Shown: positions 1 through 64,000 of the stretch, one piece after another
Layout: every line of letters starts with the position of its first letter
How positions within the stretch are numbered: the first letter of the stretch is position 1
Source of the DNA: Candidatus Latescibacterota bacterium
Lineage (GTDB): Bacteria > Latescibacterota > MWCZ01
Direction: 5' to 3'
DNA length: 64,000 nt
Assembly (NCBI GenBank): GCA_022706085.1
Contig: JAKJDF010000007.1
Coordinates: forward strand, 10,474 to 74,473
The notes under the pieces: model-generated
Databases searched by the model: none
What the model saw: only the letters and a program-made list of their open reading frames with translations
What the model was told of the DNA's origin: nothing
Position numbers and translations under genes: made by a program

Positions 1-281
1 CACGGCTCAGAAGACCTGATCCACCGCCGCGGTACCGATTGAAATGGAGTACGTCAATGTCATGGGAGAGGCAGATTGCATAACGTCTGCGGGAGGGAAA
101 AGCGGGAAATGCGCCTCGTTCAAAAAGAAAACGCGAGACGACGGGATCAAACGGCGCCCGTTGTTGCGACGCGAAGAATCGGAATCTTCCCAGACCATCC
201 AGGAAGAGTGGTTCGTATTCCTCCCGGCGGGTGAACACATCCCACAGGTACCCGTTTGCTCGCAGAGCGGCAGATACAGCC

Positions 282-611
282 TCATCCATCACTGCTCTCG
301 GGCGCCGAAGGATTTACCTTTGCGACCCGCTCCCAGTATTCACGGGCCTGATCGAAACTGTCTTTCATGATCGTGGTTCTGCCGATCTCATCAATAAGAG
401 CGCGGGCTTCCTTTGCACGTTCTTCCGGCACCACGCCAATTGCAAGTAACATCAACGCGTGGTGCACCAGGCCCGTCTCGAACAGCGCCCTGTTTGCGTC
501 ACCAACGGCGGCGGAGCCGCGCGTCGCGTCCAGATAGATCTCGTACAGGCGCGCCGTCGCCCCGGCCAGCGTGAACTCCGCCTTTGTCGCGTGGTACATG
601 CGCCACCTCAC
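282..611 (-). CDS. hypothetical protein (109 aa)
   Basis: Only ORF in this region with balanced, non-Arg/Pro-rich composition; no family recognised. Lies downstream of guaA on the same strand. Confidence 0.3.
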   Translation of the reverse strand: MRWRMYHATKAEFTLAGATARLYEIYLDATRGSAAVGDANRALFETGLVHHALMLLAIGVVPEERAKEARALIDEIGRTTIMKDSFDQAREYWERVAKVNPSAPESSDG

Positions 612-698
612 CTTCCTGCTCTTCCGACGGGACCGTGTCGCCGGCCGGCATCGGTCGGGATTGCCGGGCAGTCCTCCATCGGACCCTTGTGTCGCGCG

Positions 699-2555
699 TT
701 ACTCCCACTCCATGGTGGCCGGCGGCTTGTGGGTGATGTCATAGAACACCGCATCCACCGCGGAAAGCGCCGCAAGCCGCGAAACCAGCCGCCGCAACGA
801 AGGCTCCGGAAGAATCGCGAAACTCGCCGTCATCACGTCGGTGGATTCCAGCGGACGCAGCACCACCGATTCGCCCTCTTCACGCTCACCGAGAGGAATA
901 AGGATGGTCGGAAACTGGAAAAAATCCCCCGCAAGCCCATCCTCAACAAGGACACTCATCGCGGCGTGGTCGGCCAACCGCAGCAGATCCAGCCGGGGCC
1001 GGTCCAGAAACCGCGCGCGCAACTTCAGCCGCGGCAACCAACGCGGGTACACCAGTAACATCACGCGGTTCACTTCGGGAACGGTGTTCGTGATGCGCGT
1101 GGAAAGGCGTTCCAGTTCCTCCCAGTTCACCGCGCCGCCGTCCGGGCGCCACAGCGCCACCGGGTGCCGGTACGTCCGCTCATCCCCTTGAACACCAACA
1201 CTCCTGACCGGCAGGATTTCGCTCTCATACCCGAGGCTCCCCGCCAGCGCCCGAACCTTTTCCTTCGCCGACGCCGCAATCGGTTCCTCCACGCCGTCCG
1301 AACAGAGACACCGGACAGAAAGCCCCGGGCCCGGAAACGGGTGGCGCTCCACCAGCGCGTCGGGCAGACCGAGCTGCCGTCCTACCTGTCGCACTTCATC
1401 CTTGTACAACTGGTCCAGCGGCTCGATGATTTTGCCTTCCTCCAGCATCTGGCGAATGATCGCCACACGGTTATGGTGCGTCTTGATCACGGACGCGTGC
1501 CGGGTTCCCCCGGATTCAATAATGTCCGGATACAGCGTGCCCTGGCCCAGCATCCAGTGATCGGGGTCGAGGCCGATCCGCTCAAGCTCCTCCTGTTGCA
1601 CGCTGATGAACGTGTCGCCTACGATCTGCCGCTTCTGCTGGGGATCTGTCACCCCCTTTACCGCCGCGAGGAATTTCTCGCTCGCGTCCACCACGTGCAG
1701 GTTGTGGAACCCTGCCCGTTCGAGGGATTCCTTGACCAGCTCCGATTCATTCAGCCGCATGAAGCCGTTATCAATATGGAGACCGATGACACGGTGCTCC
1801 CCCAGTGCCCTGCTCAACAGCACAAACGCCACGGACGAATCCACCCCGCCCGATACAAGCATGAACACGTTCCTGTCGCCGGCCTGCCTTCTGATGCGCT
1901 CCTCCGCCTGCGTGATGAACTGTTCCATCGTCCAGGCGCGCGAACACCCGCACAGAGTAAGGAAATTGTCCAGCATCTTCTGCCCGTGCGGTGAATGCGT
2001 CACCTCCGGATGAAACTGGAATCCGAACATGCGCCTCCCCACGTCACCCATCGCAGCGATGGGGCAATCCGCCGTTCCACCCAGAACCACAAACCCGTCA
2101 GGGACGCGGGTTACCGAATCTCCGTGGCTCATCCAGACGCGCTCCACGGGATCAAGACCCTCGAAAATCGCGTCGGGGTCAGCGATGTGAAGCTCCGCAA
2201 TCCCGTACTCCTGGCGGTCGCCCCGCCGCACTTCCCCGCCAAGCTCCTTCGCCAGAAGCTGATGGCCGTAACAGAGGCCGAGCACCGGCAGTCCGGTGTG
2301 AAGCCAGCGGTTATCAAACGGGGGCTGGTCCGGGCTGTGAACCGACGAGGGCCCTCCGGAAAGGATGAGACCGCGCACACCTTCAAGATTCGCCGGCGGC
2401 TCGGAAGGGAGCATTATTTCGGAAAACACGCGGAGCCGCCGCACCCGGTTGGCGATGAGGTGTGCGTACTGCCCGCCAAAATCGAGAACAACGATTCTCT
2501 CCTGCACAGGAACGTTCATCCGGTATCTCGTGTCTACGGGATTCACCCGCGGCAA
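699..2555 (-). CDS. guaA: GMP synthase (glutamine-hydrolysing)
   Basis: N-terminal class-I glutamine amidotransferase motifs (VVLDFGGQY, GLCYGHQ), ATP-pyrophosphatase P-loop SGGVDSS, canonical C-terminus ...KPPATMEWE. True start probably M13 (coordinate 2519). Confidence 0.9.
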   Translation of the reverse strand: MPRVNPVDTRYRMNVPVQERIVVLDFGGQYAHLIANRVRRLRVFSEIMLPSEPPANLEGVRGLILSGGPSSVHSPDQPPFDNRWLHTGLPVLGLCYGHQLLAKELGGEVRRGDRQEYGIAELHIADPDAIFEGLDPVERVWMSHGDSVTRVPDGFVVLGGTADCPIAAMGDVGRRMFGFQFHPEVTHSPHGQKMLDNFLTLCGCSRAWTMEQFITQAEERIRRQAGDRNVFMLVSGGVDSSVAFVLLSRALGEHRVIGLHIDNGFMRLNESELVKESLERAGFHNLHVVDASEKFLAAVKGVTDPQQKRQIVGDTFISVQQEELERIGLDPDHWMLGQGTLYPDIIESGGTRHASVIKTHHNRVAIIRQMLEEGKIIEPLDQLYKDEVRQVGRQLGLPDALVERHPFPGPGLSVRCLCSDGVEEPIAASAKEKVRALAGSLGYESEILPVRSVGVQGDERTYRHPVALWRPDGGAVNWEELERLSTRITNTVPEVNRVMLLVYPRWLPRLKLRARFLDRPRLDLLRLADHAAMSVLVEDGLAGDFFQFPTILIPLGEREEGESVVLRPLESTDVMTASFAILPEPSLRRLVSRLAALSAVDAVFYDITHKPPATMEWE

Positions 2556-2747
2556 TCGTTCGCGGGCGGAAAAGGTGGGTTACAGACGCATAAAAAACGC
2601 CGCGTATGCCTACGTACGCTATAAAAAACCTCCCGAGCGGTCAACATCCCGCCCCGCGCGCCGCCAGGGCGATTTTGTCCTGAACGCGTCTGCACCGTTA
2701 TTTGCATCAGAACGGACGTTTGAACTCCGGCAAAAAGGGGTGGTTTC

Positions 2748-3368
2748 GTGCGGATGGAGATGAAACTCTTCGCGGTTCTCACGGGCGCGTCAATTGCCCT
2801 CGCAGCGGGCGTTCTTGCGTGGTGGAGCGCGGCGATTCTGTCAATTCTGAGATGGGTTCCCCTCACGGACTCCGCGATCGCATGGGTGGCGTGTTCGGGC
2901 CTTGTGGCGGGGCTTTTTCTTGCAGGAGTGTGGTACCGGAGAAACGCAGGCAGAGTGTTCTCGATTCCGATGGGCCAACTTGCGGTTCTGTACGTCATCT
3001 GGTCGGTGTTTTCCTTTGCGTTTTTCATGGGTTTTCCTTTTGGTGCGTTTCTTCTCGGGTGCCTTGCGGCGGTCTACGTGGGGCGTCGCGCCGCGTACGA
3101 GCACCGTGACGCGGGGTGCGGAGTCCGAAGGCGGGTGCGTTTCATCGGCGTTGTACTGGGCGTGGAGTGCCTTGCTGCGGGCTTTTTCGGTGCGCTGGGG
3201 GATCCGCACACGTGGCGCTTCGTTCTTTCTCTTTTTGGCGCGCAGATGCTGGCTGAAAGTGCGATTCTGAGCCTTTTGACGGTTATCGGCATGTGTGCGG
3301 TTCTCGTCTTCGTGCAGGTTGTTGTGGCGGGATGGATCGCCGGACGGGCCAGCCGGTGGGGGGCGTGA
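2748..3368 (+). CDS. hypothetical integral membrane protein
   Basis: 206-aa ORF with about six hydrophobic helices (e.g. LFAVLTGASIALAAGVLAWW, FGAFLLGCLAAVYVG); no recognisable family. Confidence 0.5.
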   Translation: MRMEMKLFAVLTGASIALAAGVLAWWSAAILSILRWVPLTDSAIAWVACSGLVAGLFLAGVWYRRNAGRVFSIPMGQLAVLYVIWSVFSFAFFMGFPFGAFLLGCLAAVYVGRRAAYEHRDAGCGVRRRVRFIGVVLGVECLAAGFFGALGDPHTWRFVLSLFGAQMLAESAILSLLTVIGMCAVLVFVQVVVAGWIAGRASRWGA

Positions 3369-3427
3369 GGGGGAGAGGTCGGGCTGGAGCTTGACAGGCC
3401 GGGTCGTGTTTTCGTATGCTAACTAAC

Positions 3428-3446
3428 CAGTCGGTTTAACCGACTG
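3428..3446. promoter_or_regulatory. palindromic operator candidate upstream of the TetR-efflux operon
   Basis: CAGTCGGTT-T-AACCGACTG, 9-bp arms perfectly inverted around one central base, about 30 bp upstream of the TetR start codon; typical TetR-family operator geometry. Confidence 0.4.
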
Positions 3447-3476
3447 ATTGGTTGAGCTGCGACAGGAGAAACTCCC

Positions 3477-4160
3477 ATGAACAGGGACTCAGATGCCCGC
3501 CAGCGGATACTCGATGCCGCAACCGAAGTGTTCGTCGACAAAGGGCTATCCGGAGCGCGCATGCAGGAGATCGCTGACCGGGCACAAATCAACAAGGCGA
3601 TGCTGCATTACTACTTCACCAGCAAGGAAAAACTGTACGAAACCGTCGTATCTACCGCCGTTCAGGGGATCATGGAACGCATACAGGGCGTTCTGAAGGG
3701 CAAAGACGTGCCGACGGAGAAGCGCTTCCTGTTGCTGGTTGACACGTACCTCGATTCGCTTTCGAAAAGCCCACATCTGCCGCGACTGGTTGTGATGGAC
3801 CTTCTCGCCGGCGGCGAGACCGTGATGAAAGCGTTTCAACAGGCTCAGGACAAAACCGGCTTCGTGGGGGCAAGGCCGGCGATTGCGCTGCTGCAAGCGG
3901 GAATACACGAGGGGGTGATCCACGAGCTTGACCCGAAACACACGCTGATTTCGACCATCGGGATGGTTGCGTTTTCCTTCCTCGCAGAGCCACTTCTGAG
4001 TTCCGTACTTCAGATTGAAGACCGAAAGGCCGGTCAGTTCTTTGCGGACCGGAGGCGAAACGTCATGGAGATCCTGCAACACGGCGTGCTGAAGGAGCAG
4101 GTTTCGACACGGGTGTCCACGATTCCAAGGGAAGACAAATGGGAAAAATGGCTTGGGTAG
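3477..4160 (+). CDS. TetR/AcrR family transcriptional regulator
   Basis: N-terminal HTH RQRILDAATEVFVDKGLSGARMQEIADRAQINKAMLHYYFTSKEKLY; 227 aa; stop overlaps the start of the downstream adaptor gene. Confidence 0.9.
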   Translation: MNRDSDARQRILDAATEVFVDKGLSGARMQEIADRAQINKAMLHYYFTSKEKLYETVVSTAVQGIMERIQGVLKGKDVPTEKRFLLLVDTYLDSLSKSPHLPRLVVMDLLAGGETVMKAFQQAQDKTGFVGARPAIALLQAGIHEGVIHELDPKHTLISTIGMVAFSFLAEPLLSSVLQIEDRKAGQFFADRRRNVMEILQHGVLKEQVSTRVSTIPREDKWEKWLG

Positions 4161-5125
4161 CTCCGGTGCTGGCGATCGGCCTGGGCGCGTGCTCGCGGGG
4201 TGCGTCTGACGGGGACATCACGGCGAGCGGAGTTATTGAGTGCACGGAGATCAACATCGCCACGAAAGTTCCGGGCATCCTTCGGGAGGTTCTGCCGCTG
4301 GAAGGGGACCTGCTGGATTCGGGGCAGGTTGTGGCGGTGATTGATCACTCGGACCTGGACTGGCAGAAATCGCAGGCGGAGGCACAACTCCGTATGGCGC
4401 GGGCGAACTTGCAGCTTGCGCTGAACGGTCCGCAACGGGAGGACATCGCGCAGGCCGAGGCCGCGGAGCAACAGGCTTCGGTTGCGCTGGAGGCGGCGAG
4501 GCTCGACCTGGAACGGGTGAGCCAGCTTGCCGCGGCGGGAACGGCACCCCAGAAACAGCTGGATGACGCACGGACGCGCGTTCGATCGGCCGAAGCGGCG
4601 CAGGCGATGGCCCGGGCGACACTGGCGAAACTTCGGGCGGGAACGCGTTTTGAGCAGATCGCGGCGGCGCGGGCGCAGGTGGAGCAGGCGGAAGCGGCAT
4701 TGAGTGCCGTATCTCAACGGATTGCTGACTGCATGGTGAGGTCGCCGGGAAAGGGGTATGTGACGCAGCGGATCGCGGAGCCGGGGGAGATGGTTCCCTC
4801 GGGCGGGACCATTGTGACGCTGTCGGAACTGGACCCGGTCTGGCTGAAGGTGTATCTGACGGAAGTTGAGCTGGCAAAGGTGCGGCTGGGCGGCACCGCG
4901 GAGGTGACGCTGGACGGCGAGCCTGATCACCCGCGCCGCGGTACCGTATCGTGGATATCCCCGAAGGCGGAGTTCACTCCGAAGAACGTGCAGACGAAGG
5001 AAGACCGGGTGAAGCTTGTGTTCGCCGTGAAGATTTCGCTTCAGAATCCGGACGGGTTCTTCAAACCGGGACTGCCGGCGGACGCGGTATTCAGAGCCGG
5101 CGACGGCACCGGTGAGCCGCAATGA
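4139..5125 (+). CDS. HlyD-family membrane fusion protein (periplasmic efflux adaptor)
   Basis: Lipoprotein-type signal (LAIGLGAC), Ala/Gln-rich coiled coil, C-terminal beta-barrel typical of HlyD/YbhG adaptors; ATGA overlap with next gene. Confidence 0.85.
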   Translation: MGKMAWVAPVLAIGLGACSRGASDGDITASGVIECTEINIATKVPGILREVLPLEGDLLDSGQVVAVIDHSDLDWQKSQAEAQLRMARANLQLALNGPQREDIAQAEAAEQQASVALEAARLDLERVSQLAAAGTAPQKQLDDARTRVRSAEAAQAMARATLAKLRAGTRFEQIAAARAQVEQAEAALSAVSQRIADCMVRSPGKGYVTQRIAEPGEMVPSGGTIVTLSELDPVWLKVYLTEVELAKVRLGGTAEVTLDGEPDHPRRGTVSWISPKAEFTPKNVQTKEDRVKLVFAVKISLQNPDGFFKPGLPADAVFRAGDGTGEPQ

Positions 5126-6111
5126 CGGAAGATGTTGAGCGGGCCGAAGGAACCACGCCCGTACCGGCGCTTGAAACCCGCGAACTGACGCGATTTTTCG
5201 GCACCACGCACGCGGTGAACGGCGTGAGTTTTTCCGTTGGTCGGGGCGAGATGCTTGCGCTGGTGGGCCCTGACGGAGCCGGCAAGACGACGACGATCCG
5301 GATGCTGACGGGTGTTCTGAGACCGACCTCGGGAACGGCGACGGTTCTGGGGCATGATCTCGTTCGCGAACGGGACGCAGTGAAGCGGAGTATCGGGTAT
5401 CTCTCTCAGGTGTTCAGTCTTTACGGGGATCTGACGGTTGACGAAAACATCGAGTTTTTCGCGCAGATTCACGGGGTTCGGCGATTTCAGAAGCGGCGGG
5501 AGGAGCTTCTCGCGTTTACGCGGCTGGCGCCGTTCAGGCGGCGTCTTGCGGGAAATCTTTCCGGCGGAATGAAACAGAAACTGGCGCTGGCGTGCACGCT
5601 GATTCATGCGCCAGCCCTGATTTTTCTCGATGAGCCGACGACGGGGGTGGATCCGGTTTCCCGGAGGGATTTCTGGATCATTCTCTCGGACCTTCTGCGG
5701 GAGGGGATCACGATTGTGCTGGCGACGCCGTATCTGGACGAGGCGGAACGGTGCCATACGGTGGCGCTGATGCACGAGGGCAGGATTATCAGAAGGGACA
5801 CGCCGACGGCGATTGTGGAGGCGTTTGGCAAGCGGTTGCTGGAGGTTGTATGCGAGGACGCCCGGGCGGCGTACCGCGCGATAAAACAGGCGCCGGAATG
5901 GGAGGAAGCGCAGATGTTCGGTTCACGCATCCATGTTCCGGTGGAGGATGTGGCTGCGGGTACGCAACGGCTTCAGCAGGCGCTGGAAGATATGCATTTC
6001 CACGTGGCGTCCATCCGTGAAATTCCCCCGTCGCTTGAGGACGCATTCATATCGGAGATACGGCATTCGGAAGGGCTGGTTGTTGGCTCCGAAGGAGGCA
6101 CCGCGGCATGA
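5122..6111 (+). CDS. ABC transporter ATP-binding protein (ABC-2 type)
   Basis: Walker A GPDGAGKTT, signature LSGGMKQK, Walker B IFLDEPT. Confidence 0.9.
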   Translation: MTEDVERAEGTTPVPALETRELTRFFGTTHAVNGVSFSVGRGEMLALVGPDGAGKTTTIRMLTGVLRPTSGTATVLGHDLVRERDAVKRSIGYLSQVFSLYGDLTVDENIEFFAQIHGVRRFQKRREELLAFTRLAPFRRRLAGNLSGGMKQKLALACTLIHAPALIFLDEPTTGVDPVSRRDFWIILSDLLREGITIVLATPYLDEAERCHTVALMHEGRIIRRDTPTAIVEAFGKRLLEVVCEDARAAYRAIKQAPEWEEAQMFGSRIHVPVEDVAAGTQRLQQALEDMHFHVASIREIPPSLEDAFISEIRHSEGLVVGSEGGTAA

Positions 6112-7511
6112 GAAGGACAGGGTGGTACGGCGCAAACCTCGCGGTTATCGGGAGCGGGTTGTTGTTCTGGAGTTCGGGTTCTGCTCAACCGGGGACGGCG
6201 GGAAACGGGCTCAGCCTGACGGTTGCGCGGGCGCGTGAGCTTGCGATGACCCAGAACGCCGGCATCAGAGCGTCCGCCCAATCGGTTGTTTCGGCAACGG
6301 CGCAGAGGAACGAGGCGCGGGCCGCGCGGTTGCCGGGTGTGTTGTTCAGCGCGCGGTACGCGCGGCTCAGCGATGTGCCGGACCCGGTGATCACGACGCC
6401 TTCCATGACGATCCCGACGGGTCCGGGAACCAGCATCACCACGCCTTCGACGCAGGTTTCTCTCGGGCCTTCCATTTTGAACTCGTACAACCTGACGGCG
6501 ACGGCGCAGGTGCCGCTGTTCACTGGTTTTCGTCTGGAGAACCGGGAGAAGGCGGCTGAATATGCGGCGAGGGCAGCCGGAGAGGAATATGCGGCGAGCC
6601 AGCGTGAGGTGGGGAACCGGGTGGAGCAGGTGTACTGGCGGTTGTATTCGGCGCGGGCGGCGGAGCGGGTGATTTCGGAATCGGTGAAGCTTGCGGAGGC
6701 CCATCTTGAGGATGTGCGCCGTTTGCACGCAGCCGGGATGGCGACGGCGGACGACATACTGGCGGTTGAAGTGCGTCTGTCGGAGGCGAGACTCCGGCAG
6801 ATACAGGCGGAGAATGCGTCCGAGCTGGTGCGAGCCACGCTGTGTAATCTGCTTTCGGTTCCGGTGAGCACGGAAATTGCGCTGGTTGACTCGCCGTCGG
6901 TGGTTGTACCGTCTGTTCCGGACCAGGACGCTCTGGTATCGGCGGCGCTTGCGAATCGGCCCGAGCTTCGTGCTCTGGCGTTCCGGAAACAGGCGATGGA
7001 GCGCGGGACCGCCGCTGTTGAGGGGGGAAAACTCCCTTCCGTGATGTTTCAGACGAATTACGAAGTTTCAAACCCCAATCAGCGCTACTTTCCGACCCGG
7101 GATGCCTGGCACGCCACGTGGAGTGCCGGGATGGGCGTGACGTGGACGGCCTGGGACTGGGGGATAGTGGGGCAACAGGCGGCGCGGGCGCGCGCCGAAG
7201 AGCGGCAGGTGGACGAACGATTGAACCAGTTGCGGGACGCCATCACGTTACAGGTGGTGCAGGCGCGTCTTGCGGCCATTGAGTCGAACCGCCGGGTGGC
7301 AGTTGCCGAGGAAGGGGTGCGAAGCGCGGAGGCATATCACCGGAGCATGCGGGCACGGTATTCCGCCGGGACGGCGACGAACACAGAGGTACTGGATGCG
7401 CAGATTCTGCTGGAACGGGCGCGGCTTGATCTGGTACAGGCACGGACGGACCAGAGGACGGCGGCGGCCAACCTCGCGTACGTGGTCGGCGACGAGCGGA
7501 CACAGGACTGA
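6108..7511 (+). CDS. TolC-family outer membrane efflux protein
   Basis: 467 aa, N-terminal signal peptide, internally duplicated alpha-helical/beta architecture typical of outer membrane efflux proteins; embedded in the efflux operon. Confidence 0.8.
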   Translation: MRRTGWYGANLAVIGSGLLFWSSGSAQPGTAGNGLSLTVARARELAMTQNAGIRASAQSVVSATAQRNEARAARLPGVLFSARYARLSDVPDPVITTPSMTIPTGPGTSITTPSTQVSLGPSILNSYNLTATAQVPLFTGFRLENREKAAEYAARAAGEEYAASQREVGNRVEQVYWRLYSARAAERVISESVKLAEAHLEDVRRLHAAGMATADDILAVEVRLSEARLRQIQAENASELVRATLCNLLSVPVSTEIALVDSPSVVVPSVPDQDALVSAALANRPELRALAFRKQAMERGTAAVEGGKLPSVMFQTNYEVSNPNQRYFPTRDAWHATWSAGMGVTWTAWDWGIVGQQAARARAEERQVDERLNQLRDAITLQVVQARLAAIESNRRVAVAEEGVRSAEAYHRSMRARYSAGTATNTEVLDAQILLERARLDLVQARTDQRTAAANLAYVVGDERTQD

Positions 7512-7525
7512 ACGCGGGAGCCAGG

Positions 7526-8497
7526 ATGGCTGAAGGGTCCGCGCCGATCATTGAAACGCGCGATCTCACGCGGAAATTCGGGCAATTTGTTGCGGTTGAC
7601 CGGGTGACGCTGCGCGTGAACAGGGGCGAGATATTCGGATTTCTGGGTCCGAACGGGGCGGGAAAGTCCACGACGATCCGGATGCTCTGCGGGATTCTTG
7701 CGCCCACTTCGGGGACGGCGCTGGTGGGCGGGTTCGACGTTGCGCGCGAGCCTGACCGGGTGAAGGAGCACATCGGCTACATGTCGCAGCGGTTTTCGCT
7801 CTACCCTGACCTGACGGTCGCGGAGAACATCCGTTTTTATGGAGGGATTTACGGGCTTTCCTCGCAGCAGTTGCGGGAGCGGGGGGCGTGGGCGGTGGAA
7901 ATGGCCGGTCTGAGGGGCCGGGAGGACCACCTGACGCGAGAGCTTGCAGGGGGGTGGAAGCAGCGTCTTGCGCTGGGATGCGCGATACTGCACGAGCCGC
8001 CGATTCTGTTTCTGGACGAGCCGACGTCGGGGGTGGACCCGATTTCCCGCCGCCGGTTCTGGGACCTGATTTACGAGCTTGCGGGGCACGGAACGACGGT
8101 GTTCGTGACGACCCACTTTCTTGATGAAGCGGAACATTGCGACCGTCTGGTGCTGATTTACCGCGGCCGCGTTATCGCGCTGGGAACGCCGGATGAACTG
8201 AGACACACGGCGATCCGGGGAACGATTCTTTCCGTGCGGTGCAGGGATGCGAACAACGCGGTGGAGCTTCTGCGGGAGGTGGACGGCGTGCGGCGGGTGG
8301 CATTGTTCGGGGCTTCGGTGCACGTGATTACTGACACGCCGAAGGAAACCTCGGCGGCGATCATTTCGCGGCTGGGTGAGGCGGGAAGCGGGATTGACGG
8401 GATTTCGGAGGTGCCGCCCTCGCTGGAGGATGTGTTTATCGCGCTTATCGAGCAGGCGGACGCGGAAGCTCCGGCGGCGGAGGTGCGCGGAAGATGA
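7526..8497 (+). CDS. ABC transporter ATP-binding protein (ABC-2 type), second copy
   Basis: Walker A GPNGAGKST, signature LAGGWKQR, Walker B LFLDEPT. Confidence 0.9.
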   Translation: MAEGSAPIIETRDLTRKFGQFVAVDRVTLRVNRGEIFGFLGPNGAGKSTTIRMLCGILAPTSGTALVGGFDVAREPDRVKEHIGYMSQRFSLYPDLTVAENIRFYGGIYGLSSQQLRERGAWAVEMAGLRGREDHLTRELAGGWKQRLALGCAILHEPPILFLDEPTSGVDPISRRRFWDLIYELAGHGTTVFVTTHFLDEAEHCDRLVLIYRGRVIALGTPDELRHTAIRGTILSVRCRDANNAVELLREVDGVRRVALFGASVHVITDTPKETSAAIISRLGEAGSGIDGISEVPPSLEDVFIALIEQADAEAPAAEVRGR

Positions 8498-9639
8498 ACC
8501 GGGCGCGGCTGTGGCGGCTTTACGGCGTTATCGTGAAGGAATTCCGTCAGATGCGGCGGGACATGATCAGTCTTTCGGTGCTGCTTCTGGTTCCCGCACT
8601 TCTTCTGGCGCTGTACGGGTATGCCCTGACGTTTGACGTGAAGCACATACGCGTGGTTGTTCTGAACCACGACAAGGGCGCATTCAGCAGGCAATTCACG
8701 GAGGGGCTTTTCCAGTCGGAGTACTTCGATTTCGCCGGGACGATTGACCGGGAGGCAGAAGCCACCCGTTGGCTGGACAGGGGCGACGCACTGGCGGTGC
8801 TGGTTTTTCCGCCGGATTTCGGGAAGGCGCTGCGGGACGGGCGAACCGCGACTGCTCAGGTGCTGATTGACGGTTCGAACGCGAACACCGCAAGCATTGC
8901 GCTCGCGTATTTCACGGCCAAAGCGCGGGAATTTTCTGCCGCGCAGTTGCAGGAGTTCACCCTTGCGAGGGGGATTACGCAACCGGCGGTGCCGGTGGTG
9001 ATCGAGCCACGCGTGTGGTACAACGCGGAACTGAAGAGCTCGCAGCTGCTGGTGCCCGGATTGATTGGCTACCTCCTGATGCTTGCGGGGACGGTGGCGA
9101 CTTCCCTTTCGGTGGTTCGAGAGAAGGAAAGGGGGACGATAGAGCAGGTGGTGGTAAGTCCTCTCGGATCGGGGGAGTTCATTCTGGGGAAGACGATTCC
9201 CTATCTCGCCGTATCGCTTCTGACAAGCGGTCTCGTCGTCGCCGCGGGGATGGTGCTGTTCGAGATGCCGTTGCGGGGGAGCATCGCGTGGCTGTTCGTG
9301 ACGACGTTCGTGTTTTTGCTGGGCGCGCTGGGTCTGGGGCTCTGGGTTTCGACGCTTGTGGACACGCAACAGCTTGCGTTGCAGATCAGCCTGATCATCA
9401 CGCTCCTTCCGGCGTTGTTGCTTTCCGGAATGGTGTTTCCGATCGCGAGCATGCCCCGGGCGCTTCAGTGGGCTTCGGCGATTGTGCCGCCGCGGCATTT
9501 TCTGGTGATCATGCGAAGTATCCTGCTCAAGGGAACGGGGCCGCAGGCGTGGCTTGCCGAACTGGGGTATCTGATTGCGTTCGCCGTGTTCATTCTGGGA
9601 ATCGCGGTGGTTCGCACCCGGCACCGGAGCGAGGCATGA
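8494..9639 (+). CDS. ABC-2 family transporter permease
   Basis: 381 aa, N-terminal TM helix, large periplasmic loop, then 5 TM helices; ATGA overlap with the preceding ATPase gene. Confidence 0.85.
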   Translation: MNRARLWRLYGVIVKEFRQMRRDMISLSVLLLVPALLLALYGYALTFDVKHIRVVVLNHDKGAFSRQFTEGLFQSEYFDFAGTIDREAEATRWLDRGDALAVLVFPPDFGKALRDGRTATAQVLIDGSNANTASIALAYFTAKAREFSAAQLQEFTLARGITQPAVPVVIEPRVWYNAELKSSQLLVPGLIGYLLMLAGTVATSLSVVREKERGTIEQVVVSPLGSGEFILGKTIPYLAVSLLTSGLVVAAGMVLFEMPLRGSIAWLFVTTFVFLLGALGLGLWVSTLVDTQQLALQISLIITLLPALLLSGMVFPIASMPRALQWASAIVPPRHFLVIMRSILLKGTGPQAWLAELGYLIAFAVFILGIAVVRTRHRSEA

Positions 9640-10760
9640 GACGCATCCTGGAAATCGTCCGGAAGGAATTTGCGCAACTGAGGCGGGACCGGCGGCTGCT
9701 GGGGATCCTCCTTGTGGCGCCGGTATTCCAGCTTTTCATCCTCGGGTACGCTGCGACGACGGATCTGCGGGAGGTTCCGGTTGCGGTGTGCGACATGGAC
9801 AGGTCGGCCTCCAGCAGGAGCCTTCTGGAGGCGGTGAGCGCCAGCGGGGATTTCCGCCTGCGGTATTTCGTGGACGCGCCGCAGGAACTGGATGCGTATC
9901 TCGATCGCAACAGGGCGGATCTCGCGCTTGTCATCCCGCGGGACTACGGACGAAGGGTTATCCGGGGAGAGGCCGCGACGGTGCAGGTGCTGGTGGATGG
10001 AACGCGGACGAACGCGGGGCTTGCGCTGAGCCAGCTTTCGGGTGCGGTCGGCCAGCACGCGCAGTTCATACTGCTTGACCGCCTGACGAAGCGCGGCATT
10101 TCCGGCGAGCGCCCGGAGGTTCAACTGGCTACCCGGGTCTGGTACAATCCGGAGTTGAAGAGCCGGAATTTCATGCTCCCGGGGGTGCTGGCGCTTGTAC
10201 TTCTGATTATTGCGACGGCGGCGACATCCATGGCGATAGTTCGGGAGAAGGAGAACGGGACGATTGAACAGATCATCGTGACGCCTATCCGTTCGCTGGA
10301 GTTGATCGCGGGGAAATTGATCCCGTTCGCAATTGTCGGCATGGTGGAGGTTCTGCTGGTGCTGTCGGTAGCGACGCTGTGGTTCCGGGTGCCGTTAAAG
10401 GGGAGCGGGGTGCTTCTGCTGGCGCTGACGTTCCTTTTCGTCATCACGACTCAGGGGATGGGGCTGTTCGTATCCACCGTATCGCGGACGCAGCAACAGG
10501 CGATGATGATCATCATCTTTTTCATCGCGCTGCCGATGATTCTGCTCTCCGGCTTCGTGTTTCCGATTGAGAACATGCCGAAGCCGATCCAGCCGATCAC
10601 GTATCTGATGCCGCTGCGGTATTTCCTCGTCATTGTGCGGGGGATATTCCTGAAGGGTGTGGGGATGGAGGTGCTGTGGCCGCGGGTGGTGGCGCTGGCC
10701 GTGTTCGCGTTCGGGATACTGGGGCTTGCGGTGGCACGATTCCAGAAGCGGGTGGGGTAG
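9636..10760 (+). CDS. ABC-2 family transporter permease (paralogue)
   Basis: Starts MRRILEIVRKEF at an ATG overlapping the stop of the previous permease (ATGA); same architecture. The listed ORF 9015..10760 is an upstream in-frame extension. Confidence 0.85.
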   Translation: MRRILEIVRKEFAQLRRDRRLLGILLVAPVFQLFILGYAATTDLREVPVAVCDMDRSASSRSLLEAVSASGDFRLRYFVDAPQELDAYLDRNRADLALVIPRDYGRRVIRGEAATVQVLVDGTRTNAGLALSQLSGAVGQHAQFILLDRLTKRGISGERPEVQLATRVWYNPELKSRNFMLPGVLALVLLIIATAATSMAIVREKENGTIEQIIVTPIRSLELIAGKLIPFAIVGMVEVLLVLSVATLWFRVPLKGSGVLLLALTFLFVITTQGMGLFVSTVSRTQQQAMMIIIFFIALPMILLSGFVFPIENMPKPIQPITYLMPLRYFLVIVRGIFLKGVGMEVLWPRVVALAVFAFGILGLAVARFQKRVG

Positions 10761-10910
10761 GACGAACGGTGGGTGGTCGGCGAGTTGGGGCCGCGGAGGT
10801 GGTGGAACATGAACGAATCTTCATTGTCGGTATAGCGCCTCTTCATTGTTCCTTCTTACTTTTTCCTCTCGTGATTGAGCGACCGGACTGAAGCCTTTCC
10901 GGAGGCGGGG

Positions 10911-11327
10911 ATGACCTTTGGAGCGCGCATGCTGGTTGCCGTTGTGGCGGTGTTTGCGGCGTGCGGGGTTCCGCACGCGGAACCGAACGCGGATTCCAGC
11001 CGTACTCGTCCGTGCAGCGCGCGGACCGCGTTTGCGCTCGGTTTGGTGGTGCCGGGGGGAGGGCAGTTCTACCTCGGCGACCGGGCGGGGGGGATTCAGG
11101 CCGTGATTACGGATGTGATTTTGTTTGAGGCGCTTCGGAGGAACGACGCCACGATTTCCGGGGTTGTTTTCTTCATCGGCGCCGTACACGTTGTTGAGGC
11201 GTTGTTTGCCGCGCGCGAGTGCAGACTCAGAAACGCCGCTTTGCAGCCCCGGATAACGAGTGCCTTCCCGGATCGGCGCGAAGCTCCGGTGATCGGGCTG
11301 GCGGTGGCGGTCCCGATTTCCCACTGA
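10911..11327 (+). CDS. hypothetical secreted protein / possible lipoprotein
   Basis: Start MTFGARMLVAVVAVFAACG preceded by GGAGG; signal-peptide-like N-terminus; no recognisable family. Confidence 0.3.
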   Translation: MTFGARMLVAVVAVFAACGVPHAEPNADSSRTRPCSARTAFALGLVVPGGGQFYLGDRAGGIQAVITDVILFEALRRNDATISGVVFFIGAVHVVEALFAARECRLRNAALQPRITSAFPDRREAPVIGLAVAVPISH

Positions 11328-11372
11328 CCGGCCTTCCGGCGCGCAAGCGCCGCGCAGAAAGAACCCGTAAGA

Positions 11373-12851
11373 ATGCAACGCAGACGAACGATATTGATCA
11401 TCGCGGACGGGACGCGCCCGGACGTGCTCGGGGAGTTGATCGCGGCGGGGGAACTTCCGGCGATTGCGCAGGCGTTCCCCGAGCCGGCAATGCGCCGCCC
11501 GGCGGTGAGCGTGTTTCCTTCGACGACGGGGCCGGCGTTTCTTCCGTTTCTGACGGGAATGTACCCGGGGGATTTGAACATGCCGGGCATCCGCTGGTTT
11601 GACCGCGGAGCGTGGGCCGGGAGGAGCGGTGATCCGCCGTTCCGGAGCTACGTTGGCATCGAAAGCTACCGGATGAACGCGGATTTCCGGCGGGACGTGC
11701 CGACGCTTTTCGATATTCTGCCTGATTCGGCGAGCATCTTCAGTTCGGTGAACCGGGGTGTTCCGTTCCGGGGGAACATGACTGGCCTCTCGCGGGCGTG
11801 GTGGTGGTTGTTCGCGCACTGGACCGACCGCTGGGATGTGGTTGGCGTGCGGGCACGGGCTCGGTTGCTCGCGTCGCTGGAGATGGATCCGGAATTCGTG
11901 TTCTGCCTGATTCCGGATGTGGACAACTATTCGCACCTTTCGCACTGCCGGTCGGAGCCGGCGATTGCGGCGTACCGGCGGCTGGATCAGACGATCGGGG
12001 AGCTTTTCCGGGAGCTGGAACGGAGACGCTGGCGCGAGGATACGCTGGTGGTGATGGTGGCCGACCACGGGCACTCGGCGGTTCATACGCATCTGGGGTT
12101 GCCGGAGTGGATGGCGGAGCGGGGGTTCATGCCGTTCTACTACCCGCGCATCTGGAATCGTTCGTTTGATTCGGCGGTGATGGTGTCGGGCAACGGGATG
12201 GCGCATATCCACCTGCGGCGGGGGGGTACCTGGACGGCTGGACCTGTGCCGGACGAGGAAGTTGTGCGGGTTTTCGGGGCGCTGTTGGGGGCGCTGTTGG
12301 AGCGGCGTGAGATCGGGATCATCGCCACGAAGCGGAGCGACGGCGCGGTGGTGGTGCGTTCGCGGTCGGGCACGGGCGTGGTGACGCCGCTCGGGGAGGG
12401 GCATTTCCAGTACTCGACACAGGGCGGCGACCCGTTCGGGTATCGCGGCCTCGAGGGGGTGTGGAATTCGGATGATCTGCTCGAGGAGACGCTGGCGACG
12501 CGGTACCCGGACGGGCCAGTGCAGCTGGAGCAGCTTTTCCACTCGCCGCGGACAGGGGACATCGTCGTGAGCGCGGAAGTCGGGTTCGATCTGCGCGACA
12601 AGCACGAGAATCCGGAGCATTTTTCCGGTCACGGGGCGCTTCACGCCGATCACATGGTGGTGCCGTGGTTTTCGACGGCGCCTCTCCCGGATGTGCCGTT
12701 GCGGACGGTGGACGTGTTTCCTACGATCCTGCACTGGATGGGAAAGCCGATTCCGCCGGGGGTGACGGGGAAGGATCGCCTTGCGCCCGCCGTTGAGCCG
12801 GAACAGGCGGAAATGACAGGCGCGCGGACAGTTGGGGCGAGCGCCTTCTGA
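11373..12851 (+). CDS. alkaline-phosphatase-superfamily enzyme (type I phosphodiesterase / nucleotide pyrophosphatase-like)
   Basis: N-terminal TILIIADGTRPD metal-site motif and distal MVADHGHS motif characteristic of the AlkP/NPP superfamily; 492 aa. Confidence 0.7.
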   Translation: MQRRRTILIIADGTRPDVLGELIAAGELPAIAQAFPEPAMRRPAVSVFPSTTGPAFLPFLTGMYPGDLNMPGIRWFDRGAWAGRSGDPPFRSYVGIESYRMNADFRRDVPTLFDILPDSASIFSSVNRGVPFRGNMTGLSRAWWWLFAHWTDRWDVVGVRARARLLASLEMDPEFVFCLIPDVDNYSHLSHCRSEPAIAAYRRLDQTIGELFRELERRRWREDTLVVMVADHGHSAVHTHLGLPEWMAERGFMPFYYPRIWNRSFDSAVMVSGNGMAHIHLRRGGTWTAGPVPDEEVVRVFGALLGALLERREIGIIATKRSDGAVVVRSRSGTGVVTPLGEGHFQYSTQGGDPFGYRGLEGVWNSDDLLEETLATRYPDGPVQLEQLFHSPRTGDIVVSAEVGFDLRDKHENPEHFSGHGALHADHMVVPWFSTAPLPDVPLRTVDVFPTILHWMGKPIPPGVTGKDRLAPAVEPEQAEMTGARTVGASAF

Positions 12852-12887
12852 CGGGCGCCGGTGCCGACCGATATACACGAGGACTTT

Positions 12888-13862
12888 ATGCCGCTTCCGA
12901 GGAAATATACGCTGGCGAACAAGTTTTTCACTGCTTCCCGGTACCCGTTTCGGCGGCTTGCGGGGTATCCGACACTTGTCAATCTGGAAGTGACGAAGAA
13001 GTGCAACGCGCGGTGCGATTTCTGTGATTACTGGAAGACTGAGTCGGAGGAGCGGCTCGGGGACTACGCTCCGGTAATCGCCAAGTTGAAACCAACGGTG
13101 GTGATGCTTACCGGTGGCGAGCCGTTGCTCCGGCGGGACCTGCAGGCGGTGATCGCCGGGATAAAGAAGCAATCGCCGGCGGTGTACCTCGGCCTGATCA
13201 CCCACGCGGCGATGCTGACGCCGGAACGGGGGCTGGCGCTCTGGGACGCGGGGCTGGATCAGCTTTCGATCAGTCTCGATTTTCTCGATGAGCGGCACGA
13301 CAGGGCGCGGGGGATACCGGGGCTGGCGAAGAAGGTGAAGGAGACGATTCCGCTTCTTGTTCGGGCAGGAATTGATAACCTTGCGTTGAACACGGTAATC
13401 AAGTCGGACAATCTGGACCAGATCGTGGCGATGGTGCGTCAGTGCGAGGAGTGGGGGATCGGGATCGCGTTCAGCGCGTATGCCGACGTGAAGGTCGGCA
13501 ACAAGGAACACAACATCGGTGACGCGCAGATGAAGGAGCTGCAACGGGTTATCGGTGAGTTGCTGCGGCTCAAAAGAGAGGGTGCGCCGATACTGTCGTC
13601 GTCGTACTACCTTTCCCGCGTGCCGGAGTTTTTCGCCACGGGACGCATCGGCGGGTGCGTTGCCGGGGACCGGTTTGTCACCGTAACGCCGAGCGGCCAC
13701 GTGAAGAGGTGCAGTGAGTTTGACGCGGAGGTGCATTTTTCCGAGTGGACTCCGAAGTCCATCGGAGCGACGGATTGTGACGTCTGCTGGTTCAGTTGCC
13801 GGGGGGAATCTCAGGCGCCGGTGATATCGGCAGAGCGGCTGAAAGACACTCTTTTCAGATAG
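12888..13862 (+). CDS. radical SAM protein with C-terminal Cys cluster (SPASM/twitch-like)
   Basis: CNARCDFC (Cx3Cx2C) motif, LTGGEPLL glycine-rich SAM motif, C-terminal CSEF...CDVCWFSC cysteines; start set at the ATG (MPLPRKY) preceded by GAGGA. Confidence 0.8.
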   Translation: MPLPRKYTLANKFFTASRYPFRRLAGYPTLVNLEVTKKCNARCDFCDYWKTESEERLGDYAPVIAKLKPTVVMLTGGEPLLRRDLQAVIAGIKKQSPAVYLGLITHAAMLTPERGLALWDAGLDQLSISLDFLDERHDRARGIPGLAKKVKETIPLLVRAGIDNLALNTVIKSDNLDQIVAMVRQCEEWGIGIAFSAYADVKVGNKEHNIGDAQMKELQRVIGELLRLKREGAPILSSSYYLSRVPEFFATGRIGGCVAGDRFVTVTPSGHVKRCSEFDAEVHFSEWTPKSIGATDCDVCWFSCRGESQAPVISAERLKDTLFR

Positions 13863-13988
13863 AGCATCCGCGCCGAAGACTGACTGCGGTTTTTTGCGCC
13901 CTTGCCCGGCTGTTTGCCCGTCCCTCCCCTTTCTCCGTTTATTTCCTTACCGCAAACGGTTCGCCACCTCATATCGTGCGAGGATTCG

Positions 13989-15104
13989 ATGACCCAGTAC
14001 GAACGCGTACGCGCGGCCCTTCTCGGAGGACCTACAGACCGTCCTCCCGTAATTGGCGGCTGGGTGTGTCAGGAAGACTTTCTTGTCACCATGAGCCACG
14101 TGACGCGGGATGAGTTCTGGGAGAACCCTTATGCGCACGCCACGACCGCGTACAAAAACGCGGGCGCGGATGCGCTGGTGCAGTTTGTGCTGCCGAAACG
14201 GGAGACCGAGGCGACCCAGGGTGAGTACGGGCGGCCCACCAACTTCGGGAAACAGGAGGAACGGGCTGAAGACCGATTTCCCACCCTTGAATCGGTGATT
14301 GAGTGGGTTCGGAAGCAACCCACCATTGACGAGGTGCGGCGCACATTTGACGCGAAGAAGGCGTATGACGGGTACCTTTCGGTGGTTCACGAGCGGGAGG
14401 ACATTGCGCCGATGGTGTGGATTCCCGGGCATGTGTGCGGATGTCCGCCATTCATGTGGTATTCGTATCTGGGATATGAGAACTATTTTGCCGGGATGAT
14501 GGAAGCGCCCGAGGTGTTTGAGCGATTTTTCGCGATGGAAGGGGAGCAGCGGCGGCTGCAGAACGCGGAGGTGGCACGGGCGATACGGGAGAACGGGTTA
14601 CTGCCGCTCCTGTATTTCGGGGAGGACATCTGCTACAGCAGCGGCCCGATGTGCAGCCCCAGGCTTCTGCGGGAGATTTACTTCCCGCACCTTGCGCGCG
14701 CGATGGAACCGCTTGTGGAGGCGGGGATCATTTCGGTGTGGCACTCAGACGGCAACATCATGCCGATCATAGATGACCTTATCAGATGCGGAGTAGACGG
14801 TTTTCAGGGACTTGAAGAAGACCACGGAATGAGTCTTGAAACGTTAGCGGGGATGACGAACTGGAACGGTGTGCCACTGGTGCTCTGGGGAAGTGTCAGC
14901 GTGACCTCGACGCTGCCTCACGGAAGCGTCGAGGATGTAAGGAAGGATGTCAAACGGTGCATTGACATCGGAGCACGGCGTGGTGGCAGGTTGTTTCTGG
15001 CGCCTTCCAGTTCTGTCGGCCCTGAAGTTCCCACGGAGAACATCGTGGAGTTTTTCCGCTTCGGGAGGGAGTACGGTCTGGAGGCGTACGGAGGCGGAAG
15101 GTGA
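13989..15104 (+). CDS. uroporphyrinogen decarboxylase (URO-D) family protein
   Basis: About 370 aa with URO-D/MtaA-like fold features; start at MTQYERVRAALLG preceded by GAGGA. Paralogous to the ORFs at 20996..22129 and 35012..36142. Confidence 0.7.
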   Translation: MTQYERVRAALLGGPTDRPPVIGGWVCQEDFLVTMSHVTRDEFWENPYAHATTAYKNAGADALVQFVLPKRETEATQGEYGRPTNFGKQEERAEDRFPTLESVIEWVRKQPTIDEVRRTFDAKKAYDGYLSVVHEREDIAPMVWIPGHVCGCPPFMWYSYLGYENYFAGMMEAPEVFERFFAMEGEQRRLQNAEVARAIRENGLLPLLYFGEDICYSSGPMCSPRLLREIYFPHLARAMEPLVEAGIISVWHSDGNIMPIIDDLIRCGVDGFQGLEEDHGMSLETLAGMTNWNGVPLVLWGSVSVTSTLPHGSVEDVRKDVKRCIDIGARRGGRLFLAPSSSVGPEVPTENIVEFFRFGREYGLEAYGGGR

Positions 15105-15239
15105 GGAGGCTGTTTCGGGGGAGAACGGGTCGGACGGGCGAACAAGCCGCCCGGGGAGGACCGGAGCAGACGGACTAGAGGGGAGGGGAGAGGAAAAGTG
15201 GCACGGGCGCGTTGACGCGCCACGACTATGTGGTGGGGG

Positions 15240-16199
15240 TCAGCCCAACAGGAGGTACTTGCTCCACACGTATTTCGCCTTTGCCGCCAGACTGAGGAAA
15301 AGGTAGGTGTTGCACGCGTACTGGAACGATGGATCCATGTAGCAGTTGATCGTGCACCCCTGGCAGTACACGTGCCTGCCATCCTCGCGTTTGTACGCCT
15401 TCACGAGCGAACCTGCCCGCACCTTTTCCAACTGGCCGTTTATCGGTATGCGTTCTCTCTGCCGATGGAAGCACGGAAGGAGCAGGTGATCGTCCGGTGA
15501 GATGACGATGACGGCTTCCACCGCGTGACAGACGGGGTGCGCCCGCTGATTGCCGCCAGCCCGAATGAGACGGTGAAACGCCCGGTTGACGTAGACATTC
15601 CGCTCACGGGCGAACCGTTCAAGGTAGGCCAGTTCCCGTTCTCCGACACCTTTGTTCCCCGCCCACGGAAACTCCGGATTCACGATGAGCATGGTATTGT
15701 ACGCCTGCGCGATGGCGGCGAGCGGCGCGATCTGTTCGAACGTCTCCTCCGTTGCCGTAAAAAGGATGTCGGGATGCTCGCCGAGAGCACGCGCGACATC
15801 CAGGCTCTCCATCACCCGGTCGAAACACGGCAGGCCACGGATGCGGTCGTGAGTGTCCTTTTCCGCGGCGTCGAGCGAGAAGTGGAGCAGGTCTACCTGG
15901 CCGGCGAGATCCTTTGCACGGGCGGGGTAACGCAGGCAGTTGGTGGTGACGCTGGTTCGGAATCCGAGCACCTTCGCCAGGCGAAGCGCGCGGGGCAGGT
16001 CGTGATAGAGGAGGGGTTCGCCGCCGGTGAAATCCACGAATCGAGTGCCCAGTTTCCGGGCGGCGGTGAGGTTGGAGGTCATCTGGTCCCAGGAAGGGGT
16101 GGCGCGGTGGTCCCATTTTGCGGGGTCCCAGATGGTGCAGAATGAGCACCGGGCGTTGCAGCGGTAGGTCACGTAATAGTGGAGGAGGAGCGGTTTCAT
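15240..16199 (-). CDS. radical SAM protein with C-terminal Cys cluster (paralogue of 12888..13862)
   Basis: YVTYRCNARCSFC (Cx3Cx2C), FTGGEPLL, C-terminal CQGCTINC cysteines; 319 aa. Confidence 0.8.
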   Translation of the reverse strand: MKPLLLHYYVTYRCNARCSFCTIWDPAKWDHRATPSWDQMTSNLTAARKLGTRFVDFTGGEPLLYHDLPRALRLAKVLGFRTSVTTNCLRYPARAKDLAGQVDLLHFSLDAAEKDTHDRIRGLPCFDRVMESLDVARALGEHPDILFTATEETFEQIAPLAAIAQAYNTMLIVNPEFPWAGNKGVGERELAYLERFARERNVYVNRAFHRLIRAGGNQRAHPVCHAVEAVIVISPDDHLLLPCFHRQRERIPINGQLEKVRAGSLVKAYKREDGRHVYCQGCTINCYMDPSFQYACNTYLFLSLAAKAKYVWSKYLLLG

Positions 16200-16287
16200 T
16201 TTGTGATGCTGAAATCACGGGGGAGGGAGCGCGATGAAGTGAGCAGGGCACGACGAAGCGTGCCCCTCCAGGATCGGGGAGCGGCGG

Positions 16288-17697
16288 TCATTTTTTGAAG
16301 CTCCCACGGAAGCTTTTTTTCGCGGGGAGCGGGAAATCGCGGCGCTTTGTCCATCCGGAGAACGGGTAAGGCAGGGAAGATACCCATCCCTCGCTTGAGA
16401 GCGGCAACATTCCCCAGCGGAGGGCCTTGCCTCCGAACCGATAAAGGAGCGGGGAGCGCATGGCAAGCGCCCAGAGGCGCATGCCGAGCCGTTCGAGGAC
16501 GTGGTTTTCCCCGTGTTCTGCCTGTTCGGCACGCATGGCAGTCAACATGTGCGGGATATTGATCTTCATCGGGCATGCCTGGTAACAGGCGCCGCACAGG
16601 GATGACGCGTGGGGAAGGCTGTTGAAGCGGCTTCGTCCTTCGTACAGTGGTGAAAGCACCGACCCGATGGGTCCGGGATAGACACTCCCGTACGTATGGC
16701 CGCCCACGTTCCGGTAAACGGGGCAGGTATTCAGGCAGGCGCCACACCGGATGCACCTCAAGGTCTGCCGGTACCCGGAGCCGAGAACAGTGGTGCGACC
16801 GTTGTCGATCAGTATTACGTGGAGTTCTCGCGGGCCGTCACCTTCGCCTTCCCTTCGAGGGCCTGTGATGAGGTTGGTGTAGACGGTCATGGGCTGTCCG
16901 GTGGCGCTGCGAGCAAGGAGTTTGAGGAAGACGGGGAGGTCTTCCAGCCGGGGGATGATTTTCTCGATCCCCATGAATACGACCTGGACGGGCGGCCACG
17001 TGGCGCAGAGGCGGCCATTGCCCTCATTGGTAACCTGAATGACCGTTCCGGTGTCAGCGGCGGCGAAGTTGGCGCCGGTGATGCCCATGTCGGCGTTCGC
17101 GAATTCCTCCCTCAGGCGGGCGCGTGCGAACTTTGTGATTTCCGCCGGCTCCGGGGGCAGAGACACGCCGAAGGAGGAGTTGAAAAGATCCGCGATTTCT
17201 TCCTTCGTGCGATGCACGGCCGGGACGACAATGTGCGAGGGGCGATCCCCGGCGACCTGGAGGATGTATTCGCCGAGGTCGGTTTCCATCACACAGAAAC
17301 CTTCGCGCTCCAGCGCCTCGTTCAGGTGCGTCTCTTCGCTCACCATTGTTTTGGCTTTCACGATGCGCTTCACGTTGCGCTCGCGCGCGATAGAGGCGAC
17401 CAGGGCGTTGGCATCGCCCGCGGTTCTGGCCCAGTGGACGACTCCGCCGGCTTTCTCCACCGAGTCGGCGAACTCTGCGAGGTAGCGATCGAGGTGCTGG
17501 AGGACGTCGTCTTTGATCTGGCGGGCTTTTTCGCGGAGCAGGTCGCTTTCGGGCAATGCGGCCATCAAGGCCCTGCGGCCGTCGTCGAATTTCGCGGTTG
17601 CGCGGAAGAGCGCTTTCGCCAGCGATTCATTGCGAAGGGACTGGCGGGTTGCGGCGCCGAAATCCCACCGAGGCAGCGGTCTGGTTTCGTGGTTCAT
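16288..17697 (-). CDS. lutB: lactate utilisation protein B-like iron-sulfur protein
   Basis: LUD-type domain plus CIRCGACLNTCPVY and CGACYQACP 4Fe-4S motifs; start MNHETRPLPRW overlaps the lutA stop (ATGA). Confidence 0.8.
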   Translation of the reverse strand: MNHETRPLPRWDFGAATRQSLRNESLAKALFRATAKFDDGRRALMAALPESDLLREKARQIKDDVLQHLDRYLAEFADSVEKAGGVVHWARTAGDANALVASIARERNVKRIVKAKTMVSEETHLNEALEREGFCVMETDLGEYILQVAGDRPSHIVVPAVHRTKEEIADLFNSSFGVSLPPEPAEITKFARARLREEFANADMGITGANFAAADTGTVIQVTNEGNGRLCATWPPVQVVFMGIEKIIPRLEDLPVFLKLLARSATGQPMTVYTNLITGPRREGEGDGPRELHVILIDNGRTTVLGSGYRQTLRCIRCGACLNTCPVYRNVGGHTYGSVYPGPIGSVLSPLYEGRSRFNSLPHASSLCGACYQACPMKINIPHMLTAMRAEQAEHGENHVLERLGMRLWALAMRSPLLYRFGGKALRWGMLPLSSEGWVSSLPYPFSGWTKRRDFPLPAKKSFRGSFKK

Positions 17698-18422
17698 GGC
17701 GCGGTCACCTCCCCCGAAAGGATTCGGGCGAGGTGGATGACCTTTACCGGTACCCCGCGCCGCTTCAGCGCCCCGGAGATGTTCATGATGCACCCCGTGT
17801 CGTTCACGACGACGGCCTCTGCGCCGGTTTCAATGATTCGTTCCGCTTTGTCGTTTGCCAGGTGGCCTGAGAGGTCCGGCATTTTGATGGAGAACGCGCC
17901 TCCAAAGCCACAACAGCGTTCTTTGCCATCGAGGGGAATGTACGTCACGCCCTGCAAGGATTTCACCAGATCCTCCGCTTCGGTGGTCATGCCGAGAGCG
18001 CGCTGGTGGCAGGTGTAATGGTAGGTCAGCCTGCCGTCGAACCTCGCGTCCGTTGATTTGATGTTCAGTACTTTGCCGAGGAATTCGATGAACTCGTAAG
18101 AGCGGGAGGCAAGTGCTTCGGAACGGGCAAGGAGAGCTTCGTCATTGACGAACAGGCGGGGAAATGCCTCGCGGATCATCGCGGTGCAGGACGCAGAAGG
18201 GGATACCACGTATTCCGACCCTTCGAACACATCCAGCATGCGGGCCGCGACGGAGCGGGCCTCGGCCCAGTTGCCGGTGTTGAACGCGGGCTGGCCACAA
18301 CAGGTCTGCCCGCGGGGGAATACCAGTTCTACTCCGTGTTTCCGCAGGATGCTCACCATCGCAAGCCCTATTTCCGGGTGGAACAGGTCGGCGAGGCAGG
18401 TGATGAAGAGCGACACGCGCAT
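17694..18422 (-). CDS. lutA: lactate utilisation protein A-like Fe-S oxidoreductase (CCG domains)
   Basis: MRVSLFITCLADLFHPEIG...GQTCCGQPAFNTG and second CCG repeat ERCCGFGG; start at the internal ATG (M74 of the listed ORF). Confidence 0.8.
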   Translation of the reverse strand: MRVSLFITCLADLFHPEIGLAMVSILRKHGVELVFPRGQTCCGQPAFNTGNWAEARSVAARMLDVFEGSEYVVSPSASCTAMIREAFPRLFVNDEALLARSEALASRSYEFIEFLGKVLNIKSTDARFDGRLTYHYTCHQRALGMTTEAEDLVKSLQGVTYIPLDGKERCCGFGGAFSIKMPDLSGHLANDKAERIIETGAEAVVVNDTGCIMNISGALKRRGVPVKVIHLARILSGEVTAP

Positions 18423-18654
18423 GGAGATTGCCTTTACGCGGAATGAGGTTCGCCACAGAGTGAAGAAGGATACCAAAAAGCCGCATCCCGGCCAAGAAGA
18501 AACCGGGCGGGGATGCTCGTGCCGAAGCAATGCGGCCTCCACGGACGGGGGGCCGCGGGAACCGGGATTGGCGGCCCCGGATCGAGTCCGGGAAGCGGCA
18601 CGGGAAGGACCTGCCGGAGCGGCGCGGAACGGCCGCGCCACTCCGGTTGCGAGG

Positions 18655-19662
18655 TCAGTCAGTAACGGGGGTTACCGGGATTTTCCGTCCTTCGCGCGCG
18701 GACTTGTAGATCATTTCGAGCATGTGGACGGTGCGTCGGCCCTCGCGGCCGTCAATGACCGGTCGCGCTCCGTGGCGTATCACGCGTATGGCGTCTTCCG
18801 CCACGTTTTTGACGGGGCTGGTTATCTCCTGCATGCGTTCCTGCACGCCTTCCTTGAGGAAGTAGCGTCCCACGCCGCCGAGGGCGTCGTCGAGGAGCAC
18901 ACCGCCTTCGGTGCCGTGGACCTCAAAGCTGTAGTACGGGCTTGCATCGGGGAATGTGGTGGTGGTAGTCATTGCGCCCTTGGCGCCGTTGGGGAAATCG
19001 AAGATGACCAGAGAGAGGTCTTCCGTCTCGATTTTGTGGCTCATGACGACGCTCTCGGCGTATACGGCGGAGGGTGTTCCCATTACCCAGAGCAAAAGAT
19101 CCAGGCCGTGCACGCCCTGGTTGGCGACGGAGCCGCCCCCGTCGAATTTCCACGTGCCGCGCCAGCCGCCGCGTTCGTCGTAGTAGGCCTGGGAGCGCCA
19201 CCATTTGAAACGGAACTCGGCGAGAAGAGGCCGCCCCAGCCACCCGTGTTGTACGGCATGGGCCAGCCGGACGTTGTTGTCGACGTAGCGGCTCTGGAAA
19301 TCCACCATGAGGTGGACGCCTTTGCGCTCACACGTCTTTATGAGACGGTTGCAGGCTTCGACCGAGACGTCCATGGGCTTTGTGGTGATGACGTGCTTGC
19401 CGGCTTCGGCGGCCTGACAACCGACCTCGGCGTGAAGTCCGCTTGGAGTCATCACGACGACGCATTCGATTTCGGGGAACCTGTTCAGGGCTTCGTCGAG
19501 GGAAAGCGTCCACGGAACATTCAGCTCCGTGCCGACATTACGGGCGCGTTCCTCGTCGATATCCACGACGGTCACGAGTTTCGCGCCTTCGGTGCCCGCG
19601 ATCACCCGAGAGCGATTGTGCCCCATGCCCAGGCCAACCACTGCGAATTTTACCGGTTCCAT
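18655..19662 (-). CDS. Gfo/Idh/MocA family oxidoreductase
   Basis: N-terminal Rossmann KFAVVGLGMGHNR, about 335 aa; GGGAGG ribosome-binding site upstream of MEPVKFAVVG. Confidence 0.85.
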   Translation of the reverse strand: MEPVKFAVVGLGMGHNRSRVIAGTEGAKLVTVVDIDEERARNVGTELNVPWTLSLDEALNRFPEIECVVVMTPSGLHAEVGCQAAEAGKHVITTKPMDVSVEACNRLIKTCERKGVHLMVDFQSRYVDNNVRLAHAVQHGWLGRPLLAEFRFKWWRSQAYYDERGGWRGTWKFDGGGSVANQGVHGLDLLLWVMGTPSAVYAESVVMSHKIETEDLSLVIFDFPNGAKGAMTTTTTFPDASPYYSFEVHGTEGGVLLDDALGGVGRYFLKEGVQERMQEITSPVKNVAEDAIRVIRHGARPVIDGREGRRTVHMLEMIYKSAREGRKIPVTPVTD

Positions 19663-19734
19663 CCCTACCTCCCAAGGCTGATGAGATGCTGTTCTGGTTG
19701 AGTTGGCGGACACGCACCGGACATGCCGGCAACG

Positions 19735-20952
19735 TCAGCTCCGCACGAAATCCTCCACCCACTGGACCGTTGCTGCTTTGCATTCGTCGGTGTGAATGTG
19801 GCCGACGGAGATGTCGTGCCGGATGGTTACGCTCGAAGACCGCAGACGGTTCAGTGCGGCGTAGTTGCCGACCGGCGGGCAGAGGTCGTCGAGAAAGGCC
19901 ATGCTCCAGAACGTCGGGCATGAAATGCGTGCCGCGAAATTCACCGCGTCTATGTATCGTGCAGTCGCGAGGTGCGCGGGGTCAGGTATGCCGCTCTCCA
20001 CGTTGACGATTTTCGGCCAGCCGGCTACCCTTCCGACCGCAGGGCCGGTGTGATCGCAATGGGTGCAGCACGAGATGACCACGCCGTTCACCTTCCGGTT
20101 CAACGCTGCCGCGGCGATGGCCTGCCCTCCGCCCTGGCTGTGCCCCTCCGCGATGAGGTGGGTGCCGTCCCACTCTGGCCGGGAGGCGAGGAAATCCACC
20201 GCGCGGGCGGCGCGGAGGAACATGGTTCGGAAATAGACTTGTTCGGGGTTTTCGCGGCCGCGGGTGCGGTAGTCCGCAAGGCCACCGTTTCGGAGTTCAA
20301 CGTAGAATTCGCGGTCGCGGTCGTTCGGGATGGGATGCGGGTTGATACTGAACACCATGATGCCGCGTGCGGTCCAGTCGAGCCCGTTTTCCGGTGGGAT
20401 GGCGTAGACGCCGGCACCGTGGTAGCGCGCGATCGCCGGGAAAGGCCCGTTGCCGTGAGGAATGAGCAGCCATCCGTAGATGGCGGTCCCATCGGGCATG
20501 GGTACCCGAACGTTGTGGATCGCGCCATCGGGGTGCACGGTGTGTGGAGACACCGTTGCGTCGAGCGGCAGATCCTTCTGCGCGGCGAGTTGCCGGGCCC
20601 AGTATGCGTCGAAATCCTCCGGCTCCGGCATGGACGGGAGGATGCGTTCGGGCGAAACCGCGGCGGCGGCCTGAGGTGGCTCGGAGGATTCGTCCGACCC
20701 GCCCCAGCGCAGGCGACACCGGAGGAAGCCCGGTTGTTCCGCGCGCACCGTAATCGTCTGCGGCGACGCGCCGATTTTCACCTGTTCTGTATGAACGACG
20801 GCATCGCCATTCCACGTGACGGTTACGGTGACTTCGTCCGGGGGGTTTTCGCCGGCTTTTTCAGCAAGGAAGGAAACCGTCTCGCCGACGCGGTACATGG
20901 CGTCTGCGCGGTCGCACGACACGCGTACGGGGGACGGGGCAACGTCTGGCAT
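19735..20952 (-). CDS. acetyl xylan esterase / cephalosporin-C deacetylase family (CE7-like) with N-terminal beta-sandwich extension
   Basis: Catalytic nucleophile motif GHSQGG, alpha/beta-hydrolase core, 405 aa. Confidence 0.75.
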   Translation of the reverse strand: MPDVAPSPVRVSCDRADAMYRVGETVSFLAEKAGENPPDEVTVTVTWNGDAVVHTEQVKIGASPQTITVRAEQPGFLRCRLRWGGSDESSEPPQAAAAVSPERILPSMPEPEDFDAYWARQLAAQKDLPLDATVSPHTVHPDGAIHNVRVPMPDGTAIYGWLLIPHGNGPFPAIARYHGAGVYAIPPENGLDWTARGIMVFSINPHPIPNDRDREFYVELRNGGLADYRTRGRENPEQVYFRTMFLRAARAVDFLASRPEWDGTHLIAEGHSQGGGQAIAAAALNRKVNGVVISCCTHCDHTGPAVGRVAGWPKIVNVESGIPDPAHLATARYIDAVNFAARISCPTFWSMAFLDDLCPPVGNYAALNRLRSSSVTIRHDISVGHIHTDECKAATVQWVEDFVRS

Positions 20953-20995
20953 TTCCGTGAGCTTCCTTTCGTCGAGACGAACACGGAATCAGGAT

Positions 20996-22129
20996 TTAAA
21001 GCCAACCGGTCATCTGCGCGAGGAGGCGCGCGTACTCGATGAAATTCGGCCACGAGATGTCGTGTGGAACGCCGTGATCGCAGCCGGGGATGAAGCCGCC
21101 GGTTTTGAGCATGGGTGGGACCACCCGTTCGAGCTCGCCGCGCATTGTCTCGCCTCCGGCGGCGATGGCGCGTTTATCAATGCCGCCTTTGTACGCCATG
21201 CGGTTGCCGAAGCGGGCGCGGAATTCGTTGATGTCGTTGCCTGCGGCGACTTCGATGGGGTCGCAGACGTTAATTCCGGACTCTATCCAGATCGGGATGA
21301 GTTCTCCGATGAAGCCGTCTGAGTCCATGTCGATGATGGGGCATCCGCTTTTCCGGATTTCTGGAACCCATGCGTCGTATGCGGGTTTGAGGAAGCGGCG
21401 GACCATTGCGGGGGAGATCATGCTGAAGCTTTTGTAGGCCATGTCCTCTGACATGCCGACAGAGTCCAGCCGGACGCGTTGCAAGATGGGGCGCATGGTT
21501 TCGAGGACGAAGTTGGTCCAGAATTCGGCCATTTCTTCCACGAATTCCGGGTCGTCGACCATGAGGGTGCAGAGGCCTTCGAATCCGCACCATTCGCGCA
21601 GCTGCCAGAAAGGCGCGTTGAAGTGGATGGCGGCGATGGTGTCGCGGTCACGGTTTTTCTCGCATCGCTCCTCGAAATCCGGGGGGAAGCGTCCGGGAGC
21701 CTTCGGATCGTACCGCCATTTGATTTTTTCCTCGAAATCCTGGCGGTTCTGGACGGGAAAACGGTGCCATTTGCGGGTGACGAAATCGCGTGCGGCGCGG
21801 ATGTATGTATAGTCGTATTCGTCGGAGATTTCGGTGATGGCGCCCATCCAGTCCTGCACGATATAATGCCCGTTTTTGTGTTCGAGTACTTTTTCTTCGA
21901 ACTGGGGTATCATCCGGAAATCAACACCGAGGCCCGGCGCCGGTTTTTCGGCGGGTTCTGGATGGAAGCCGAGAATGTCGTAGAGGGCATCCATGTAGTT
22001 GACGTTTTCGGGAAGGCCTTCGGCGTGCCAGCGTTTGAGTGTTTTTTCGCGCGGGCCTCCGGGGCTGAAGGGGATTTTGTCCGGATTGCCGAAGGTGAGG
22101 GCCTGAACGTAGCGTTCACGATGCGTCAT
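20996..22129 (-). CDS. uroporphyrinogen decarboxylase (URO-D) family protein
   Basis: Start MTHRERYVQALTFGNPDKIPF typical of URO-D-like proteins; the Thr/Ser/Ala-rich 161-aa extension in the listed ORF 20996..22612 is discounted. Confidence 0.7.
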   Translation of the reverse strand: MTHRERYVQALTFGNPDKIPFSPGGPREKTLKRWHAEGLPENVNYMDALYDILGFHPEPAEKPAPGLGVDFRMIPQFEEKVLEHKNGHYIVQDWMGAITEISDEYDYTYIRAARDFVTRKWHRFPVQNRQDFEEKIKWRYDPKAPGRFPPDFEERCEKNRDRDTIAAIHFNAPFWQLREWCGFEGLCTLMVDDPEFVEEMAEFWTNFVLETMRPILQRVRLDSVGMSEDMAYKSFSMISPAMVRRFLKPAYDAWVPEIRKSGCPIIDMDSDGFIGELIPIWIESGINVCDPIEVAAGNDINEFRARFGNRMAYKGGIDKRAIAAGGETMRGELERVVPPMLKTGGFIPGCDHGVPHDISWPNFIEYARLLAQMTGWL

Positions 22130-22157
22130 GTGGTCAGCCTTTCGGTTTGCAGGTGTG

Positions 22158-22898
22158 TCAGAGATCCTGCCAGCGGGCGTATATTGCCTGCTCTTTGCCT
22201 TCGGTGTTTGCGGCGACGGCGATTGTGCCGTCGCGCCGGATGAATCGTGTTCCGCCCAGCTGGAAATGGTAGTAGGAGAAGCCGACGCGGTTGGTGCAGA
22301 CCATCGGGCGGTTGATTTCGCGGCAGAAATCCGGGTTGCGGGCTTCGTCGACGTTTCCGCGGTTGTTCTGATAAAAGACGATGTCCGGTGGTTCCTTCCG
22401 GAAGGGTTCCCACGCTTTGGGATTGTTTCCGTCGGCGCAGATGAGGGAGCCGATGAGAAGGTCCCCGACACGGATGTTGCGGGGCCCGTCTCCGTGGCCG
22501 AGGATGCCGAGTTCCTGCCGGTAGCCGTGGATGTAGCCGATGTAGTCGTCGCGGTCGGGAAGGGACCAGAGGTAGCTTTTGCGGTACACGTCAATGACGC
22601 CGTTGCCGTCAAGGTAGACGCATGAGATGTAAGGGGCGCCTTTGTAGACCTCGTTCAGCCCGAGCGCGACAAACCCGCCGTAGCGCTTCGCGAGCATGGC
22701 GAAGCCGAAGACTTCGACGCTTTCCAGCGCGCGACCGTACTTCACAGGGTCGGGAGCGTAATCGGCAGTCAGCCCCTCATGGAGAAACACGTATTTCGCG
22801 CCGTTTTCGAACGCGGTTTGTGTCCAGTGAAGGGCCTTGTGGACGTTCGCGTTGACCTCCATGGCAACGGTATCGAGCTGGATCGCAGCGAGTATCAT
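22158..22898 (-). CDS. carbon-nitrogen hydrolase (nitrilase superfamily)
   Basis: Catalytic E-K-C triad contexts FLHEG, YRKSYLW, GSLICADG; start MILAAIQLD. Confidence 0.8.
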   Translation of the reverse strand: MILAAIQLDTVAMEVNANVHKALHWTQTAFENGAKYVFLHEGLTADYAPDPVKYGRALESVEVFGFAMLAKRYGGFVALGLNEVYKGAPYISCVYLDGNGVIDVYRKSYLWSLPDRDDYIGYIHGYRQELGILGHGDGPRNIRVGDLLIGSLICADGNNPKAWEPFRKEPPDIVFYQNNRGNVDEARNPDFCREINRPMVCTNRVGFSYYHFQLGGTRFIRRDGTIAVAANTEGKEQAIYARWQDL

Positions 22899-23061
22899 GA
22901 TGCGTCTCCCGGATGTTTCCGCGCAGGCGTGTCTTGAGGAATATCCATTCGCGTAAACGGGGGGAACAAGGGCGGGGCGCGGTGTAAGGCGGCGCCCCGC
23001 CAGAGAAGGTGCCGGCGTTCGCGGTAGCCCGACGCAACGGGCAACGCAGGTGCCGGGAGCG

Positions 23062-25497
23062 TCAGCCGAGGACGGTTGACTCCACCAGCGTGGCCACGTC
23101 ATCCCACACGAGTGCGACCGCTTCAGGCGTTGCGTCGGTTTCCTCAAACAGAACGATCGTGTTTGAATCCGCCAGCCAGCACTCCGGCACGTAGTAATCG
23201 GTGTGGCCGTTGATGTTCCAGTAGCGGCCGATGTGGTGGCCGTTTACCCAGATGCACCCCTTGTTGAGGCCCGTGACCCTCACCCAGAGAGGCCGTTTGA
23301 CACGGGTATCCATGGTGAACGAGGCGCGGTACCAGGACACGGGCGAGGGTTGATGCTGCGACCCCCACGGTGCGCTGGCACCGGGGCGGTACCATTCTTC
23401 GTGTTCGCCCAGGAGCTTCGCGTGCATTTCCCATTCCAGCACTTCGTCCGCATCCACCCAGACGCGGCCAAGGATGCCCTTGAGGTCGTCGCGCATGGTG
23501 GGGCTGCCGCGTTTGCCCACCTCCCCAATCTGCCAGTCGCCCTTCACGTGCCCGAGATTGTCCACGAGAATTGCGATCACGTTCTCCCCTGCTTTCAGTT
23601 CCACCGGAACGGTAACGCTCGGTTGGAAACGCCGGTCTTCGACCGGTTCGATTGAGGTGCACACGTGTCCGCCGTTGACGAACACCAGGGCACGATCACT
23701 GACTGCTTCGACATGGAGGAGCGCGGTCCGCGCTTCCCGCGAATGAAAGGCCGCACGGTACCACCCGTAGCCTTCGTGGTCGCCGACAAGGTCTCGCGGA
23801 ACCGGCCGGAGACTGCCCACCCACCCGTTTGGTTCCGAACGCGGGTTCTTACACGGGAGATGGGCATTCTCTATGCAACTATCCCATGGACTGAGCGCCG
23901 GAGGGGCGGGGAGACGGGGAGCCCGGGACGGAACATGCGTCACCGCGTTTTCGGTGACCGTCCACGCGCCAGTGGAGACGGTTGTTGCAGTGTGCTGTAT
24001 TTCCACGCCGTCGGGCACGGCGCGGGCGTAGCTCGCGCCAATCACGAGTCTGTCACCCGCGCACCAGACACGTCCGCAGAAAGAAACAGGGATAACGACG
24101 ACGCGAACGCGTTCTCCGTCCGTCCACTCTCCCGCGATCGCCGGCTCTTCGCTGGAGATCGTGTGTTCAAAGGTCCGGCGCGAAGCCCCGCGGGAGAGGG
24201 TGCAGGAAATGGCGCGGCTTTTTTCGCCCATCAGGACTATGACACGGCAGTCGCCGATCCGGTAGATTCCGTGCAGATGCGAGGCAGTGAAGAGCCGCAG
24301 GTCGGAATCGGGCGCGATCGTTGCGCCCGCAACCACCGGTGCGACGCTTTCGGGAGGAAGGCTCAGCGGTTCGCCCGGGACGCCTTCTTCTGCATACGCC
24401 TGAATCGTTACCGTACGAGCCGCCGGGTTTTTGTAGAAAAGCAAGGTGCCACAGGTGTTTGCGCGTTTCCAGACCTCGATGCCGCCGGGGAGTTTCTGGC
24501 ACGAGGCGTCTGAATCGGCGAGAATGTGAGCGAACGCCTGAGCGAAATGCGCGACAGGAATGGTCAACCGGCCACGCCTGCCGATTCCTCCGGCCTCGCT
24601 GAGCGGAGCATCGTAGTCGTAACTGGTTGTCTGGAGGTACATGGTGGTATAGGCGAAGTTGGTGCCGCCATACCACATGTAGTAGTTGTACCCCGAACCT
24701 CCTTCGGCCAGCACCCGCCAGGTGTGGTAGGCCAGGTGTTCCGGAGAGCGGTTTACCCAGCGGCGGTCGCGATGCCAGGTGAGATACCATGCGGTCCAGA
24801 ATTCGGTGCAGTGGATGGGCATGTTCGGTTGCCGGGAACGGAATTCGGGGAACTGGTCGGCAGGTTCATGGCTGTTGACGGCTTCGATTGCCCCTTCCGC
24901 GGAGCCGGCACATGTTATGAGCGGGACTTCGATTCCGAGGTTGCGCACGAGATCGCGCAGGTGGGACATATAGGCATCGGCATCTTTCTTTTCGGGTACG
25001 ACGTTGCCCAGTTCGTTCTCGATCTGGACGAGGATGACACAGCCGCCGCGGGAGACCTGATGGCGCGCGATTACGGGTATCAGCTTTTCGAACCAGCGGT
25101 CGACGTACCGGAGGTAGACGGGGTCGTGGTGCCTCAGGGTGAGACCGCGTTTTGTCAGCAACCACGCAGGGAATCCGCCGAAATCCCATTCGGCGCAGAT
25201 GTACGGACCGGGCCGCGCGACCACAAAGAGGCCGAACTCCTCGCAGAGTTGAAGGAAGTGCTCGAAATCGTGATCACCGGCGAAATCGAACGCCCCTTCC
25301 TGCGGTTCGTGCCAGTTCCATGCGACGTAGGTCTGGATGGTGTTCAGACCCGCGGCCTTCGCCTTTTCCAGCCGATCCCGCCAGAGGGCGCGGGGAACGC
25401 GGAAATAGTGAATGGAACCTGAAGTGAGAAACTCACGTTTTCCGTTGATGATGAAACTGTGGGCGTCGTAGTGCACTGACGAATTCGGCGCTGGCAT
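23062..25497 (-). CDS. beta-galactosidase, glycoside hydrolase family 35
   Basis: GH35 N-terminal TIM barrel (FIINGKREFLTSGSIHYFR...IQTYVAWNWHEP...GPYICAEWDFGGFPAWL, IENELG) plus C-terminal beta-sandwich domains; GGAGGG ribosome-binding site before MPAPNSS. Confidence 0.85.
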   Translation of the reverse strand: MPAPNSSVHYDAHSFIINGKREFLTSGSIHYFRVPRALWRDRLEKAKAAGLNTIQTYVAWNWHEPQEGAFDFAGDHDFEHFLQLCEEFGLFVVARPGPYICAEWDFGGFPAWLLTKRGLTLRHHDPVYLRYVDRWFEKLIPVIARHQVSRGGCVILVQIENELGNVVPEKKDADAYMSHLRDLVRNLGIEVPLITCAGSAEGAIEAVNSHEPADQFPEFRSRQPNMPIHCTEFWTAWYLTWHRDRRWVNRSPEHLAYHTWRVLAEGGSGYNYYMWYGGTNFAYTTMYLQTTSYDYDAPLSEAGGIGRRGRLTIPVAHFAQAFAHILADSDASCQKLPGGIEVWKRANTCGTLLFYKNPAARTVTIQAYAEEGVPGEPLSLPPESVAPVVAGATIAPDSDLRLFTASHLHGIYRIGDCRVIVLMGEKSRAISCTLSRGASRRTFEHTISSEEPAIAGEWTDGERVRVVVIPVSFCGRVWCAGDRLVIGASYARAVPDGVEIQHTATTVSTGAWTVTENAVTHVPSRAPRLPAPPALSPWDSCIENAHLPCKNPRSEPNGWVGSLRPVPRDLVGDHEGYGWYRAAFHSREARTALLHVEAVSDRALVFVNGGHVCTSIEPVEDRRFQPSVTVPVELKAGENVIAILVDNLGHVKGDWQIGEVGKRGSPTMRDDLKGILGRVWVDADEVLEWEMHAKLLGEHEEWYRPGASAPWGSQHQPSPVSWYRASFTMDTRVKRPLWVRVTGLNKGCIWVNGHHIGRYWNINGHTDYYVPECWLADSNTIVLFEETDATPEAVALVWDDVATLVESTVLG

Positions 25498-25599
25498 GGA
25501 GTTCCCTCCGGGACGGCACGGGTTGGCGAACGTGGACAGGAGTCGCACTGTCGGTACCTACTGAAAAGTACGCGCTCCCGTCTGAAAGGAGAAACTGCG

Positions 25600-26346
25600 A
25601 TGTACGATGAGCTTTCCGCGCTGTACGACCTGTTTGTGGACTGGCCTTCGCGGCTCGGGAACGAAATGCCGCTTCTGGAGAAGCTTGGCGTGGGAGTACC
25701 GGGCCAGCGCATCGTTGACGTGGCGTGCGGTACGGGACACCACGCTCTGGCTTGGGCGGAGAAAGGGTGTACGGTGCGGGCATTTGATGCATCACGCGAG
25801 ATGGTGGAGCGGGCGCGCATGCGGGACCGGGCGGGCCTGGTGAACTGGGGGGTGGCCGGGTTCGAGGATATCCCGAAGGACGGGTGGGCGGACGCTCTGG
25901 TGTGCCTTGGAACCTCGCTGCCGCACGCGGAATCAGAGGCGGCTCATCGCGCCGCACTTGCCGCATTTGCGGGAGCGCTCAAACCGGGTGGAGTACTGGT
26001 CGTACACAGCCGCAACCTTCCGCGCACCGCCGGCGGAGGAGAAGCGGAGCGATTTCTTCCACCTCTGCCGAGGAAACGTGACGGGAGGAATGTTCTGTTC
26101 TGGCGGTTCTACGACGTTCTGTCACCTTCACTTCTGGATTTCCACCTCGTTATTCTGGAGGAAACGCCCGAAAAGTGGACGCACCGGGTGCTCACTTCCC
26201 GACTGTGGGTGGTTCGCGCGGAGCAACTGGTGGCGATGGCCGAGGAAGCTGAGTTTCGCGAACTCCGCGTGCTCGGAGGCCTGGATGGCAGACCGTATGA
26301 CCGCGTTAATTCCCCGGATCTCGTTCTGACCGCGAAACGCACGTGA
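25600..26346 (+). CDS. class I SAM-dependent methyltransferase
   Basis: Motif I VVDVACGTGHHA, Rossmann-like fold; AAGGAG ribosome-binding site. Confidence 0.75.
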   Translation: MYDELSALYDLFVDWPSRLGNEMPLLEKLGVGVPGQRIVDVACGTGHHALAWAEKGCTVRAFDASREMVERARMRDRAGLVNWGVAGFEDIPKDGWADALVCLGTSLPHAESEAAHRAALAAFAGALKPGGVLVVHSRNLPRTAGGGEAERFLPPLPRKRDGRNVLFWRFYDVLSPSLLDFHLVILEETPEKWTHRVLTSRLWVVRAEQLVAMAEEAEFRELRVLGGLDGRPYDRVNSPDLVLTAKRT

Positions 26347-26442
26347 CCCGAAAACCGGGGCTGTTCCGCCGGTGTCGGTTGGCCGTATTTTTCAGACGAT
26401 CTTGTCCCCCCGCCGACCGTTTTCACGCTGAAGGAGCAACAG

Positions 26443-27528
26443 ATGCCGAAGGGGCAGAGATGGAACGCTGAATGGTCAACAGAGGCTGACCGGACCACCG
26501 GTTTCGAGGTACGCCGACTGACGAACAACCCACCCTCTTCCAACCGCCATTTCTACTTTCATCAGATAAGCTGGACTCCTGACAGCTCTCACGTGATTTT
26601 CGTGTCAGACCGGGGGGGAGGTTCCCAGCTTTGCAGCATTGCCATGGCGAACGGGGAGATCACGCAGCTGACTCAAGACGGGATGGCACATGACGCCACG
26701 ATGAGCCTTCATGCGCCGGTTGCGTATTACTACACGGGCAACGAGTTCCGGGCAGTGAATGTTCTGACGCTGGAGGAGCATACGGTCGGCGTGTTGCCCG
26801 AGAGGATGAAGTGCTACTCCGGCCCGTCGGAAAACGCGGACGGCACGTTACTGGTGTTCGCGGCGCAAATCGGGGGCGAGAGGTGCATGGCGAAGACGGA
26901 GATCGGCCCGGGAGCGACATCGGTGATTCTCGAGACGAGCACCGTCCTGAGCCACGTCAACTGCTCGCTTACGGACCCGGAATGGATCATGCACTGCGAT
27001 TCCACACGGGGTGACGACAAGCCGAAGCAACGCGTGTGGGTGCTTTCCACTGACGGCCTCCGCCACTGGCACCCGTACACGCAGACGCCGCAGGAATGGC
27101 TTACGCACGAGTCGTGGCTGGGAATGACCGGGAAACTGCTCATCTGTTACTGGCCGACCGGGATCATGGAAATCAACGTGGACGGCAGCGGAGCACGCCT
27201 CATTGCGGCGGTGAATGCCTGGCATGCGGCCGCCAGCCGCGACGGGCGTTACTGCGTGGTGGACACCAACTGGCCTGACCGCGGCATCCACCTGATCGAG
27301 CGGGACACAGGCCGCATGTGCAAGGTGTGCGAATCGGATTCGGGCGCGGGTGACGCACGCGCGGGAAGTGAGGTACACCCCCACCCGTCGTTCAGCCCGG
27401 ACGGGAAGTACATCCTGTTTGGCTCGCAGAAGACCGGGAGACCGGAGGTGTACGTGGTGGAGACTGAGCAGGTGATCGCGCGGCAGGATTTGTGGTGGAA
27501 GCCGGAGTACCACTGGCACCGATGGTAG
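26443..27528 (+). CDS. oligogalacturonate lyase-like beta-propeller protein
   Basis: C-terminal HPHPSFSPDGKYILFGSQKTGRPEVYVVE resembles oligogalacturonide lyase / TolB-like propellers; AAGGAG ribosome-binding site. Family assignment is tentative. Confidence 0.5.
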   Translation: MPKGQRWNAEWSTEADRTTGFEVRRLTNNPPSSNRHFYFHQISWTPDSSHVIFVSDRGGGSQLCSIAMANGEITQLTQDGMAHDATMSLHAPVAYYYTGNEFRAVNVLTLEEHTVGVLPERMKCYSGPSENADGTLLVFAAQIGGERCMAKTEIGPGATSVILETSTVLSHVNCSLTDPEWIMHCDSTRGDDKPKQRVWVLSTDGLRHWHPYTQTPQEWLTHESWLGMTGKLLICYWPTGIMEINVDGSGARLIAAVNAWHAAASRDGRYCVVDTNWPDRGIHLIERDTGRMCKVCESDSGAGDARAGSEVHPHPSFSPDGKYILFGSQKTGRPEVYVVETEQVIARQDLWWKPEYHWHRW

Positions 27529-28484
27529 GAGAGCGGCGGGTGACGGTTGAGCCGCTCTCGGAGACGCATTCCCGCGCGGCGGGAGAGCTTATCCGAACGG
27601 TGCTTCAAGAGGAATTCGGCGCCGCGACCGGGGCGTGCGAAGATTCGGATCTCGAGGACCTTTTCACCGCGTACGCAGGTCCGGGGAGCGCCGCGTGGGT
27701 AGCGCACTGCGACGGCGGGGTGTGCGGCGTGGCTGCTGTGCGCGAGTCCGAGAACGGCGCACTGGAACTCAAACGATTCTACGTGCGTGCTGACTACCGC
27801 GGGAGGGGTATCGGCGGCGCACTCCTGCGAGAGGTGGAGCGCCGCGCGGCAGAGGAGGGGTACCAGCAGATCGTGCTGACGACGACACATCTCATGGCGC
27901 GGGCGCAGGAGGTGTACCGGGACTTCGGGTACCAACTGGACAGCACGGAACGCAAGGGCGCGGTGACGCTTCATACGTACCGGAAGCAGCTGGCGCGGGC
28001 GGCACTCGGGGCACGAAGAGCGGCCGGACCTTTGCCGAAAACGGGCGGGGGTGAGATTGCGGTGGTGGTGGAACGCCCCCGCGGGTCATGTGAAGGGTGG
28101 CACTGGGAACGTCAGACGCACACGCTGGTTCTTACGGAGTATTACGACAGACCGGTTCCCGTGAACTACGGGCTGGCCCCGGAGTGGGTGAACCCCGCGG
28201 ACCAGGATGCACTGGACGTGATTCTGCTGGACGACCGCCGGATGCATCCGGGGGAAACGCTTGTTGCAGTTCCGGCAGGAGTGCTTCTCCGCCCGGACGG
28301 CGACGACAAGCTGCTGGCGGTTCCGGCGGGGGGCGCAGTGCGTCCTGTTGGCCCTGATGAACGGTCGCGGGCACGTGTTTCCGCGTGGTGGGACGACGCC
28401 CATCAGCCTGTCGGATGGGAAGGTGAGGAAGGCGTCGAACGCCTTTTGGCGCGATGCCTGCGGCAAGGAGCAAAGGATGGGTAA
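27492..28484 (+). CDS. GNAT N-acetyltransferase fused to inorganic pyrophosphatase domain
   Basis: N-terminal GNAT motif (LELKRFYVRADYRGRGIGGALL); C-terminal family-I pyrophosphatase motifs (VVVERPRGS..., YPVNYGLAPEW, DQDALDVILLDD). Confidence 0.65.
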   Translation: MVEAGVPLAPMVGERRVTVEPLSETHSRAAGELIRTVLQEEFGAATGACEDSDLEDLFTAYAGPGSAAWVAHCDGGVCGVAAVRESENGALELKRFYVRADYRGRGIGGALLREVERRAAEEGYQQIVLTTTHLMARAQEVYRDFGYQLDSTERKGAVTLHTYRKQLARAALGARRAAGPLPKTGGGEIAVVVERPRGSCEGWHWERQTHTLVLTEYYDRPVPVNYGLAPEWVNPADQDALDVILLDDRRMHPGETLVAVPAGVLLRPDGDDKLLAVPAGGAVRPVGPDERSRARVSAWWDDAHQPVGWEGEEGVERLLARCLRQGAKDG

Positions 28485-28674
28485 GCGGACGCCGAAACCC
28501 GAATGGTTCGTGTGCGAAACCTGCGGGAAACAGACGCGGGCATTGCGTCGTGATGTGCTGGACGAGCACTACAATGCCCTCGGGAAGACTCCTCTCTGGA
28601 ACTGCGAAGAATGCTACCAACAGAAGAGGCGGGAGCGCCTCAGTCAGCCCGACTCACCCGACCCGTCGTCCTGA
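28477..28674 (+). CDS. small zinc-ribbon protein (65 aa), tentative
   Basis: AGGAGCAAAGG ribosome-binding site then ATG; two CxxC pairs (CETC...CEEC); overlaps the annotated aroK start by 64 bp, so one of the two start calls may be wrong. Confidence 0.3.
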   Translation: MGKRTPKPEWFVCETCGKQTRALRRDVLDEHYNALGKTPLWNCEECYQQKRRERLSQPDSPDPSS

Positions 28675-29210
28675 TCGGCTTCATGGGCGCCGGTAAGACG
28701 AAGGTGGGGAAAATCGCCGCGCAGTATATCGGGTGCGATTTCGTGGACACTGACCACATCGTGGAGCGCTCCGCCGGCAAGTCTATCTCCGAGTTGTTCG
28801 CGGAGGTCGGGGAGGAGCGGTTTCGCGAGCTTGAAACGGAGGCCATCGAGTGGGCGCTGAACACGCGCGGCGGCATTATCGCGCTGGGCGGCGGCGCCGC
28901 AACGCGTGAGGAGAACTGGCAGTTGCTGCGCAGGTCAGGAGCGATGACGATCTACCTGCAGGCGTCGCCGAGAACACTGCTCGCACGGGTTGCGGACAAG
29001 GGTACGCGGCCGCTTCTGGCCGGCCTCGACCGCCCGCAGATGCTGGAAAAGATCACGTCCCTTCTGGAACAGCGCGAACCGTGGTACCTCCGGGCAGACA
29101 TTACCCTTGCCACCGATAACTCGCTTGACAAGTATGGCATGGCGGATGCACTGGTCGCGCGCCTCAAAGAAGCCGGCATCAGCGCGGCTGAATTGCACCG
29201 GACGTCATGA
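28611..29210 (+). CDS. aroK: shikimate kinase
   Basis: P-loop VVLIGFMGAGKTKVGK, core length about 170 aa plus short N-terminal extension. Confidence 0.8.
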   Translation: MLPTEEAGAPQSARLTRPVVLIGFMGAGKTKVGKIAAQYIGCDFVDTDHIVERSAGKSISELFAEVGEERFRELETEAIEWALNTRGGIIALGGGAATREENWQLLRRSGAMTIYLQASPRTLLARVADKGTRPLLAGLDRPQMLEKITSLLEQREPWYLRADITLATDNSLDKYGMADALVARLKEAGISAAELHRTS

Positions 29211-30034
29211 ACGGGCGGCACAGAACCACACTGTGGCGGGAACATGTTGCGCTCTGGCGAGACGCCTGGCGGCGGGTGGTATCACACCGCCGGCAGGTCG
29301 TGCTGATCACTTTGTTGCTGTGGGTGCCGTGGCGGTTTGTGGTTCCTCTGGTTGATCGCCAGCTCGGTTTCGGGGCATTCGCCGGATTTCCGCTGGAATG
29401 GATTGCCGACGCACTATATGACCCGCTGTACGGGGCCACCATCCTTGCGGTGCTGGCAGAGATGTACCCGATTTCCGTTCGGAGCGCCCTCCTGAGGGGT
29501 TTCTGGCTCGTTCCCCGTCTGTGGCTGATCGAGATCAAAGTAGCGATCTGGGGGCTGGCCGTGCCCTACCTGATCCTCCATCTCGGGGCGGCGACCGTGT
29601 TGACTCTGTGGCCGAGCTACGGGGCCGCCCGCGCGCTCTTCGCGGTGACGATCGTCAGCATGGCATGGGTGCTGATTGTGGTGGTTCGGTACATGCTGGC
29701 AGCCGCGGTGATGGTTGCGGAAACGCAGGGGCACACCTGGAACGGGGAGCAGGCGCCTTCCACCGGGTGGGCGCTTTCGGCGGCGCGGCAGTTGATCCAG
29801 GGGAACGCAGGGCAAGCGGTTCTCGTGATGGCCGTGGGGCAGGGAGTTATCTCGCTCATCGTGTCGCTCCTTCCTTCGGGCGATACCGTGCCGGCGCAGG
29901 TTCTAAACGCGGCGGGCATGGTGGTTACGGCGCTCTGGTGGGCGCTTTTGTGGAGCTTTTGCCAGCTCTGTCTCAACAGGGCGCGCGGGGTGACCGCACA
30001 GGAGGCAACGCATGGACGTCAGAAAGCTCGTTGA
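29207..30034 (+). CDS. hypothetical integral membrane protein
   Basis: 275 aa, multiple hydrophobic helices (VVLITLLLWVPW, IWGLAVPYLILHLGAATVL, VTALWWALLWSF); ATGA overlap with aroK stop. Confidence 0.5.
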   Translation: MNGRHRTTLWREHVALWRDAWRRVVSHRRQVVLITLLLWVPWRFVVPLVDRQLGFGAFAGFPLEWIADALYDPLYGATILAVLAEMYPISVRSALLRGFWLVPRLWLIEIKVAIWGLAVPYLILHLGAATVLTLWPSYGAARALFAVTIVSMAWVLIVVVRYMLAAAVMVAETQGHTWNGEQAPSTGWALSAARQLIQGNAGQAVLVMAVGQGVISLIVSLLPSGDTVPAQVLNAAGMVVTALWWALLWSFCQLCLNRARGVTAQEATHGRQKAR

Positions 30035-30377
30035 TCATCTCGACCGCAGCCGCATGGTGCTGTGCCACAGTGGGACGATCTATTCGCAGGCGTTGTTCGG
30101 TGAGTTACGCCCGGATGAGGTGTGCCCGGGCGTGTTCGCCTATGCGCCGGGATGGGGCGTGCTGGACCCGGGGATGACCATGGAGGCGCACGAACATCCG
30201 GTCGCTGAGTTTTACGTGTTCGCGAGCGGAAAGGGACGGATGCGGCTGGGCGACACGTGGTTCGATGTCGAGCCGAATATGTCCGTGAATATCCCACCCG
30301 GGGTGGAACATGAGCTGGCGAATGATGCCGCGTCGCCTCTCCCACTCGTGTTTGTTTCGGTCGGCCTGAGGATCTGA
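30012..30377 (+). CDS. cupin domain protein
   Basis: 121 aa, metal-binding-like HEHPVAEFYVF...G...NIPPGVEHE two-motif cupin pattern. Confidence 0.6.
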   Translation: MDVRKLVDHLDRSRMVLCHSGTIYSQALFGELRPDEVCPGVFAYAPGWGVLDPGMTMEAHEHPVAEFYVFASGKGRMRLGDTWFDVEPNMSVNIPPGVEHELANDAASPLPLVFVSVGLRI

Positions 30378-30434
30378 CGCTCGCGCCGGCTCCTTCCGGA
30401 ATGAGTCTGCGTTCCTGATTCCGCCCTTCGTCTC

Positions 30435-30463
30435 TTGACAATTCAGCCTGCTTGGAGTATCCT
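30435..30463 (+). promoter_or_regulatory. sigma70-type promoter candidate for the DUF134 operon
   Basis: TTGACA (30435-30440), 17-bp spacer, TATCCT (30458-30463), about 40 bp upstream of the DUF134 start. Confidence 0.4.
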
Positions 30464-30465
30464 CA

Positions 30466-30485
30466 TTATGAACATATGCTCATAA
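30466..30485. promoter_or_regulatory. 20-bp palindromic operator candidate
   Basis: TTATGAACATATGCTCATAA, 18/20 positions self-complementary around CATATG, immediately downstream of the -10 element and upstream of the CAGGAG ribosome-binding site. Confidence 0.35.
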
Positions 30486-30503
30486 CTCAGGAGACCACAC
30501 TGT

Positions 30504-30932
30504 ATGCCAAGACCACGGAATCCCCGGCAGGTGCGATGTATGCCGTGCACGGATTACTTCAAACCGCGGGGCATCCCGCTGCGGGCGCTGGAAGAGGTGA
30601 CGCTGGCGGTGGAAGAACTGGAAGCGTTGCGGCTGGCTGATCTGGAAGGGATGGAGCAGATGGCGGGCGCGGAGCAGATGGAGGTATCGCGCCCCACGTT
30701 TGCACGGGTGCTCGCCTCCGCGCGGAAGAAGGTGGCGGATGCGCTGGTGAACGGGAAAGCGCTCCGGATTGAAGGCGGGGTGTTCCGGATGGCGGAGGGC
30801 GTCCCGTTCTGGGGACGGCACGGACACGGGTGGGGACGGGGCCGCGGCGGAGGATGCGGGCGGCGATTCCGGGGAGGACGTGAGTTTGGCCGGGGCGAGA
30901 CGCCCCCTGAACCGATGCCTGATTCCGAATAA
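30504..30932 (+). CDS. DUF134 (UPF0251) family predicted DNA-binding protein with Gly/Arg-rich C-terminal tail
   Basis: MPRPRNPRQVRCMPCTDYFKPRGIPLRALEEVTLAVEELEALRLADLEGMEQ...VSRPTFARVLASARKKVADALVNGKALRIEGG matches the DUF134 signature; tail GHGWGRGRGGGCGRRFRGGREFGRG. Confidence 0.8.
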   Translation: MPRPRNPRQVRCMPCTDYFKPRGIPLRALEEVTLAVEELEALRLADLEGMEQMAGAEQMEVSRPTFARVLASARKKVADALVNGKALRIEGGVFRMAEGVPFWGRHGHGWGRGRGGGCGRRFRGGREFGRGETPPEPMPDSE

Positions 30933-30945
30933 GAGGTAACAGCGA

Positions 30946-31302
30946 ATGTATACGATCAATTATGATCTTTGCACACGATGCTTTGCCTGCGTGAAAGCCT
31001 GCAAGAGACCGGGGGCACTGGAAATCCGAGAGGGAAAACCGAAGATCAATTTCGTGTTGTGCACCGAGTGCGGCCTGTGCGCGGAAGCGTGTCAGCACGG
31101 GGCGATAACGAAATGGGAGGCACGCGAGGAGGATGCCCAACCGCCGGAGGTCCCGGTTGCGAGTTCGCCGCCGCCTGTTTCCGCTCCCGCTGGGAATCCG
31201 CTTTCCCGGGGGTTTGCGCGATGCGGGGCATGGATCCGTTCGGCATGTGGGCGGCGGGGCGCACCTCGAGGTTACCGGAGGGGTGGACGCTGGAGGGTTT
31301 GA
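30946..31302 (+). CDS. 2x[4Fe-4S] ferredoxin
   Basis: Two Cx2Cx2Cx3C motifs (CTRCFACVKAC, CTECGLCAEAC) in the first 55 aa; low-complexity C-terminal extension. Confidence 0.75.
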   Translation: MYTINYDLCTRCFACVKACKRPGALEIREGKPKINFVLCTECGLCAEACQHGAITKWEAREEDAQPPEVPVASSPPPVSAPAGNPLSRGFARCGAWIRSACGRRGAPRGYRRGGRWRV

Positions 31303-31353
31303 TATCCGAGGAGTGTTCTGGTTGGAAACTATTCACAGAAAGGGAAGGACGCC

Positions 31354-31710
31354 ATGAAGATCGCGGTTCCAGTAGACACGAACGAGGGCCTCAGAAGTAT
31401 CGTTGCCGGCCATTTCGGGCATGCACCGCACTATGCGTTCGTCGATGGAAAGACGAAGCAATGCGCCGTTGTTCCAAACGCGAGTTCGCACAATGGCGGG
31501 GACAAGCTGCCCCCGGAATGGTTGTTTGATGAAGGCGTGAATGTCCTCATCTGCAACGGGCTGGGCGCGCGTGCCATCGGCCTGTGCACACAACTGGGAA
31601 TCGAGGTCTATATCACGGAGGAGCAAACAGTGGCGGAGTCCATTGGCGCGTTTGAAGCGGGAATGCTGCCCAGGGCGGGTTCCGATGATGCGTGCGCTCA
31701 CAAGCATTAG
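31354..31710 (+). CDS. NifX/NafY-like protein (dinitrogenase FeMo-cofactor biosynthesis domain family)
   Basis: MKIAVPVDTNEGLRSIVAGHFGHAPHYAFVD...VNVLICNGLGARAIGLCTQLGIEVY, typical of this domain; AAGGGAAGGA ribosome-binding site. Confidence 0.75.
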   Translation: MKIAVPVDTNEGLRSIVAGHFGHAPHYAFVDGKTKQCAVVPNASSHNGGDKLPPEWLFDEGVNVLICNGLGARAIGLCTQLGIEVYITEEQTVAESIGAFEAGMLPRAGSDDACAHKH

Positions 31711-31739
31711 ATTCCACAACACGACGAAAGGTGAGACCG

Positions 31740-32270
31740 ATGAAGATCGCAGTAAGCAGTTCCGGTCAGGAGCTCGACTCGCCGGTAGATCCGCGATTCG
31801 GACGATGCACTCATTTCGTAATCGTGGACTCCGACACTGACGACTACGACGCCATTGAAAATGCAGCAAGTGAAGCGGGAAGTGGCGCGGGAATCGCGGC
31901 GGCAAGCGCACTGGCGAAGGCGGGCGCGGAGGTTGTTTTGACGGGGAACCTCGGGCCCAATGCCGCGCGCACTCTCTCCACGCTCGGCATCAAGGCGTAC
32001 CGCGCAGAGGGCGACACGGTGGGAGAATCGGTGACCGCTTTCATTGATGGGCAACGGTTCGAAATCACGTCGCCGACTGTCACCGCGAAATCGGGCCTGA
32101 ATCCGCCTGCCGCGGTATTCCCCTCTCGTCCGTTGGGCGGCAGCACTGGCGGAGGAATGGGACGCGGTATGGGCGGCGGCGGAGGTATCGGCGGGGGTGG
32201 CGGCAGAGGCGCCGGTGGAGACCGTGGTGCTGGCGGCGGCAGAGGGGCCGGTGGCGGACGCGGAAGATGA
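31740..32270 (+). CDS. NifX/NafY-like protein with Gly/Arg-rich C-terminal tail
   Basis: MKIAVSSSGQELDSPVDPRFGRCTHFVIVD...AEVVLTGNLGPNAARTLSTLGIKAY, then tail GGGMGRGMGGGGGIGGGGGRGAGGDRGAGGGRGAGGGRGR; AAAGGTGAG ribosome-binding site. Confidence 0.7.
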   Translation: MKIAVSSSGQELDSPVDPRFGRCTHFVIVDSDTDDYDAIENAASEAGSGAGIAAASALAKAGAEVVLTGNLGPNAARTLSTLGIKAYRAEGDTVGESVTAFIDGQRFEITSPTVTAKSGLNPPAAVFPSRPLGGSTGGGMGRGMGGGGGIGGGGGRGAGGDRGAGGGRGAGGGRGR

Positions 32271-33121
32271 TAGTAAGCGTTGCAAGCGGGAAAGGCGGAA
32301 CCGGCAAGACCACGGTTGCGGTTGCGCTGGCGCAGGTAGCTCCGAACAGCGCCTACGTGGATTGCGACACCGAAGCGCCTAACGGGCACCTGTTTTTGCG
32401 CCCGAATATTTCACACCGCAAACCGGTCAATCGCAAAGTAGCCTCGATCAATGTGAACATGTGCACGTGGTGCGGTGAATGCATGGAAAAATGCGCCTAC
32501 CACGCGATCGTGATCGCACACGCGACGAAGAAGGCCGTCGTATTCGAGGACCTGTGCATGGGATGCGGCGTCTGTTCACTCGTGTGCCCGGCTCGCGCGA
32601 TTACAGAGGAAGACCGGCACGCGGGAATCGTTTCGAACGGCCACAGTGGCAGGATTCGCACGCGGGAGGGCCGAATGGCGGTTGAGGCTCCTCACGCGCA
32701 CCCTGTGCTGAATGAGACGTTGAAGGAGCTTCCCGATGCGCCTCACACGATTCTCGACGCGGAGCCGGGTGTCACGGGGCGTGTAGTAACAACGGTGAGG
32801 GCAAGCGATGTGTGTGTTCTAGTCACTGAGCCAACACCGTTCGGGCTGCACGATCTGGAGCTGGCCGTGACGATGACGCAGCATGTCGGGGTTCCGGTCG
32901 GCGTCATCATCAATCGTTCAACGATAGGCGACAACGCCGTGCGCGACTTTTGTCGGGTTCGGACCATACCCGTTCTGCTGGAGATTCCGTTTGACCGACG
33001 CATTGCAGCGGGGTACGCGGTGGGAAAGACGCTTGTTGAGATTCTGCCGGACATGAAAAGCCAATTTGCGGAGGTTCTCAGGCATATCGAGCGGATCGTC
33101 ACTGAGAGGGGGCGATCATGA
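32267..33121 (+). CDS. MinD/ParA-type P-loop ATPase with embedded 4Fe-4S ferredoxin domain
   Basis: Deviant Walker A SGKGGTGKTT; ferredoxin insert CTWCGECMEKC...CMGCGVCSLVCP; ATGA overlap with upstream gene. Confidence 0.8.
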   Translation: MIVSVASGKGGTGKTTVAVALAQVAPNSAYVDCDTEAPNGHLFLRPNISHRKPVNRKVASINVNMCTWCGECMEKCAYHAIVIAHATKKAVVFEDLCMGCGVCSLVCPARAITEEDRHAGIVSNGHSGRIRTREGRMAVEAPHAHPVLNETLKELPDAPHTILDAEPGVTGRVVTTVRASDVCVLVTEPTPFGLHDLELAVTMTQHVGVPVGVIINRSTIGDNAVRDFCRVRTIPVLLEIPFDRRIAAGYAVGKTLVEILPDMKSQFAEVLRHIERIVTERGRS

Positions 33122-34035
33122 CTCCGCAGATTACGGTGGTAAGCGGGAAAGGCGGTACCGGAAAGACAACGCTTACTGCTCTGTGGGGCAGCATGGCAGA
33201 CAGGCCGGTGCTTGTAGACGCGGATGTGGACGCGTCGAACCTTCCGCTGGCGTACCCCCACGAGACGCGGGAGCAGCATCCGTTCGTTGGACGGGATGTG
33301 GCCGTAGTGAACGAGCCGTTGTGCAAGAATTGCGGTGTGTGCGCGAGGGCGTGCAGGTTTGATGCGTTTGTGCAGGTTGAAGGCCAGTTCCGGGTGGACC
33401 CGCTTGCGTGCGAAGGATGCACGCTGTGCACGCTGGTGTGCCCGCTCGATGCGATCACCATGAAACCGCACGTCTCCGGAACGTGGTCTGTGAGCGAAAC
33501 CGGGTTCGGACCTCTCGTCCATGCTCAACTGGGAATTGCGGAGGGGAATTCCGGCAAACTGGTGACGCAGGTGCGCCGGGCGGGGGAGAAGCTGGCAGAG
33601 GAGCGGGTGGCGGCAGTGATTCTGGTTGACGGCCCTCCGGGGATCGGCTGCCAGACAACGGCGGCGATGGCGGGAGCCTCTCTGGTGGTGCTGGTAACTG
33701 AACCGTCGGCGTCAGGGCGGCACGACATGGAGCGGTTGCTTTCGGTAACGAATCGGCTGGGTGTTCCGGCGCTTGTTGTTCTCAACAAGGTTGACCTTGC
33801 ACCCGCTGAAGAGGCGTTGATTCGGAACGCGGTATCGCGCATGGGCGCGGAGTATGCGGAGTATATAGGGTCCGTCCCGTTCATTCAGGAGGTCCCCGGG
33901 CTGCTTGCTTCGGGAACCCTGCTCAGCGAGTGCCCGCGCCCGCTGAGGGAAGCGGCGGAAGGACTGTGGAAGGTAATTCTGGAACGCGCACTGGTGGCGG
34001 AGCGCGTCCAGCAGGGAGAACCTGCGCACGGATAA
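33118..34035 (+). CDS. MinD/ParA-type P-loop ATPase with embedded 4Fe-4S ferredoxin domain (paralogue)
   Basis: SGKGGTGKTT; CKNCGVCARAC...CEGCTLCTLVCP; ATGA overlap with upstream paralogue. Confidence 0.8.
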   Translation: MTPQITVVSGKGGTGKTTLTALWGSMADRPVLVDADVDASNLPLAYPHETREQHPFVGRDVAVVNEPLCKNCGVCARACRFDAFVQVEGQFRVDPLACEGCTLCTLVCPLDAITMKPHVSGTWSVSETGFGPLVHAQLGIAEGNSGKLVTQVRRAGEKLAEERVAAVILVDGPPGIGCQTTAAMAGASLVVLVTEPSASGRHDMERLLSVTNRLGVPALVVLNKVDLAPAEEALIRNAVSRMGAEYAEYIGSVPFIQEVPGLLASGTLLSECPRPLREAAEGLWKVILERALVAERVQQGEPAHG

Positions 34036-34061
34036 CGCACCGGAAAGGATGGGTAAGGAAA

Positions 34062-34247
34062 ATGCCTCTGGGTGACGGAAAGGGGCCCCCGGAAGGGACT
34101 GGCCCGATGACGGGGAGGAAGCGCCTCGCGGCAAGCTGCCCATCGAAGAAACCTGAAAAAGCAAGCGGGTGGTCTCTTCTAGGACTTATCGTTGTGGCGT
34201 TACTCGCGCTTGGGGTGTGGTTTGTCTCGCACAACACAGACGATTGA
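34062..34247 (+). CDS. small membrane-anchored protein with DUF5320-like N-terminus (61 aa), tentative
   Basis: AAGGAAA ribosome-binding site then ATG; MPLGDGKGPPEGTGPMTGRK shares the GxGPMTGR motif with the downstream DUF5320-like protein; C-terminal TM helix LLGLIVVALLALGVWFV. Confidence 0.4.
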   Translation: MPLGDGKGPPEGTGPMTGRKRLAASCPSKKPEKASGWSLLGLIVVALLALGVWFVSHNTDD

Positions 34248-34593
34248 GATTGCACCACGAGAAGGAGATCCACATGCCAGGAGTACGGGGAATGAGGCCG
34301 ATGGGAAGGCGGTGTACTGCGCTTGGTCCCGGTCGGGGCGGATACGCGGTGCGGCCGACCTCCTTTGCGGGGGGATATCGCCTCATTCGTTGCGGCCGAG
34401 GATGCCGTGGGCGGGGGTTCCGCGAGCGGTGGTCCCATCGAGCCTTTTTTGCGCCCGGATTTGCGTGGAGACAGCCCTTCGCAGCGCCTGTTGGCGCGCC
34501 GTGGAGGGTTTAGTTCATAATCGCGCCCAGGGTGATGGTCAGCATCATAAGGGCGCATGTATATCAACACACTTGCGATAAGGAGGCAGAACA

Positions 34594-34920
34594 ATGCCAG
34601 CAGGAGATGGCACTGGTCCCATGGGAATGGGACCGATGACGGGTCGGCGCGCGGGATTTTGCGCCGGATTCGGCGTTCCGGGATACATGAACCCGGGAGC
34701 GGGTTTCTGGTGCGGCGGTGGCCGCGGGCGGGGATTCCGCAATCGGTACTGGGCAACAGGAATACCCGGATGGGCGTGGTGGCAGGGCGTTCCGGGAACC
34801 GTCCCCGCGCCGATGACCGAAGAGGCCGAAGCGGAAGCACTGCGTCAGCAGGCGGCGGCTCTCCAGCGGTCGCTGGATGCGATCAACCAGAGGCTTGCGA
34901 GCCTGACCTCAGAGAAATAG
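34594..34920 (+). CDS. DUF5320-like small protein (108 aa)
   Basis: MPAGDGTGPMGMGPMTGRRAGFCAGFG..., Gly/Arg/Trp-rich middle, C-terminal coiled coil (EAEAEALRQQAAALQRSLDAINQRLASL); GGAGG ribosome-binding site. Confidence 0.55.
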   Translation: MPAGDGTGPMGMGPMTGRRAGFCAGFGVPGYMNPGAGFWCGGGRGRGFRNRYWATGIPGWAWWQGVPGTVPAPMTEEAEAEALRQQAAALQRSLDAINQRLASLTSEK

Positions 34921-35011
34921 GCTTCCGGAAAAGTCCGCCTGTGCGGAGCCGGGATGCTCCCAAGGGGCAGGACAGCGGGGGAGTCCGCAAGGACTCTCCC
35001 GCTGTGTGCGC

Positions 35012-36142
35012 TTACGCCGGCCAGTGATCCCAGAATCTTTTCCTGCCACGTTCGCTGACGTAACCGGCGAGAGCTCTTCGGGGGCATCCCTCATCGAGGA
35101 GACGCTTCACTTCTTTCGCCGCGCGAATGAACGCGTGGATTTTCGGGATGTTCTCCCCATTGCATGAATTTGCTTCCAGAATCGTGAATACTCTGGAGGC
35201 CCCGTCCGCAGCCGACTGAAAGACGAAATCCTCCACGTCCTGCGCGTCCAGCACCGTTAGATGGATTCCCCCGAGGCGCCAGCCAAAGGGTACGCGGCAC
35301 TCGTCCGCGATGATACGGGGGTTCAGGTGGTGGGAGATGGACGGGTCGTAGTAAGACAGCCCGATCTGTTCCAGGAAGGGCAGGTGAGCAGGTTTCAGGT
35401 CTTCCACGTGCGCATGAACATCACCCGTGGTGCGGCGGCGGAAGAGATCGCTCCAGAACGGGACGACGAATTCATTCCAGAGCCGTGGGGGAATCATTGC
35501 GGCGATGTCGTCGCACAGGCTTGCGCCGCTTTCGTTGAACACCGTTGCGCCGGTAACGCCGAGGCGGAACTGCTCGAACGCGAGGATACTGTCGTTGATC
35601 CGGCCCAGGAGCTCCTTTGTTTTCGCCGGTTCCTCCATCACGTCGACGAAAAAGGCATCGCCCCGCAATTCGTAGGCTGTGGTGCAGGGACCTTCCACTC
35701 CGAAGGAGAAGCCGACCGATTCGCCGGGAAACGCCCGCATCATCTGTTCGCGGAAGTCCAGATAGAACGGGGCCATCCCTCTGCTGGCGAAATCGACCGG
35801 CCGCGCGAGAGCTTCCATCGCTTCCGCCATCGAGTGCGCGAAGCAGTGCTCGACCGCGACCTCGCCTCCTTCGGGGAAAAACAATCTCGCGCCCAGGGCG
35901 CTGGCGTGGCCGTAACTTACTGGCGGCGTGGCGGGAGAGGGCAAGGAAACGTCGTGCGGGTCGAACAGCTGCCTTTGCTTTTCCCGTCCGACGCGATACG
36001 CCTCGATACAGGCTTCTGGTTTGAGAAAGAAATCGCGGAACGGTACCCCGGACAGCGCAAGGCAGGAGAGATAGCTACCTGACACGCTCCATGAGAACTC
36101 CTTCGGATTGCGCGCGGATGTGTAGTCGGGTTTGCGGTACAT
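35012..36142 (-). CDS. uroporphyrinogen decarboxylase (URO-D) family protein
   Basis: Start MYRKPDYTSARNPKEF preceded by AGGAGG; about 376 aa; third URO-D-like paralogue in the window. Confidence 0.7.
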   Translation of the reverse strand: MYRKPDYTSARNPKEFSWSVSGSYLSCLALSGVPFRDFFLKPEACIEAYRVGREKQRQLFDPHDVSLPSPATPPVSYGHASALGARLFFPEGGEVAVEHCFAHSMAEAMEALARPVDFASRGMAPFYLDFREQMMRAFPGESVGFSFGVEGPCTTAYELRGDAFFVDVMEEPAKTKELLGRINDSILAFEQFRLGVTGATVFNESGASLCDDIAAMIPPRLWNEFVVPFWSDLFRRRTTGDVHAHVEDLKPAHLPFLEQIGLSYYDPSISHHLNPRIIADECRVPFGWRLGGIHLTVLDAQDVEDFVFQSAADGASRVFTILEANSCNGENIPKIHAFIRAAKEVKRLLDEGCPRRALAGYVSERGRKRFWDHWPA

Positions 36143-36389
36143 GATGGCCTCCTGATACCAATGAATCGGGAAAAGTGCCCACGGGAGCAAGCTGGCGCCT
36201 GAACGGAGTGTCACGAGGGAACTTGGTGCCGGGGCCGCGTCGCGCTATTGTACTTGACGAATCCGGGAAACTGCTATCCCGGTGTCAGTGACTGTGTTCC
36301 CACAGGTTGCGTCCTCCTGAATGCCCTCATGCAGGGCGGCGAGCGTCTTCCTCAGGGTGTTTTTCGACTCCACGGAAAGGAATCCGAGC

Positions 36390-39300
36390 ATGAGTTGCCC
36401 GAAACTACGCGCACTGGCAAGAAACGTTCTGGTGGCTCTGGCAGCCGCCTTTTCTTTTTCACCGGCGGTTGCGGCCGGAATCGAGCAGATCTGGGTAGCC
36501 GACGCCCACATGGTGATGGAAGGGGCGCCGATGGTGGTTGATCTGGACGGAGATGGCGACGCGGAAATCCTGACCGCGGCGTACGAGCACATCATCGTGG
36601 TGGACGGTTCCGGCTCGGAACTCTGGAGGTACGACGGGCGGGGACGATACTCGACGTGTCCCGCGATTCTCGAACGCGTGGGAGACACCCCGCTCATCTT
36701 CGCCGGGGACAACACGGGGGAATTCACCTGCCTCGACGGGCGGGGCAACGTGGTGTGGAAGAGGGATCTGCCTTCGATCTTCTGCGCGTCGCCGGCGGTA
36801 GCCGATCTGGATGCAAACGGCACGTTCGAGGTGGTTCAGGGGGACAAAACCGGCAAAATTCACGTCATGGATGCTCTGTCGGGTGCTGTTGTGTGGACGG
36901 CACAACTTGACGGGGAGTGCGCCAGCCCGGCCGTCGGCGATTTGAATTCCGACGGGAAGCCGGAAATATGCATTGCCACCGGTGCCGGGAAGGTATACGC
37001 CCTCAGCGCCACGGGCGTGGTGCTCTGGAGCGTTGATCTCGGTTCGCCTTCGCCGGACTGGTCGACCAGTTCGCCGGTGATTTTCACGGGGTCCGATGGG
37101 AACGAGTACGTAGCGGCCGGTGCGCGTTCGGGGCGCTTTGTCTGCCTCAACGCGCGTGGTGAAGTGGGCTGGGAACGCAACCTGCGGGGCGCCATCGCCT
37201 CAACGATTTCGGTGAGCGACTTCGATTCCGACGGGATCGCCGACATCTTTGTCGTGACCCAGCTTGGCGTGCTGTACCGTTTTGACGAAACGGGCAACGT
37301 GATCTGGGATATTGACACGCAGGGGAGGAGCCTTGCATCGGGGGCAATTGTTGACGTGGACGGTGATTCTGCGCTCGAGTACGTGCTGTGCACCCAGAAC
37401 GGGAATCTGATGGTATTCAACCAGGCGGGAGAGATCACGTTCAACCATCAATTCCCGAACCGCACCATCAATGTGACGGCGGCGTTCGGTGACATCGTGA
37501 AGGCCCGGCCCGGTCTGGAGTTCGCCATCACGGGCGGCGAATCGGGGAAGGTGTACTGTTTTGGCACCGCGGCGCCTTTGAGTACTGCCGCCCCGTGGCG
37601 CACGTATCGGGGAGACAACCGGCTGACGGGTTGCTCGTCGGGTTCCAGTGCCGGAGCGGGTGCCCGAATGGCACCGGTGAATCTCGCGTGGGATCGTCTT
37701 CTCACGGGGGAGGCGGTTGTGTTCAGGGTTTCCCTTCCGGAGCCGGCGGGTCTGGCGAAGGCAGAGGCGACGTGCACGAGTCCGGACGGTTCGCGTCAGG
37801 CTTCGGTAGGCGCCGTGGCCGGTCAACGGGGTGTGCTTCAGATGCCCGTGGTGATCACGGCGCCGGGGGTGTACCGGTTCGAGTGGGCCGTCAGGGACGG
37901 CTCAGGGGAGAGGCTTGCGGGTGGTTCGCGCGAGTTGACACTGCGACCGTATCAGAACGATCGGGCGTTCGTGCAGAGAGCCTTGCGCGAGTTGCGTTCG
38001 GCACTGGGTCAGGCTCCGGTGGCGCGGACGGAACGTGGAATCCGCGGGGTGTTGCAGAGGGAGATGCGTGAGATCGAGCGCGAAGCGGTGGAACTGGCGG
38101 GGATTCAGGATGCAGTTCCCGGGGCGGCGCGTGAACTTGCTGAAGAAGCGAATGCCCGGACGATTGCGCTGAACGAGCGAACCAAACGCGCTCAGGCATT
38201 GACCCGGGTTGCGCGTGCGTTGCCGTCGGGCAGCGCCTCGCCGCGGGTGATTGCGTTCGAAGGGACGACGTGGGAAAACCGTGAAATCAATCGCCAGCTT
38301 CCCGCGGAGGTAGCGATCCCGCTGAGGATATCCCGGCGCGCGGTGACCGGGGAACATGAGCCGGTGTCTATCAAGTTGTGGAACGTGACGCTGGACACGG
38401 TGCGCGTGGAGGTTCGGGCAGAGCCCGGCAATGCGGGGATTCGGGTGACGCCGATGGAAGCGAAGGCGGTTCCCACGAACCTGAACACGATCGGATGGGA
38501 TGCGCTGCCGAGACTTGGAAACCGCCCGGTGGCGGTTCCGCCGCTGGAGACGAGCGAGGTGTGGCTCGACATTGATCTGGCCAACACGCCGCCGGGCAGG
38601 CACACGGTGACAGCGTTTTTCGGGGCAGGCAGCGCGGCCGCCCGCGCCATCGTCACGCTGGATGTGCTGCCGTTTGAAATGGCAGGGTATCGCGACCTGC
38701 GGTTGTGCAACTGGGCAGTGTATAACGGCGATGCCGTGCAGGACCTGCTTGCCCACGGGAACACGGTATTCATCACGGGAATGCCTCACGCCACCATCAG
38801 CCCCGAGAATCCGGGGCGAGTTTCCGTTGATTTCACCCGGCTCGATGCGTTCGTTGAGCCATTCCGTGGGCACGATGTGTTCCTGTTGCTGAGCGGTGTG
38901 CCGAGCCTCGGTGTTCCGGTGAGCAGCGACACGTTCGTCGTCCGGTTCGGCGATTACATCCGTCAGGTGCTCGGTCGCCTTGCACAGCGCGGGATACCGG
39001 AGACGAATGTGGCGCTGTATCCGTATGACGAACCGGGAGGCAGCGGCTGGAACACGGTGAATAGTTATATCGAGTTCGCGCGGCAGGCCTTGAAGGCGCA
39101 TCCCGGGCTCCTGTTCTACGTGAACGGCGGGGGCGATCTTCCCATGTTCCAGGCGTTCAACGAAGTGGCGGGGATCTGGTGCCCCGGCTACTACATGCTG
39201 CCGGACAGCTCCGCCGAGATGAACTTCATCCGAGCAAGCGGGAAGACGCTGTGGTCGTACGACTGCGGAATCGGGTATGCACGGCCGATTGGCTGGCACA

Positions 39301-39743
39301 CGAAGACGATCAACGTTGCCGGGCAGTACCGCATGTCGCCGGTATTCACGGTTGCCTTCGGCGCGACGGGGCTGGGGTACTGGTGTTACAACCACGGGCC
39401 ATCCATGTGGGGTGTCGTGGAGGCAGAGTTTCCGCTCGTGTACGTCAACCCTGACACCACTCACACTGCTTCGCGGAGGTGGGAGGCAGTCCGTGAAGGG
39501 ATCGAAGACGCCCGAATCATGCTGGCCTTGCGAGAGAAGCTTTCGGATGAGCGCCTGAATGAGGCGGCGAAGCAGAAAATCCGTCACCTGCTCGAAGTGA
39601 CGGCGCCTGATTTCGCCCGCCACTCGCTGGAAGAGGTTCGGCTGGGCGTGGCGCGCTACGCTCTCGATGCGACGAACAATGACGACACGGTGGGTGCATT
39701 CCGGCAGGAACTGCTGGACTGCGTTGCCGCAACGGTCGAGTAG
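36390..39743 (+). CDS. large secreted protein: N-terminal FG-GAP/PQQ-like beta-propeller repeats plus C-terminal glycoside-hydrolase-like domain
   Basis: Signal peptide (MSCPKLRALARNVLVALAAAFSFSPAVAAG); repeated DLDGDGDAEIL / DLDANGTFEVV / DLNSDGKPEI / DFDSDGIADIF / DVDGDSALEYV motifs; about 450-aa C-terminal domain of TIM-barrel-like composition; 1117 aa. Confidence 0.7.
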   Translation: MSCPKLRALARNVLVALAAAFSFSPAVAAGIEQIWVADAHMVMEGAPMVVDLDGDGDAEILTAAYEHIIVVDGSGSELWRYDGRGRYSTCPAILERVGDTPLIFAGDNTGEFTCLDGRGNVVWKRDLPSIFCASPAVADLDANGTFEVVQGDKTGKIHVMDALSGAVVWTAQLDGECASPAVGDLNSDGKPEICIATGAGKVYALSATGVVLWSVDLGSPSPDWSTSSPVIFTGSDGNEYVAAGARSGRFVCLNARGEVGWERNLRGAIASTISVSDFDSDGIADIFVVTQLGVLYRFDETGNVIWDIDTQGRSLASGAIVDVDGDSALEYVLCTQNGNLMVFNQAGEITFNHQFPNRTINVTAAFGDIVKARPGLEFAITGGESGKVYCFGTAAPLSTAAPWRTYRGDNRLTGCSSGSSAGAGARMAPVNLAWDRLLTGEAVVFRVSLPEPAGLAKAEATCTSPDGSRQASVGAVAGQRGVLQMPVVITAPGVYRFEWAVRDGSGERLAGGSRELTLRPYQNDRAFVQRALRELRSALGQAPVARTERGIRGVLQREMREIEREAVELAGIQDAVPGAARELAEEANARTIALNERTKRAQALTRVARALPSGSASPRVIAFEGTTWENREINRQLPAEVAIPLRISRRAVTGEHEPVSIKLWNVTLDTVRVEVRAEPGNAGIRVTPMEAKAVPTNLNTIGWDALPRLGNRPVAVPPLETSEVWLDIDLANTPPGRHTVTAFFGAGSAAARAIVTLDVLPFEMAGYRDLRLCNWAVYNGDAVQDLLAHGNTVFITGMPHATISPENPGRVSVDFTRLDAFVEPFRGHDVFLLLSGVPSLGVPVSSDTFVVRFGDYIRQVLGRLAQRGIPETNVALYPYDEPGGSGWNTVNSYIEFARQALKAHPGLLFYVNGGGDLPMFQAFNEVAGIWCPGYYMLPDSSAEMNFIRASGKTLWSYDCGIGYARPIGWHTKTINVAGQYRMSPVFTVAFGATGLGYWCYNHGPSMWGVVEAEFPLVYVNPDTTHTASRRWEAVREGIEDARIMLALREKLSDERLNEAAKQKIRHLLEVTAPDFARHSLEEVRLGVARYALDATNNDDTVGAFRQELLDCVAATVE

Positions 39744-39766
39744 CCTGCACCGATTCGGGGTGCAAG

Positions 39767-39805
39767 AGGCCGGCAGGGGTGTTGCGCCCCCTGCCGGCCT
39801 TTTTT
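39767..39805 (+). terminator. Rho-independent terminator
   Basis: Perfect 12-bp GC-rich stem GGCCGGCAGGGG / CCCCTGCCGGCC with 8-nt loop, followed by TTTTTTT. Confidence 0.75.
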
Positions 39806-39875
39806 TGTGCCGCGTGGAGTACGTTCGTCTTTCCGCCGTGTTGTTCTTCAGTGAGCTATTGCGAAAGGAACCGGA

Positions 39876-42326
39876 ATGACACAGGGATCCACTGCCCGGA
39901 CAACGTTACCGATTTCGGGCATGAGTTGCGCCGCGTGCGCGGCGCGCATTGAGCGGAAGCTGCGAGCGTTGGAAGGCGTTTCGGACGCGCAGGTGAATCT
40001 GGCGGCGCACACGGCATTGATTACCCATGACGCCGCCACGGCACCGGTACCGCGAATCGTTGACGCCGTCCGCGAGGCGGGATATGACGTGCCGTCGGAA
40101 ACGTTGCACATCCCGGTGGAGGGGATGAGCTGTGCGTCGTGCGTGTTCCGAGTGGAGCGCGCGGTGAAGGGCGTGGAAGGCGTGCTGGACGCCCAGGTGA
40201 ACCTTGCGACAGGGGAGGCAACCGTTCGTACGGTTTTGGCGGACGATTCCGTTACGCGCGCGATTGCCGCGGCGGTGGAGAAGGCCGGGTACGGCGTCAG
40301 GTCTGTGGAGCGTTCGGATCGGTCGACGGTAGATCCGGTGGCGCGTTCGGAAGAGGAATTCAGGAGTCTGAAGCGACGGTTTGCGATTGCCGCGGTGTTT
40401 GCGATCCCGGTGTTTCTGATCAGCATGGGCCTGGTGCCGGGTGTGGCGCGCCTGCCCTTCCAGACCACCGCAATTCTTCTGCTGGGGCTTACGCTCCCCG
40501 TTCAGTTCTGGGCGGGATGGCAGTTCCACCGGGGCGCGTGGCAGCAGTTGCGCCATGCGTCCGCCGACATGAACACGCTGATTTCGGTGGGAACAAACGC
40601 CGCGTTCCTCTTCAGTCTGGTTTTGACGTTCCATCCGGCCGCCTTCCGGAGTACCGGGGTACACCACGCGGTCTATTACGAAACGTCGGCGGTAATCATC
40701 ACGCTGGTTCTGTTCGGGCGGATGCTGGAGGCGCGGGCGAAAGCCAGGACCACGCAGGCGATGAGCGCCCTTCTCGCGCTTCGGCCGGTAGCCGCCCATG
40801 TGGAGCGGGACGGGCAGATTGCGGACGTTGACCCGGCGGATGTGGTGGCGGGCGATGTTCTTGTGGTGCGACCGGGCGAGCGGCTGCCGGTGGACGGAGT
40901 GGTACTGGATGGTTATTCGTCGGTGGATGAGAGCCTGCTGACGGGCGAGAGTCTGCCGGTGGACAAGAAACAGGATGACACGGTGACGGGTGGGACGCTG
41001 AACGTGTCGGGGAGTTTCCGTTACCGCGCGACGCGGGTGGGGAATGAGACGACGCTGGCCCAGATTATCCGGCTGGTGGAGCGCGCTCAGGGTTCCAAGG
41101 CACCCGTGCAGCGGCTGGTTGACTGGATTTCCGCGGTGTTCGTTCCGACGGTGATCGCGATTTCGGCGGTGACGTTTTTCGTGTGGTGGGCTTTCGGGCC
41201 GGACCCGGCGCTCCATTTTGCGGTGCTGAACGCCGTCGCGGTGCTGATCGTCACGTGTCCGTGCGCGCTTGGCCTTGCCACCCCGACGGCGATCATGGTG
41301 GGGACGGGGCGAGGGGCGGAGATGGGCATCTTCATCAGAAGTGGTGAAACGCTGGAACGAGTTGGCAGGCTGACGACGGTTGTGTTCGACAAGACGGGAA
41401 CGCTGACGCGAGGGGAACCTGTTGTGACGGGGGTACATGCAGTTGGTACCACGCCGGCGGAGGAGGTACTCGTTCTTGCGGCGTCGGCTGAGGCCCGGTC
41501 TGAGCACCCTCTGGGGGCTGCCATCGTCAGGAACGCAGCGGAGCGGTCGCTTCCGCTTCTTTCGTGCGACGAGTTCTCGGCTGAACCGGGCCACGGACTG
41601 CGGGCAACGATTGGCAACCGGGTGGTTCTGATTGGCAATGCCGCCCTGATGCATGAGCAGGGCGTGCGCCTGGATGCGGGGAAAAGCGTTGCGGAAGAGA
41701 TTCAGGCAAAGGGAGCCACCGCGGTGTTCGTGGCGCTCGATGGCCTGCTGGAGGCGGTGTTCGAGATCGCGGATACGCCGAAACCGCATGCCGCCGAGGT
41801 GATCGCGGCGCTGAAACGCGACGGTTTGAGGGTAATCATCCTGACAGGGGATTCGCGACGGACGGCCGAAGCAATTGCATCACAACTCGGCGCGGATGAG
41901 GTGATTGCGGAGGTGAGGCCGGGCGCGAAAGCGGATTATGTGGCGGCTCTGCAGAGGAACGGGGCGGTTGTCGCGATGGTGGGTGACGGCGTGAACGATG
42001 CGCCGGCTCTGGCCCAGGCGGATATCGGCATTGCGCTCGGGACGGGAAGCGACGCGGCGATGGAGACCGCCGGAATCACCCTTATCGGGGGCGACCTACG
42101 CAGCGTGCGGAAAGCGATTGCGCTTTCCCGCGCCACGTTGCGGACGATACGGCAGAACCTCTTCTGGGCATTCATCTACAACGTGGCGGGCATTCCGATC
42201 GCGGCGGGCGTTCTCTACCCGGTGAACGGCATGTTGCTCGACCCGATGCTGGCAAGCGCCGCGATGGCGATGAGCAGCGTCAGCGTGGTGACGAACAGCC
42301 TGCGGTTGCGGCGCTGGAACGCGTGA
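39876..42326 (+). CDS. copA: copper-translocating P1B-type ATPase
   Basis: Two N-terminal HMA domains ([24 protein letters not shown]), CPC motif VTCPCALG, phosphorylation motif FDKTGTLT, hinge GDGVNDAP. Confidence 0.9.
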
Positions 42327-42368
42327 TCGCGGGAGTGGAGCGAACGGGAACCCCTGCGCGTGCTCCGA

Positions 42369-43133
42369 TCATCCATCCCTCCTTACGGGTGCCGTGCGAT
42401 GCGCTACGGAAACGCGGATAAGCACTCGCGGGGCGTACGGGGTTTTGAGGCCGTCGGGCAGGCCGGCACGCGGCGCCACGAAGGTATGGCCGCTGATCCA
42501 CGCGGTGCTGCTTACGTCGAGGCCGACCTCCAGACCGGTGTACGTGCTTGAGATACCTTGGTCCAGCGCACTTTCGGGCGGGCCTCCCCACCCGACGAAG
42601 TACCCCGCAACCGCTCCCACGGGTACCCCGTGCGAGGAGACTGAAGTCCACGCCACGTGGTATTCGCGGCTTCCCGTGTGCTCCATTCGCATGTACCCGC
42701 CGTACCAACCGACGAACGGAGACAGGAGGTGTTTCGAGGTCTGCCGGAAACCGAGCCATCGCCGGCAGGGCTCATATCGCGCACCCAGCGTGATCGCGGT
42801 TACGGAGAAGCTGTTCTTGAAAGCCGTTGTTTCCGGGGGCGAGGTGTAGGTTTTGACGAGCGCCAATCCCGCCAGTTTTTCCGTTCGTTCGAACCGCGTG
42901 GAGAGCCGTTCGACGTTGAAATGAGTGGACCACCAGCCAAAGCTCCGCGATGGAGTCATCTGGTCCACACCGAACAGGAATCCCGCGACGCGCCCCCACT
43001 CGCCTGCGGTTCCGCCCGCGGCGGCACCTGCACGAACGGTGTACTGCGCGTGCGCCAAGGGGACCGACAGGAAGAGGACCGCGAAGGCCGCCGTGAGGCT
43101 CATGAGCGCACGAAGCTTCGAGGACGAATTCAT
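42369..43133 (-). CDS. hypothetical secreted protein (possible outer-membrane beta-rich protein)
   Basis: Signal peptide MNSSSKLRALMSLTAAFAVLFLSVPLAHAQ; Gly/Trp/Tyr-rich beta-like composition; start overlaps stop of upstream gene. Confidence 0.45.
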   Translation of the reverse strand: MNSSSKLRALMSLTAAFAVLFLSVPLAHAQYTVRAGAAAGGTAGEWGRVAGFLFGVDQMTPSRSFGWWSTHFNVERLSTRFERTEKLAGLALVKTYTSPPETTAFKNSFSVTAITLGARYEPCRRWLGFRQTSKHLLSPFVGWYGGYMRMEHTGSREYHVAWTSVSSHGVPVGAVAGYFVGWGGPPESALDQGISSTYTGLEVGLDVSSTAWISGHTFVAPRAGLPDGLKTPYAPRVLIRVSVAHRTAPVRRDG

Positions 43134-43762
43134 CACAGGTTGAAACCGATCAGGGTAATTGCACCGATTGCCAGACCGAGCCCGGCCTCGGCGGCGATCA
43201 CTTTCCACACCGCCAGCCGGTGCGCATCAGAGAGGCAGAGTATTTCGATCAGCAGAGACCAGACGGTGAGCCCGAACTGGACGGCGTAATCAACGGTGAG
43301 GACGAGGGCCCGGGGGTCGTCCGACCCGGATATACGCGACGGGGTAAGGGCTGAGTAGCCATAACCGGCCACCATGATTGCCCAGAGCACCAGACTCGGA
43401 ACACCCGGGGCCAGGGCCCACGCGACGGCCGTCCTTGTCGCCGTCCACGATCCCGAACCACCGATCCGCCGGAGCACCCAGTGCAAAACCCGGGCAATGA
43501 CAAAGACCATGAGCGCACCGGCCATGACGCCTGACACGAGAATCAGGAGCGTCAGTGCCGCGGGTTCGAGTTCAGTCAGGGACGGGAGGAGTGCAATCCG
43601 CTCCACGATCCGGCTTGCGCCGCCGGCGAGGATGAGGAGCCACAGCCACCGCCCCGGGGCGTAGAGAGTCATGGCGGCGACGGTCTGGCGCGGGTGCGTC
43701 CAGATGGTTCGCCACGGGCGCAGGTCCGCGGTTGCATCGTCCTGTGTTGACGGAAACGCCAT
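43133..43762 (-). CDS. hypothetical membrane protein (Yip1-like topology)
   Basis: 209 aa, five hydrophobic helices; GAGG ribosome-binding site; forms a two-gene unit with 42369..43133. Confidence 0.45.
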   Translation of the reverse strand: MAFPSTQDDATADLRPWRTIWTHPRQTVAAMTLYAPGRWLWLLILAGGASRIVERIALLPSLTELEPAALTLLILVSGVMAGALMVFVIARVLHWVLRRIGGSGSWTATRTAVAWALAPGVPSLVLWAIMVAGYGYSALTPSRISGSDDPRALVLTVDYAVQFGLTVWSLLIEILCLSDAHRLAVWKVIAAEAGLGLAIGAITLIGFNL

Positions 43763-44052
43763 CGTACCTCACATGATTTTTTCGGGGCGAATGAACCATC
43801 CATTCCGGCTGCTGATAAAGGTACCCACCGAGGCCGGGTTTCGCCGAGGGTCAACGCCTTGCCGGACCAATCTGCGAGGAAAGAGCGTGCTGACGAAATG
43901 GCGATGTATGCCACTATGGCATTGGCCATTGCGCCATTACGGCATAAATCAAAGAAAAACAGCCCTCCGCGAACCACACGGCACAGGTATTGCGTTTCTC
44001 CATGCCCCGAAGGTTTCGATCAATCGTCGGGCAGATGTTCGCCGGCTGAGAT

Positions 44053-44078
44053 TTGAAGTCAGGCAGTAACGTCCATTT
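44053..44078 (+). promoter_or_regulatory. sigma32-like heat-shock promoter candidate
   Basis: TTGAAG, 14-nt spacer, CCATTTCA, resembling TTGAAA-N13-15-CCCCATNT; located just upstream of grpE. Confidence 0.3.
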
Positions 44079-44097
44079 CATCGCTCAGGAGACGCGT

Positions 44098-44793
44098 GTG
44101 AAGGTTACAATTCGTGAAGAAAAGCCGAAGGACAAGAACGAGGAAAAGGGCACGGTAACCGAGAAAACTGTTGAGGCGCAATCTCCCGCCGACGGAGGCG
44201 CGGAAAGCGCCGGTCCGGAAGTGGAGACCCGGGAGGAACCGGCCCTGAAGGTTGAGGAAGAGGCTCAAAAAGAAGCACTGGAGCAGCAGCTTGCCGGGGC
44301 GCAGCGCGAAGCCGCGGAGAACAGGGACAAGTACCTGCGCGCGGTGGCGGAACTGGAGAATTTCCGCCGGCGCACCGCCCGGGAATTTGCTGACATGAGC
44401 CTGCGGGCCGGTGAGCGGATTCTCACCGCGCTTCTGGACCCGGCAGACAATCTGGCACGTGCTCTGGACGCGGCGAGGAAGATGGAGGCCGAACAAGCGG
44501 GAGACACGTTGACCAGCTTCATCGGCGGGGTGGAGATGATCTACCAGCAACTGGTCTCGATTCTTGAGAAGGAGCAGGTCAGGCCGATGGAGACCGTCGG
44601 CACCGTGTTTGATCCGAACCTTCATGACGCGCTTGTTGCGGTGGAACGGTCGGATGTTCCACCGAACACCGTTGTGGAAGAAGTGCAACGGGGATACCGG
44701 CTGGGCGACCGCGTGTTGAGGCACGCGAAGGTGGTGGTCAGCAGGGCACCGGTTGCAGAGGAAAAACCGAACGAGAACGAGAATACTCAATAA
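44098..44793 (+). CDS. grpE: nucleotide exchange factor GrpE
   Basis: Acidic N-terminus, long paired helix, conserved C-terminal beta-domain (VFDPNLHDALV...GYRLGDRVLRHAKVVV); GTG start after AGGAG. Confidence 0.85.
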   Translation: MKVTIREEKPKDKNEEKGTVTEKTVEAQSPADGGAESAGPEVETREEPALKVEEEAQKEALEQQLAGAQREAAENRDKYLRAVAELENFRRRTAREFADMSLRAGERILTALLDPADNLARALDAARKMEAEQAGDTLTSFIGGVEMIYQQLVSILEKEQVRPMETVGTVFDPNLHDALVAVERSDVPPNTVVEEVQRGYRLGDRVLRHAKVVVSRAPVAEEKPNENENTQ

Positions 44794-44831
44794 ATCTCTG
44801 AGCCGCCTGATTCGGCGGAAGAAAGGCTTGA

Positions 44832-46760
<1,929 letters not shown>

Positions 46761-46799
46761 GTCCCGGTCGGAGCAGCACATAGCGATTCCTTCGGCAGA

Positions 46800-46843
46800 G
46801 GGGCGGTTCTGTGATCACGTACTGACGTGCTCAGAACAGCCCC
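46800..46843 (+). terminator. intergenic stem-loop between dnaK and dnaJ (possible attenuator)
   Basis: GGGGCGGTTCTG ... CAGAACAGCCCC (11/12 pairs, 20-nt loop) followed by TTTGCC; no strong U-tract. Confidence 0.3.
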
Positions 46844-46964
46844 TTTGCCCGTTGCTTCGGAGCCTTTTCCGGAGGATACCGCAGGGAACCCGGGAGGAAA
46901 CGGCGGGTGGACGGAGTTATCTTTTTTGAGACACTGGAGACACGGAGACGACGAAGGACGATAG

Positions 46965-48137
46965 ATGGCACAGAAGCGTGATTACTACGAAGTACTCGGC
47001 ATCGAGCGAACCGCGAACGACGATGCCGTGAAGAAGGCGTATCGGAAGCTGGCTCTGAAGTACCATCCCGATCGTAACCCTGGCGACAAAGCGGCTGAAG
47101 AGAAATTCAAAGAGCTTGCGGAAGCGTACGAGGTGCTGAGCGACCCTGAGAAGCGACAGCGGTATGACAGATTCGGCCATCAGGGGGTTCAGGATCAGTT
47201 TGGTCAGGGCGGCTTCCAGTGGCAGAACTTTTCGCACGCGAGCGAATTCGAGGATATTTTCTCCTCGTTTTTCGGAAGCAGAGGATTTGAGGACCTTTTC
47301 GGCGGCGGAGGCACGCGCACGAGCCGGCGCCGGGGGGCGCAACAGGGTTCCGATGTGCGCGTATCGCTCAGTCTTCCGCTGGAAGAGATCGCCACAGGGG
47401 TGGAGAAGCGCATCAGGCTCAAGCGTGTGCAGGTGCGTTGTCCCACGTGCAACGGCACCGGCGGCAGGGAGGGATCGAAACCGACCACGTGCGTCGCGTG
47501 CGGCGGTTCCGGGCAGGTGCGCCGGATGCAGGGGGGATTCTTCAACCTTGTGACCGTGGTAACCTGTGACCGGTGCAACGGTTCAGGACAGGTGGTGACG
47601 GACCCGTGTCCCACGTGCCGGGGAACCGGGCTTACTGGCGACGAACGCACTGTTTCGGTGCGCATCCCCGCGGGGGTTGCGAACGGCAACACGATGCGCC
47701 TGCGGGGACAGGGGAACGCGGGGCCCCACGGGGGGCCTGCGGGCGACCTGCTTATCGACATTCACGAGGAAGAGCACCCGTTGTTCCAGCGGCAGGATGA
47801 CGATGTGGTGTATGAGCTTCCGATCAGCTTCAGCCAGGCGGCGCTGGGAGCGGATGTGGAGGTGCCGACGCTGGACGGGAAGGTGCGGATGAAGGTTCCG
47901 CCGGGGACGCAATCCGGCAAGGTGCTGCGGTTGCGGGGGAAGGGCATTCCGCACATGAACGGTTATGGCAACGGCGACATGCTCGTGCGTCTGCACGTCT
48001 GGACGCCGGTGAAGTTGAATTCGCAGGAACGGAAGGTGTTCGAGGAGCTCGCCCGCCTGGAGAAAAACTCCGAATCGGGGACTCCCGCCGGCGGGCGGAG
48101 TTTCTTCGACAAGGTGCGTGACGCGTTCAGGGAATGA
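46965..48137 (+). CDS. dnaJ: molecular chaperone DnaJ
   Basis: J-domain HPD motif ([10 protein letters not shown]), G/F-rich linker, four CxxCxGxG zinc-finger repeats ([32 protein letters not shown]). Confidence 0.95.
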
Positions 48138-48146
48138 GCCGAACGA

Positions 48147-49838
48147 TCAGTCCTCGGTTTCCGCGGTGAAGCGCACACGCTCAACGGGATAGCCGTCGCG
48201 GTCGGTGACGCGGAAGGCAAAACGCCAGGATTCCTTCCCGCAAATCACCGTTACCGCGAGGCGAGTTTTCCCGCGCGGAACAGTCACCCGAACCAACTCC
48301 TCGAACTGATACCGGTCCCGGAAAAAGCCCCGGTGGGGCACCGCGGGTAGTTCCGGTTTATCCAGTACCACTGCGTCACCCACGCGCACTATTACTCCGT
48401 CGTTGTGGCCCACGTTGAGAACCACTTCCCGCTCGCGGTCGCTGTGCAGCCACGCGACGATGTGCATGCTCATGTCGTCAGCGGCGAGGAAATCGAATAC
48501 GGAGCGCGTGTTTACGATGCCGCGGGGATCGTGCGAGAACCAGGTGAACCAGCGCACCGCGCCGTCGCGCCCGCAGAAGATGCGGTTTGCTTTGATGGGC
48601 TGGCCGAGGGCTTCGTCTGCGGTTCGCCGTGGGCTGGTGTGCGGGGTGCTCAACGGGCCGAGCACCAACCAGCGACCCGGAGTTCCGAAGGCGTCGCAGA
48701 GTTCTTCGGGGGTGGTTTCTCCCGAGCGGAAGGCGCGAACGGCCTCAAAAAGGCGCAGCATGCGCGGATCCGCCTCGGGCAGTTCATCGTAGCGGGTCTT
48801 GTCACGCAGAATCCCGTGCCAGAGGGGAATCGCGTGTTCGGCACCGTCGAAATCAGGGAAGCGCACACCGGGGATGCGGCGGGTTGCTTCGCTCGGCGTG
48901 AACCATGCCGCATACGACGAGTACGACCACATGTACCGCGGCGAGAGAGACCGCAGGATGCGCATCTGCTGGCGGCGTTCGGCCATTTCATCCGCCCATG
49001 GCCGGACGGGGTAGTCTGGTTCCTCGCTTTCGGCCATGTGAAATGCCCAGACGCCCGGAGCGACGGAACCGCGCCGCTTCCACCAGACGATGGTCGCCTC
49101 GGACACGAAGTTGCCCATGCGGCATTCGTCAAACACAGGAACTGACGCAGCGGTGACCGGATCATGCATGCGGTACGAGTATTCTGACGCAAGATGGCAG
49201 CCGCCGGGGGCGTCGCGTTCGGCCATTTCGTCCATGAAACCCAGAATCATTTGAACTTCGAGGGGACGCGTGCGGATGCCGCCGGGAAGAAGAAAGACGA
49301 CCGCTTCAGGGAACTCGTCGAGCAGGGCAGCCATGCAGGCGCGCCCCTGACGGTACGCGGCGGCCTTCAGATCGCCCGGTGTGTAAGTGTCGTACACGTA
49401 CTGCGGGTGATCGAGTTCGTAGCGGGGATAGGGGTATTCGAGGTCTATGGAAACGCCTCGGAAGCCGCATTCCCGGGCCGCTTTGCCGAGTGCCTGGAAG
49501 TGCCGGCCCATCTTCTCGGTGAACGCATCGGAGAGGAGGGTTTCCGGCGACGGCCACGGGTCGCCCGACCCGAATGCCACGGCGAGCAGGTTTTCGGTGA
49601 TGCCGTTGTGCGTCAGGGCGGCGACGTTCTGCCGGGCAAGTGCAAGCCATTCCGGATTGGTGGCGGGCTCACCCGGGAGGCCGATATTGGCGGCGACGCC
49701 CTGATCCCACGTGCCGCACTGGAAGTAGAAGCCGTCGTAAAGCCCTTGGATCTCAGCGGCGTGGGCGTTCAGATAATCGTTTGGGAGCACTGAATAGCAG
49801 AGCATTTTCGGAGGATCGGGACGCTGACGGTTCTCCAT
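48147..49838 (-). CDS. hypothetical protein, putative glycoside-hydrolase-like (family unassigned)
   Basis: 563 aa from MENRQRPDPP (GGGAG ribosome-binding site); TIM-barrel-like N-terminal region and C-terminal beta-sandwich; no signature recognised. Confidence 0.5.
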   Translation of the reverse strand: MENRQRPDPPKMLCYSVLPNDYLNAHAAEIQGLYDGFYFQCGTWDQGVAANIGLPGEPATNPEWLALARQNVAALTHNGITENLLAVAFGSGDPWPSPETLLSDAFTEKMGRHFQALGKAARECGFRGVSIDLEYPYPRYELDHPQYVYDTYTPGDLKAAAYRQGRACMAALLDEFPEAVVFLLPGGIRTRPLEVQMILGFMDEMAERDAPGGCHLASEYSYRMHDPVTAASVPVFDECRMGNFVSEATIVWWKRRGSVAPGVWAFHMAESEEPDYPVRPWADEMAERRQQMRILRSLSPRYMWSYSSYAAWFTPSEATRRIPGVRFPDFDGAEHAIPLWHGILRDKTRYDELPEADPRMLRLFEAVRAFRSGETTPEELCDAFGTPGRWLVLGPLSTPHTSPRRTADEALGQPIKANRIFCGRDGAVRWFTWFSHDPRGIVNTRSVFDFLAADDMSMHIVAWLHSDREREVVLNVGHNDGVIVRVGDAVVLDKPELPAVPHRGFFRDRYQFEELVRVTVPRGKTRLAVTVICGKESWRFAFRVTDRDGYPVERVRFTAETED

Positions 49839-49997
49839 CTGGCAACTCCCTGTCTGGTGGCAACGCAGTATCGGCTTCAGGAAAGAGCCATGAATGTAGG
49901 GAGCGAGCGAGGAGGTGACAACGGGAGGCGAACGCCATTTGCCCGGATGTAACGGGTTGGTATTCTTAGCGTATCGAACGATCCGGGGGGTCGTCTG

Positions 49998-50765
49998 GTG
50001 GACGCAATGTTCGATCACGGCACGAACGGCACCTCTTTGCCCGGCCTTCACGCGGCGCTTCAACCGCTCCTGAGCGCAAGGGCGGTCACGAAGGTGTATC
50101 CGACGGGCGCTGCGACGGAGGTCCGTGCGCTTAACGGGGTGAACATTGATCTGTACGAAAGGGAGCTTGTTGTCCTTCTGGGGCCGTCGGGAAGCGGCAA
50201 GTCAACCCTCCTCAACATCCTTGGAGGGCTCGATACTCCCACCAGCGGAACCGTCCGATTTCGCGACACGGACCTGACGGAAGCCGACGATCGGATGCTC
50301 ACCCGGTACAGGCGGGAAACCGTAGGGTTCATCTTCCAGTTTTTCAACCTGATCCCCAGTCTCACCGCCCGGGAAAACGTCGAGCTCATCACGGATATCG
50401 CAACCGATCCCATCGCACCCGAGGAGGCTCTGGGCCTTGTCGGTCTCGGGGACAGGATGGACCACTTCCCTTCCGAGCTTTCCGGTGGCGAACAGCAACG
50501 GGTGGCGATTGCACGGGCGATTGCAAAACGTCCTGAGGTACTCCTGTGCGACGAACCAACGGGTGCGCTGGACGTAAAGACCGGGATGTTGGTGCTGGAT
50601 GCGATTGGCCGCGTGAATCGCGAGCTGGGCGCGCTGGTGGTCGTCATCACCCACAATGCCGTCATTGCCGAGATCGCTGATCGCGTGGTCAGTCTTTCTG
50701 ACGGACGAATCGCCGGGGTTCGCACAAACACGATCCGCAGGCCGATCTCCGAGCTTTCGTGGTAG
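49998..50765 (+). CDS. ABC transporter ATP-binding protein (MacB/LolD-type)
   Basis: Walker [10 protein letters not shown], signature LSGGEQQR, Walker B LLCDEPT; listed start is GTG, ATG at 50007 is an alternative. Confidence 0.85.
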
Positions 50766-50770
50766 GAGCC

Positions 50771-53134
50771 ATGAGCCCTCTCGACAAGAAGCTGTTTCGG
50801 GACCTCGGGCGCATGAAGGGGCAGATGGCCGCGGTGGTCGTCGTGATGGCGTGCGGCCTGATGGTGATGGTGATGGAGCGCGGGCTGGTGTGCTCCCTTG
50901 AGCATTCCAAAAGCGAGTACTACGCGCGCCACAGGCTTGCCGATGTATTCTGTGAACTCCGGCGAGCGCCAAATTCCCTGCGAACCACGTTGAGCCACAT
51001 CTCAGGCACAGCGGCAGTTGAAACACGTGTTCTCGGGGTTGCGACCCTGGATATCCCGGGCATGGAGGAGCCTGCGCAGGCAACCCTTGTATCCATCCCC
51101 GATGATCGGCCTCCCCGGCTGAATCTGCTCTACCTTCGATCGGGGCGGCTTCCCTTGGCAGGAAGGCGGGGTGAAGCAGTCTTGAGTGACGCGTTTGCAC
51201 AGGAACACGGATTCCGCCCCGGCGACACAATTGACGCGACGATTCTGGGCGCGCGTGTGCGCCTTCAGATCGTGGCGACCGCTCTTTCGCCAGAGTTCGT
51301 GTATGAACTGCCGCCCGGCGGCATCATGCCGGACAACCGCCGCTTCGGGATTCTCTGGATGGGAGAGCGGGAGCTGGCCGCCGCTCTGGGTCTCAAAGGC
51401 GGGTTCAACAGCGTGGTGGTGGACGTTTCCCCGTATGGCGACATCCGCACCGTCAGATCGGAACTCGAGCGCATTCTTGCTCCGTATGGCGCGCGCATTG
51501 CGTACGGGCGTCGTGAACACCCCTCCGTGAACATGGTGGATGAGGAAATAAGAGGGCTGCGCGCGACCGCAGTGGCGTTCCCGCTGGTTTTTCTAAGCAT
51601 TGCAGCATTCATGACCAGCGCCGCCCTCACCAGACTCGTTCGCCTCCAACGCGAACAGATCGGACAACTGAAAGCGCTGGGGTATTCCTCGCGAGAGATC
51701 GGCTGGCACTACACCAAGTTCGCCTTGGTGGCTGTTGTGCTGGGGACCGGCATCGGCGGTGCTCTCGGGCTGTGGGCGGGAAGCAGACTGGTCTTGCTCT
51801 ATCATCCGTTTTTCCGGTTTCCCTCGCTGACATTCCACCCCGAGTGGCCATCACTGTTTTTCGGTCTGGTCGCGAGTACCGCAACTTCTCTCGCAGGAGT
51901 GGCCACGGGAGTGCGTCGTGCAGTGGCCCTTTCGCCCGCAACCGCCATGCGCCCCGAACCGCCCGGCGAGTTCCGGCGCCCGGCGGTAAGGTTTCCGCAA
52001 CTCCAGAACCTTGCCCCTCCTTCGTTCCGGATGGCGGTACGCAACCTGCGCCGCAAGCCATGGCAGGCTGCGTTCACCGGGCTGGGTCTCGCCTTTGCGA
52101 CGGCCATTCCCGTTGTATCAGTAGCGATGGATGACGGGATAAGATACATGATGGATTTCCAATGGCGGCTCGCGCAACGGCAGGACGTGACGGTATCTCT
52201 TGTCGAACCGGGATCGTACCGGGCAATGACAGAACTGGCGGCCCTGCCGGGCGTTCTGTACGCCGAGCCGTTTCGTGCGGTGCCGGCGCGGATTGTGGCG
52301 GGGCATCGTGAGCGCCAACTCGCCATCACAGGATTGACTCGGGCGGCGCGGTTGAGCCGTCTGCTGGACGAAGAAGCCAATCCGATCGGACTTCCCCGCG
52401 GGGGACTGGCGCTTTCTGAGCAACTGGCGAAGACGCTCCGTATCGGACCGGGGGACACGCTGCGCATCGAGGTTCAGGAGGGGAAACGACCGGTTTTCAC
52501 GGTTGTGGTGGCAGCGTTGCTGACGGACTTCGCCGGGGTGGGGGCTTACATGGATATTGAAGCTCTCCGCCGGAGGATGGGAGAGGGCAGCACCATCAGC
52601 GGGGCACATCTGGAAGTGGACGGCAACCGATGGAGCGGGTTTTTCGCGGCGGTGAAACGATCACCGCGTATCGCCGCGGTGGCAACCACGCGCTCCGTCC
52701 GCGAGACCTACGACAGGATGATGGGAGACATGATGGATATCACGAAAGTCATTATGTCCCTGTTTGCGGTTGTGCTCTCGTTCAGTGTGATTTACAACGG
52801 CGCACGGATCGCGCTTTCGGAACGGACGCGGGATCTTGCGGCCTTGCGGGTGCTCGGGTTCACGCGGAATGAAGTGGCCGCGGTTCTCGTTGGCGAACTT
52901 GCGATTCTGACGTTTGTCGCGTTGATACCGGGGCTGTTCCTCGGAAATCAGCTTACCCGCCTGATTCTGGCATCGACGGTGACAGAAACGATGCGTATTC
53001 CCGTTCTCGTAACGAGCCGGGCCTACGCCACGGCCGCGACGGTGGTGCTGGTTTCCTCGTTCGTGTCCTTCGGAGTGGTCAGTCGCCGAATTATCAGGCT
53101 GGATCTACTCGGAGTTCTCAAAGCGAGGGAGTGA
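50771..53134 (+). CDS. ABC transporter permease, FtsX/MacB-like (two 4-TM modules)
   Basis: About 788 aa with duplicated FtsX-type architecture (TM helix, large periplasmic domain, three C-terminal TM helices, repeated twice). Confidence 0.85.
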   Translation: MSPLDKKLFRDLGRMKGQMAAVVVVMACGLMVMVMERGLVCSLEHSKSEYYARHRLADVFCELRRAPNSLRTTLSHISGTAAVETRVLGVATLDIPGMEEPAQATLVSIPDDRPPRLNLLYLRSGRLPLAGRRGEAVLSDAFAQEHGFRPGDTIDATILGARVRLQIVATALSPEFVYELPPGGIMPDNRRFGILWMGERELAAALGLKGGFNSVVVDVSPYGDIRTVRSELERILAPYGARIAYGRREHPSVNMVDEEIRGLRATAVAFPLVFLSIAAFMTSAALTRLVRLQREQIGQLKALGYSSREIGWHYTKFALVAVVLGTGIGGALGLWAGSRLVLLYHPFFRFPSLTFHPEWPSLFFGLVASTATSLAGVATGVRRAVALSPATAMRPEPPGEFRRPAVRFPQLQNLAPPSFRMAVRNLRRKPWQAAFTGLGLAFATAIPVVSVAMDDGIRYMMDFQWRLAQRQDVTVSLVEPGSYRAMTELAALPGVLYAEPFRAVPARIVAGHRERQLAITGLTRAARLSRLLDEEANPIGLPRGGLALSEQLAKTLRIGPGDTLRIEVQEGKRPVFTVVVAALLTDFAGVGAYMDIEALRRRMGEGSTISGAHLEVDGNRWSGFFAAVKRSPRIAAVATTRSVRETYDRMMGDMMDITKVIMSLFAVVLSFSVIYNGARIALSERTRDLAALRVLGFTRNEVAAVLVGELAILTFVALIPGLFLGNQLTRLILASTVTETMRIPVLVTSRAYATAATVVLVSSFVSFGVVSRRIIRLDLLGVLKARE

Positions 53135-54408
53135 TGGACAACGCAGGCAACCCTGAAGCAGGGCGAATGCCTTCGCAGGCAAGGCGGAACGCGAAGGGTA
53201 CGGCCCGACGGCGAAGGTGGGTGATGTACGGGACCGGCGTTGCGGTACTGGCATCGTTGATTGCGGCGTTCTGGCCCAGACCCGTTCCCGTCGAAACTGC
53301 GCTCGTCACCCGGGGCCCCCTCGCCACGCACGTGGTGGAAGAGGGCAGGACCAGAATCAGAAATCGGTATGTGATAGCCGCTCCGGTCAGCGGATACCTG
53401 AACCGCGTGGAACTGTCAACCGGCGGGAAGGTGCACGCGGGAAAGACAACTCTCGCAACCATCCAGGCTCCTCCGTCGGGATTGCTGGATCCGCGGACGA
53501 GAGCCGAGGCGGAAGCCCGTGTCGAAGTAACCGAGGCCGTCAAGCGACAACGGGAGTCGGATCTGGGCAGGGCGAGAGCAACGCTCCAGTTCGCGCAGAG
53601 GGAGTTCGCCCGCATCGACGTGCTGGAGCGGCAAGGCGGAGTGCCACGGCGGGAATGGGAAGATGCGGAGACCCGCGTGCGCGTTCTGGAGAAAGAGGTA
53701 GTATCGGCGGAGCAGGCGTTGCGGGCATCCGAGTTTGAGGTCCGCCAGGCTCGCGCGACTCTTGCACAGGTTTCGAGCACGGAACCAACGGGTGCGACGG
53801 TTCTGCGTATCACGGCTCCGATTGACGGGGTCGTGTTGAATGTGTTTGAGGAGAGCGCGCGGGTAGTGACCGCGGGAACGCCGATTATGGAAATTGGTGA
53901 CACCCGGGACCTCGAGGTGGAGGTTGACCTTCTCTCCAGCGACGCTGCTGCGGTGGCTCCGGGCGCCGAGGTTTCCGTTGAGCACTGGGGGGGCACGGTG
54001 CCGCTCCGCGGTCGCGTGCGCCTCGTCGAACCCGGCGGATTTACCAAGGTGTCGGCGTTAGGGGTGGAGGAGCAGCGAGTCACGGTTCACATCGCGATCA
54101 TGGACTCCGTGCCGCCCGGTAACACTCTCGGGGACCGATTCCGCGTGGAAACCCGCATTGCGACGTGGCGCGGTGAGAACGTCCTTCAGGTGCCGGTCGG
54201 AGCTCTTTTCCGGCGTGGCGACGACTGGATGGTGTTCGCGGTGGACGGTGGAAGAGCGCGCCTGGCGAGGGTGGAAACAGGGCACGGAAACGGAGTTTTC
54301 GCAGAAGTGCTTTCGGGCCTCAAAGAACGCGACAGCGTCATCTTGTATCCACCCGATTCCGTCACGGATGGGATCAGGGTGTCACCGCGGCCGGGCGAGG
54401 TCCGTTGA
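53134..54408 (+). CDS. efflux periplasmic adaptor (HlyD/MacA family membrane fusion protein)
   Basis: Single N-terminal TM helix, coiled-coil hairpin, lipoyl/beta-barrel motifs (ITAPIDGVVLNV, GENVLQVPVGALF). Confidence 0.8.
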   Translation: MDNAGNPEAGRMPSQARRNAKGTARRRRWVMYGTGVAVLASLIAAFWPRPVPVETALVTRGPLATHVVEEGRTRIRNRYVIAAPVSGYLNRVELSTGGKVHAGKTTLATIQAPPSGLLDPRTRAEAEARVEVTEAVKRQRESDLGRARATLQFAQREFARIDVLERQGGVPRREWEDAETRVRVLEKEVVSAEQALRASEFEVRQARATLAQVSSTEPTGATVLRITAPIDGVVLNVFEESARVVTAGTPIMEIGDTRDLEVEVDLLSSDAAAVAPGAEVSVEHWGGTVPLRGRVRLVEPGGFTKVSALGVEEQRVTVHIAIMDSVPPGNTLGDRFRVETRIATWRGENVLQVPVGALFRRGDDWMVFAVDGGRARLARVETGHGNGVFAEVLSGLKERDSVILYPPDSVTDGIRVSPRPGEVR

Positions 54409-54477
54409 GGCTGTTCGACTGGAGTCCGGCGGCGTGCTCCAAGCCCCGAGCCGCTTGCAGCGCCTTGCCCGGAGGAA

Positions 54478-54506
54478 TTGACGGCACACCCGGAAGGAAG
54501 TATAAT
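54478..54506 (+). promoter_or_regulatory. near-consensus sigma70 promoter of tRNA-Asn
   Basis: TTGACG, 17-bp spacer, TATAAT; ends about 30 bp upstream of the tRNA 5' end. Confidence 0.55.
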
Positions 54507-54537
54507 TTAACATTCGACATTTGCTGTCAGTCTGTGA

Positions 54538-54613
54538 TCGGGCGTAGCTCAATCGGCAGAGCGGGTGGCTGTTAACCACTAGGTTACAGGTTCAAGTCCT
54601 GTCGCCCGAGCCA
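54538..54613 (+). tRNA. tRNA-Asn (anticodon GUU)
   Basis: Manual cloverleaf: 7-bp acceptor stem (U1-A72), D-arm GCUC/GAGC, anticodon stem GGUGG/CCACU with loop CUGUUAA (GUU), T-arm ACAGG-UUCAAGU-CCUGU, discriminator G, encoded CCA; 76 nt. Confidence 0.85.
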
Positions 54614-54663
54614 TCATCCACAACCGCGGACCCTGCAGGGCTCAGCGGTTTGAAACTGAGAGC

Positions 54664-54705
54664 AGGGGAAGCGGTCGGAAAACGGCTGCTTCCCCTTTCG
54701 TTTTT
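54664..54705 (+). terminator. Rho-independent terminator downstream of tRNA-Asn
   Basis: AGGGGAAGC ... GCTTCCCCT (9-bp stem) followed by TTCGTTTTT. Confidence 0.5.
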
Positions 54706-54732
54706 CGGGGCGAATATCTGCGGAGAGGCTGT

Positions 54733-54759
54733 CTCACGCGAAGACGCGAAGAACGCGAA
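54733..54759 (+). repeat. CGCGAAGA-repeat element, copy A
   Basis: CTCACGCGAAGACGCGAAGAACGCGAA; three imperfect tandem CGCGAAGA units; member of a five-copy family. Confidence 0.6.
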
Positions 54760-54794
54760 TGGAAGAGCGTGAGGCAAACCGCAGGAGGGATACC

Positions 54795-55001
54795 ATGGCG
54801 GTGTTTGACTGGGCACTTGCACGTGCGCGAACGTTCACCGTGTGGGACTGGGGCGCGCTAAAACTGTGCCTCTTCTCGGCGGGATTGCTTGTGGCAAAGC
54901 TGGTGCCGGGCGTACTGGGGCTTGCCTGGTACTGGTACGCGCTGGTGTTCGCGATCACGTACGTCTGGGTGATGGTGCGGATGTTCGGGAAAAACGCGTG
55001 A
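54795..55001 (+). CDS. hypothetical small membrane protein (68 aa)
   Basis: GGAGGG ribosome-binding site then ATG; two predicted TM helices; flanked on both sides by copies of the CGCGAAGA-repeat element. Confidence 0.35.
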   Translation: MAVFDWALARARTFTVWDWGALKLCLFSAGLLVAKLVPGVLGLAWYWYALVFAITYVWVMVRMFGKNA

Positions 55002-55012
55002 GCAGAGCCCGC

Positions 55013-55041
55013 ATCACACGAAGACGCGAAGAACGCGAAGG
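55013..55041 (+). repeat. CGCGAAGA-repeat element, copy B
   Basis: ATCACACGAAGACGCGAAGAACGCGAAGG. Confidence 0.6.
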
Positions 55042-55125
55042 AACCGGTGCCACGTGCATTGTTCGTTCGCTGATCCGACGCTTACGTCGCAATTCACTTC
55101 TTCCCACCCGGGCGAGGACATTTTG

Positions 55126-56748
55126 TCAAACGGCGTCTTCCCCGCGCACGTGGAGTTCAAGTTTTCTTTCCTCGCTTTCCCGGTAACCAATCCTTATCGA
55201 CTTGCATCGCAGAACGTGGTCTCCCGGCTCAATGCGCAAGGGTTCGGTGTAGAGCAACCAGCGGGGTGCGTTTCCCGTCTCGAACGTGTATGCGATTGAC
55301 GCGCCCTGTGTTGCGCAATGCAACTGGATCAGCGCGGGGGCGTTGAGCGTGCATTGCTCCCACGCCTGCTGCGTTCCCGGAATCTCCCGGCAGATGGGAA
55401 TGAACGTGGGCGGCGCGGTTACCGGTTGGACGCCGTCCGGGTACCACCGCCGCACCATCTCGCTTTCGGAAAGCTCCCCCAAATCACCGACTTCGTGCAG
55501 CCAGTCATCCAGTGCTGCCCTGAGCCGGCCGAGCTCCGCCTCGTGCGTCGCGTCACCGGCAAGGTTATGGATTTCATACGGGTCGGTTTCCGTGTCGTAC
55601 AACTCTTCTGTCGGGCGGGGATACCGAAACATCAGTGATTGGGCTTCGTTCAGTTCGCCGGCGAGATGGAGGCGCCACATCTCCTGCATGATCGGGTGGC
55701 GGTTCAGGTAAGGTATCCAGAGCTGGTACGGAAGCTCCGGACGGCAGTTGCGGATGTATTTGAAGCGGTGATCCCGCACGGCCCGCACCATGTCGTATGA
55801 TTCGTCGTACCTGTCGCGCGTGGCGAACACGTACTCGCGGGGTGGTTTTGCCCCGGGCCCCAGAAACGCCTGCCCCTGCAGGTGGTAAGGTACTTCCAAT
55901 CCCGCGAGCGAGAGCACGGTTGGGCCGAGGTCTACGGTGCTCACGAGGTCGCCACTCACCTTTCCCGGTTCGATGCCGGGTCCCCGGCAGATGAGCGGCA
56001 CGTGGATTCCGGAGTCATACGGCCAGCGTTTGCCGCGCGGCAGTGGCCCGTGGTCGCTCCAGTGGAAGACATACGTGTTTTCCGCCAGCCCGTCTTCTTC
56101 CAGTTGTGCGAGGAGCTGACCGAGTTCCGTATCGCTCTCCTCGATGTGCGTGTACATCCGCGCCATGGCCTCGCGCACCTTCGGCGTATCGGGGAAACAG
56201 GGCGGGAGTTGCATGTCGGCGGGGTCGAACCTGAGTTCGCGGCAGTTTTCGGGCCACATGCCGCTTTCGTGGGTGCGCGTAGGGTTGAACACGGCGAAGA
56301 ACGGCTGGTCGGGGTTGGGCCGGTTGCGCCAGTGGGCCTGCGTACCGCATTCATCCCAGGCGGTGACGGGCGGATCGAACTGGTAGTCGGTTTTGGCGTT
56401 GTTCGTGCAGAAATAGCCCGCGGCGCGCAGATATTCGGTGAAGCATTTCACGTAATGCGGCACTACGGCGGAATAGGGCGTGGGCAACTCAGGCGTTCCC
56501 GGGTTCGTGTGCGACGTGCGCATGTGGTGCGTGCCGATGGAGATCGGATACATGCCGGTGATAACGGCGGAGCGGGCGGGGGCGCAGACGGGCGCGGTGG
56601 AGAAGCAGTGCGTCCACCGGCAGCCCTGCGCGGCCAGCCGGTCGAGGTTCGGCGTGCGGGCTACCGGGTCACCGTAACAGCCGTAGAACGGGTTGGTGTC
56701 CTCGAAGGATATCCAGAGGAAGCTGGGTCTGCGTTTTGCACCGGGCAT
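55126..56748 (-). CDS. sulfatase (Cys-type arylsulfatase family)
   Basis: Formylglycine motif CAPARSAVITGMYP (C-x-P-x-R), sulfatase core, C-terminal extension; start MPGAKRRPSFLWISFED. Confidence 0.85.
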   Translation of the reverse strand: MPGAKRRPSFLWISFEDTNPFYGCYGDPVARTPNLDRLAAQGCRWTHCFSTAPVCAPARSAVITGMYPISIGTHHMRTSHTNPGTPELPTPYSAVVPHYVKCFTEYLRAAGYFCTNNAKTDYQFDPPVTAWDECGTQAHWRNRPNPDQPFFAVFNPTRTHESGMWPENCRELRFDPADMQLPPCFPDTPKVREAMARMYTHIEESDTELGQLLAQLEEDGLAENTYVFHWSDHGPLPRGKRWPYDSGIHVPLICRGPGIEPGKVSGDLVSTVDLGPTVLSLAGLEVPYHLQGQAFLGPGAKPPREYVFATRDRYDESYDMVRAVRDHRFKYIRNCRPELPYQLWIPYLNRHPIMQEMWRLHLAGELNEAQSLMFRYPRPTEELYDTETDPYEIHNLAGDATHEAELGRLRAALDDWLHEVGDLGELSESEMVRRWYPDGVQPVTAPPTFIPICREIPGTQQAWEQCTLNAPALIQLHCATQGASIAYTFETGNAPRWLLYTEPLRIEPGDHVLRCKSIRIGYRESEERKLELHVRGEDAV

Positions 56749-56785
56749 GTCAGTGCCTTTCCTGCTGACGCAACAATACAAGAGG

Positions 56786-56807
56786 CTCACGCGAAGACAC
56801 GAAGCAG
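56786..56807 (+). repeat. CGCGAAGA-repeat element, copy C (shorter)
   Basis: CTCACGCGAAGACACGAAGCAG, 40-60 bp upstream of the sulfatase start on the opposite strand. Confidence 0.5.
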
Positions 56808-56859
56808 TTCGTGGACGTTGTGGACTTGTTGGACAGGATCAGCGGTACTGCGCCTCCGT

Positions 56860-58566
56860 TCAGGAATCCGCCTCACGGCTCACCGGAAGAATGAGCGATG
56901 AAGGGTATTTCGGGCTATGGAAAACCTTCTGCTCGGCGATCACCGTCTCTGCATCGAGAAGGTCATCTCTCCCTGTACCGTGGTTGCGATCATGATTGGG
57001 AAAGTCGCTGCTGCATATATCGAGTCGAATGCGGTGCCCCTTGCGGAAGCAGCACGAGGTAATTCCCATGCGAACGTGAAATCGGGTCACTTCACCGGGA
57101 ATCAGGAGGTCTTCCGAATCGAGTCCGTTGCGGTGCCGTGCGCGGACCATCCCGTAACACACCTCCATCGCTGCTCCACCGGGATCATCGTCCACGAGCC
57201 GGACAAAGAAATCAGTATCAACCGCAGAAGACGACGCGTACAGCACGACTTCCGGGTTTCCCACCACCTCGACGTCCTCTTCGAGTGGCGCGGTGCGGTA
57301 GCGCAGGATATCGTTCCGATAATCGAGGCGGCGGCGGTCGGACACGTTGTAGAAGTACGCCGTGTCCCACGGCGTCGGGACAGGATCAAACGGGTCGTGC
57401 GTGAACGTGTCGGGAGGCTCGTTTGTCCGGGGTTCGGCCAGCAAAGCTCCGGAACCTTCCGGAAGATGGGCGTCTCCCTCGCCTGCGAGGTAAAAGGTCG
57501 TGAGGTGGACGTTCGGCGGCGGCCACGTCTCCGCCGATTTCCACGTTCCCGATCCCATGACAAAGTAACGCACTGCCGGCTCTCGCGCTGTGCCATTGTC
57601 AATGCCCTTCAGCCAGTAGTCGAACCAGCGAATCTGCATCAGCTGGATGTTCACTTCAGCATCCTAGCCAAAATCCAACTCGCCCTGTCTGCGTCGCCCG
57701 AGGCTTACGTGATTCCAGGGCCCGATGATGACTTTTGTCTGATTGCGCGCTTTCTCAGACCGTGCATTCCTCCGCATGCCGATGAAATGCTCGATGCTGC
57801 AGCAGTGATCAAACCAGCCGGTGAAGTCGAGGTTGGGCACGTCAATGTCCCTGTGGGCCTCGTCAAATCTCCAGGGGCGCCGGGCAGGATGACGCAACCA
57901 GTCGGCCACCTGCTCTGCGAGCGGGGAAGGTAGATACCGGGCGACGTGGACCCACGGCAACAGCCCGAGCATTCTGCCCTGTTCGAGTTCATCCCATATC
58001 TTCGCTGCCTCCGCGGGTGTGTGAGGCGGAGGAAGGCCCTTCCGGCGCCGGAGATCCGGAGCGATGGTAGTCACCCACCATTTGGCGCGACGCGCCGGCT
58101 TGAACGCGCCGGGCCAGTCTATATCCGTCAATTCCGTCGGGATTGAGACGGCGCTCATCGCCACCAGATGTGGCGGCCGGAGCCGGGCAAGCTGGTACTG
58201 CATCCAGGCGTTGTACGAAACGCCGAATGTGCCGACCTTCCCGTTGCACCAGGGCTGAAATGCAGCCCATTCCACAGTGTCGTAGCCGTCCTCGGCGTCA
58301 CCCGTGTTCTCCTCAGAGAACACCTTGAATTCGCCCTCAGACGCGTAGCGACCGCGGGTATCCTGGGTGACGACCACGTACCCCGCACGGACAAAGTCCT
58401 CGAACCCGCCCTGAGCCTTGCCGTACGGCGTCCTCTGCACAAGCGCGGGGAAACGGCCTGATGAATCCGGACGGAACACGTTGGCGCGCAACGTGATGCC
58501 GTCCCGCATTGGCACGGGGACGTCACGTTCGACGATGATGCCCAACGCACCGGTCTCTTGCTCCAT
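56860..58566 (-). pseudogene. CocE/NonD-family hydrolase (S15 peptidase / alpha-beta hydrolase) interrupted by one in-frame TAG
   Basis: ORFs 57664..58566 and 56860..57654 are in the same frame, separated only by TAG (plus-strand CTA at 57664-57666); together 568 aa, matching the N-terminal hydrolase domain (VPMRDGITLRANVFRP...) plus C-terminal beta-sandwich. Confidence 0.65.
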
Positions 58567-58683
58567 GGCGTGGTCTCCTCCATATGCTAATTCGGATGCA
58601 GGCGGCGTAAGGTGTTCCCGGCGGCGCTCCTCTGATGGCGTGTTCGTTGCAAGAAGGCCGAACGGGGCCGCGATTGCCCTCGG

Positions 58684-60141
58684 CTATTTCAACACGACGT
58701 TCTCCGCGAATTCCCCTATGTACACGTTCGCTTTCTCAAGCGTCTTCATCCGGACGCCGTTGCGGTACAGGCCTTCGATTGTCACGTTTTCCACCCGGTG
58801 GTGCGCGTCGTATCCGCGAAATGACGATGGCGGCATCCGGTCCGAACGCACGTGGATGTTCCGATACGTGATGTCGGAAATGCGACCCCGCTCCTTCCTG
58901 CCTTCGCTGTATTCCGGGTGTTCGGTGATGCTGCAGCCCATCAACGTAGGCAACCACGGGGAGTGCGGATCCACCGGGAAGGTCTCCGCGTCGTCTCTCT
59001 GGATGCGCGGCCGCTGGTACACCGGGTCCATTTCCACCCGAATATTCTCGAACAGCACGTCGTGAACGTGGCCGTAATCCACATTGCCGATGTTCAGGGC
59101 GATATCCAGACTCCGGATCACGTCCATGTTACGGAAAGTCAGGTTGCGCATATGGTCCGCGCAACACTCCGCGCCGATTTCGAGGCAGTGGTCCCAATCG
59201 CACCAGACGACGCAGTTCTCCACCAGTATGTCCTCGCACACCTGCTGGTAGCCGAGGTGCCCTTTGAAGCAGATGGAATCATCGAAGGTGCGGACGAAGC
59301 AATCGGTGACGTGGCATCGGCGGCAGTTGTGAAAATCGATGCCGTCCGTGTTGAAGCGCCAGCTCCCGATGATCTTCAGATTCCTGATTTCGACATCGTC
59401 GCACCCCCACAGGCCGACGTTGTAGACCAGTGAATCACGAATCGTGAACCCGTCCAGAACCACGTCCTGACAGCGGATCAGCTGGATGGTGTGCTCTCGT
59501 TTCGCGTTACGGACGTCGAACATGCCATCGCCGAGTTTTTCCATCGGGAACAGGATGGTCTCCACGTTTTTGCTGTTATCCAGCACTCCCCGGCCGAGGA
59601 TGCGGATGCCCCGGCAGTCGGTGGCGTGGATGCAACCGTAAACGACAGCGCCTTCGTCAATGAACACGGTCTGGCCGTCTTTGAGCTCAAGGATTCCGAC
59701 GTCGTGGCAGCCCGGACCGAAGTAGATGGTCGCGGGGCCGTGCGGATCGACCGCGTAGTTCGCGGGCGGATCCGCGAACAGGTGCAGGTTATGGTGGTAG
59801 CCATCCATCTCGAGCGAGTAACCGCCCGGCGACGGGAGAATGAAGGTGATGACGCCGTTCTCGACCTGCGGGTGCACGTTCTTCGACAGCGGCCGCACCA
59901 CGACGTCCTTGAAGGCGCGCCCAGGCCGCACCTGAACGGTTACCGGCTCGGTCATCTCCAACGAGGTGAAGTACGCGATCTCGGATTGCTCGATCTGCCG
60001 CTGATGCCCCGGCCATCGGCGATTGAACGGCACGGCGGATACGCGGCAGAGCTGCACCGGGGCTTTCTGGCCGTCAAGCAGGCAGAGGATGTCGTCGGCG
60101 ACCGGTATTTCCCCGGGTACGCGATATGTGCGAGCGGGCAT
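58684..60141 (-). CDS. glycoside hydrolase family 28 (polygalacturonase-like, right-handed beta-helix)
   Basis: GH28 motifs NTDGIDF, FDDSICFKG and RN...; start MPARTYRVPGE after AGGAG. Confidence 0.8.
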   Translation of the reverse strand: MPARTYRVPGEIPVADDILCLLDGQKAPVQLCRVSAVPFNRRWPGHQRQIEQSEIAYFTSLEMTEPVTVQVRPGRAFKDVVVRPLSKNVHPQVENGVITFILPSPGGYSLEMDGYHHNLHLFADPPANYAVDPHGPATIYFGPGCHDVGILELKDGQTVFIDEGAVVYGCIHATDCRGIRILGRGVLDNSKNVETILFPMEKLGDGMFDVRNAKREHTIQLIRCQDVVLDGFTIRDSLVYNVGLWGCDDVEIRNLKIIGSWRFNTDGIDFHNCRRCHVTDCFVRTFDDSICFKGHLGYQQVCEDILVENCVVWCDWDHCLEIGAECCADHMRNLTFRNMDVIRSLDIALNIGNVDYGHVHDVLFENIRVEMDPVYQRPRIQRDDAETFPVDPHSPWLPTLMGCSITEHPEYSEGRKERGRISDITYRNIHVRSDRMPPSSFRGYDAHHRVENVTIEGLYRNGVRMKTLEKANVYIGEFAENVVLK

Positions 60142-60192
60142 TCGGGGGCTCCTTTGAGTGGAGGCAATCCTGGTCTTCAAACCAAAAAAAAG

Positions 60193-60222
60193 CTCACGCG
60201 AAGACACGAAGACGCGAAGGGG
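60193..60222 (+). repeat. CGCGAAGA-repeat element, copy D
   Basis: CTCACGCGAAGACACGAAGACGCGAAGGGG, about 50-80 bp upstream of the GH28 start on the opposite strand. Confidence 0.6.
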
Positions 60223-60264
60223 TGTGGCGTTTTTCGGGCCTACCCCGGCGGATCGTCTTTCTCG

Positions 60265-60615
60265 CTACGGGACGTGCAGCGCGTGCGAAGCGACGAGTAT
60301 CACGAACGCGGAAACGCCCAGAACGCTGATGAGCAATTCCCGTTTGAACTTCGTGTACTCTCCGGCCTTCGCCGTCACGTAATGTACGAGAGCCTTCCAG
60401 TTCATGATGACATGTGCGACTGCGGCAACGAGAAACAGTAACGAGGCGGAGTTGTGAAGCGTCATGAACAGGTGGCTCCACCGGGTGTTGCCCTCATGCG
60501 AAGCGAGGTGGAGCGCGATGCCGGAGGGGACCAGCCACAGGCCGGCACAGAACAGGGCCACGGATGCAAGGGGGCGCACGCTGATGGCCGGTTTATCAGA
60601 CGATGCATCGTTCAT
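60265..60615 (-). CDS. hypothetical membrane protein
   Basis: About 116 aa from MNDASSDKP (GGAAAGG ribosome-binding site); 3-4 hydrophobic helices. Confidence 0.45.
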   Translation of the reverse strand: MNDASSDKPAISVRPLASVALFCAGLWLVPSGIALHLASHEGNTRWSHLFMTLHNSASLLFLVAAVAHVIMNWKALVHYVTAKAGEYTKFKRELLISVLGVSAFVILVASHALHVP

Positions 60616-60641
60616 GGCCAGAACCTTTCCGGCAAGAATAA

Positions 60642-60674
60642 CGCACGCGAAGACGCGAAGAGCGCGAAGGGGTG
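60642..60674 (+). repeat. CGCGAAGA-repeat element, copy E
   Basis: CGCACGCGAAGACGCGAAGAGCGCGAAGGGGTG, about 27 bp upstream of the membrane-protein start on the opposite strand, at the edge of the low-GC R-M island. Confidence 0.6.
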
Positions 60675-60736
60675 GATGGAGGGGGTGGAAAGGGCGCGTG
60701 GGAAGGCATTCAAACGGCATCCTTTTCGGTACCCGG

Positions 60737-61279
60737 TTACACCTCCTTCACGGGTAAACCGAACCAGGCAAGGGGGACTTCATTGAACTTGTAATGGCAA
60801 TTCACGCTTTGGATATAATCCAGCACATCCTTGTATTCTGGTTTCTTGAACCAATCGTTCAGGACGTAGACGTATTCGACCCGTAATCCCAAGGGACTGA
60901 CCAGTTTCAGATACTGTTTCCGTTTGAAATCGCAGGTTTGCAGTTTCTCGTCCACCGACCCTGCTACCTGTTGATATTTGACTTCGATGATGAACAAAGT
61001 TTCCCGCACAATGACCAAGAGCGCATCGTCCGGAAGCAGTTTCTTACTGATCTTGCTCTGCCAATCGATTCCGCGCTCGCGAAGAAACCGGTAAAAATCA
61101 TGCTTCCTGAAGCACCTGGCAACCAGCTTGCCTTCGAATAAAACATCCACGCCGGCCTTGCCATCGACTTGGACAATGTCATAACCAGGGATTTCCCGCA
61201 GAATCGTTGCCAGATCAACTCTGCTTTCGAAGCGCAACCCCGTGCGCGTGTTCGCTCCACCTGACCCACCGGATTTCAT
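60737..61279 (-). CDS. putative Type II restriction endonuclease (PD-(D/E)xK fold)
   Basis: 180 aa; candidate catalytic motif LLPDD...LFIIEVKYQ (PD...E-V-K); start ATG overlaps the methyltransferase stop (ATGA); local GC clearly below the window average. Confidence 0.55.
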   Translation of the reverse strand: MKSGGSGGANTRTGLRFESRVDLATILREIPGYDIVQVDGKAGVDVLFEGKLVARCFRKHDFYRFLRERGIDWQSKISKKLLPDDALLVIVRETLFIIEVKYQQVAGSVDEKLQTCDFKRKQYLKLVSPLGLRVEYVYVLNDWFKKPEYKDVLDYIQSVNCHYKFNEVPLAWFGLPVKEV

Positions 61280-62124
61280 GTTGATACCTGTGCGAAATTC
61301 AGCGAAGATAGTCTTTGATTGATGGCGTTCCCCAGTCGCTGCATCGACAATTTGACGAACTCGGCTTCCAGTTCGCAGCCAACGAATCTGCGGTTTAGGA
61401 GAACACACGCGACTCCGGTCGTCGAGCTACCGGAAAACGGGTCAAACACCACGTCACTTTCAACTGTGCTCGCCAGAATAATCCTCTCCAAAAGAGCCAC
61501 TGGTTTCTGGGTGGGATGTTTTCCGAACTCCTTTTCGGCGCCATTTGGGGCAGGAATGCTCCAAACAGACTTCATTTGCCTGCCGGCATTGAGTTCACGC
61601 ATTTTGTCGTAATTGAAACGATGTCGAGACTTACCACTCCTCGCAGCCCATATCACCGTTTCCGTCGAATGCGTGAAGTAACGACAAGACAAGTTGGGCG
61701 GAGGGTTTGGTTTTTCCCAAGTTATGTCGTTCAGGATTTTCATCCCCAGTTGCTGCATCGCATAACCGACAGAGTAAATCACGTGGTGAGTTCCCGAGAC
61801 CCAAATTGTGCCATCCGGCTTCAGCAGCTTTTGGCATCTTGAAAGCCATGTCCTGTTGAACTGATGATTCGTTTCCGCTCCATTGGACCTGTCCCACTGT
61901 CCCTTGTCAACTTTCACCATCCTTCCAGCGTGACAAGTAATACCGCCGTTAGAGAGGAAATAGGGCGGGTCCGCGAAGATCATGTCAAACCTGCCATCGG
62001 GGTATTTTCCGATGAGCATGTCCATGAACTCAATGCAGTCTGCTTGATAGAGCCACACACCGAACTCGTCATTGCGGAACACACATTGATTCGGCGCGAA
62101 TTCCGAGCTTTCCATCATTACCAT
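61276..62124 (-). CDS. DNA methyltransferase, beta-class amino-methyltransferase (probably N6-adenine)
   Basis: Motif IV DPPY (IFADPPYF) precedes motif I FDPFSGSSTTGVA, the order diagnostic of beta-class N6A/N4C methyltransferases; low-GC region. Confidence 0.85.
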   Translation of the reverse strand: MVMMESSEFAPNQCVFRNDEFGVWLYQADCIEFMDMLIGKYPDGRFDMIFADPPYFLSNGGITCHAGRMVKVDKGQWDRSNGAETNHQFNRTWLSRCQKLLKPDGTIWVSGTHHVIYSVGYAMQQLGMKILNDITWEKPNPPPNLSCRYFTHSTETVIWAARSGKSRHRFNYDKMRELNAGRQMKSVWSIPAPNGAEKEFGKHPTQKPVALLERIILASTVESDVVFDPFSGSSTTGVACVLLNRRFVGCELEAEFVKLSMQRLGNAINQRLSSLNFAQVST

Positions 62125-62363
62125 CGGGAAGTCTTCTTTCTCCCCGATCCCACCGTATCCTTCCAAAGCGGACTCCCGATATTTGTCATACCGTTCGTGC
62201 CCTGTGTTTGTTGCACACGCCCCTTATCGAGGAGGCAACTGGGCATTTGCAAAACGCGAGGCAACAACTGAAAAACCCTTGAAACCGGGCGGATGAGCGT
62301 CCTCAACCTGATTACAGGCGCGCTCTGTTCGTGGAGTTATGTAACGCAACAACCCTGGACAAG

Positions 62364-63215
62364 TCAACCCCAAAGCCGCGAGTGCTTTCTCGCGTTATCC
62401 CACCCCGGTGGCTTGAGAAGCCTCGCTGCGCGCTTCTTCGCCTCTGACAGGAAAACCGCGCGATCCGTGAAGCGTGAGTTGCCGATGTCGGTTTCCAACA
62501 GGAGGTTGCCACGGTAGTCGAATGAATGGAACAGCTGCCGGAAGCGTTCCCAGTCGGTGGTGCCCTCCCACGGGAGAACGTGGGCGTCCCTCGAGCCGTC
62601 ATTGTCGTGGATATGGACAGTGAAGAGGCGGTGCCCGAAGCGCTCGAGCGTGGCGAAACTGCCGTCTTTCACGTGCTCGTGCCCGGAATCGTAGCAGAGG
62701 CCGACGTGCGGATCGGTGAATTCGTTCAGGAACGCGGTCAGCACGTCGTCGTATTCCTGTTTCTGGCCGTTTTCCATCGCCAATCTGACGCCGGTTTTGC
62801 CCGCGTAGTCCGCGAGCGCGCCGACGCTGCGGCGCCCCCGTTCGATCATCCGGTTCCGGGTGTCGCCTTCCGGGATGCCGTACGGCTGGATGAGGTGGAT
62901 GACGACGGTGCGGCTTTCCAGTTCTGATGCGGCGTCCATGACGAGCTGGCAGAGCCGGACGGATTCCGCGCGCTCGGCGTCATCAAGCGAGAAGAGCCGG
63001 TCGCCTTCGGGGAACGGTGCGTGGACGGAATCAACCGTCAGGCCGTGTTCTTCCATCAGTCTGCGGATCCCGGCTCTCCCCTCGGTGGTGGCATACCCCG
63101 AGTGCCCCGGCCGGCCGCCCAGCGCGACGACCTCGAACCCTGCCGCGGCGATCAACGCGACAGCTTCCGGGAACGGCAGGTTGTAGTCAAATGACGTGCA
63201 GATAGCAGGTTTCAT
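62364..63215 (-). CDS. sugar phosphate isomerase/epimerase (xylose-isomerase-like TIM barrel)
   Basis: 283 aa with conserved acidic/His metal ligands in TIM-barrel pattern (VHAPF, HLIQP, ENGQ, HIHDND, ETD); ATGA overlap with upstream gene. Confidence 0.75.
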   Translation of the reverse strand: MKPAICTSFDYNLPFPEAVALIAAAGFEVVALGGRPGHSGYATTEGRAGIRRLMEEHGLTVDSVHAPFPEGDRLFSLDDAERAESVRLCQLVMDAASELESRTVVIHLIQPYGIPEGDTRNRMIERGRRSVGALADYAGKTGVRLAMENGQKQEYDDVLTAFLNEFTDPHVGLCYDSGHEHVKDGSFATLERFGHRLFTVHIHDNDGSRDAHVLPWEGTTDWERFRQLFHSFDYRGNLLLETDIGNSRFTDRAVFLSEAKKRAARLLKPPGWDNARKHSRLWG

Positions 63216-64000
63216 GCGGATGTCCGTGACCGGTGCACGCTGTCCGCGCCTATCCGTCGTTGCAGTACCACGGCGGCAAAGCCAAAAGGCGGCAACGTTG
63301 AGAGCTCCATCACCTTACCGCGCAACTGGCCGGAGCACCGGATGAATTGCGCGCTTTCGTACTCGTCGCAAAGACGGATCTCCGGGGCGAGTATCTCGTC
63401 AACACAGAAGTTCCATAGCCCGATGGAAAGCGAGTTCTCGTCCTTCTTGCACTGAATGTAGAGGTCGGGGTTGCCAAGACAGACCACGTCCATCGGCCTG
63501 CGCCTGACATACTCGATGCCGGCGGCAAGCTGACGCATGCGGCAATAGCAGCGGAACGCGCGGTCGTGGTGACGGGTTTCATAGGCATTAAACGGGTACA
63601 CCAGAAATCTCACACCTTCGCCGTTCTCATACTCGAACACTCCGCCCGCTGCGCCTTCCCCCTTCAGGTGCGTGACGAACCGCACGCGCGAATCTACTTC
63701 GAGGTTGAAGTAAGTCCCGCCTACAGGCACGGTTTCGCCGTCGGCAGGGTAATACTCGGCGCGGACGCTGGCTTGCCCGAGAACTTTCCGGAGTCCGACG
63801 TCGAACCCGCGCTGCGTCAAGATCTCCGCTGCCGGGGCATCCAGAATTGCCCCGTACTGCAGCGTTTCCGCGCTGGCGTACCGCGCGTTCTCGCCAAACA
63901 CGATGGTGACATCAGGGGTGTCGTACTGCATGGGCACGGAGTTATCACAGAGGAACTCAATCGACGCGGAGATGAACGTTTCCTGAACGTAACCGGCGCC
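63212..64000 (-). CDS. hypothetical protein, 5'-truncated by window edge
   Basis: Reading frame stays open from 63937 to the window end, so the true start lies beyond 64000; no family recognised. Confidence 0.45.
   Translation of the reverse strand, partial: GAGYVQETFISASIEFLCDNSVPMQYDTPDVTIVFGENARYASAETLQYGAILDAPAAEILTQRGFDVGLRKVLGQASVRAEYYPADGETVPVGGTYFNLEVDSRVRFVTHLKGEGAAGGVFEYENGEGVRFLVYPFNAYETRHHDRAFRCYCRMRQLAAGIEYVRRRPMDVVCLGNPDLYIQCKKDENSLSIGLWNFCVDEILAPEIRLCDEYESAQFIRCSGQLRGKVMELSTLPPFGFAAVVLQRRIGADSVHRSRTSA

What the first reader, a model, noticed from the sequence alone, without database searches (positions are those of the whole stretch)
11373..16199. Two paralogous radical SAM proteins flanking a URO-D-like gene next to an AlkP-superfamily enzyme
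An alkaline-phosphatase-superfamily enzyme and a radical SAM protein (CNARCDFC plus C-terminal Cys cluster) are separated by 36 bp, followed by a URO-D-family protein. A second, paralogous radical SAM gene (CNARCSFC) converges from the opposite strand. URO-D-like proteins include cobamide-dependent methyltransferase components. The combination is not a textbook pathway and could be a cofactor, lipid or peptide modification module. The window also contains a Cys-type sulfatase needing a maturase, but these roughly 320-aa radical SAM proteins look too short and Cys-poor for typical anaerobic sulfatase-maturating enzymes.
Basis: inference. Interest (0 to 1): 0.5.

Follow-up and report, generated by a model that had tools for sequence, protein, structure and literature searches.

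The report
Radical SAM–phosphoesterase gene neighbourhood, function unknown
The genes are real, and part of the cluster (a phosphoesterase, a radical SAM enzyme and a URO-D-like protein) recurs in related uncultured bacteria, probably for membrane-lipid or head-group chemistry, but the second radical SAM gene is only a chance neighbour and no function has been shown.

Summary
All genes exist as described, in a Latescibacteria-type genome: AlkP/NPP-family enzyme 11373-12851, radical SAM rSAM1 12888-13862 (36-bp gap), URO-D-like 13989-15104, convergent radical SAM rSAM2 15240-16199. A conserved small membrane-protein gene (10911-11327) lies upstream.

None reaches any curated family cut-off. The two radical SAM proteins are distant paralogues with the same twitch-like five-Cys C-terminus.

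Comparative loci show a variable neighbourhood, not a fixed module.
- small–AlkP–rSAM1–URO-D recurs in relatives at 59-64% URO-D identity, often beside DedA/VTT or DoxX membrane-protein genes.
- Some relatives have VTT–rSAM1–URO-D, small–URO-D, or URO-D alone.
- AlkP–rSAM1 also recurs in a Calditrichota-like clade, followed by a class-II-aldolase-family gene and a PlsC acyltransferase.
- 80 of 80 more distant rSAM1 homologues lack both partners within 10 kb.
- rSAM2 is adjacent only in near-identical genomes.

The AlkP has a complete Thr-nucleophile bimetal site. Its subfamily occurs fused to CDP-alcohol phosphatidyltransferase, DedA/VTT and GT4 domains. The URO-D-like protein lacks the MtaA zinc ligands.

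Best guess, inferred: radical modification plus dephosphorylation of a lipid head group or phospho-alcohol. Moderately interesting, function unproven.

The parts
10911..11327 (+). Small membrane protein (138 aa). It has an N-terminal signal or lipoprotein-like segment and a conserved two-helix core, C-x3-TAFxLG-x2-PGGGQFYL-D...FI-x3-HV...AA-x2-CR. No Pfam or NCBIfam family matches.
   Evidence: ORF and public gene call. Alignment A3 of six orthologues gives 27 invariant columns, including C35 and C104. It lies directly upstream of AlkP in L099, L168, L169 and the JGI 174-kb contig. It lies directly upstream of URO-D-like where AlkP and rSAM1 are absent: L095 and L097 by sequence, and on the JGI 261-kb contig by position only, where the 275-aa gene has no Pfam hit and no DNA was available.
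11373..12851 (+). Cytoplasmic AlkP-superfamily (NPP / type I phosphodiesterase fold) metallo-phosphoesterase, 492 aa, with a Thr nucleophile. It belongs to an uncharacterised subfamily.
   Evidence: PF01663 at 88 bits; no NCBIfam cut-off is reached. No signal peptide: the sequence starts at the strand carrying metal ligand D12. Subfamily alignment A4 has invariant D12, T52, D184/H188, D231/H232 and H416/H420. 168 50%-identity clusters score E<=1e-30. Fusions of this subfamily to CDP-OH_P_transf, VTT and GT4 domains exist.
12888..13862 (+). rSAM1: radical SAM enzyme (324 aa) with a twitch-like C-terminal domain. It belongs to a large uncharacterised family.
   Evidence: PF04055 at 73 bits. The best NCBIfam hit is TIGR03961 at 85 bits against a 306-bit cut-off. 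4091 homologues were found. A1 invariants are C39/C43/C46 and C257, C275, C297, C300, C304. The AF2 model has pLDDT 92.5. The best PDB matches are SkfB, BlsE, SuiB, PqqE and MoaA, with TM <= 0.67.
13989..15104 (+). Divergent URO-D/MtaA-fold TIM-barrel protein (371 aa) with a conserved W-H-S-D-G motif in place of the MtaA H-x-C zinc site.
   Evidence: PF01208 at 51 bits on the C-terminal half only; MtaA-type models give about 41 bits against cut-offs of 235-400. A2 invariants include D213, C215, W251, H252 and D254. The AF2 model has pLDDT 92.8. The best PDB match is MtaA 4ay7/4ay8 (TM 0.57-0.61), followed by UROD structures.
15240..16199 (-). rSAM2: second radical SAM enzyme (319 aa), a distant paralogue of rSAM1. 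It is adjacent but not part of the conserved neighbourhood.
   Evidence: PF04055 at 80 bits; TIGR03961 at 82 bits against 306. The family is labelled from Latescibacteria, KSB1, Zixibacteria, Calditrichota and Zhuqueibacterota. A5 invariants are C14/C18/C21 and C224, C243, C279, C282, C286. Homologues at 66%, 60% and 52% identity lie in unrelated contexts. The rSAM2 homologue P0130 and the rSAM1 homologue P0008 are reported on a JGI contig of the same sample and the same length (174,214 bp), but neither appears in the other's 8-kb flanks.

Best explanation
This is a variable, operon-like gene neighbourhood, not a fixed five-gene module.

Shown:
- Four co-directional genes (small membrane protein, cytoplasmic NPP-type phosphoesterase 'AlkP', twitch-type radical SAM 'rSAM1', URO-D/MtaA-fold protein) recur in a clade related to this Latescibacteria-type genome.
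- They are often flanked by DedA/VTT and DoxX membrane-protein genes, and components drop in and out.
- The most widely conserved link is AlkP-rSAM1. It reappears in a Calditrichota-like clade, followed by a class-II-aldolase-family gene and a PlsC-type acyltransferase.
- rSAM2 is a distant paralogue from a separate stand-alone family. It is a neighbour only in this species.

Inferred mechanism:
- The unit modifies a membrane-lipid polar head group, or a phosphorylated alcohol (sugar or polyol phosphate) destined for one.
- rSAM1 cleaves SAM at its CX3CX2C cluster. The 5'-deoxyadenosyl radical abstracts a hydrogen from the sugar- or polyol-like substrate. One auxiliary Fe-S cluster, held by the five C-terminal Cys, handles the electron or binds the substrate, as in the BtrN/BlsE/MoaA class.
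- The AlkP enzyme uses its Thr nucleophile and two metal ions to remove the phosphate ester. This is the kind of phosphate left when a head group is attached by a CDP-alcohol phosphatidyltransferase.
- The URO-D-like barrel carries out a further step that does not use cobamide or the MtaA mechanism. That step cannot yet be named.
- The DedA/VTT, small and DoxX proteins tie the process to the membrane.
For: Gene order:
- small-AlkP-rSAM1-URO-D occurs in L099, L168, L169 and the JGI 174-kb contig, at 59-64% URO-D identity.
- VTT-rSAM1-URO-D occurs in L094.
- AlkP-rSAM1-aldolase II-PlsC occurs in L170 and L171, at 39% AlkP and 46-48% rSAM1 identity. The PlsC domain TIGR00530 scores 120.6 bits, above its 102.95-bit cut-off.
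- AlkP-paired rSAM1s fall in two separate clades of an NJ tree, with solitary members between them.
- Gaps in the window are short (45, 36 and 126 bp), with no terminator-like site between the genes.

Lipid link:
- The AlkP subfamily is fused to CDP-alcohol phosphatidyltransferase (P0445, P0447, P0545), to DedA/VTT (P0436, Zixibacteria) and to a GT4 glycosyltransferase (P0471).
- A VTT gene lies next to the cluster in L099, L169 and L094.
- DoxX lies downstream in L169, L095 and the JGI 261-kb contig.

Enzyme competence:
- The full bimetal site and Thr nucleophile are invariant in AlkP.
- The radical SAM motif and five C-terminal Cys are invariant in rSAM1.
- The rSAM1 model is confident and matches the twitch/SPASM class.

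rSAM2 exclusion.
Against: - No biochemical or expression evidence exists for any of the proteins.
- 80 of 80 GTDB loci with rSAM1 homologues at 42-52% identity have no AlkP of this subfamily and no URO-D-like gene within 10 kb. Their neighbours are housekeeping genes or hut genes. rSAM1 therefore does not need either partner in cis and may have a general cellular role.
- Orthologous URO-D-like genes occur alone (L093) or with only the small gene (L095, L097). The JGI 261-kb contig has the same layout by position.
- The CDP-alcohol-transferase fusions have lost the AlkP nucleophile and metal ligands. They show association with lipid enzymes, not phosphatase activity.
- The broader URO-D-like family at 37-47% identity is linked to Gfo/Idh/MocA oxidoreductases instead: 21 of 79 loci by clustering, 7 within 400 bp. 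That points to sugar metabolism.
- L170 and L171 are closely related to each other, so they count as a single second lineage.
Confidence: 0.35

Rival explanations
1. No common function. rSAM1 is a general housekeeping radical SAM enzyme (for example RNA or protein modification, or metabolite repair). Its proximity to AlkP and URO-D-like in some FCB-group lineages is inherited synteny without biochemical coupling.
For: rSAM1 homologues are solitary in 80 of 80 GTDB loci from Dadabacteria, Thermodesulfobacteriota, Gemmatimonadaceae and Acidobacteriota. They sit beside TsaE, YjeF and CysS, or inside hut operons. They are also solitary in Paludibaculum and in L172. Each cluster component can be absent.
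Against: AlkP-rSAM1 adjacency, on the same strand with short gaps, survives down to 39% and 46% identity in two clades separated by solitary members. rSAM1-URO-D adjacency appears in at least four different flanking contexts.
Confidence: 0.25
2. Anaerobic sugar or sugar-phosphate catabolism. rSAM1 acts on a carbohydrate in a BtrN/DesII/BlsE-like way, AlkP is a sugar-phosphate phosphatase or mutase, and URO-D-like is a cofactor-free decarboxylase. The unit would serve this polysaccharide-degrading organism.
For: BlsE is the second-best structural match over the full length. A class-II-aldolase-family gene follows the pair in L170 and L171. Gfo/Idh/MocA genes neighbour the wider URO-D-like family. 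The window also encodes GH35, GH28, an oligogalacturonate-lyase-like protein, a sulfatase and an acetyl-xylan-esterase-like gene.
Against: AlkP-subfamily fusions and neighbours are lipid or membrane proteins, not sugar kinases or transporters. No glycoside hydrolase or sugar transporter lies inside the conserved unit. rSAM1 homologues in the small-genome Dadabacteria-type lineages are not in sugar loci.
Confidence: 0.15
3. One reading: one module in which both radical SAM enzymes and a cobamide-type URO-D-like methyltransferase build or modify a cofactor or peptide.
For: Physical clustering in the window. The two radical SAM proteins share their architecture. The URO-D-like protein is closest in fold to MtaA.
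Against: rSAM2 is adjacent only in near-identical genomes. The MtaA zinc site is absent. The radical SAM proteins have no B12-binding domain and no corrinoid protein is among the operon genes. No conserved short ORF was seen; the only small ORF examined is the membrane protein. No Rfam element is present.
Confidence: 0.07
4. Enzyme-maturase pair. rSAM1 post-translationally modifies the AlkP enzyme, by analogy with anaerobic sulfatase-maturating enzymes and sulfatases. The target could be the active-site T-G-P-A segment.
For: Tight AlkP-rSAM1 pairing in two clades. The AlkP superfamily contains the one well-known case of radical SAM maturation. The T52-G-P-A segment superficially resembles C/S-x-P-x-R.
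Against: Thr at this position, with the T+9 = TG spacing, is the ordinary NPP nucleophile and needs no modification (established NPP knowledge). There is no Arg at +4. rSAM1 has five, not seven or eight, C-terminal Cys and no SPASM Pfam hit. No anSME structure is among the top 50 PDB matches. Most rSAM1 homologues have no AlkP nearby.
Confidence: 0.06

Closest known systems
Twitch/SPASM-class radical SAM enzymes (MoaA, BtrN, SkfB, BlsE, PqqE) and the uncharacterised NCBIfam family TIGR03961 (PTO1314)
   Same: rSAM1 and rSAM2 have the CX3CX2C core, a beta-hairpin Cys pair followed by CxxC(xxxC) after the barrel, and a size near 320 aa. Both have TIGR03961 as best NCBIfam hit and SkfB, BlsE and MoaA among the best structures.
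   Different: Scores are far below every curated cut-off (about 82-85 bits against 284-306). Five conserved C-terminal Cys fit neither the 3-4 of classic twitch domains nor the 7-8 of SPASM. TM is <= 0.67 to any solved structure. The substrate is unknown.
Sulfatase plus anaerobic sulfatase-maturating enzyme (AtsB/ChuR/anSMEcpe)
   Same: An AlkP-superfamily hydrolase is encoded next to a radical SAM enzyme with auxiliary-cluster cysteines.
   Different: The hydrolase is NPP-type with a Thr nucleophile and lacks the C/S-x-P-x-R motif. The radical SAM enzyme lacks a full SPASM domain. Most family members are not next to any AlkP gene.
Head-group phosphate phosphatases acting after CDP-alcohol phosphatidyltransferases (PGP and PIP phosphatases) and lipid-active NPPs (autotaxin, NPP6, NPP7). 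This comparison rests on my own knowledge.
   Same: The proposed role is removal of a head-group phosphate. The AlkP subfamily is fused to CDP-alcohol phosphatidyltransferase and sits beside PlsC and DedA genes.
   Different: Known bacterial PGP phosphatases (PgpA, PgpB, PgpC) are not AlkP-fold enzymes. Activity is untested here. The transferase fusions carry inactive AlkP domains.
MtaA/MtbA methylcobamide:CoM methyltransferases and uroporphyrinogen decarboxylase (HemE)
   Same: The TIM-barrel fold is the same. MtaA is the best structural and sequence match, and PF01208 is passed.
   Different: The zinc ligands H-x-C...C are replaced by H-x-D...S. Scores are about 41 bits against 235-400. No corrinoid partner is present. 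Only the C-terminal half matches the URO-D profile.
Calditol synthase Cds, an archaeal radical SAM enzyme that remodels a sugar head group on a membrane lipid (review PMC13459092)
   Same: Conceptually it is a radical SAM enzyme acting on a lipid polar head group. The review notes that this pathway implies an as yet unknown phosphatase.
   Different: This is a lead from the literature, not a test.

Membership tests
Anaerobic sulfatase-maturating enzyme (anSME) | Radical SAM CX3CX2C cluster motif | tested here: met
   CNARCDFC in rSAM1 and CNARCSFC in rSAM2; PF04055 at 73 and 80 bits.
Anaerobic sulfatase-maturating enzyme (anSME) | Full SPASM domain with 7-8 Cys binding two auxiliary [4Fe-4S] clusters | tested here: not met
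   Neither window protein hits PF13186. Only five C-terminal Cys are invariant in each family. No anSME structure is among the top 50 PDB matches.
Anaerobic sulfatase-maturating enzyme (anSME) | Substrate hydrolase carrying the C/S-x-P/A-x-R motif | tested here: not met
   The adjacent AlkP has FPSTTGPAF with invariant T52 and no Arg at +4. The only CxPxR sulfatase in the window is about 40 kb away.
TIGR03961 (PTO1314 family radical SAM) | Score at or above the curated cut-off of 306 bits | tested here: not met
   84.6 bits for rSAM1 and 82.1 bits for rSAM2.
MoaA (GTP 3',8-cyclase) | TIGR02666 cut-off of 284 bits | tested here: not met
   82.7 bits for rSAM1 and 59.9 bits for rSAM2, matching the core only. 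No moaC or other molybdopterin gene was seen in the Pfam-annotated loci.
Twitch/SPASM structural class of radical SAM enzymes | C-terminal beta-hairpin with two Cys, then a helix followed by CxxC, appended to the partial TIM barrel | tested here: met
   C257-x17-C275 on predicted strands 263-266 and 271-273, then C297-x2-C300-x3-C304. The best folds are SkfB, BlsE, SuiB, PqqE and MoaA. Cluster binding itself was not tested.
MtaA/MtbA/CmuA methylcobamide methyltransferase | Zinc site His-x-Cys...Cys, and the curated score | tested here: not met
   In the HMM alignment to 4ay7, H-I-C aligns to H252-S-D254 and G-C-G aligns to S-S-V. TIGR01463 gives 41.7 bits against 235.4.
MtaA/MtbA/CmuA methylcobamide methyltransferase | Corrinoid protein partner encoded nearby | tested here: not met
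   No B12-binding domain is found in the genes from 10875 to 18641 or in the Pfam-annotated related loci.
Uroporphyrinogen decarboxylase superfamily (PF01208) | Pfam gathering score and UROD-type TIM-barrel fold | tested here: met
   51.4 bits against 23.9, residues 190-391 only. Foldseek to UROD structures gives TM 0.52-0.60 and to MtaA 0.57-0.61. No HemE equivalog model was among the NCBIfam hits, so it is a superfamily member only.
Alkaline-phosphatase superfamily, NPP / type I phosphodiesterase branch (PF01663) | Pfam score, two-metal ligand set and Ser/Thr nucleophile | tested here: met
   88.2 bits against 23. D12, T52, D184, H188, D231, H232, H416 and H420 are invariant in 28 subfamily sequences. 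Metal content and activity were not tested.
Prokaryotic viperin (pVip) | NF038283 cut-off of 180 bits and full-length match | tested here: not met
   rSAM2 gives 62.8 bits on residues 6-120 only. The PADLOC pVip models match only the N-terminal core, at 45-70 bits.
RiPP radical SAM maturase | Adjacent precursor peptide and an N-terminal peptide-recognition (RRE) domain | tested here: inconclusive
   The radical SAM core starts at about residue 30 in rSAM1 and residue 3 in rSAM2, which leaves no room for an RRE. The only small ORF I examined across loci is a 138-aa membrane protein that persists without rSAM1. Very short unconserved peptides cannot be excluded.

The most novel reading that the evidence does not exclude
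AlkP-rSAM1 would be the core of an undescribed bacterial system for radical remodelling of a phosphorylated membrane-lipid head group. Alternatively, it would synthesise a new polyol-phosphate head group. Either way it would be a bacterial counterpart to archaeal calditol-type chemistry. The large rSAM1 family (thousands of sequences in Gemmatimonadota, Acidobacteriota, Dadabacteria, Thermodesulfobacteriota and FCB candidate phyla) would then mark a widespread, unrecognised lipid modification.
Probability: 0.15. Interest if true: 0.7.

Novelty: new variant of a known kind. Interest (0 to 1): 0.4.

Why it matters
- The four conserved neighbourhood proteins (small, AlkP, rSAM1, URO-D-like) and rSAM2 all belong to families with no characterised member.
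- Two of these are large. rSAM1 has more than 4000 homologues across many phyla, and rSAM2 about 3000 across FCB candidate phyla.
- A conserved pairing of a radical SAM enzyme with a catalytically intact NPP-type phosphoesterase gives a concrete, testable entry point into one of these families.
- The pairing is linked by fusions and neighbours to phospholipid-synthesis and DedA proteins.
- If the lipid reading holds, it would add a new membrane-lipid modification in uncultured anaerobes. Such lipids are relevant to biomarker interpretation.
- If it fails, the result is still useful. It separates a real conserved pair from a chance neighbour (rSAM2) and removes the cobamide-methyltransferase and sulfatase-maturase readings.

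Tried and rejected
1. Curated family assignment with Pfam, NCBIfam and PADLOC gave superfamily-level hits only.
2. Sequence search of solved structures found nothing closer than MoaA, MtaA or a phosphonate monoester hydrolase fragment.
3. The afdb50 fold library was unavailable. The PDB Foldseek search gave class-level matches only.
4. The genome scan with the rSAM1 alignment returned 80 loci at 42-52% identity, none with the partners. De novo neighbour clustering found only lineage-specific synteny.
5. I looked for a mobile-cassette signature around AlkP-rSAM1 and found no meaningful flanking repeats.
6. Promoter and terminator scans and Rfam gave nothing informative.
7. AlkP context could not be extended. 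The viral-contig and plasmid searches were empty, and proteins from the representative search cannot be looked up on contigs. I used matching contig lengths from cluster listings as a proxy, which led to L170.
8. Literature searches for this gene combination and for PTO1314 found nothing. The calditol synthase paper is not held, so the Cds lead stayed untested.
9. The bacterial membrane-spanning lipid synthase (Mss) idea could not be tested, because no sequence was available.
10. A short secreted PF01663 protein lies near rSAM1 homologues in five Dadabacteria-type loci. I judged it lineage synteny, not a partner, because it has a signal peptide and lies on the opposite strand.

Full report
**Observation**

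- AlkP-superfamily protein, 11373-12851 (+), 492 aa, PF01663 at 88 bits.
- Radical SAM protein rSAM1, starting at ATG 12888. The start follows GAGGA, gives the 36-bp gap, and matches the public gene call. It ends at 13862 and has CNARCDFC.
- URO-D-family protein, 13989-15104 (+), 371 aa, PF01208 at 51 bits on the C-terminal half only.
- Convergent radical SAM protein rSAM2, 15240-16199 (-), 319 aa, with CNARCSFC.
- A fifth gene was missed: a 138-aa membrane protein at 10911-11327 (+), 45 bp upstream of AlkP.

The window matches an NCBI assembly (GCA_022703525.1). The identical rSAM2 protein is labelled Candidatus Latescibacteria. Upstream lies a TetR / HlyD-like / ABC / OEP / ABC-2 efflux operon. 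Downstream, on the other strand, are LutB, LutA, a Gfo/Idh/MocA oxidoreductase and an esterase-like gene.

**Family assignment**

None of the proteins reaches a curated family cut-off.
- Both radical SAM proteins have TIGR03961 (PTO1314 family) as best NCBIfam hit, at 85 and 82 bits against 306. MoaA, PqqE, AhbD, viperin, sactisynthase, HpnH and Tes models follow with core-only matches.
- The two proteins are 26% identical (E 2e-13).
- Their family profiles align over 268 columns at 99.6% probability. The alignment includes a shared C-terminal pattern: a Cys pair on a hairpin, then CxxCxxxC.
- They are therefore distant paralogues of one architectural type, not recent duplicates.
- The rSAM1 model is confident (pLDDT 92.5). 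Its best solved relatives are SkfB, BlsE, SuiB, PqqE and MoaA (TM <= 0.67). No anSME is among the top 50.

**The AlkP protein**

It has no signal peptide. It belongs to a modest subfamily of 168 50%-identity clusters at E <= 1e-30.
- All two-metal ligands and the nucleophile are invariant in that subfamily: D12, T52, D184/H188, D231/H232, H416/H420.
- The nucleophile is Thr, with the NPP-type T+9 = TG spacing. It is not a C/S-x-P-x-R formylglycine site.

**The URO-D-like protein**

The model has pLDDT 92.8 and is nearest to MtaA (TM about 0.6), then to UROD.
- The MtaA zinc ligands H-x-C...C align to H252-x-D254...S.
- MtaA-type models score about 41 bits against 235-400.
- No corrinoid protein is among the operon genes or the annotated related loci.

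**Is the cluster conserved?**

At 96-100% identity the whole arrangement, including rSAM2 and LutB, is present (L089-L092). Beyond that level, several arrangements occur.
- small-AlkP-rSAM1-URO-D: L099, L168, L169 and a JGI 174-kb contig (59-64% URO-D identity). The outer flanks differ: hydantoinase and HEAT genes, or VTT, DoxX and sulfatase genes.
- rSAM1-URO-D on short contigs L004 and L098.
- HU-VTT-rSAM1-URO-D without AlkP or small: L094.
- small-URO-D(-DoxX) without AlkP or rSAM1: L095 and L097, shown by sequence. A JGI 261-kb contig has the same layout by position only, because the 275-aa upstream gene has no Pfam hit and no DNA was available.
- URO-D alone, between AlkZ-related and RecG genes: L093, at 69% identity.

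A second clade carries AlkP-rSAM1 followed by a class-II-aldolase-family gene and a PlsC-type acyltransferase.
- This is seen in L170 and L171, at AlkP 39% and rSAM1 46-48% identity.
- The L170 AlkP falls in a 90%-identity cluster named Calditrichota.
- In an NJ tree the AlkP-paired rSAM1s form two clades separated by solitary members.

More distant homologues show no such linkage.
- 80 of 80 GTDB loci with rSAM1 homologues at 42-52% identity have neither partner within 10 kb. This holds by tblastn and by profile search.
- Those loci come from Dadabacteria, Thermodesulfobacteriota, Gemmatimonadaceae, Acidobacteriota and others.
- Their neighbours are lineage-specific: TsaE, YjeF, CysS and FabI-type genes, or hut genes.

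rSAM2 homologues at 66%, 60% and 52% identity lie in unrelated contexts.
- On the JGI contig of the same sample and length that carries the four-gene cluster, rSAM2 does not appear in the cluster's flanks.

The conclusion is a real but variable neighbourhood: VTT, small, AlkP, rSAM1, URO-D-like and DoxX. AlkP-rSAM1 is the most widely conserved pair. rSAM2 is a chance neighbour.

**What it may do**

There is no direct functional evidence. Several indirect observations point to membrane lipids or phospho-alcohol head groups.
1. The AlkP subfamily occurs fused to CDP-alcohol phosphatidyltransferase (P0445, P0447, P0545), to a DedA/VTT domain (P0436, Zixibacteria) and to a GT4 glycosyltransferase (P0471).
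2. A separate VTT gene adjoins the cluster in three loci.
3. A PlsC acyltransferase is co-directional with the pair in the second clade.
4. Two further membrane proteins (small, DoxX) travel with the URO-D-like gene.

Two caveats apply.
- The CDP-alcohol-transferase fusions have lost the AlkP nucleophile and metal ligands.
- The wider URO-D-like family associates with Gfo/Idh/MocA oxidoreductases instead.

From this I infer the following working model.
- rSAM1 performs hydrogen-abstraction chemistry on a sugar- or polyol-type head group, or on its phosphorylated precursor.
- One auxiliary cluster takes part, as in the BtrN/BlsE/MoaA class.
- AlkP removes the phosphate ester.
- The URO-D-like barrel adds a step that does not follow the MtaA mechanism.

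I put about 0.35 on this model. The structural conclusions (variable neighbourhood, conserved pair, rSAM2 unrelated) are much firmer.

**Rivals**

- No shared function, with rSAM1 a housekeeping enzyme (0.25).
- Anaerobic sugar-phosphate catabolism (0.15).
- An anSME-like enzyme-maturase pair (0.06).
- A defence-system reading has only core-level pVip similarity.

**Novelty and verdict**

The proteins are new, uncharacterised branches of known superfamilies. The AlkP-radical SAM pairing resembles sulfatase/anSME only superficially, and I found no description of it in the literature. The finding is moderately interesting as a handle on large families of unknown function. It is not a demonstrated new system.

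Noticed in passing
L048, L064, L072, L087, L088 and about 20 Gemmatimonadaceae loci (rSAM1 homologue at about 10001-10924 in full-length loci): In Gemmatimonadaceae the rSAM1 homologue sits co-directionally inside a histidine-utilisation operon. Urocanase and histidine ammonia-lyase lie upstream and an imidazolonepropionase-like amidohydrolase lies downstream. No explanation is offered. It could be a functional hint or lineage synteny.
   Followed up: partly
P0445, P0447, P0545 (proteins; sequences): Fusions of CDP-alcohol phosphatidyltransferase with the AlkP subfamily have lost the Thr nucleophile and the D-H metal ligands, yet they keep motifs such as G-x-RWFDR. This looks like a pseudo-enzyme domain, possibly for binding or regulation. 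The AlkP-VTT fusion P0436 keeps all the catalytic residues.
   Followed up: partly
L028, L031, L033, L036, L051 (0.5-1.7 kb upstream of the rSAM1 homologue, opposite strand): A short (about 290-325 aa) PF01663 protein bearing a signal peptide lies near the rSAM1 homologue in five Dadabacteria/Thermodesulfobacteriota-type loci. This is a second, different AlkP-family neighbour. It is probably lineage synteny.
   Followed up: partly
window 35012-36214 (-): A second, more divergent URO-D-like gene (400-aa ORF, PF01208 at 25.6 bits, just above the cut-off) lies 20 kb from the first. Its neighbours were not examined.
   Followed up: no
window 55126-56790 (-): A Cys-type sulfatase (CAPARSAVITGMYP) has an N-terminus that starts almost at the catalytic domain, with no obvious signal peptide. 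My crude gene set for the window contains no protein with CX3CX2C other than rSAM1 and rSAM2, so no canonical anSME is evident there.
   Followed up: partly
window 31354-34035 (+): A dinitrogenase FeMo-cofactor-binding-domain protein (PF02579) is followed by two MinD/ParA-type P-loop ATPases with inserted 4Fe-4S ferredoxin domains. This is a recurrent but poorly understood anaerobe gene set.
   Followed up: no
window 16288-18641 (-): LutB (TIGR00273 at 501 bits, above its cut-off) and a LutA-like CCG-domain protein lie immediately beyond rSAM2. The longest LutA ORF overlaps the LutB ORF by 100 bp (17694-17793). The LutA start I listed is probably too far upstream, since its Pfam CCG match begins at residue 76.
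   Followed up: no
window 1-64000: GC skew is positive in every 2-kb bin from about 2 kb to 58 kb, and the cumulative skew rises to 3.26. G+C dips locally to 0.54 at 60-62 kb against about 0.62 elsewhere.
   Followed up: no
L105, L109, L115, L127, L132, L133, L143: In the wider URO-D-like family (37-44% identity), a co-directional Gfo/Idh/MocA oxidoreductase gene lies within 400 bp in 7 loci. By ORF clustering it is present in 21 of 79 loci. This hints at a sugar or polyol redox role for that broader family.
   Followed up: partly

Follow-up and report, generated by a model that had tools for sequence, protein, structure and literature searches.

A conserved GNAT fusion of uncultured Latescibacterota carries a short pyrophosphatase-fold domain that keeps the metal-site residues and lacks those that hold pyrophosphate

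Family-I pyrophosphatases carry out the Mg-dependent hydrolysis of pyrophosphate (PPi) as homo-oligomers, which are hexamers in prokaryotes, and the prevailing view is that they are single-purpose housekeeping enzymes. In the E. coli and yeast enzymes, E20, D65, D67, D70, D97 and D102 bind metals and activate the nucleophile, with D67 as the presumed general base. Together with Tyr55 and Lys104, this acidic cluster holds the metal ions, activates the water and binds the phosphate under attack. Lysine, arginine and tyrosine residues of the K29, R43, Y51, Y141 and K142 type bind PPi, mainly through its leaving-group phosphate, and to our knowledge these conserved basic and aromatic PPi-binding residues are present in every characterised family-I enzyme. 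For the acetyltransferases, regulated GNAT fusions are a familiar theme, for example the protein acetyltransferases regulated by cNMP or ACT domains.

Pyrophosphatase domains fused to NUDIX or GNAT domains were mentioned in passing by Iyer, Burroughs, Anand, de Souza and Aravind, who cited a Lachnospiraceae example (WP_051639333.1) and proposed a nucleotide-like substrate for related pyrophosphatase-domain fusions (Iyer et al. 2017; PMC5512222). The same study defined an InPase clade of polyvalent proteins without the beta-hairpin between core strands 1 and 2. The word "fusion" does not occur in a 2024 review (PMC11210485), and a literature search on endonuclease V with a pyrophosphatase domain, on family-I/acetyltransferase fusions and on Latescibacteria pyrophosphatase gave nothing relevant beyond Iyer et al. 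2017.

The gene described here lies on a stretch of 64,000 nucleotides of Latescibacterota DNA, which was analysed as a whole and is called the window; its features are collected in Table 1. A sequence-only reading had claimed that one polypeptide contains a GNAT acetyltransferase followed by a family-I pyrophosphatase. This was borne out, as positions 27492-28484 of the forward strand form a single open frame with no stop and no frame change between the halves when the sequence is read, independent assemblies agree, and profile and fold searches support both assignments. Of the two motifs quoted for the halves that could be located letter for letter, RGRGIGGAL lies at nt 27798-27824 and DQDALDVILLDD at nt 28200-28235; a third, quoted as YPVNYGLAPEW, was wrong by one letter and reads VPVNYGLAPEW. 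A single gene, conserved in uncultured Latescibacterota, does encode the fusion. The fusion had also been called an unusual combination, and to this the GNAT- and NUDIX-fused pyrophosphatase domains of Iyer et al. 2017 (PMC5512222) provide a precedent.

Other possible starts of the gene are GTG 27492 (330 aa) and GTG 27540 (314 aa), and public gene calls give lengths of 314, 320 or 329 aa. ATG 27522 is more likely to be the start than GTG 27492, because it and the stop codon of the preceding gene overlap (ATGGTAG) and because conservation among homologues starts at about residue 8 from this ATG. Residue numbers were counted from it throughout.

Table 1. Features of the fusion gene and its neighbours, in window coordinates
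Feature	Coordinates	Strand	Remarks
PL22 oligogalacturonate-lyase-like beta-propeller, 361 aa, PD40 repeats	26443..27528	+	upstream gene; PF14583, PF07676, 3pe7
GNAT/pyrophosphatase-fold fusion gene	27522..28484	+	320 aa from ATG 27522; from ORF list and reading of the sequence
GNAT acetyltransferase domain	27543..27989	+	residues ~8-156
GNAT motif A RGRGIG, acetyl-CoA pyrophosphate-binding loop	27798..27815	+	residues 93-98
Tyr132 codon, putative GNAT general acid	27915..27917	+	invariant in alignment A1
Family-I pyrophosphatase-fold domain, complete but short	27993..28469	+	residues ~158-316
VVVERPRGSCEGWHWE	28062..28109	+	E184 is the E. coli E20 equivalent, kept; K29-Y30-E31 replaced by G-W-H
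LTEYYDRPVPVNYG	28131..28172	+	R43 equivalent is Glu; Y51 segment deleted; Y55 kept (NYG)
NPADQDALDVILLDDRRM	28191..28244	+	D65, D67, D70 equivalents kept, then clade-specific DDRRM loop
RPDGDDKLL	28290..28316	+	D97, D102, K104 equivalents kept; loop 3 residues shorter than canonical
RVSAWWDDAHQPVGW	28374..28418	+	shortened helix-A region without the canonical Y141-K142 pair
CxxC...CxxC zinc-ribbon ORF, 65 aa	28477..28674	+	ATG overlaps stop of the fusion gene (ATGGGTAA)
Shikimate kinase	28611..29210	+	PF01202, E 1.1e-41; start uncertain
Hydrophobic protein, 275 aa, read as multi-pass membrane	29207..30034	+	last gene of the conserved block

The C-terminal half has in common with the family-I pyrophosphatases (PF00719; E. 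coli Ppa, M. tuberculosis Rv3628 and S. acidocaldarius 1qez) a fold of beta-barrel, beta-hairpin and two C-terminal helices, as well as the lead-in and the E-x-P-R-G, NYG, D-x-D-x-x-D and D...D-x-K motifs. The "P-x-G ... P" segment, which looks like a linker, is the canonical N-terminal lead-in of this domain. PF00719 scored 31.1 bits with the whole protein and 33.7 bits with the domain alone, above its gathering score of 23.5, in a match that spans only profile positions 1-94 of 153. The fold itself was recovered over the whole domain; thus the profile and fold searches confirmed the pyrophosphatase fold proposed for this region. Compared with the family-I enzymes, the domain is about 15 residues shorter, has the shortened D97-D102 loop noted in Table 1 and the residue changes described below, and is fused to a GNAT.

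The residue assignments in VVVERPRGSCEGWHWE are based on HMMER alignments to 2uxs, 1qez, 3d53 and 4xel and on a residue table. The window protein and nearly all of the 18 GNAT-fused sequences have the equivalents of E20, Y55, D65, D67, D70, D97, D102 and K104; the exceptions, at D67, are Asn in P0006 and Glu in P0007. The residues that bind PPi (K29, R43, Y141 and K142; also E31 and Y51) are replaced or absent. Nearly all 18 have G for K29, W for Y30 and H for E31, and most have E for R43, which reverses the charge; exceptions to this pattern are single and mostly at positions 29 and 43, and the VVVERPRGSCEGWHWE segment is invariant or nearly so across the family. All 18 have lost Y51 and have no Y141/K142 segment. 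In the MAFFT column table, positions 141 and 142 are gaps in these sequences and in every short relative, and the helix of the shortened helix-A region comprises residues 280-289 in the AlphaFold2 model. We presume that the D-Q-D-A-L-D-V of the window would deviate from the PROSITE pyrophosphatase signature at two positions. As judged from the alignments, the metal and nucleophile site is kept and the residues that hold PPi are lost, and the domain is probably not an ordinary pyrophosphatase. The AlphaFold2 model of the entire fusion had a pLDDT of 87.8 and a pTM of 0.83, and the latter suggests that the two domains are fixed relative to each other.

The N-terminal half belongs to the GNAT superfamily by profile, passing the Pfam gathering score, and by fold. 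No GNAT subfamily was reached in NCBIfam, where the best model was RimI with 32 bits against a cut-off of 86. Its fold, motif A and catalytic Tyr are common to the small GNATs of the RimI/Ard1/SSAT type (3d8p, 5isv, 4pv6 and 2bei), which, unlike the fusion, have no pyrophosphatase-fold domain; the SSAT general-base position, Glu92, is Lys in the fusion protein. Motif A of the superfamily reads Q/R-x-x-G-x-G/A; in the form R-x-x-G-x-G/A it was found in 12 of 14 family members and is gone from P0013 and P0014. Tyr132 is invariant in alignment A1, whose 11 members all have motif A, and its aligned counterpart in diamine acetyltransferase 2 (2bei, SSAT2) is Tyr140. We take Tyr140 to be the general acid of the SSAT enzymes, and the role given to Tyr132 is assumed from their enzymology. 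With its acetyl-CoA loop intact and the usual catalytic tyrosine in place, the GNAT half is putatively competent.

Relatives were retrieved with the peptide patterns DDRRM and DGD(H/D)KLL. The 11 full-length homologues (47-100% identity) and three further 50%-identity clusters were all fused, with both halves in each of P0001-P0011 and P0013-P0015. The same fusion was seen in about 18 homologues, and the suggestion that the domains might be two separate genes fails. One apparent stand-alone version, P0205 (145 aa, 64% identical), was rejected because its gene is cut by a contig end: the frame is open to contig base 1 and encodes the end of a GNAT domain.

Pairwise identity was higher for the C-terminal domain (50-96%) than for the GNAT half (25-85%) in every pair. 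Generally loose sequence constraints on GNATs could contribute to this difference. In P0014 and in the L003 protein P0013, motif A and the catalytic Tyr of the GNAT half have both disappeared and the pyrophosphatase-fold motifs are intact; a search for a GNAT family in these two proteins detected none at E values up to 10. By these sequence criteria, the GNAT half is decayed in two lineages.

The domain of the fusion falls within a clade of "mini" pyrophosphatases of 145-165 aa, all of them without Y141/K142. Fusions with endonuclease V, NUDIX or DUF402 occur in this clade, and stand-alone members exist as well. Two of the stand-alone short relatives have unrelated neighbours that share no common theme (rhodanese and SMC for P0042, protein kinase for P0212). 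The neighbour-joining tree places the GNAT-fused sequences in a single clade (18/18), the sister of which is the endonuclease-V-fused domains.

Membership of the InPase clade (PF18823) was also considered. Like the InPase domains of phage polyvalent proteins, the domain is of family-I type and has been recruited into a multidomain protein. However, no PF18823 match was found at E up to 1 with the whole protein or at E up to 10 with the domain alone, and the model shows the beta-hairpin (strands 191-196 and 201-207) that is missing from those InPases. The locus is of a chromosomal housekeeping type rather than a phage or conjugative element as for the InPase clade. Membership was rejected on the absence of a profile match and the presence of the hairpin.

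Five genes form a conserved block that was kept in six loci, with varying flanking genes. The beta-propeller gene (PF14583, E 3.5e-18; PF07676; PDB 3pe7, E 1.9e-15) adjoins the fusion in all loci checked, and no N-terminal signal sequence was evident on reading the 361-aa protein. The zinc-ribbon ORF has AAGGAG 7 nt upstream, is 63-75% identical in L002, L003, L024, L025 and L027, and has a gene call in L024 and L029; a profile search for a known family gave no match. Shikimate kinase, which is a housekeeping gene, is conserved in position across related loci. Later in-frame starts after ATG 28611 are ATG 28683 and GTG 28704, and the protein scored up to 146 bits with the NCBIfam shikimate-kinase models, under the models' own cut-offs. 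The 275-aa hydrophobic protein is 35-45% identical in related loci and likewise matched no known family in the profile search. The start and stop overlaps of the fusion gene with both flanking genes suggest coupled translation, and the order beta-propeller, fusion, zinc-ribbon, shikimate kinase and membrane protein is that of a putative operon. This conservation of gene order spans one lineage and may be due to inheritance rather than function. Wider neighbours across loci include mutS/mutL, aroK, ldh and pheA-type genes, a chromosomal housekeeping-type setting. The only RNA element found with Rfam near the gene was a tRNA 26 kb distant.

The best explanation of these data as a whole, to which we assign a probability of roughly 0.45, is that the C-terminal domain acts as a metal-dependent phosphohydrolase on some substrate other than free PPi and works together with, or under the control of, the GNAT half. 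It would attack a phosphoryl group that carries a leaving group other than phosphate and so would not be the cell's housekeeping pyrophosphatase. The most plausible candidate substrate is a small molecule that is nucleotide-linked or phosphorylated in another way. The hydrolase would be the indispensable module of the fusion, and the GNAT half may N-acetylate the same or a related amine-bearing substrate, or it may bind acyl-CoA to control the hydrolase. The retained acidic cluster, the loss of the PPi residues, the primacy of the C-terminal domain and the nucleotide-themed fusion partners point to this reading. Against it, a non-catalytic, enzyme-derived sensor domain would also show the same loss of PPi residues, and the presumed general base D67 is not kept in P0006 and P0007. 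The conserved five-gene block gave no pointer to a nucleotide-linked amine pathway.

Another possible explanation, although an unlikely one, is that the pyrophosphatase-fold half is a pseudoenzyme, either a sensor of a metal or phosphate ligand or an oligomerisation module, which controls or assembles the GNAT. The loss of substrate-binding residues with retention of the fold is consistent with this, as are the fixed domain contact implied by the pTM and the fact that family-I pyrophosphatases are obligate oligomers (PMC11210485). The architecture is also compatible with the sensor-regulated cNMP-GNAT and ACT-GNAT type, but the putative sensor is kept where the GNAT is dead. A regulator would thus have outlasted its target in P0013 and P0014, where the GNAT motifs are destroyed and the C-terminal domain is 57% identical with all acidic residues kept. 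Also, the same domain clade occurs stand-alone and on unrelated enzymes, and eight residues of the catalytic site hardly vary across sequences with an overall divergence of 47%.

The sequence-only reading had proposed that the protein removes pyrophosphate in a coupled reaction or is a regulated pyrophosphatase. We consider it quite improbable that the C-terminal half works as an inorganic pyrophosphatase, either removing PPi from a GNAT-coupled reaction or being regulated by the GNAT half. The metal-binding aspartates, K104 and Y55 are all kept in a full fold that scores above the PF00719 gathering score, the family member OQB38655.1 is publicly annotated "Inorganic pyrophosphatase", and canonical domains do fuse, as with CinA in P0057. 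The substitutions and losses at the PPi site, however, extend through almost the whole clade, and the arginines of ERPRG and DDRRM are no clear substitutes for the lost residues, since E-x-P-[RK]-G is present in canonical enzymes and the D-R loop in other short relatives. Furthermore, GNAT transfer of the acetyl group from acetyl-CoA releases CoA and no pyrophosphate and, therefore, there is nothing obvious to couple to a pyrophosphatase. The earlier proposal of a pyrophosphatase is right only in part, and its functional side is weak. A tblastn search for a second, canonical pyrophosphatase with the E. coli query found the fusion gene only, in the 64-kb window and the fetched loci, a scope too small to inform.

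It is more doubtful still that the GNAT half is no acetyltransferase and serves as an acyl-CoA/CoA-binding gate of the hydrolase or presents CoA or a nucleotide as its substrate. The lower conservation of this half and its catalytic dispensability in two lineages would fit such a role, and what most members retain is motif A, the binding loop of the CoA pyrophosphate. NUDIX is another fusion partner of the mini clade, and some NUDIX enzymes cleave CoA. The invariance of the catalytic Tyr in the 11 members of A1, each with motif A, instead argues for real acetyl transfer. Lastly, although long spurious ORFs are common on both strands of the GC-rich window, a chance ORF or two genes joined by a sequencing or assembly error is next to impossible, as independent JGI, ENA, NCBI and Logan assemblies contain the fusion at 43-100% identity without an intervening stop, the search for a split version found none and confident folds were obtained for both halves; frameshift and misassembly are refuted by the continuous ORF and these assemblies.

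A broader proposal builds on the phosphohydrolase reading and is more tentative than it. The short pyrophosphatase-fold domains without Y141/K142 might be an uncharacterised enzyme family with a non-PPi substrate, which serves as a module on "first-step" enzymes and forms part of a two-step protein in Latescibacterota. Candidate bonds would be a phosphoanhydride or phosphoester of a nucleotide-linked metabolite, of CoA or of a nucleic-acid end. The module would be attached to GNAT in Latescibacterota, to endonuclease V in Chloroflexota, and to NUDIX and DUF402 elsewhere. The Latescibacterota fusion could then be a two-step acetylate-and-hydrolyse enzyme in a pathway in which the PL22-like propeller and the zinc-ribbon protein also take part.

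In this clade, the metal chemistry appears to be kept, the substrate pocket to be rebuilt and the domain to be joined repeatedly to nucleotide- or nucleic-acid-processing enzymes. If there is a new substrate, a classic fold would have a broader catalytic range than has been assumed, automatic annotation as "inorganic diphosphatase" and as "GNAT family N-acetyltransferase" would have to be corrected, and there would be a handle on a conserved operon of an uncultured phylum. If the domain is a weak pyrophosphatase or a scaffold, the fusion would be a minor curiosity of domain architecture.

The endonuclease V fusions of Chloroflexota/Dehalococcoidia identified in this analysis (L004-L011, L013-L023 and P0019) have a nuclease instead of GNAT as the N-terminal partner. 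Their short domain is likewise C-terminal and without the Y141/K142 segment, and they share the NPADG..LDV, DGDHKLL and W..(Q/K)P..W.GE motifs with the GNAT fusions. The PPi site is less eroded in the endonuclease V clade, which keeps R-W-E at positions 29-31 and an Arg beside position 43.

The stretch at 27492..28484 (+) was found to be one uninterrupted frame of 330 codons with no stop and no frame change between the GNAT and pyrophosphatase-fold halves, which bore out the single polypeptide proposed in the sequence-only reading. The motifs RGRGIGGAL and DQDALDVILLDD quoted there were both found letter for letter in the window protein, and YPVNYGLAPEW was a one-letter misreading of VPVNYGLAPEW. 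The ATG at 27522 is the likelier start, compared to the GTG-extended frame from 27492, because of an ATGGTAG overlap with the stop of the upstream gene and homologue conservation from about residue 8. Public gene calls give 314, 320 or 329 aa for the same protein; residues here are counted from this ATG (320 aa).

Pfam placed GNAT families at residues ~37-138 (E 2e-15 and 5e-15) and also matched PF00719, inorganic pyrophosphatase (E 2.4e-7, 31.1 bits vs a gathering score of 23.5), over profile positions 1-94 of 153 only. The M. tuberculosis and S. acidocaldarius pyrophosphatases were matched at E ~1e-5 to 1e-6 by phmmer against the PDB, a profile of the C-terminal domain matched solved pyrophosphatases at E 2e-12, and an AlphaFold2 model from 11 sequences had a pLDDT of 87.8 and a pTM of 0.83. 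From these results, all of the C-terminal 160 residues are predicted to form a pyrophosphatase fold. By our reading, what looks like a linker (consensus R-P-x-G-T-R ... P ... G-E-I) would be the usual family-I N-terminal lead-in, and the two domains abut directly.

The active site was compared in an alignment of 171 domain sequences that included E. coli Ppa, whose numbering agreed with the expected residues at 16/16 positions. Canonical enzymes keep E20, P22, K29, Y30, E31, R43, Y51, Y55, D65, D67, D70, D97, D102, K104, Y141 and K142 unchanged. The GNAT-fused clade (18 sequences) keeps E20, Y55, D65, D67, D70, D97, D102 and K104, among which D67 alone varies (Asn in homologue P0006, Glu in P0007). 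In this clade G replaces K29, W replaces Y30, H replaces E31 and E replaces R43, Y51 is lost and the Y141/K142 segment is absent. Almost all of the 18 sequences share these changes; a few exceptions, each in one sequence, occur mainly at positions 29 and 43. HMMER alignments to solved pyrophosphatases gave the same residue mapping, and the D97-D102 loop was 3 residues shorter than in canonical enzymes. In the E. coli and yeast pyrophosphatases, the residues retained here bind the metal ions and the attacked phosphate and activate the water that attacks it; the Lys, Arg and Tyr lost here bind pyrophosphate, mainly the leaving-group phosphate. With metal and nucleophile residues kept and leaving-group residues lost, the C-terminal domain resembles a metal-dependent hydrolase with a rebuilt leaving-group pocket rather than an ordinary pyrophosphatase.

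The pyrophosphatase-fold domain was more conserved than the GNAT domain in 13/13 pairwise comparisons (50-96% vs 25-85% identity). In two homologues, P0013 and P0014, neither GNAT motif A nor the catalytic Tyr survives, an internal deletion is present, and an HMM search found no GNAT family match even at E up to 10. Their C-terminal motifs are intact, and the P0013 locus retains the five-gene context described below despite the decayed GNAT half. This conservation and decay argue that the C-terminal domain has its own function and would not merely regulate the GNAT.

The explanation we favor, given a probability of about 0.45 when taken whole, is a two-module protein whose core would be a pyrophosphatase-fold, metal-dependent phosphohydrolase for a substrate other than free PPi. 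Its GNAT half might acetylate that substrate or a related one, or gate the hydrolase. It is rather unlikely that the pyrophosphatase-fold half is a pseudoenzyme acting as a sensor or oligomerisation domain, and the survival of the C-terminal motifs in P0013 and P0014, where the GNAT has decayed, speaks against a pseudoenzyme regulator. The sequence-only reading was upheld for the fusion architecture and is weak for a working pyrophosphatase (K29, E31, R43, Y51 and Y141/K142 changed or lost); a true pyrophosphatase is improbable given the loss of the pyrophosphate-binding Lys, Arg and Tyr residues in nearly all of the clade. There is also a small chance that the GNAT half is a CoA-binding regulator. 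In the window protein it has motif A (RGRGIG, residues 93-98) and Tyr132, which is invariant in the 11 full-length homologues and lines up with diamine acetyltransferase 2 Tyr140, and it looks competent from its sequence.

Eleven full-length relatives (47-100% identity) were found among 5.8 billion proteins, all 11 with both Pfam domains in precomputed annotation. Searching 1.84 billion cluster representatives with a profile gave three further 50%-identity clusters with this architecture, and when one genome per species was scanned, the fusion turned up in one Candidatus Latescibacterota MAG (88% identity) and two unclassified MAGs. Near-identical members were named 'GNAT family N-acetyltransferase' (Candidatus Latescibacterota, one labelled Hydrogenedentota) or 'Inorganic pyrophosphatase' (Latescibacteria bacterium ADurb.Bin168). 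These relatives exclude a sequencing error or misjoin as the origin of the fusion, and the chance that it is not a real gene is negligible. The GNAT and pyrophosphatase-fold architecture is confirmed by Pfam, the PDB matches, the AlphaFold2 model and the conserved fusion in homologues. The sole apparent stand-alone copy, P0205 (145 aa, 64% identical), was rejected because a contig end cuts the gene: its reading frame stays open through to base 1 and encodes the C-terminus of a GNAT domain. Recorded as a stand-alone 'inorganic pyrophosphatase', it represents the 3' portion of a fusion gene, and false single-domain entries can arise in this way.

A profile search with the C-terminal domain retrieved 1227 proteins (E up to 1e-3). 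The nearest relatives are stand-alone 'mini' pyrophosphatases of 145-165 aa without Y141/K142 and usually without R43, one of which, from Calditerricola, is annotated 'inorganic diphosphatase'. This short type is also fused to NUDIX (P0051), to DUF402 (P0065) and, in ~19 Chloroflexota/Dehalococcoidia MAGs (L004-L011 and L013-L023; also P0019 and P0044), to endonuclease V (PF04493, E 1e-69 to 1e-71), with the short domain C-terminal. A literature search yielded no publication on fusions of endonuclease V with a pyrophosphatase. In both L016 and L017, the 3' end of the fusion gene is overlapped by an ORF that, read by eye, resembles a SAM-methyltransferase. In a neighbour-joining tree, a rough distance tree without support values, the 18 GNAT-fused domains formed one clade, sister to a group made up of the endonuclease V fusions and a small number of stand-alone proteins. 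Unlike the GNAT-fused clade, the endonuclease V fusions still have R-W-E at positions 29-31, with an Arg adjacent to position 43; erosion of the pyrophosphate site is thus furthest advanced in the GNAT-fused clade. Canonical-type domains are fused to CinA and also occur as three or four tandem copies per chain. Three, four or more tandem pyrophosphatase-domain matches per polypeptide were seen in P0016 (646 aa), P0017 (545 aa), P0032 (621 aa), P0023 (1320 aa) and P0055 (714 aa). The aligned copies in P0016, P0017 and P0032 retain almost all catalytic residues, and such chains may be a covalently linked counterpart of the usual trimer or hexamer.

The pyrophosphatase-GNAT fusion is already known as an architectural idea. 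'InPase' domains were described in phage polyvalent proteins, with related domains fused to or neighbouring NUDIX and GNAT domains and with proposed roles on a nucleotide-like substrate or in PPi clearance (Iyer et al. 2017; PMC5512222). Membership of the window domain in that clade was rejected: it has no PF18823 match, its AlphaFold2 model keeps the beta-hairpin absent from the InPase clade, and its gene is chromosomal, outside a mobile element, in contrast to the phage setting. The word "fusion" is absent from a 2024 review of microbial pyrophosphatases (PMC11210485).

The fusion gene lies in a same-strand block of five genes. This block is kept in six loci, where identity of the fusion proteins to the window protein is only 43-51% and the genes outside the block differ. 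The first 138-140 residues of the beta-propeller match oligogalacturonate lyase (PL22; 3pe7, E 1.9e-15), the remainder being PD40/TolB-like repeats, and translation of its gene seems to be coupled with that of the fusion gene. None of the other four genes is as well conserved as the zinc-ribbon ORF (63-75% identity across relatives), which had no family match in Pfam or NCBIfam and was left unannotated by gene callers in L025-L028. The block is conserved inside a single lineage, and shikimate kinase has a housekeeping role, which leaves a functional link among the five genes plausible at most.

Coordinates of the fusion gene, its neighbours and related loci
Feature	Coordinates	Strand	Remarks
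GH35-like beta-galactosidase-type ORF, 828 aa	23062-25548	opposite	read by eye; upstream of beta-propeller
PL22 oligogalacturonate-lyase-like/PD40 beta-propeller	26443-27528	+	no evident signal peptide (by reading)
GNAT/pyrophosphatase-fold fusion	27522-28484	+	
CxxC...CxxC zinc-ribbon ORF, 65 aa	28477-28674	+	ATG overlaps fusion stop (ATGGGTAA); strong AAGGAG Shine-Dalgarno
Shikimate kinase	28611-29210	+	
Hydrophobic protein, 275 aa	29207-30034	+	no known family
Cupin, DUF134, ferredoxin-like ORF	30012-34035	+	more same-strand ORFs downstream
tRNA gene	54538-54610	+	
P0013, decayed GNAT half	L003:7851-8804		
P0205, truncated fusion	L029:1-603		
Endonuclease V fusion	L016:7527-8621		
Endonuclease V fusion	L017:7311-8405		

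The tRNA gene was the only Rfam match at the gathering threshold in the whole window. At L029, the gene run corresponding to the cupin-containing one holds Cupin_2, Fer4, two Nitro_FeMo-Co (NifX-like) genes and two CbiA/ParA Fe-S ATPases.

Follow-up and report, generated by a model that had tools for sequence, protein, structure and literature searches.

Within the 64-kb stretch of a Candidatus Latescibacteria MAG analyzed here (hereafter the window), an operon occupies positions 30435–34920. One sigma-70-like promoter and a 20-bp palindrome accompany eight tightly packed plus-strand genes, which encode, from 5′ to 3′, a DUF134 protein, a 2x[4Fe-4S] ferredoxin, two NifX-fold proteins, two MinD-type ATPases with an inserted ferredoxin domain, and two DUF5320-type small proteins (Table 1). 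All eight co-directional genes of a preliminary description were recovered at the same positions, and Pfam returned the families it had predicted, DUF134, Nitro_FeMo-Co, CbiA/MinD with Fer4, and DUF5320, with g7 only below the DUF5320 cutoff. Of the three ATGA stop/start overlaps it had counted, two lie within the operon (at 32267 and at 33118, the latter joining g5 and g6), while the third (29207) links two unrelated upstream genes. Downstream, a hairpin separates the operon from a convergent gene (35012–36214) and is likely a bidirectional transcription stop, though without a T-tract; because there is no T run, a consensus terminator scan missed it. A gene 5 kb downstream of the operon encodes a P1B ATPase bearing two HMA domains. 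Pfam scans of ~45 other ORFs of the window detected no nif, suf, isc, hydrogenase, or CODH genes, in keeping with the earlier claim that nitrogenase and Fe-S assembly genes are absent, and the operon is not part of a larger nif, hydrogenase, or CODH locus.

Table 1. Coordinates of the operon's genes and signals within the window
Feature	Position	Strand	Support
Sigma-70-like promoter: -35 TTGACA (30435-30440), 17-nt spacer, -10 TATCCT (30458-30463)	30435..30463	+	10/12 matches
20-bp palindromic operator TTATGAACATATGCTCATAA, predicted DUF134 binding site	30466..30485		arms 10+10 nt, 90% complementary
g1, DUF134 helix-turn-helix protein, 142 aa, putative autoregulated repressor	30504..30932	+	PF02001 E 1e-22, 81 bits (cutoff 27)
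g2, 2x[4Fe-4S] ferredoxin domain (aa 1-57), then Pro/Arg/Gly-rich tail, 118 aa	30946..31302	+	Fer4 families
g3, NifX-fold (Nitro_FeMo-Co) small protein, TM1816/PH0822 subtype, 118 aa	31354..31710	+	PF02579 E 8e-17
g4, NifX-fold protein, candidate orange protein (Orp8) orthologue, 176 aa	31740..32270	+	PF02579 E 6e-23
g5, MinD/Mrp-class P-loop ATPase with inserted 2x[4Fe-4S] ferredoxin domain, "copy 1", Orp3/Orp4-type, 284 aa	32267..33121	+	CbiA + Fer4 families
g6, paralogous MinD-ferredoxin ATPase, "copy 2", Orp3/Orp4-type, 305 aa	33118..34035	+	CbiA + Fer4 families
g7, DUF5320 N-terminal motif (MPLGDGKGPPEGTGPMTGR) fused to C-terminal transmembrane helix, 61 aa	34062..34247	+	Pfam weak, E 0.008
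g7b, possible ninth gene, Arg/Gly-rich, doubtful, 79 aa	34274..34513	+	strong RBS GAAGGAG 7 nt upstream; 26-nt gap after g7
g8, full-length DUF5320 protein, 108 aa	34594..34920	+	PF17253 E 7e-29, 101 bits
GC-rich hairpin, 15-bp stem, 4-nt loop	34972..35005		arms 93% complementary

The promoter is the sole promoter-like site within 30200–35200. The palindrome (TTATGAACAT/ATGCTCATAA), which occurs once in the 64 kb against 0.01 occurrences expected, lies 3 nt past the -10 box and overlaps the transcription start region. The -35 box lies 31 nt upstream of the operator, within the commonest spacing (-30 to -32), which is shared by 48 of the 90 unique loci that pair the operator with DUF134, and operator and promoter overlap in both geometries observed among these loci. 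The same palindrome stands upstream of DUF134 genes in Deltaproteobacteria, Caldisericota, Dehalococcoidales, Methanocellales, and Thermotoga. Among 120 metagenome contigs containing the exact 20-mer, a DUF134 gene starts at the operator in 95, and 9 further contigs carry DUF134, DUF5320, NifX-fold, or MinD-ferredoxin genes elsewhere, two of them with a DUF5320 gene at most 65 nt from the operator. Other genes found behind the DUF134 operator encode an ArsP_1 permease (16 loci), a SAM methyltransferase (7), DUF364/DUF4213 “heavy-metal chelation” proteins (6), Pyr_redox-rhodanese proteins (3), peroxiredoxin (3), and RND efflux components (2). The operator had been described as part of a self-contained unit with its own promoter and regulator, and its conservation next to DUF134 genes across phyla makes that claim far stronger than the earlier reader could know.

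The g1 protein, which has weak similarity to sigma-70 region 4 and to the DeoR HTH, carries the recognition-helix motif S-R-P-T-F, as do 49 of 101 DUF134 genes in contigs with the canonical operator. The HTH motif of DUF134 covaries with an operator variant, which supports the pairing of protein and site. The palindrome is, as judged from these sequence comparisons, the near-universal predicted operator of DUF134 and is new relative to the literature searched. Conserved from archaea to bacteria, it offers a testable DNA target for an uncharacterized regulator family. Three points count against this part of the explanation developed below. An alignment with 13 homologues indicates that the C-terminal tail of g1 is Arg/Gly/His-rich and lacks the Cys4 ribbon of most of them; a literature search returned no experimental work on any member of the DUF134 or DUF5320 families, nor on the locus itself; and, because the palindrome resembles ArsR/SmtB-type 12-2-12 operators, a regulator other than DUF134 may bind it.

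The two NifX-fold proteins share a best NCBIfam match, the Di-Nase domain of MrpORP. Among solved structures, g3 matches 1T3V/1O13 (E 1.5e-11) and 2YX6 most closely, while g4 is the protein of the window closest to 2WFB, the Desulfovibrio gigas orange protein (ORP; E 8e-22 over residues 2–106, ~45% identity), and shares 42% identity with the NifX-fold protein encoded next to the MrpORP-like gene of a related locus, L212. Its Gly/Met/Arg-rich C-terminal tail is of a kind (GMGRG-type) that 25 of the 159 NifX-fold proteins in related loci carry. A ferredoxin occurs in ~12% of related loci; in one, L006, it has an RG-rich tail and the same position as g2. Both small proteins carry the common GxGPMTGR N-terminus previously ascribed to them. 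In g8, which has 2190 homologues and is 55% identical to the DUF5320 protein of L212, this motif is followed by an RG-rich central part and then, at the C-terminal end, by a coiled coil; the protein has one conserved Cys. The likeness of g7 to DUF5320 is restricted to the N-terminal MPxGDGxGPxxGxGPMTGR (17.8 bits against a cutoff of 27; E 1e-7 over residues 1–21 with a local DUF5320 HMM). It is called as a gene (61 aa) in the annotation of GCA_035401365.1, and L070 contains a similar hydrophobic-tailed variant. The doubtful g7b has no Pfam or NCBIfam match and no significant match to the DUF5320 HMM (E 0.13), and its composition is atypical (GC2>GC3).

The ATPase pair retains the residues expected of active enzymes of its class: g5 and g6 have both kept the signature lysine and every Walker and switch residue. 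Across 155 homologues, no change is seen in the deviant Walker A motif GKGGTGKT, in residues K9, K14, D32, D34, D164, E188, and D196, or in any of the eight ferredoxin Cys. A switch-II Cys, spaced from the catalytic aspartate as Cys132 is in NifH, is kept in 153 of the 155 sequences; its replacement (Cys171 to Gly) is found only in g5 and L006, while g6 keeps it and lacks Cys33 and Cys229. Because of these losses, any metal site at the interface would be incomplete in this lineage, which also counts against the favored explanation. The AF2 model of g5 (pLDDT 95.5) has archaeal MinD, ApbC, and HypB as its nearest folds, with FleN/FlhG, ParA/Soj, NifH, and BchL among its other structural neighbors. 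The g5 protein is 43.5% identical to copy 1 and 30.6% to copy 2 of L212, and g6 is 43.3% identical to copy 2 and 30.8% to copy 1. Compared in this way through L212 rather than with DVU2103 and DVU2104 directly, the pair appears orthologous copy for copy to that of OrpR/MrpORP-type clusters.

The locus is a variant of the Desulfovibrio ORP gene cluster, for which published work reports the same architecture; clusters of this little-understood kind are restricted to anaerobes, and the literature still describes ORP function as unclear. The view of the preliminary description, that to its knowledge no member of the neighborhood had an experimentally defined function, is not supported insofar as members have been studied experimentally. 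In Desulfovibrio, MrpORP is in a complex with Orp3/Orp4 (MinD plus 2x[4Fe-4S]) and with Orp8 (the orange protein, which holds a Mo-Cu cluster), Fe-S clusters are transferred in vitro from MrpORP to Orp proteins, OrpR shuts the operons off as redox potential rises, and inactivation of orpR leads to morphological defects (PMC6345978, PMC8359166, PMC3897727). Gene content and order are kept in related genomes, as the neighborhood comparison bears out. Among 84 nonredundant loci, 80 of them from more than 20 anaerobic bacterial and archaeal phyla, the tandem ATPase pair is present in 80. NifX-fold genes accompany the pair in 88% of all loci and in 97% of those with full flanks, DUF5320 in 45–54%, an Mrp-type ATPase in 46–48%, NifU_N in 21–28%, DUF134 in 12–18%, and FUR in 8–12%. 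Conversely, three of four DUF5320-anchored loci are ORP-type clusters.

Collectively, these data make it probable that a strictly anaerobic Latescibacteria bacterium carries here an ORP-type operon, of a variant form under a DUF134 repressor, and that this operon serves ATPase-driven handling of metal–sulfur clusters; an ATP-driven module for metallocluster carriage or insertion is plausible. In the model we infer, a DUF134 dimer on the palindrome would cover the transcription start and repress its own and the downstream genes until released by a metal, sulfur, or redox signal. The g5 and g6 proteins would form an ATP-dependent heterodimer with two [4Fe-4S] clusters per subunit on the inserted ferredoxin domains and the switch-II cysteine at the dimer interface. 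Low-potential electrons would reach this dimer by way of both g2, a free ferredoxin, and the ferredoxin domains of its subunits, and nucleotide-driven closure would load, remodel, or pass on a labile metal–sulfur cluster, perhaps of Fe-S, perhaps a Mo/W(-Cu)-S thiometallate, carried by g3 and by g4 as the orange-protein orthologue. Short N-terminal peptides of partner proteins dock on or stimulate other ParA/MinD ATPases; the DUF5320-type proteins, with their coiled coil or membrane anchor, may likewise be docking partners or adaptors and possibly stimulate the ATPases.

A spatial system, in which the MinD-like pair and its coiled-coil or membrane-anchored DUF5320 adaptors position the septum or other cargo, has been proposed for the Desulfovibrio ORP complex and seems unlikely here. 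The Fe-S domains would then be redox sensors coupling division to anaerobiosis, with the NifX-fold proteins as accessories. The prominence of archaeal MinD, FleN/FlhG, and ParA/Soj among the nearest folds and solved structures is consistent with such a role. So is the DUF5320 architecture, membrane-anchored in one copy here, in that its conserved N-terminal peptide, disordered RG-rich region, and coiled coil resemble known ParA/MinD partners. The literature adds the polar localization of MrpORP, a putative C-terminal membrane-targeting helix in Orp3/Orp4, and the orpR phenotype, which is morphological and points toward cell division rather than metalloenzyme deficiency, against the cluster-handling explanation. 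However, its own authors term the cell-division role putative, and Pfam scans of the window found no MinC, MinE, FtsZ, or ParB genes nearby. Moreover, the neighborhood is mostly one of metal and sulfur trafficking (NifX-fold, Mrp/ApbC-type, NifU_N, FUR, CooT, FeoAB, rhodanese, MOSC, and cysteine-desulfurase-like), and the same operator precedes permease, methyltransferase, and “heavy-metal chelation” genes.

Those operator targets, together with the Pyr_redox-rhodanese, peroxiredoxin, and RND efflux genes, would suit homeostasis of thiophilic metals or metalloids (thiometallate, Cu, As) in sulfidic habitats, which we consider improbable as the function of the operon. The NifX-fold and Gly-Met-Arg-rich proteins would sequester and process toxic metal–sulfide species such as thiomolybdate-Cu, and DUF134 would sense the metal or sulfide load. 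Both the Gly-Met-Arg repeats and the N-terminus of DUF5320, itself rich in Met, are reminiscent of Cu(I)-binding Met motifs, L007 contains a CDF-NifX fusion, and the P1B ATPase downstream has counterparts in the HMA-type P-type ATPases directly beside the L006 and L027 clusters, although only 3 of the 84 loci have such an HMA ATPase as a neighbor. The orange protein binds an [S2MoS2CuS2MoS2] cluster according to the literature, but this cluster may be nonphysiological, possibly an isolation artifact, which bears equally against the cluster-handling explanation. Homeostasis also leaves two ATPases with two [4Fe-4S] clusters each unexplained, no Moco or metal riboswitch is present, and expression in Desulfovibrio follows redox potential, not a tested metal. 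Finally, a dedicated NifH/NifX-, CooC-, or HypB-like factor that would mature a nitrogenase-like, hydrogenase, or CODH enzyme whose genes lie elsewhere, so that the locus would be context-free only in appearance, is very improbable: despite the NifX-fold domains, the HypB, NifH, and BchL structural neighbors, the NifH-like Cys spacing, and CooT in 5 of the 84 loci, such enzyme genes are absent within 30 kb on either side and from the great majority of the 84 loci, the cluster spans phyla of very different metalloenzyme repertoires, and no locus protein approaches the NCBIfam equivalogs for NifH, CooC, or HypB.

Set beside its relatives, the cluster-handling operon proposed here differs from the known ORP systems in its composition and its control. 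MrpORP, the sole ORP component with demonstrated Fe-S transfer, was absent from the window in Pfam and NCBIfam scans, which counts against the favored explanation. In support of the ORP-type identity, the P-loop protein adjoining the two ATPases scores above the MrpORP equivalog cutoff in 7 of the 10 related loci tested. The layout known from Desulfovibrio recurs in L212, with a PAS-sigma-54 activator between divergent operons and a fused Mrp-type (CbiA/ParA) and Nitro_FeMo-Co protein whose domain architecture is that of MrpORP. Whereas the Desulfovibrio ORP genes are under the sigma-54 activator OrpR, the Latescibacteria locus has in its stead DUF134, a predicted repressor.

Sequence, structure and gene-neighbourhood comparisons indicate that the eight-gene operon of this Candidatus Latescibacterota genome is very likely an orange protein (ORP)-type cluster, related to a multiprotein system described in Desulfovibrio. 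In D. vulgaris Hildenborough, the cluster is arranged orp5-orp4-orp3 / orpR / orp7-orp8-orp9 (PMC6345978; PMC8359166). Orp3 and Orp4 are MinD-like proteins with two [4Fe-4S] motifs apiece, Orp8 is the orange protein, which carries a [S2MoS2CuS2MoS2] cluster, Orp5 is a homologue of a small [2Fe-2S] protein, and Orp9 (MrpORP), which combines an Mrp/NBP35 domain with a Di-Nase domain, is able in vitro to pass Fe-S clusters on to Orp proteins (PMC6345978). The orp genes form two divergent sigma-54 operons activated by OrpR, the PAS domain of which contains a redox-sensitive [4Fe-4S] cluster, with rising redox potential turning expression off; inactivation of orpR leads to morphological defects (PMC6345978; PMC8359166; PMC3897727). 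The preliminary description held that no member of this neighbourhood had an experimentally defined function. The physiological function is indeed undefined, but the view of the neighbourhood as unstudied was wrong, because the Desulfovibrio ORP complex has been described in the literature (PMC6345978); searches on COG1149/COG1433 and on Orp3/Orp4 found no further functional studies. Since the neighbourhood is already known, the finding is not categorically new.

Orthology to ORP components was drawn via PDB entry 2WFB and via L212, a related OrpR/MrpORP-type cluster. Specifically, the best PDB match of the second NifX-fold gene, g4, is 2WFB, the orange protein of Desulfovibrio gigas (E 8e-22, residues 2-106), and g4 is 42% identical to the NifX-fold gene that adjoins MrpORP in L212. 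For the first, g3, the nearest solved relatives found by PDB search are TM1816 and PH0822, and the top NCBIfam match of both g3 and g4 is the Di-Nase domain of 'MrpORP'. The layout of L212 is Desulfovibrio-like: divergent operons flank a PAS-sigma54 activator, DUF5320 immediately precedes the ATPase pair, and its fused Mrp-type and NifX-fold protein has the MrpORP architecture as judged by domains rather than by score against the MrpORP model. In our window, the best protein reaches 47.8 bits against the MrpORP model (NF041136; cutoff 450), and Pfam detected no Mrp-type gene in the 64 kb and no Sigma54_activat gene in the window, where there is instead a single sigma-70-like operon.

ORF listing and Pfam scans bore out the eight co-directional genes (g1-g8, 30504-34920) and recovered the families that had been predicted for them, DUF134, Nitro_FeMo-Co, CbiA/MinD plus ferredoxin, and DUF5320 (see table of features). 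The gaps between operon genes range from -4 to 80 nt. Three ATGA overlaps had been counted, of which two lie in the operon (32267 and 33118), whereas the third is probably the one at 29207, which joins two unrelated upstream genes. The status of g7b, a possible ninth ORF, is uncertain because it has no family match in Pfam or NCBIfam and an odd codon-position GC; the idea that it is a third DUF5320 paralogue was dropped (E 0.13 against the DUF5320 HMM). The only sigma-70-like promoter in 5 kb precedes g1, and three bases past it begins a 20-bp palindrome that is present as a single copy in the window against 0.01 expected. A GC-rich hairpin stands between the operon and a convergent gene. Terminator-like sites within the operon show no excess (4, against 3.6 in shuffles). 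Rfam scans of 30000-35300 (E<=1) turned up neither a riboswitch nor any other RNA family, and the same scans of eight related loci gave nothing but tRNAs.

Features of the operon and of its surroundings (window positions)
Feature	Position	Strand	Description
Radical-SAM gene	12861-13862	+	
URO-D-like gene	13902-15104	+	
Radical-SAM gene	15240-16199	-	
Promoter	30435-30463		TTGACA-17-TATCCT, sigma-70-like
Operator	30466-30485		20-bp palindrome, predicted DUF134 site
g1	30504-30932	+	DUF134 (PF02001), 81 bits vs cutoff 27, residues 3-95
g2	30946-31302	+	2x[4Fe-4S] ferredoxin, Pro/Arg/Gly-rich tail
g3	31354-31710	+	Nitro_FeMo-Co/NifX-fold (PF02579), 61.7 bits vs cutoff 26.3
g4	31740-32270	+	Nitro_FeMo-Co/NifX-fold (PF02579), 81.3 bits vs cutoff 26.3; Gly/Met/Arg-rich tail
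g5	32267-33121	+	CbiA/MinD P-loop ATPase with inserted two-cluster ferredoxin domain
g6	33118-34035	+	CbiA/MinD P-loop ATPase with inserted two-cluster ferredoxin domain
g7	34062-34247	+	61 aa, DUF5320-like N-terminus, transmembrane tail
g7b	34274-34513	+	Possible ninth ORF between g7 and g8, good RBS
g8	34594-34920	+	Full DUF5320 (PF17253), 101.3 bits vs cutoff 27, residues 1-104
Hairpin	34972-35005		15-bp, GC-rich
URO-D-like gene	35012-36214	-	Weak match; converges on the operon
P1B-type ATPase	39876-42326	+	Two N-terminal HMA domains; 5 kb past the operon
Low-G+C stretch	60001-62200		G+C 0.54 vs about 0.62 elsewhere
Nuclease-like ORF	60737-61408	-	PD-(D/E)XK
DNA methylase	61276-62166	-	N6/N4

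The MinD-ferredoxin ATPase family is represented by at least 8000 database clusters at E<=1e-10, from more than 20 phyla, and gene-neighbourhood comparison confirmed that four diverse homologues have the same core around the ATPases. Alignment of the ATPases against one genome per species yielded 80 loci from more than 20 anaerobic phyla of Bacteria and Archaea, which were combined with the four earlier loci and surveyed with locally built HMMs (see table of neighbours). Among Mrp-type neighbours tested in related loci, 7 of 10 exceeded the NCBIfam MrpORP equivalog cutoff, and those loci are therefore bona fide orp clusters; a check anchored on DUF5320 likewise returned ORP-type clusters in three of four loci, L212 among the three. 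A further candidate family, seeded from an unannotated 217-aa ORF of locus L007, proved a subfamily of the NifX-fold proteins and was pooled with them.

Genes within 6 kb on the same strand in the surveyed loci
Neighbour	All 84 loci	39 full-flank loci
Tandem ATPase pair	80/84	
NifX-fold genes (usually two)	88%	97%
DUF5320	45%	54%
Mrp-type ATPase	48%	46%
NifU_N	21%	28%
Metallo-beta-lactamase-fold gene	25%	28%
Zn_ribbon_8	19%	26%
DUF134	12%	18%
FUR	12%	8%
Free ferredoxin	12%	13%

The two ATPases pair reciprocally with those of L212: identity to copies 1 and 2, respectively, is 43.5% and 30.6% for g5 but 30.8% and 43.3% for g6. They are therefore ancient paralogues that have been kept as a pair, which speaks for an obligate heterodimer. 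Invariant among 155 family members are the signature and P-loop lysines (the former K9 of the Walker A motif GKGGTGKT), the switch aspartates, E188, D196 and the eight ferredoxin cysteines. A switch-II cysteine (PGTSCP), seven residues past the catalytic aspartate, is found in 153 of the 155; the only exceptions, both with glycine, are g5 and its relative in locus L006. The partner ATPase g6 keeps this cysteine and is without Cys33 and Cys229, and thus the Latescibacteria pair is a derived, asymmetric version. In NifH, the same seven-residue spacing separates Asp125 from the cluster ligand Cys132, and by analogy we infer that the switch-II cysteine may mark a metal or cluster site at the interface, linked to nucleotide state in the manner of NifH, CooC, HypB and Mrp proteins; of the NifH/BchL-type two-cysteine feature, the switch-II cysteine is seen and an equivalent of the second ligand is assignable only with a dimer model. 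The AlphaFold model of g5 (pLDDT 95.5) has archaeal MinD, ApbC, ATPase-type HypB, FleN/FlhG, Cfd1 and NifH as its nearest solved folds, with 1HYQ, 1ION and 1G3Q the top matches, and no solved structure has the MinD-ferredoxin fusion (insert at residues about 55-115). No CXXC occurs outside the ferredoxin insert in the sequences and alignment of g5 and g6, and their ApbC and MrpORP scores are far under the NCBIfam cutoffs.

The DUF5320 proteins begin with a highly conserved motif, MPxGDGTGPxGxGPMTGRxxGxC, and continue through a Gly/Arg(/Met)-rich middle and a YATGLPGW motif to a coiled coil at the C-terminus; in many loci there is also a short paralogue without this coiled coil. In g7, a membrane anchor replaces everything after the N-terminal motif, and the Pfam match covers the first 20 residues (17.8 bits). 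Known ParA/MinD partner proteins have this type of architecture, a conserved N-terminal peptide on a coiled coil or a membrane anchor, and it is from this likeness that we propose that DUF5320-type proteins may be adaptors or activators of the ATPases. Gly-Met-Arg repeats (GMGRGMG...) are present in 31 of 56 DUF5320 proteins, compared with 26 of 2230 background ORFs. One NifX-fold paralogue also terminates in such repeats in 25 of 159 cases, g4 being one of them. Within the operon, Arg/Gly-rich (RGG-like, partly Gly-Met-Arg) tails or segments are carried by four or five products (g1, g2, g4, g7b and g8), and such tails are found again in other phyla, on NifX-fold and DUF5320 proteins. RG motifs of the Methanosarcina mazei DUF134 and DUF5320 proteins were flagged in a study of archaeal G-quadruplexes (PMC7565180). 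Possible roles of these tails are anionic-cluster binding, co-assembly or nucleic-acid binding.

The authors of the Desulfovibrio work hypothesized a MinD-like role in positioning or division, in keeping with the fold of the ATPases, the morphology phenotype and the architecture of DUF5320. We consider this improbable for a neighbourhood that consists overwhelmingly of metal and sulfur genes. The minD equivalogs score low (TIGR01969, 59 and 52 bits against a cutoff of 201.75; TIGR01968, 40 against 212.9), and Pfam annotation of the window places no MinC, MinE or ParB gene near the operon.

The main new result is a predicted cross-domain operator for DUF134. Closely comparable palindromes lie upstream of DUF134 genes in Deltaproteobacteria (TTATGAGCATATGCTTATAA), Caldisericota (ATGAGCATATGCTCAT), Dehalococcoidales (TTATGAGCATATGCTCATAA), Methanocellales (GTTATGAATATATATTCATAAC) and Thermotoga (TTATGAGCGTATGCTTATAA). 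As an unbiased test, metagenome contigs were searched for the exact 20-mer TTATGARCATATGYTCATAA, which at least 120 contigs match. In 95 of the 120 matching contigs listed, a DUF134 gene starts at the 20-mer, typically 13-35 nt downstream; 9 more have DUF134, DUF5320, NifX-fold or MinD-ferredoxin genes elsewhere on the contig, two of them with a DUF5320 gene no more than 65 nt from the operator. Two promoter geometries were seen. In 48 of 90 unique loci among the matches listed, the operator follows a -35 box at a distance of 30-32 nt (31 nt in the window) and so covers the transcription start; in the second geometry the -35 box abuts the operator, which then takes up the spacer and provides the -10. 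From either geometry, repression by occlusion is predicted, and autoregulation of DUF134 via the palindrome is, in our judgement, likely. The canonical-operator contigs listed contain 101 DUF134 genes, of which 90 were scorable, and 73 of these show S-R-[PAQ]-T-F in the recognition helix, whereas the variant operator TGTGCATATGCACA (two loci) goes with S-R-G-T-[IV], a covariation of helix and operator that is small but suggestive. In the alignment, the C-terminus of most DUF134 proteins is a Cys4 ribbon (CxxC...CPxC), which could plausibly sense metal or Fe-S; g1 has an Arg/Gly/His-rich tail in its place. No characterised member of DUF134 or DUF5320 was found in the searchable literature, and PDB sequence searches with both gave nothing meaningful and no solved structure.

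Several further loci bear on the ribbon and the operator. A Smithella orp cluster (L213, 5765-5965) encodes a 66-aa protein with a GMGRG tail and a Cys4 ribbon (CICPQCG...CPQC) closely resembling the C-terminal ribbon of some DUF134 proteins (that of L016, 7201-7752). In Syntrophaceticus schinkii (L087), a variant palindrome, ATGGGCATATGCCCA, occurs at 6124, 8115 and 11046 before Mrp, NifX-fold and FUR genes, and the region fetched contains no DUF134 gene; another locus (L079, 317-440) has three variant-palindrome copies in a divergent promoter region. These multiple variant palindromes suggest multi-operator regulons and operator sub-types.

The operator also gives a handle on what DUF134 senses and on which genes share regulation with the ORP module. 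ORP-type genes follow operator-DUF134 pairs in the contigs listed, and, among the matches listed, so do ArsP_1 permeases (at least 16 loci), SAM methyltransferases (at least 7), DUF364/DUF4213 'heavy-metal chelation' proteins (at least 6), Pyr_redox-rhodanese enzymes, peroxiredoxins and ARMT1-like proteins (at least 3 each) and RND efflux pumps (at least 2); in locus L210, FeoAB lies behind DUF134. An operator identical to the 20-mer, with a DUF134 gene, heads ArsP_1-type permease operons in L107, L111, L131, L133, L136, L141, L173, L198, L209 and others. In the metagenome contigs listed, the permease is often followed by a Methyltransf_31 SAM methyltransferase, a pairing reminiscent of ArsP/ArsM modules for metalloid methylation and efflux. 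This co-regulated set of ArsP-type permeases, methyltransferases, DUF364, persulfide-reductase-like enzymes and FeoAB points to metal and sulfur handling, not cell division.

Homeostasis of thiometallates, copper or arsenic would account for this extended regulon, and the Mo-Cu cluster of ORP, the Met-rich repeats and the HMA-domain P1B ATPase downstream of the operon fit with it. As an explanation of the module we nevertheless hold it to be unlikely: it leaves the four-cluster ATPases without explanation, and an adjacent HMA ATPase was found in only 3 of 84 loci. In L006, the 62%-identical relative, the orthologous P1B ATPase (8884-11370) directly follows the MinD-ferredoxin pair, and in a Methanosarcinales locus (L027) an HMA ATPase is likewise adjacent; this proximity may be a functional copper link, given the ORP Mo-Cu cluster, or mere synteny. 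That the operon encodes a maturation factor for a distant metalloenzyme is very improbable, as no gene for such an enzyme occurs in the window or in the large majority of the related loci surveyed.

Pfam annotation of about 45 further ORFs over the 64 kb bore out the earlier statement that the window contains no nif, suf, isc, hydrogenase or CODH genes, which rules out that the operon is a piece broken from a nif, hydrogenase or CODH locus; nifHDK, nifEN and nifB were also absent from the related loci surveyed. A cupin gene lies directly upstream of the operon, and downstream are a URO-D-like gene, a giant FG-GAP/PQQ protein, the P1B ATPase and GrpE-DnaK-DnaJ. The annotated ORFs of the window also encode GMP synthase, shikimate kinase, a TetR regulator, ABC/efflux systems, LutB/LutA-like proteins, glycoside hydrolases and sulfatases, and they include two radical-SAM genes and, in all, two URO-D-like genes. 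The radical-SAM genes flank the first of the URO-D-like genes, and the URO-D/MtaA-like fold suggests methyltransfer or decarboxylation chemistry. The low-G+C stretch coincides with the DNA methylase and the nuclease-like ORF and is probably a horizontally acquired restriction-modification module. Cumulative GC skew climbs almost monotonically over positions 1-58000 and the plus strand holds most genes, consistent with a window on one replichore with a leading-strand gene bias. The same locus is present in anaerobic-digester assemblies, and its proteins are deposited under Candidatus Latescibacteria bacterium ADurb.Bin168.

Taken overall, the locus is probably a DUF134-repressed ORP-type operon whose products would form an ATP- and electron-driven module for handling metal-sulfur clusters; for the mechanistic core of this explanation we put the likelihood somewhat short of even. 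A wider reading would join all of the parts, and the whole of it together is rather doubtful. DUF134 would be an autoregulated repressor of Bacteria and Archaea with the nearly invariant 20-bp operator TTATGAGCATATGCTCATAA, and its usual C-terminal Cys4 ribbon would sense metal, sulfide or Fe-S status. Its regulon would take in ArsP-type permeases, methyltransferases and DUF364 'metal chelation' proteins together with ORP-type modules. The MinD-ferredoxin pair would be a machine of a new class, driven by ATP and electrons to process metal-sulfur clusters and served by DUF5320 as a ParA-partner-like adaptor and by NifX-fold proteins with Gly-Met-Arg tails as cluster carriers. The ORP cluster is among the most widespread anaerobe-specific gene neighbourhoods, and the window locus shows that its core needs none of OrpR, MrpORP and sigma-54, identifies DUF5320 as a frequent component of ORP systems, and led to a precisely defined predicted operator, common to both domains, for DUF134, a family so far uncharacterised.

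The operon shares with the Desulfovibrio ORP system two paralogous, roughly 31-kDa MinD-type ATPases with two [4Fe-4S] motifs each, NifX-fold small proteins that include an orange-protein orthologue, a restriction to anaerobes, and dedicated local control via a palindromic site. Its departures from the described system are the class of regulator, the type of promoter, the absence of MrpORP, the DUF5320 components and a degenerate ATPase interface. Specifically, two divergent sigma-54 operons under the activator OrpR (PAS-[4Fe-4S]) contrast with one sigma-70-type operon under a DUF134 HTH regulator, judged from geometry to be a repressor. The window locus also lacks the Cys-rich small Fe-S protein, has in addition a free ferredoxin and two or three DUF5320-type proteins, has one ATPase without the switch-II cysteine, and bears RG-rich tails on several products. 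With the SIMIBI ATPases (Mrp/NBP35/ApbC, HypB, CooC and NifH/BchL), the g5/g6 family shares the MinD/ApbC/HypB-like fold, the deviant Walker A with its signature lysine and the switch I/II aspartates, but it differs in the inserted 2x[4Fe-4S] domain, in having no Mrp-type CXXC and in approaching no NCBIfam equivalog score. Their small alpha/beta fold places the NifX-fold proteins g3 and g4 in one family (PF02579) with the NifX/NafY/NifB-C-terminal carriers, and a role as carriers of labile metal-sulfur clusters is proposed for both; in contrast to the nitrogenase carriers, g3 and g4 are accompanied by no nitrogenase or NifEN/NifB genes and fall in the MTH1175/TM1816/ORP branch, which is found in non-diazotrophs. 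Finally, DUF134 resembles regulators of the ArsR/SmtB, Fur and Rex types in being a small HTH protein encoded first in its operon, with a palindrome that overlaps -10/+1 or the spacer and a regulon of metal and sulfur handling genes, although it belongs to an unrelated family that is sigma-70 region 4-like.
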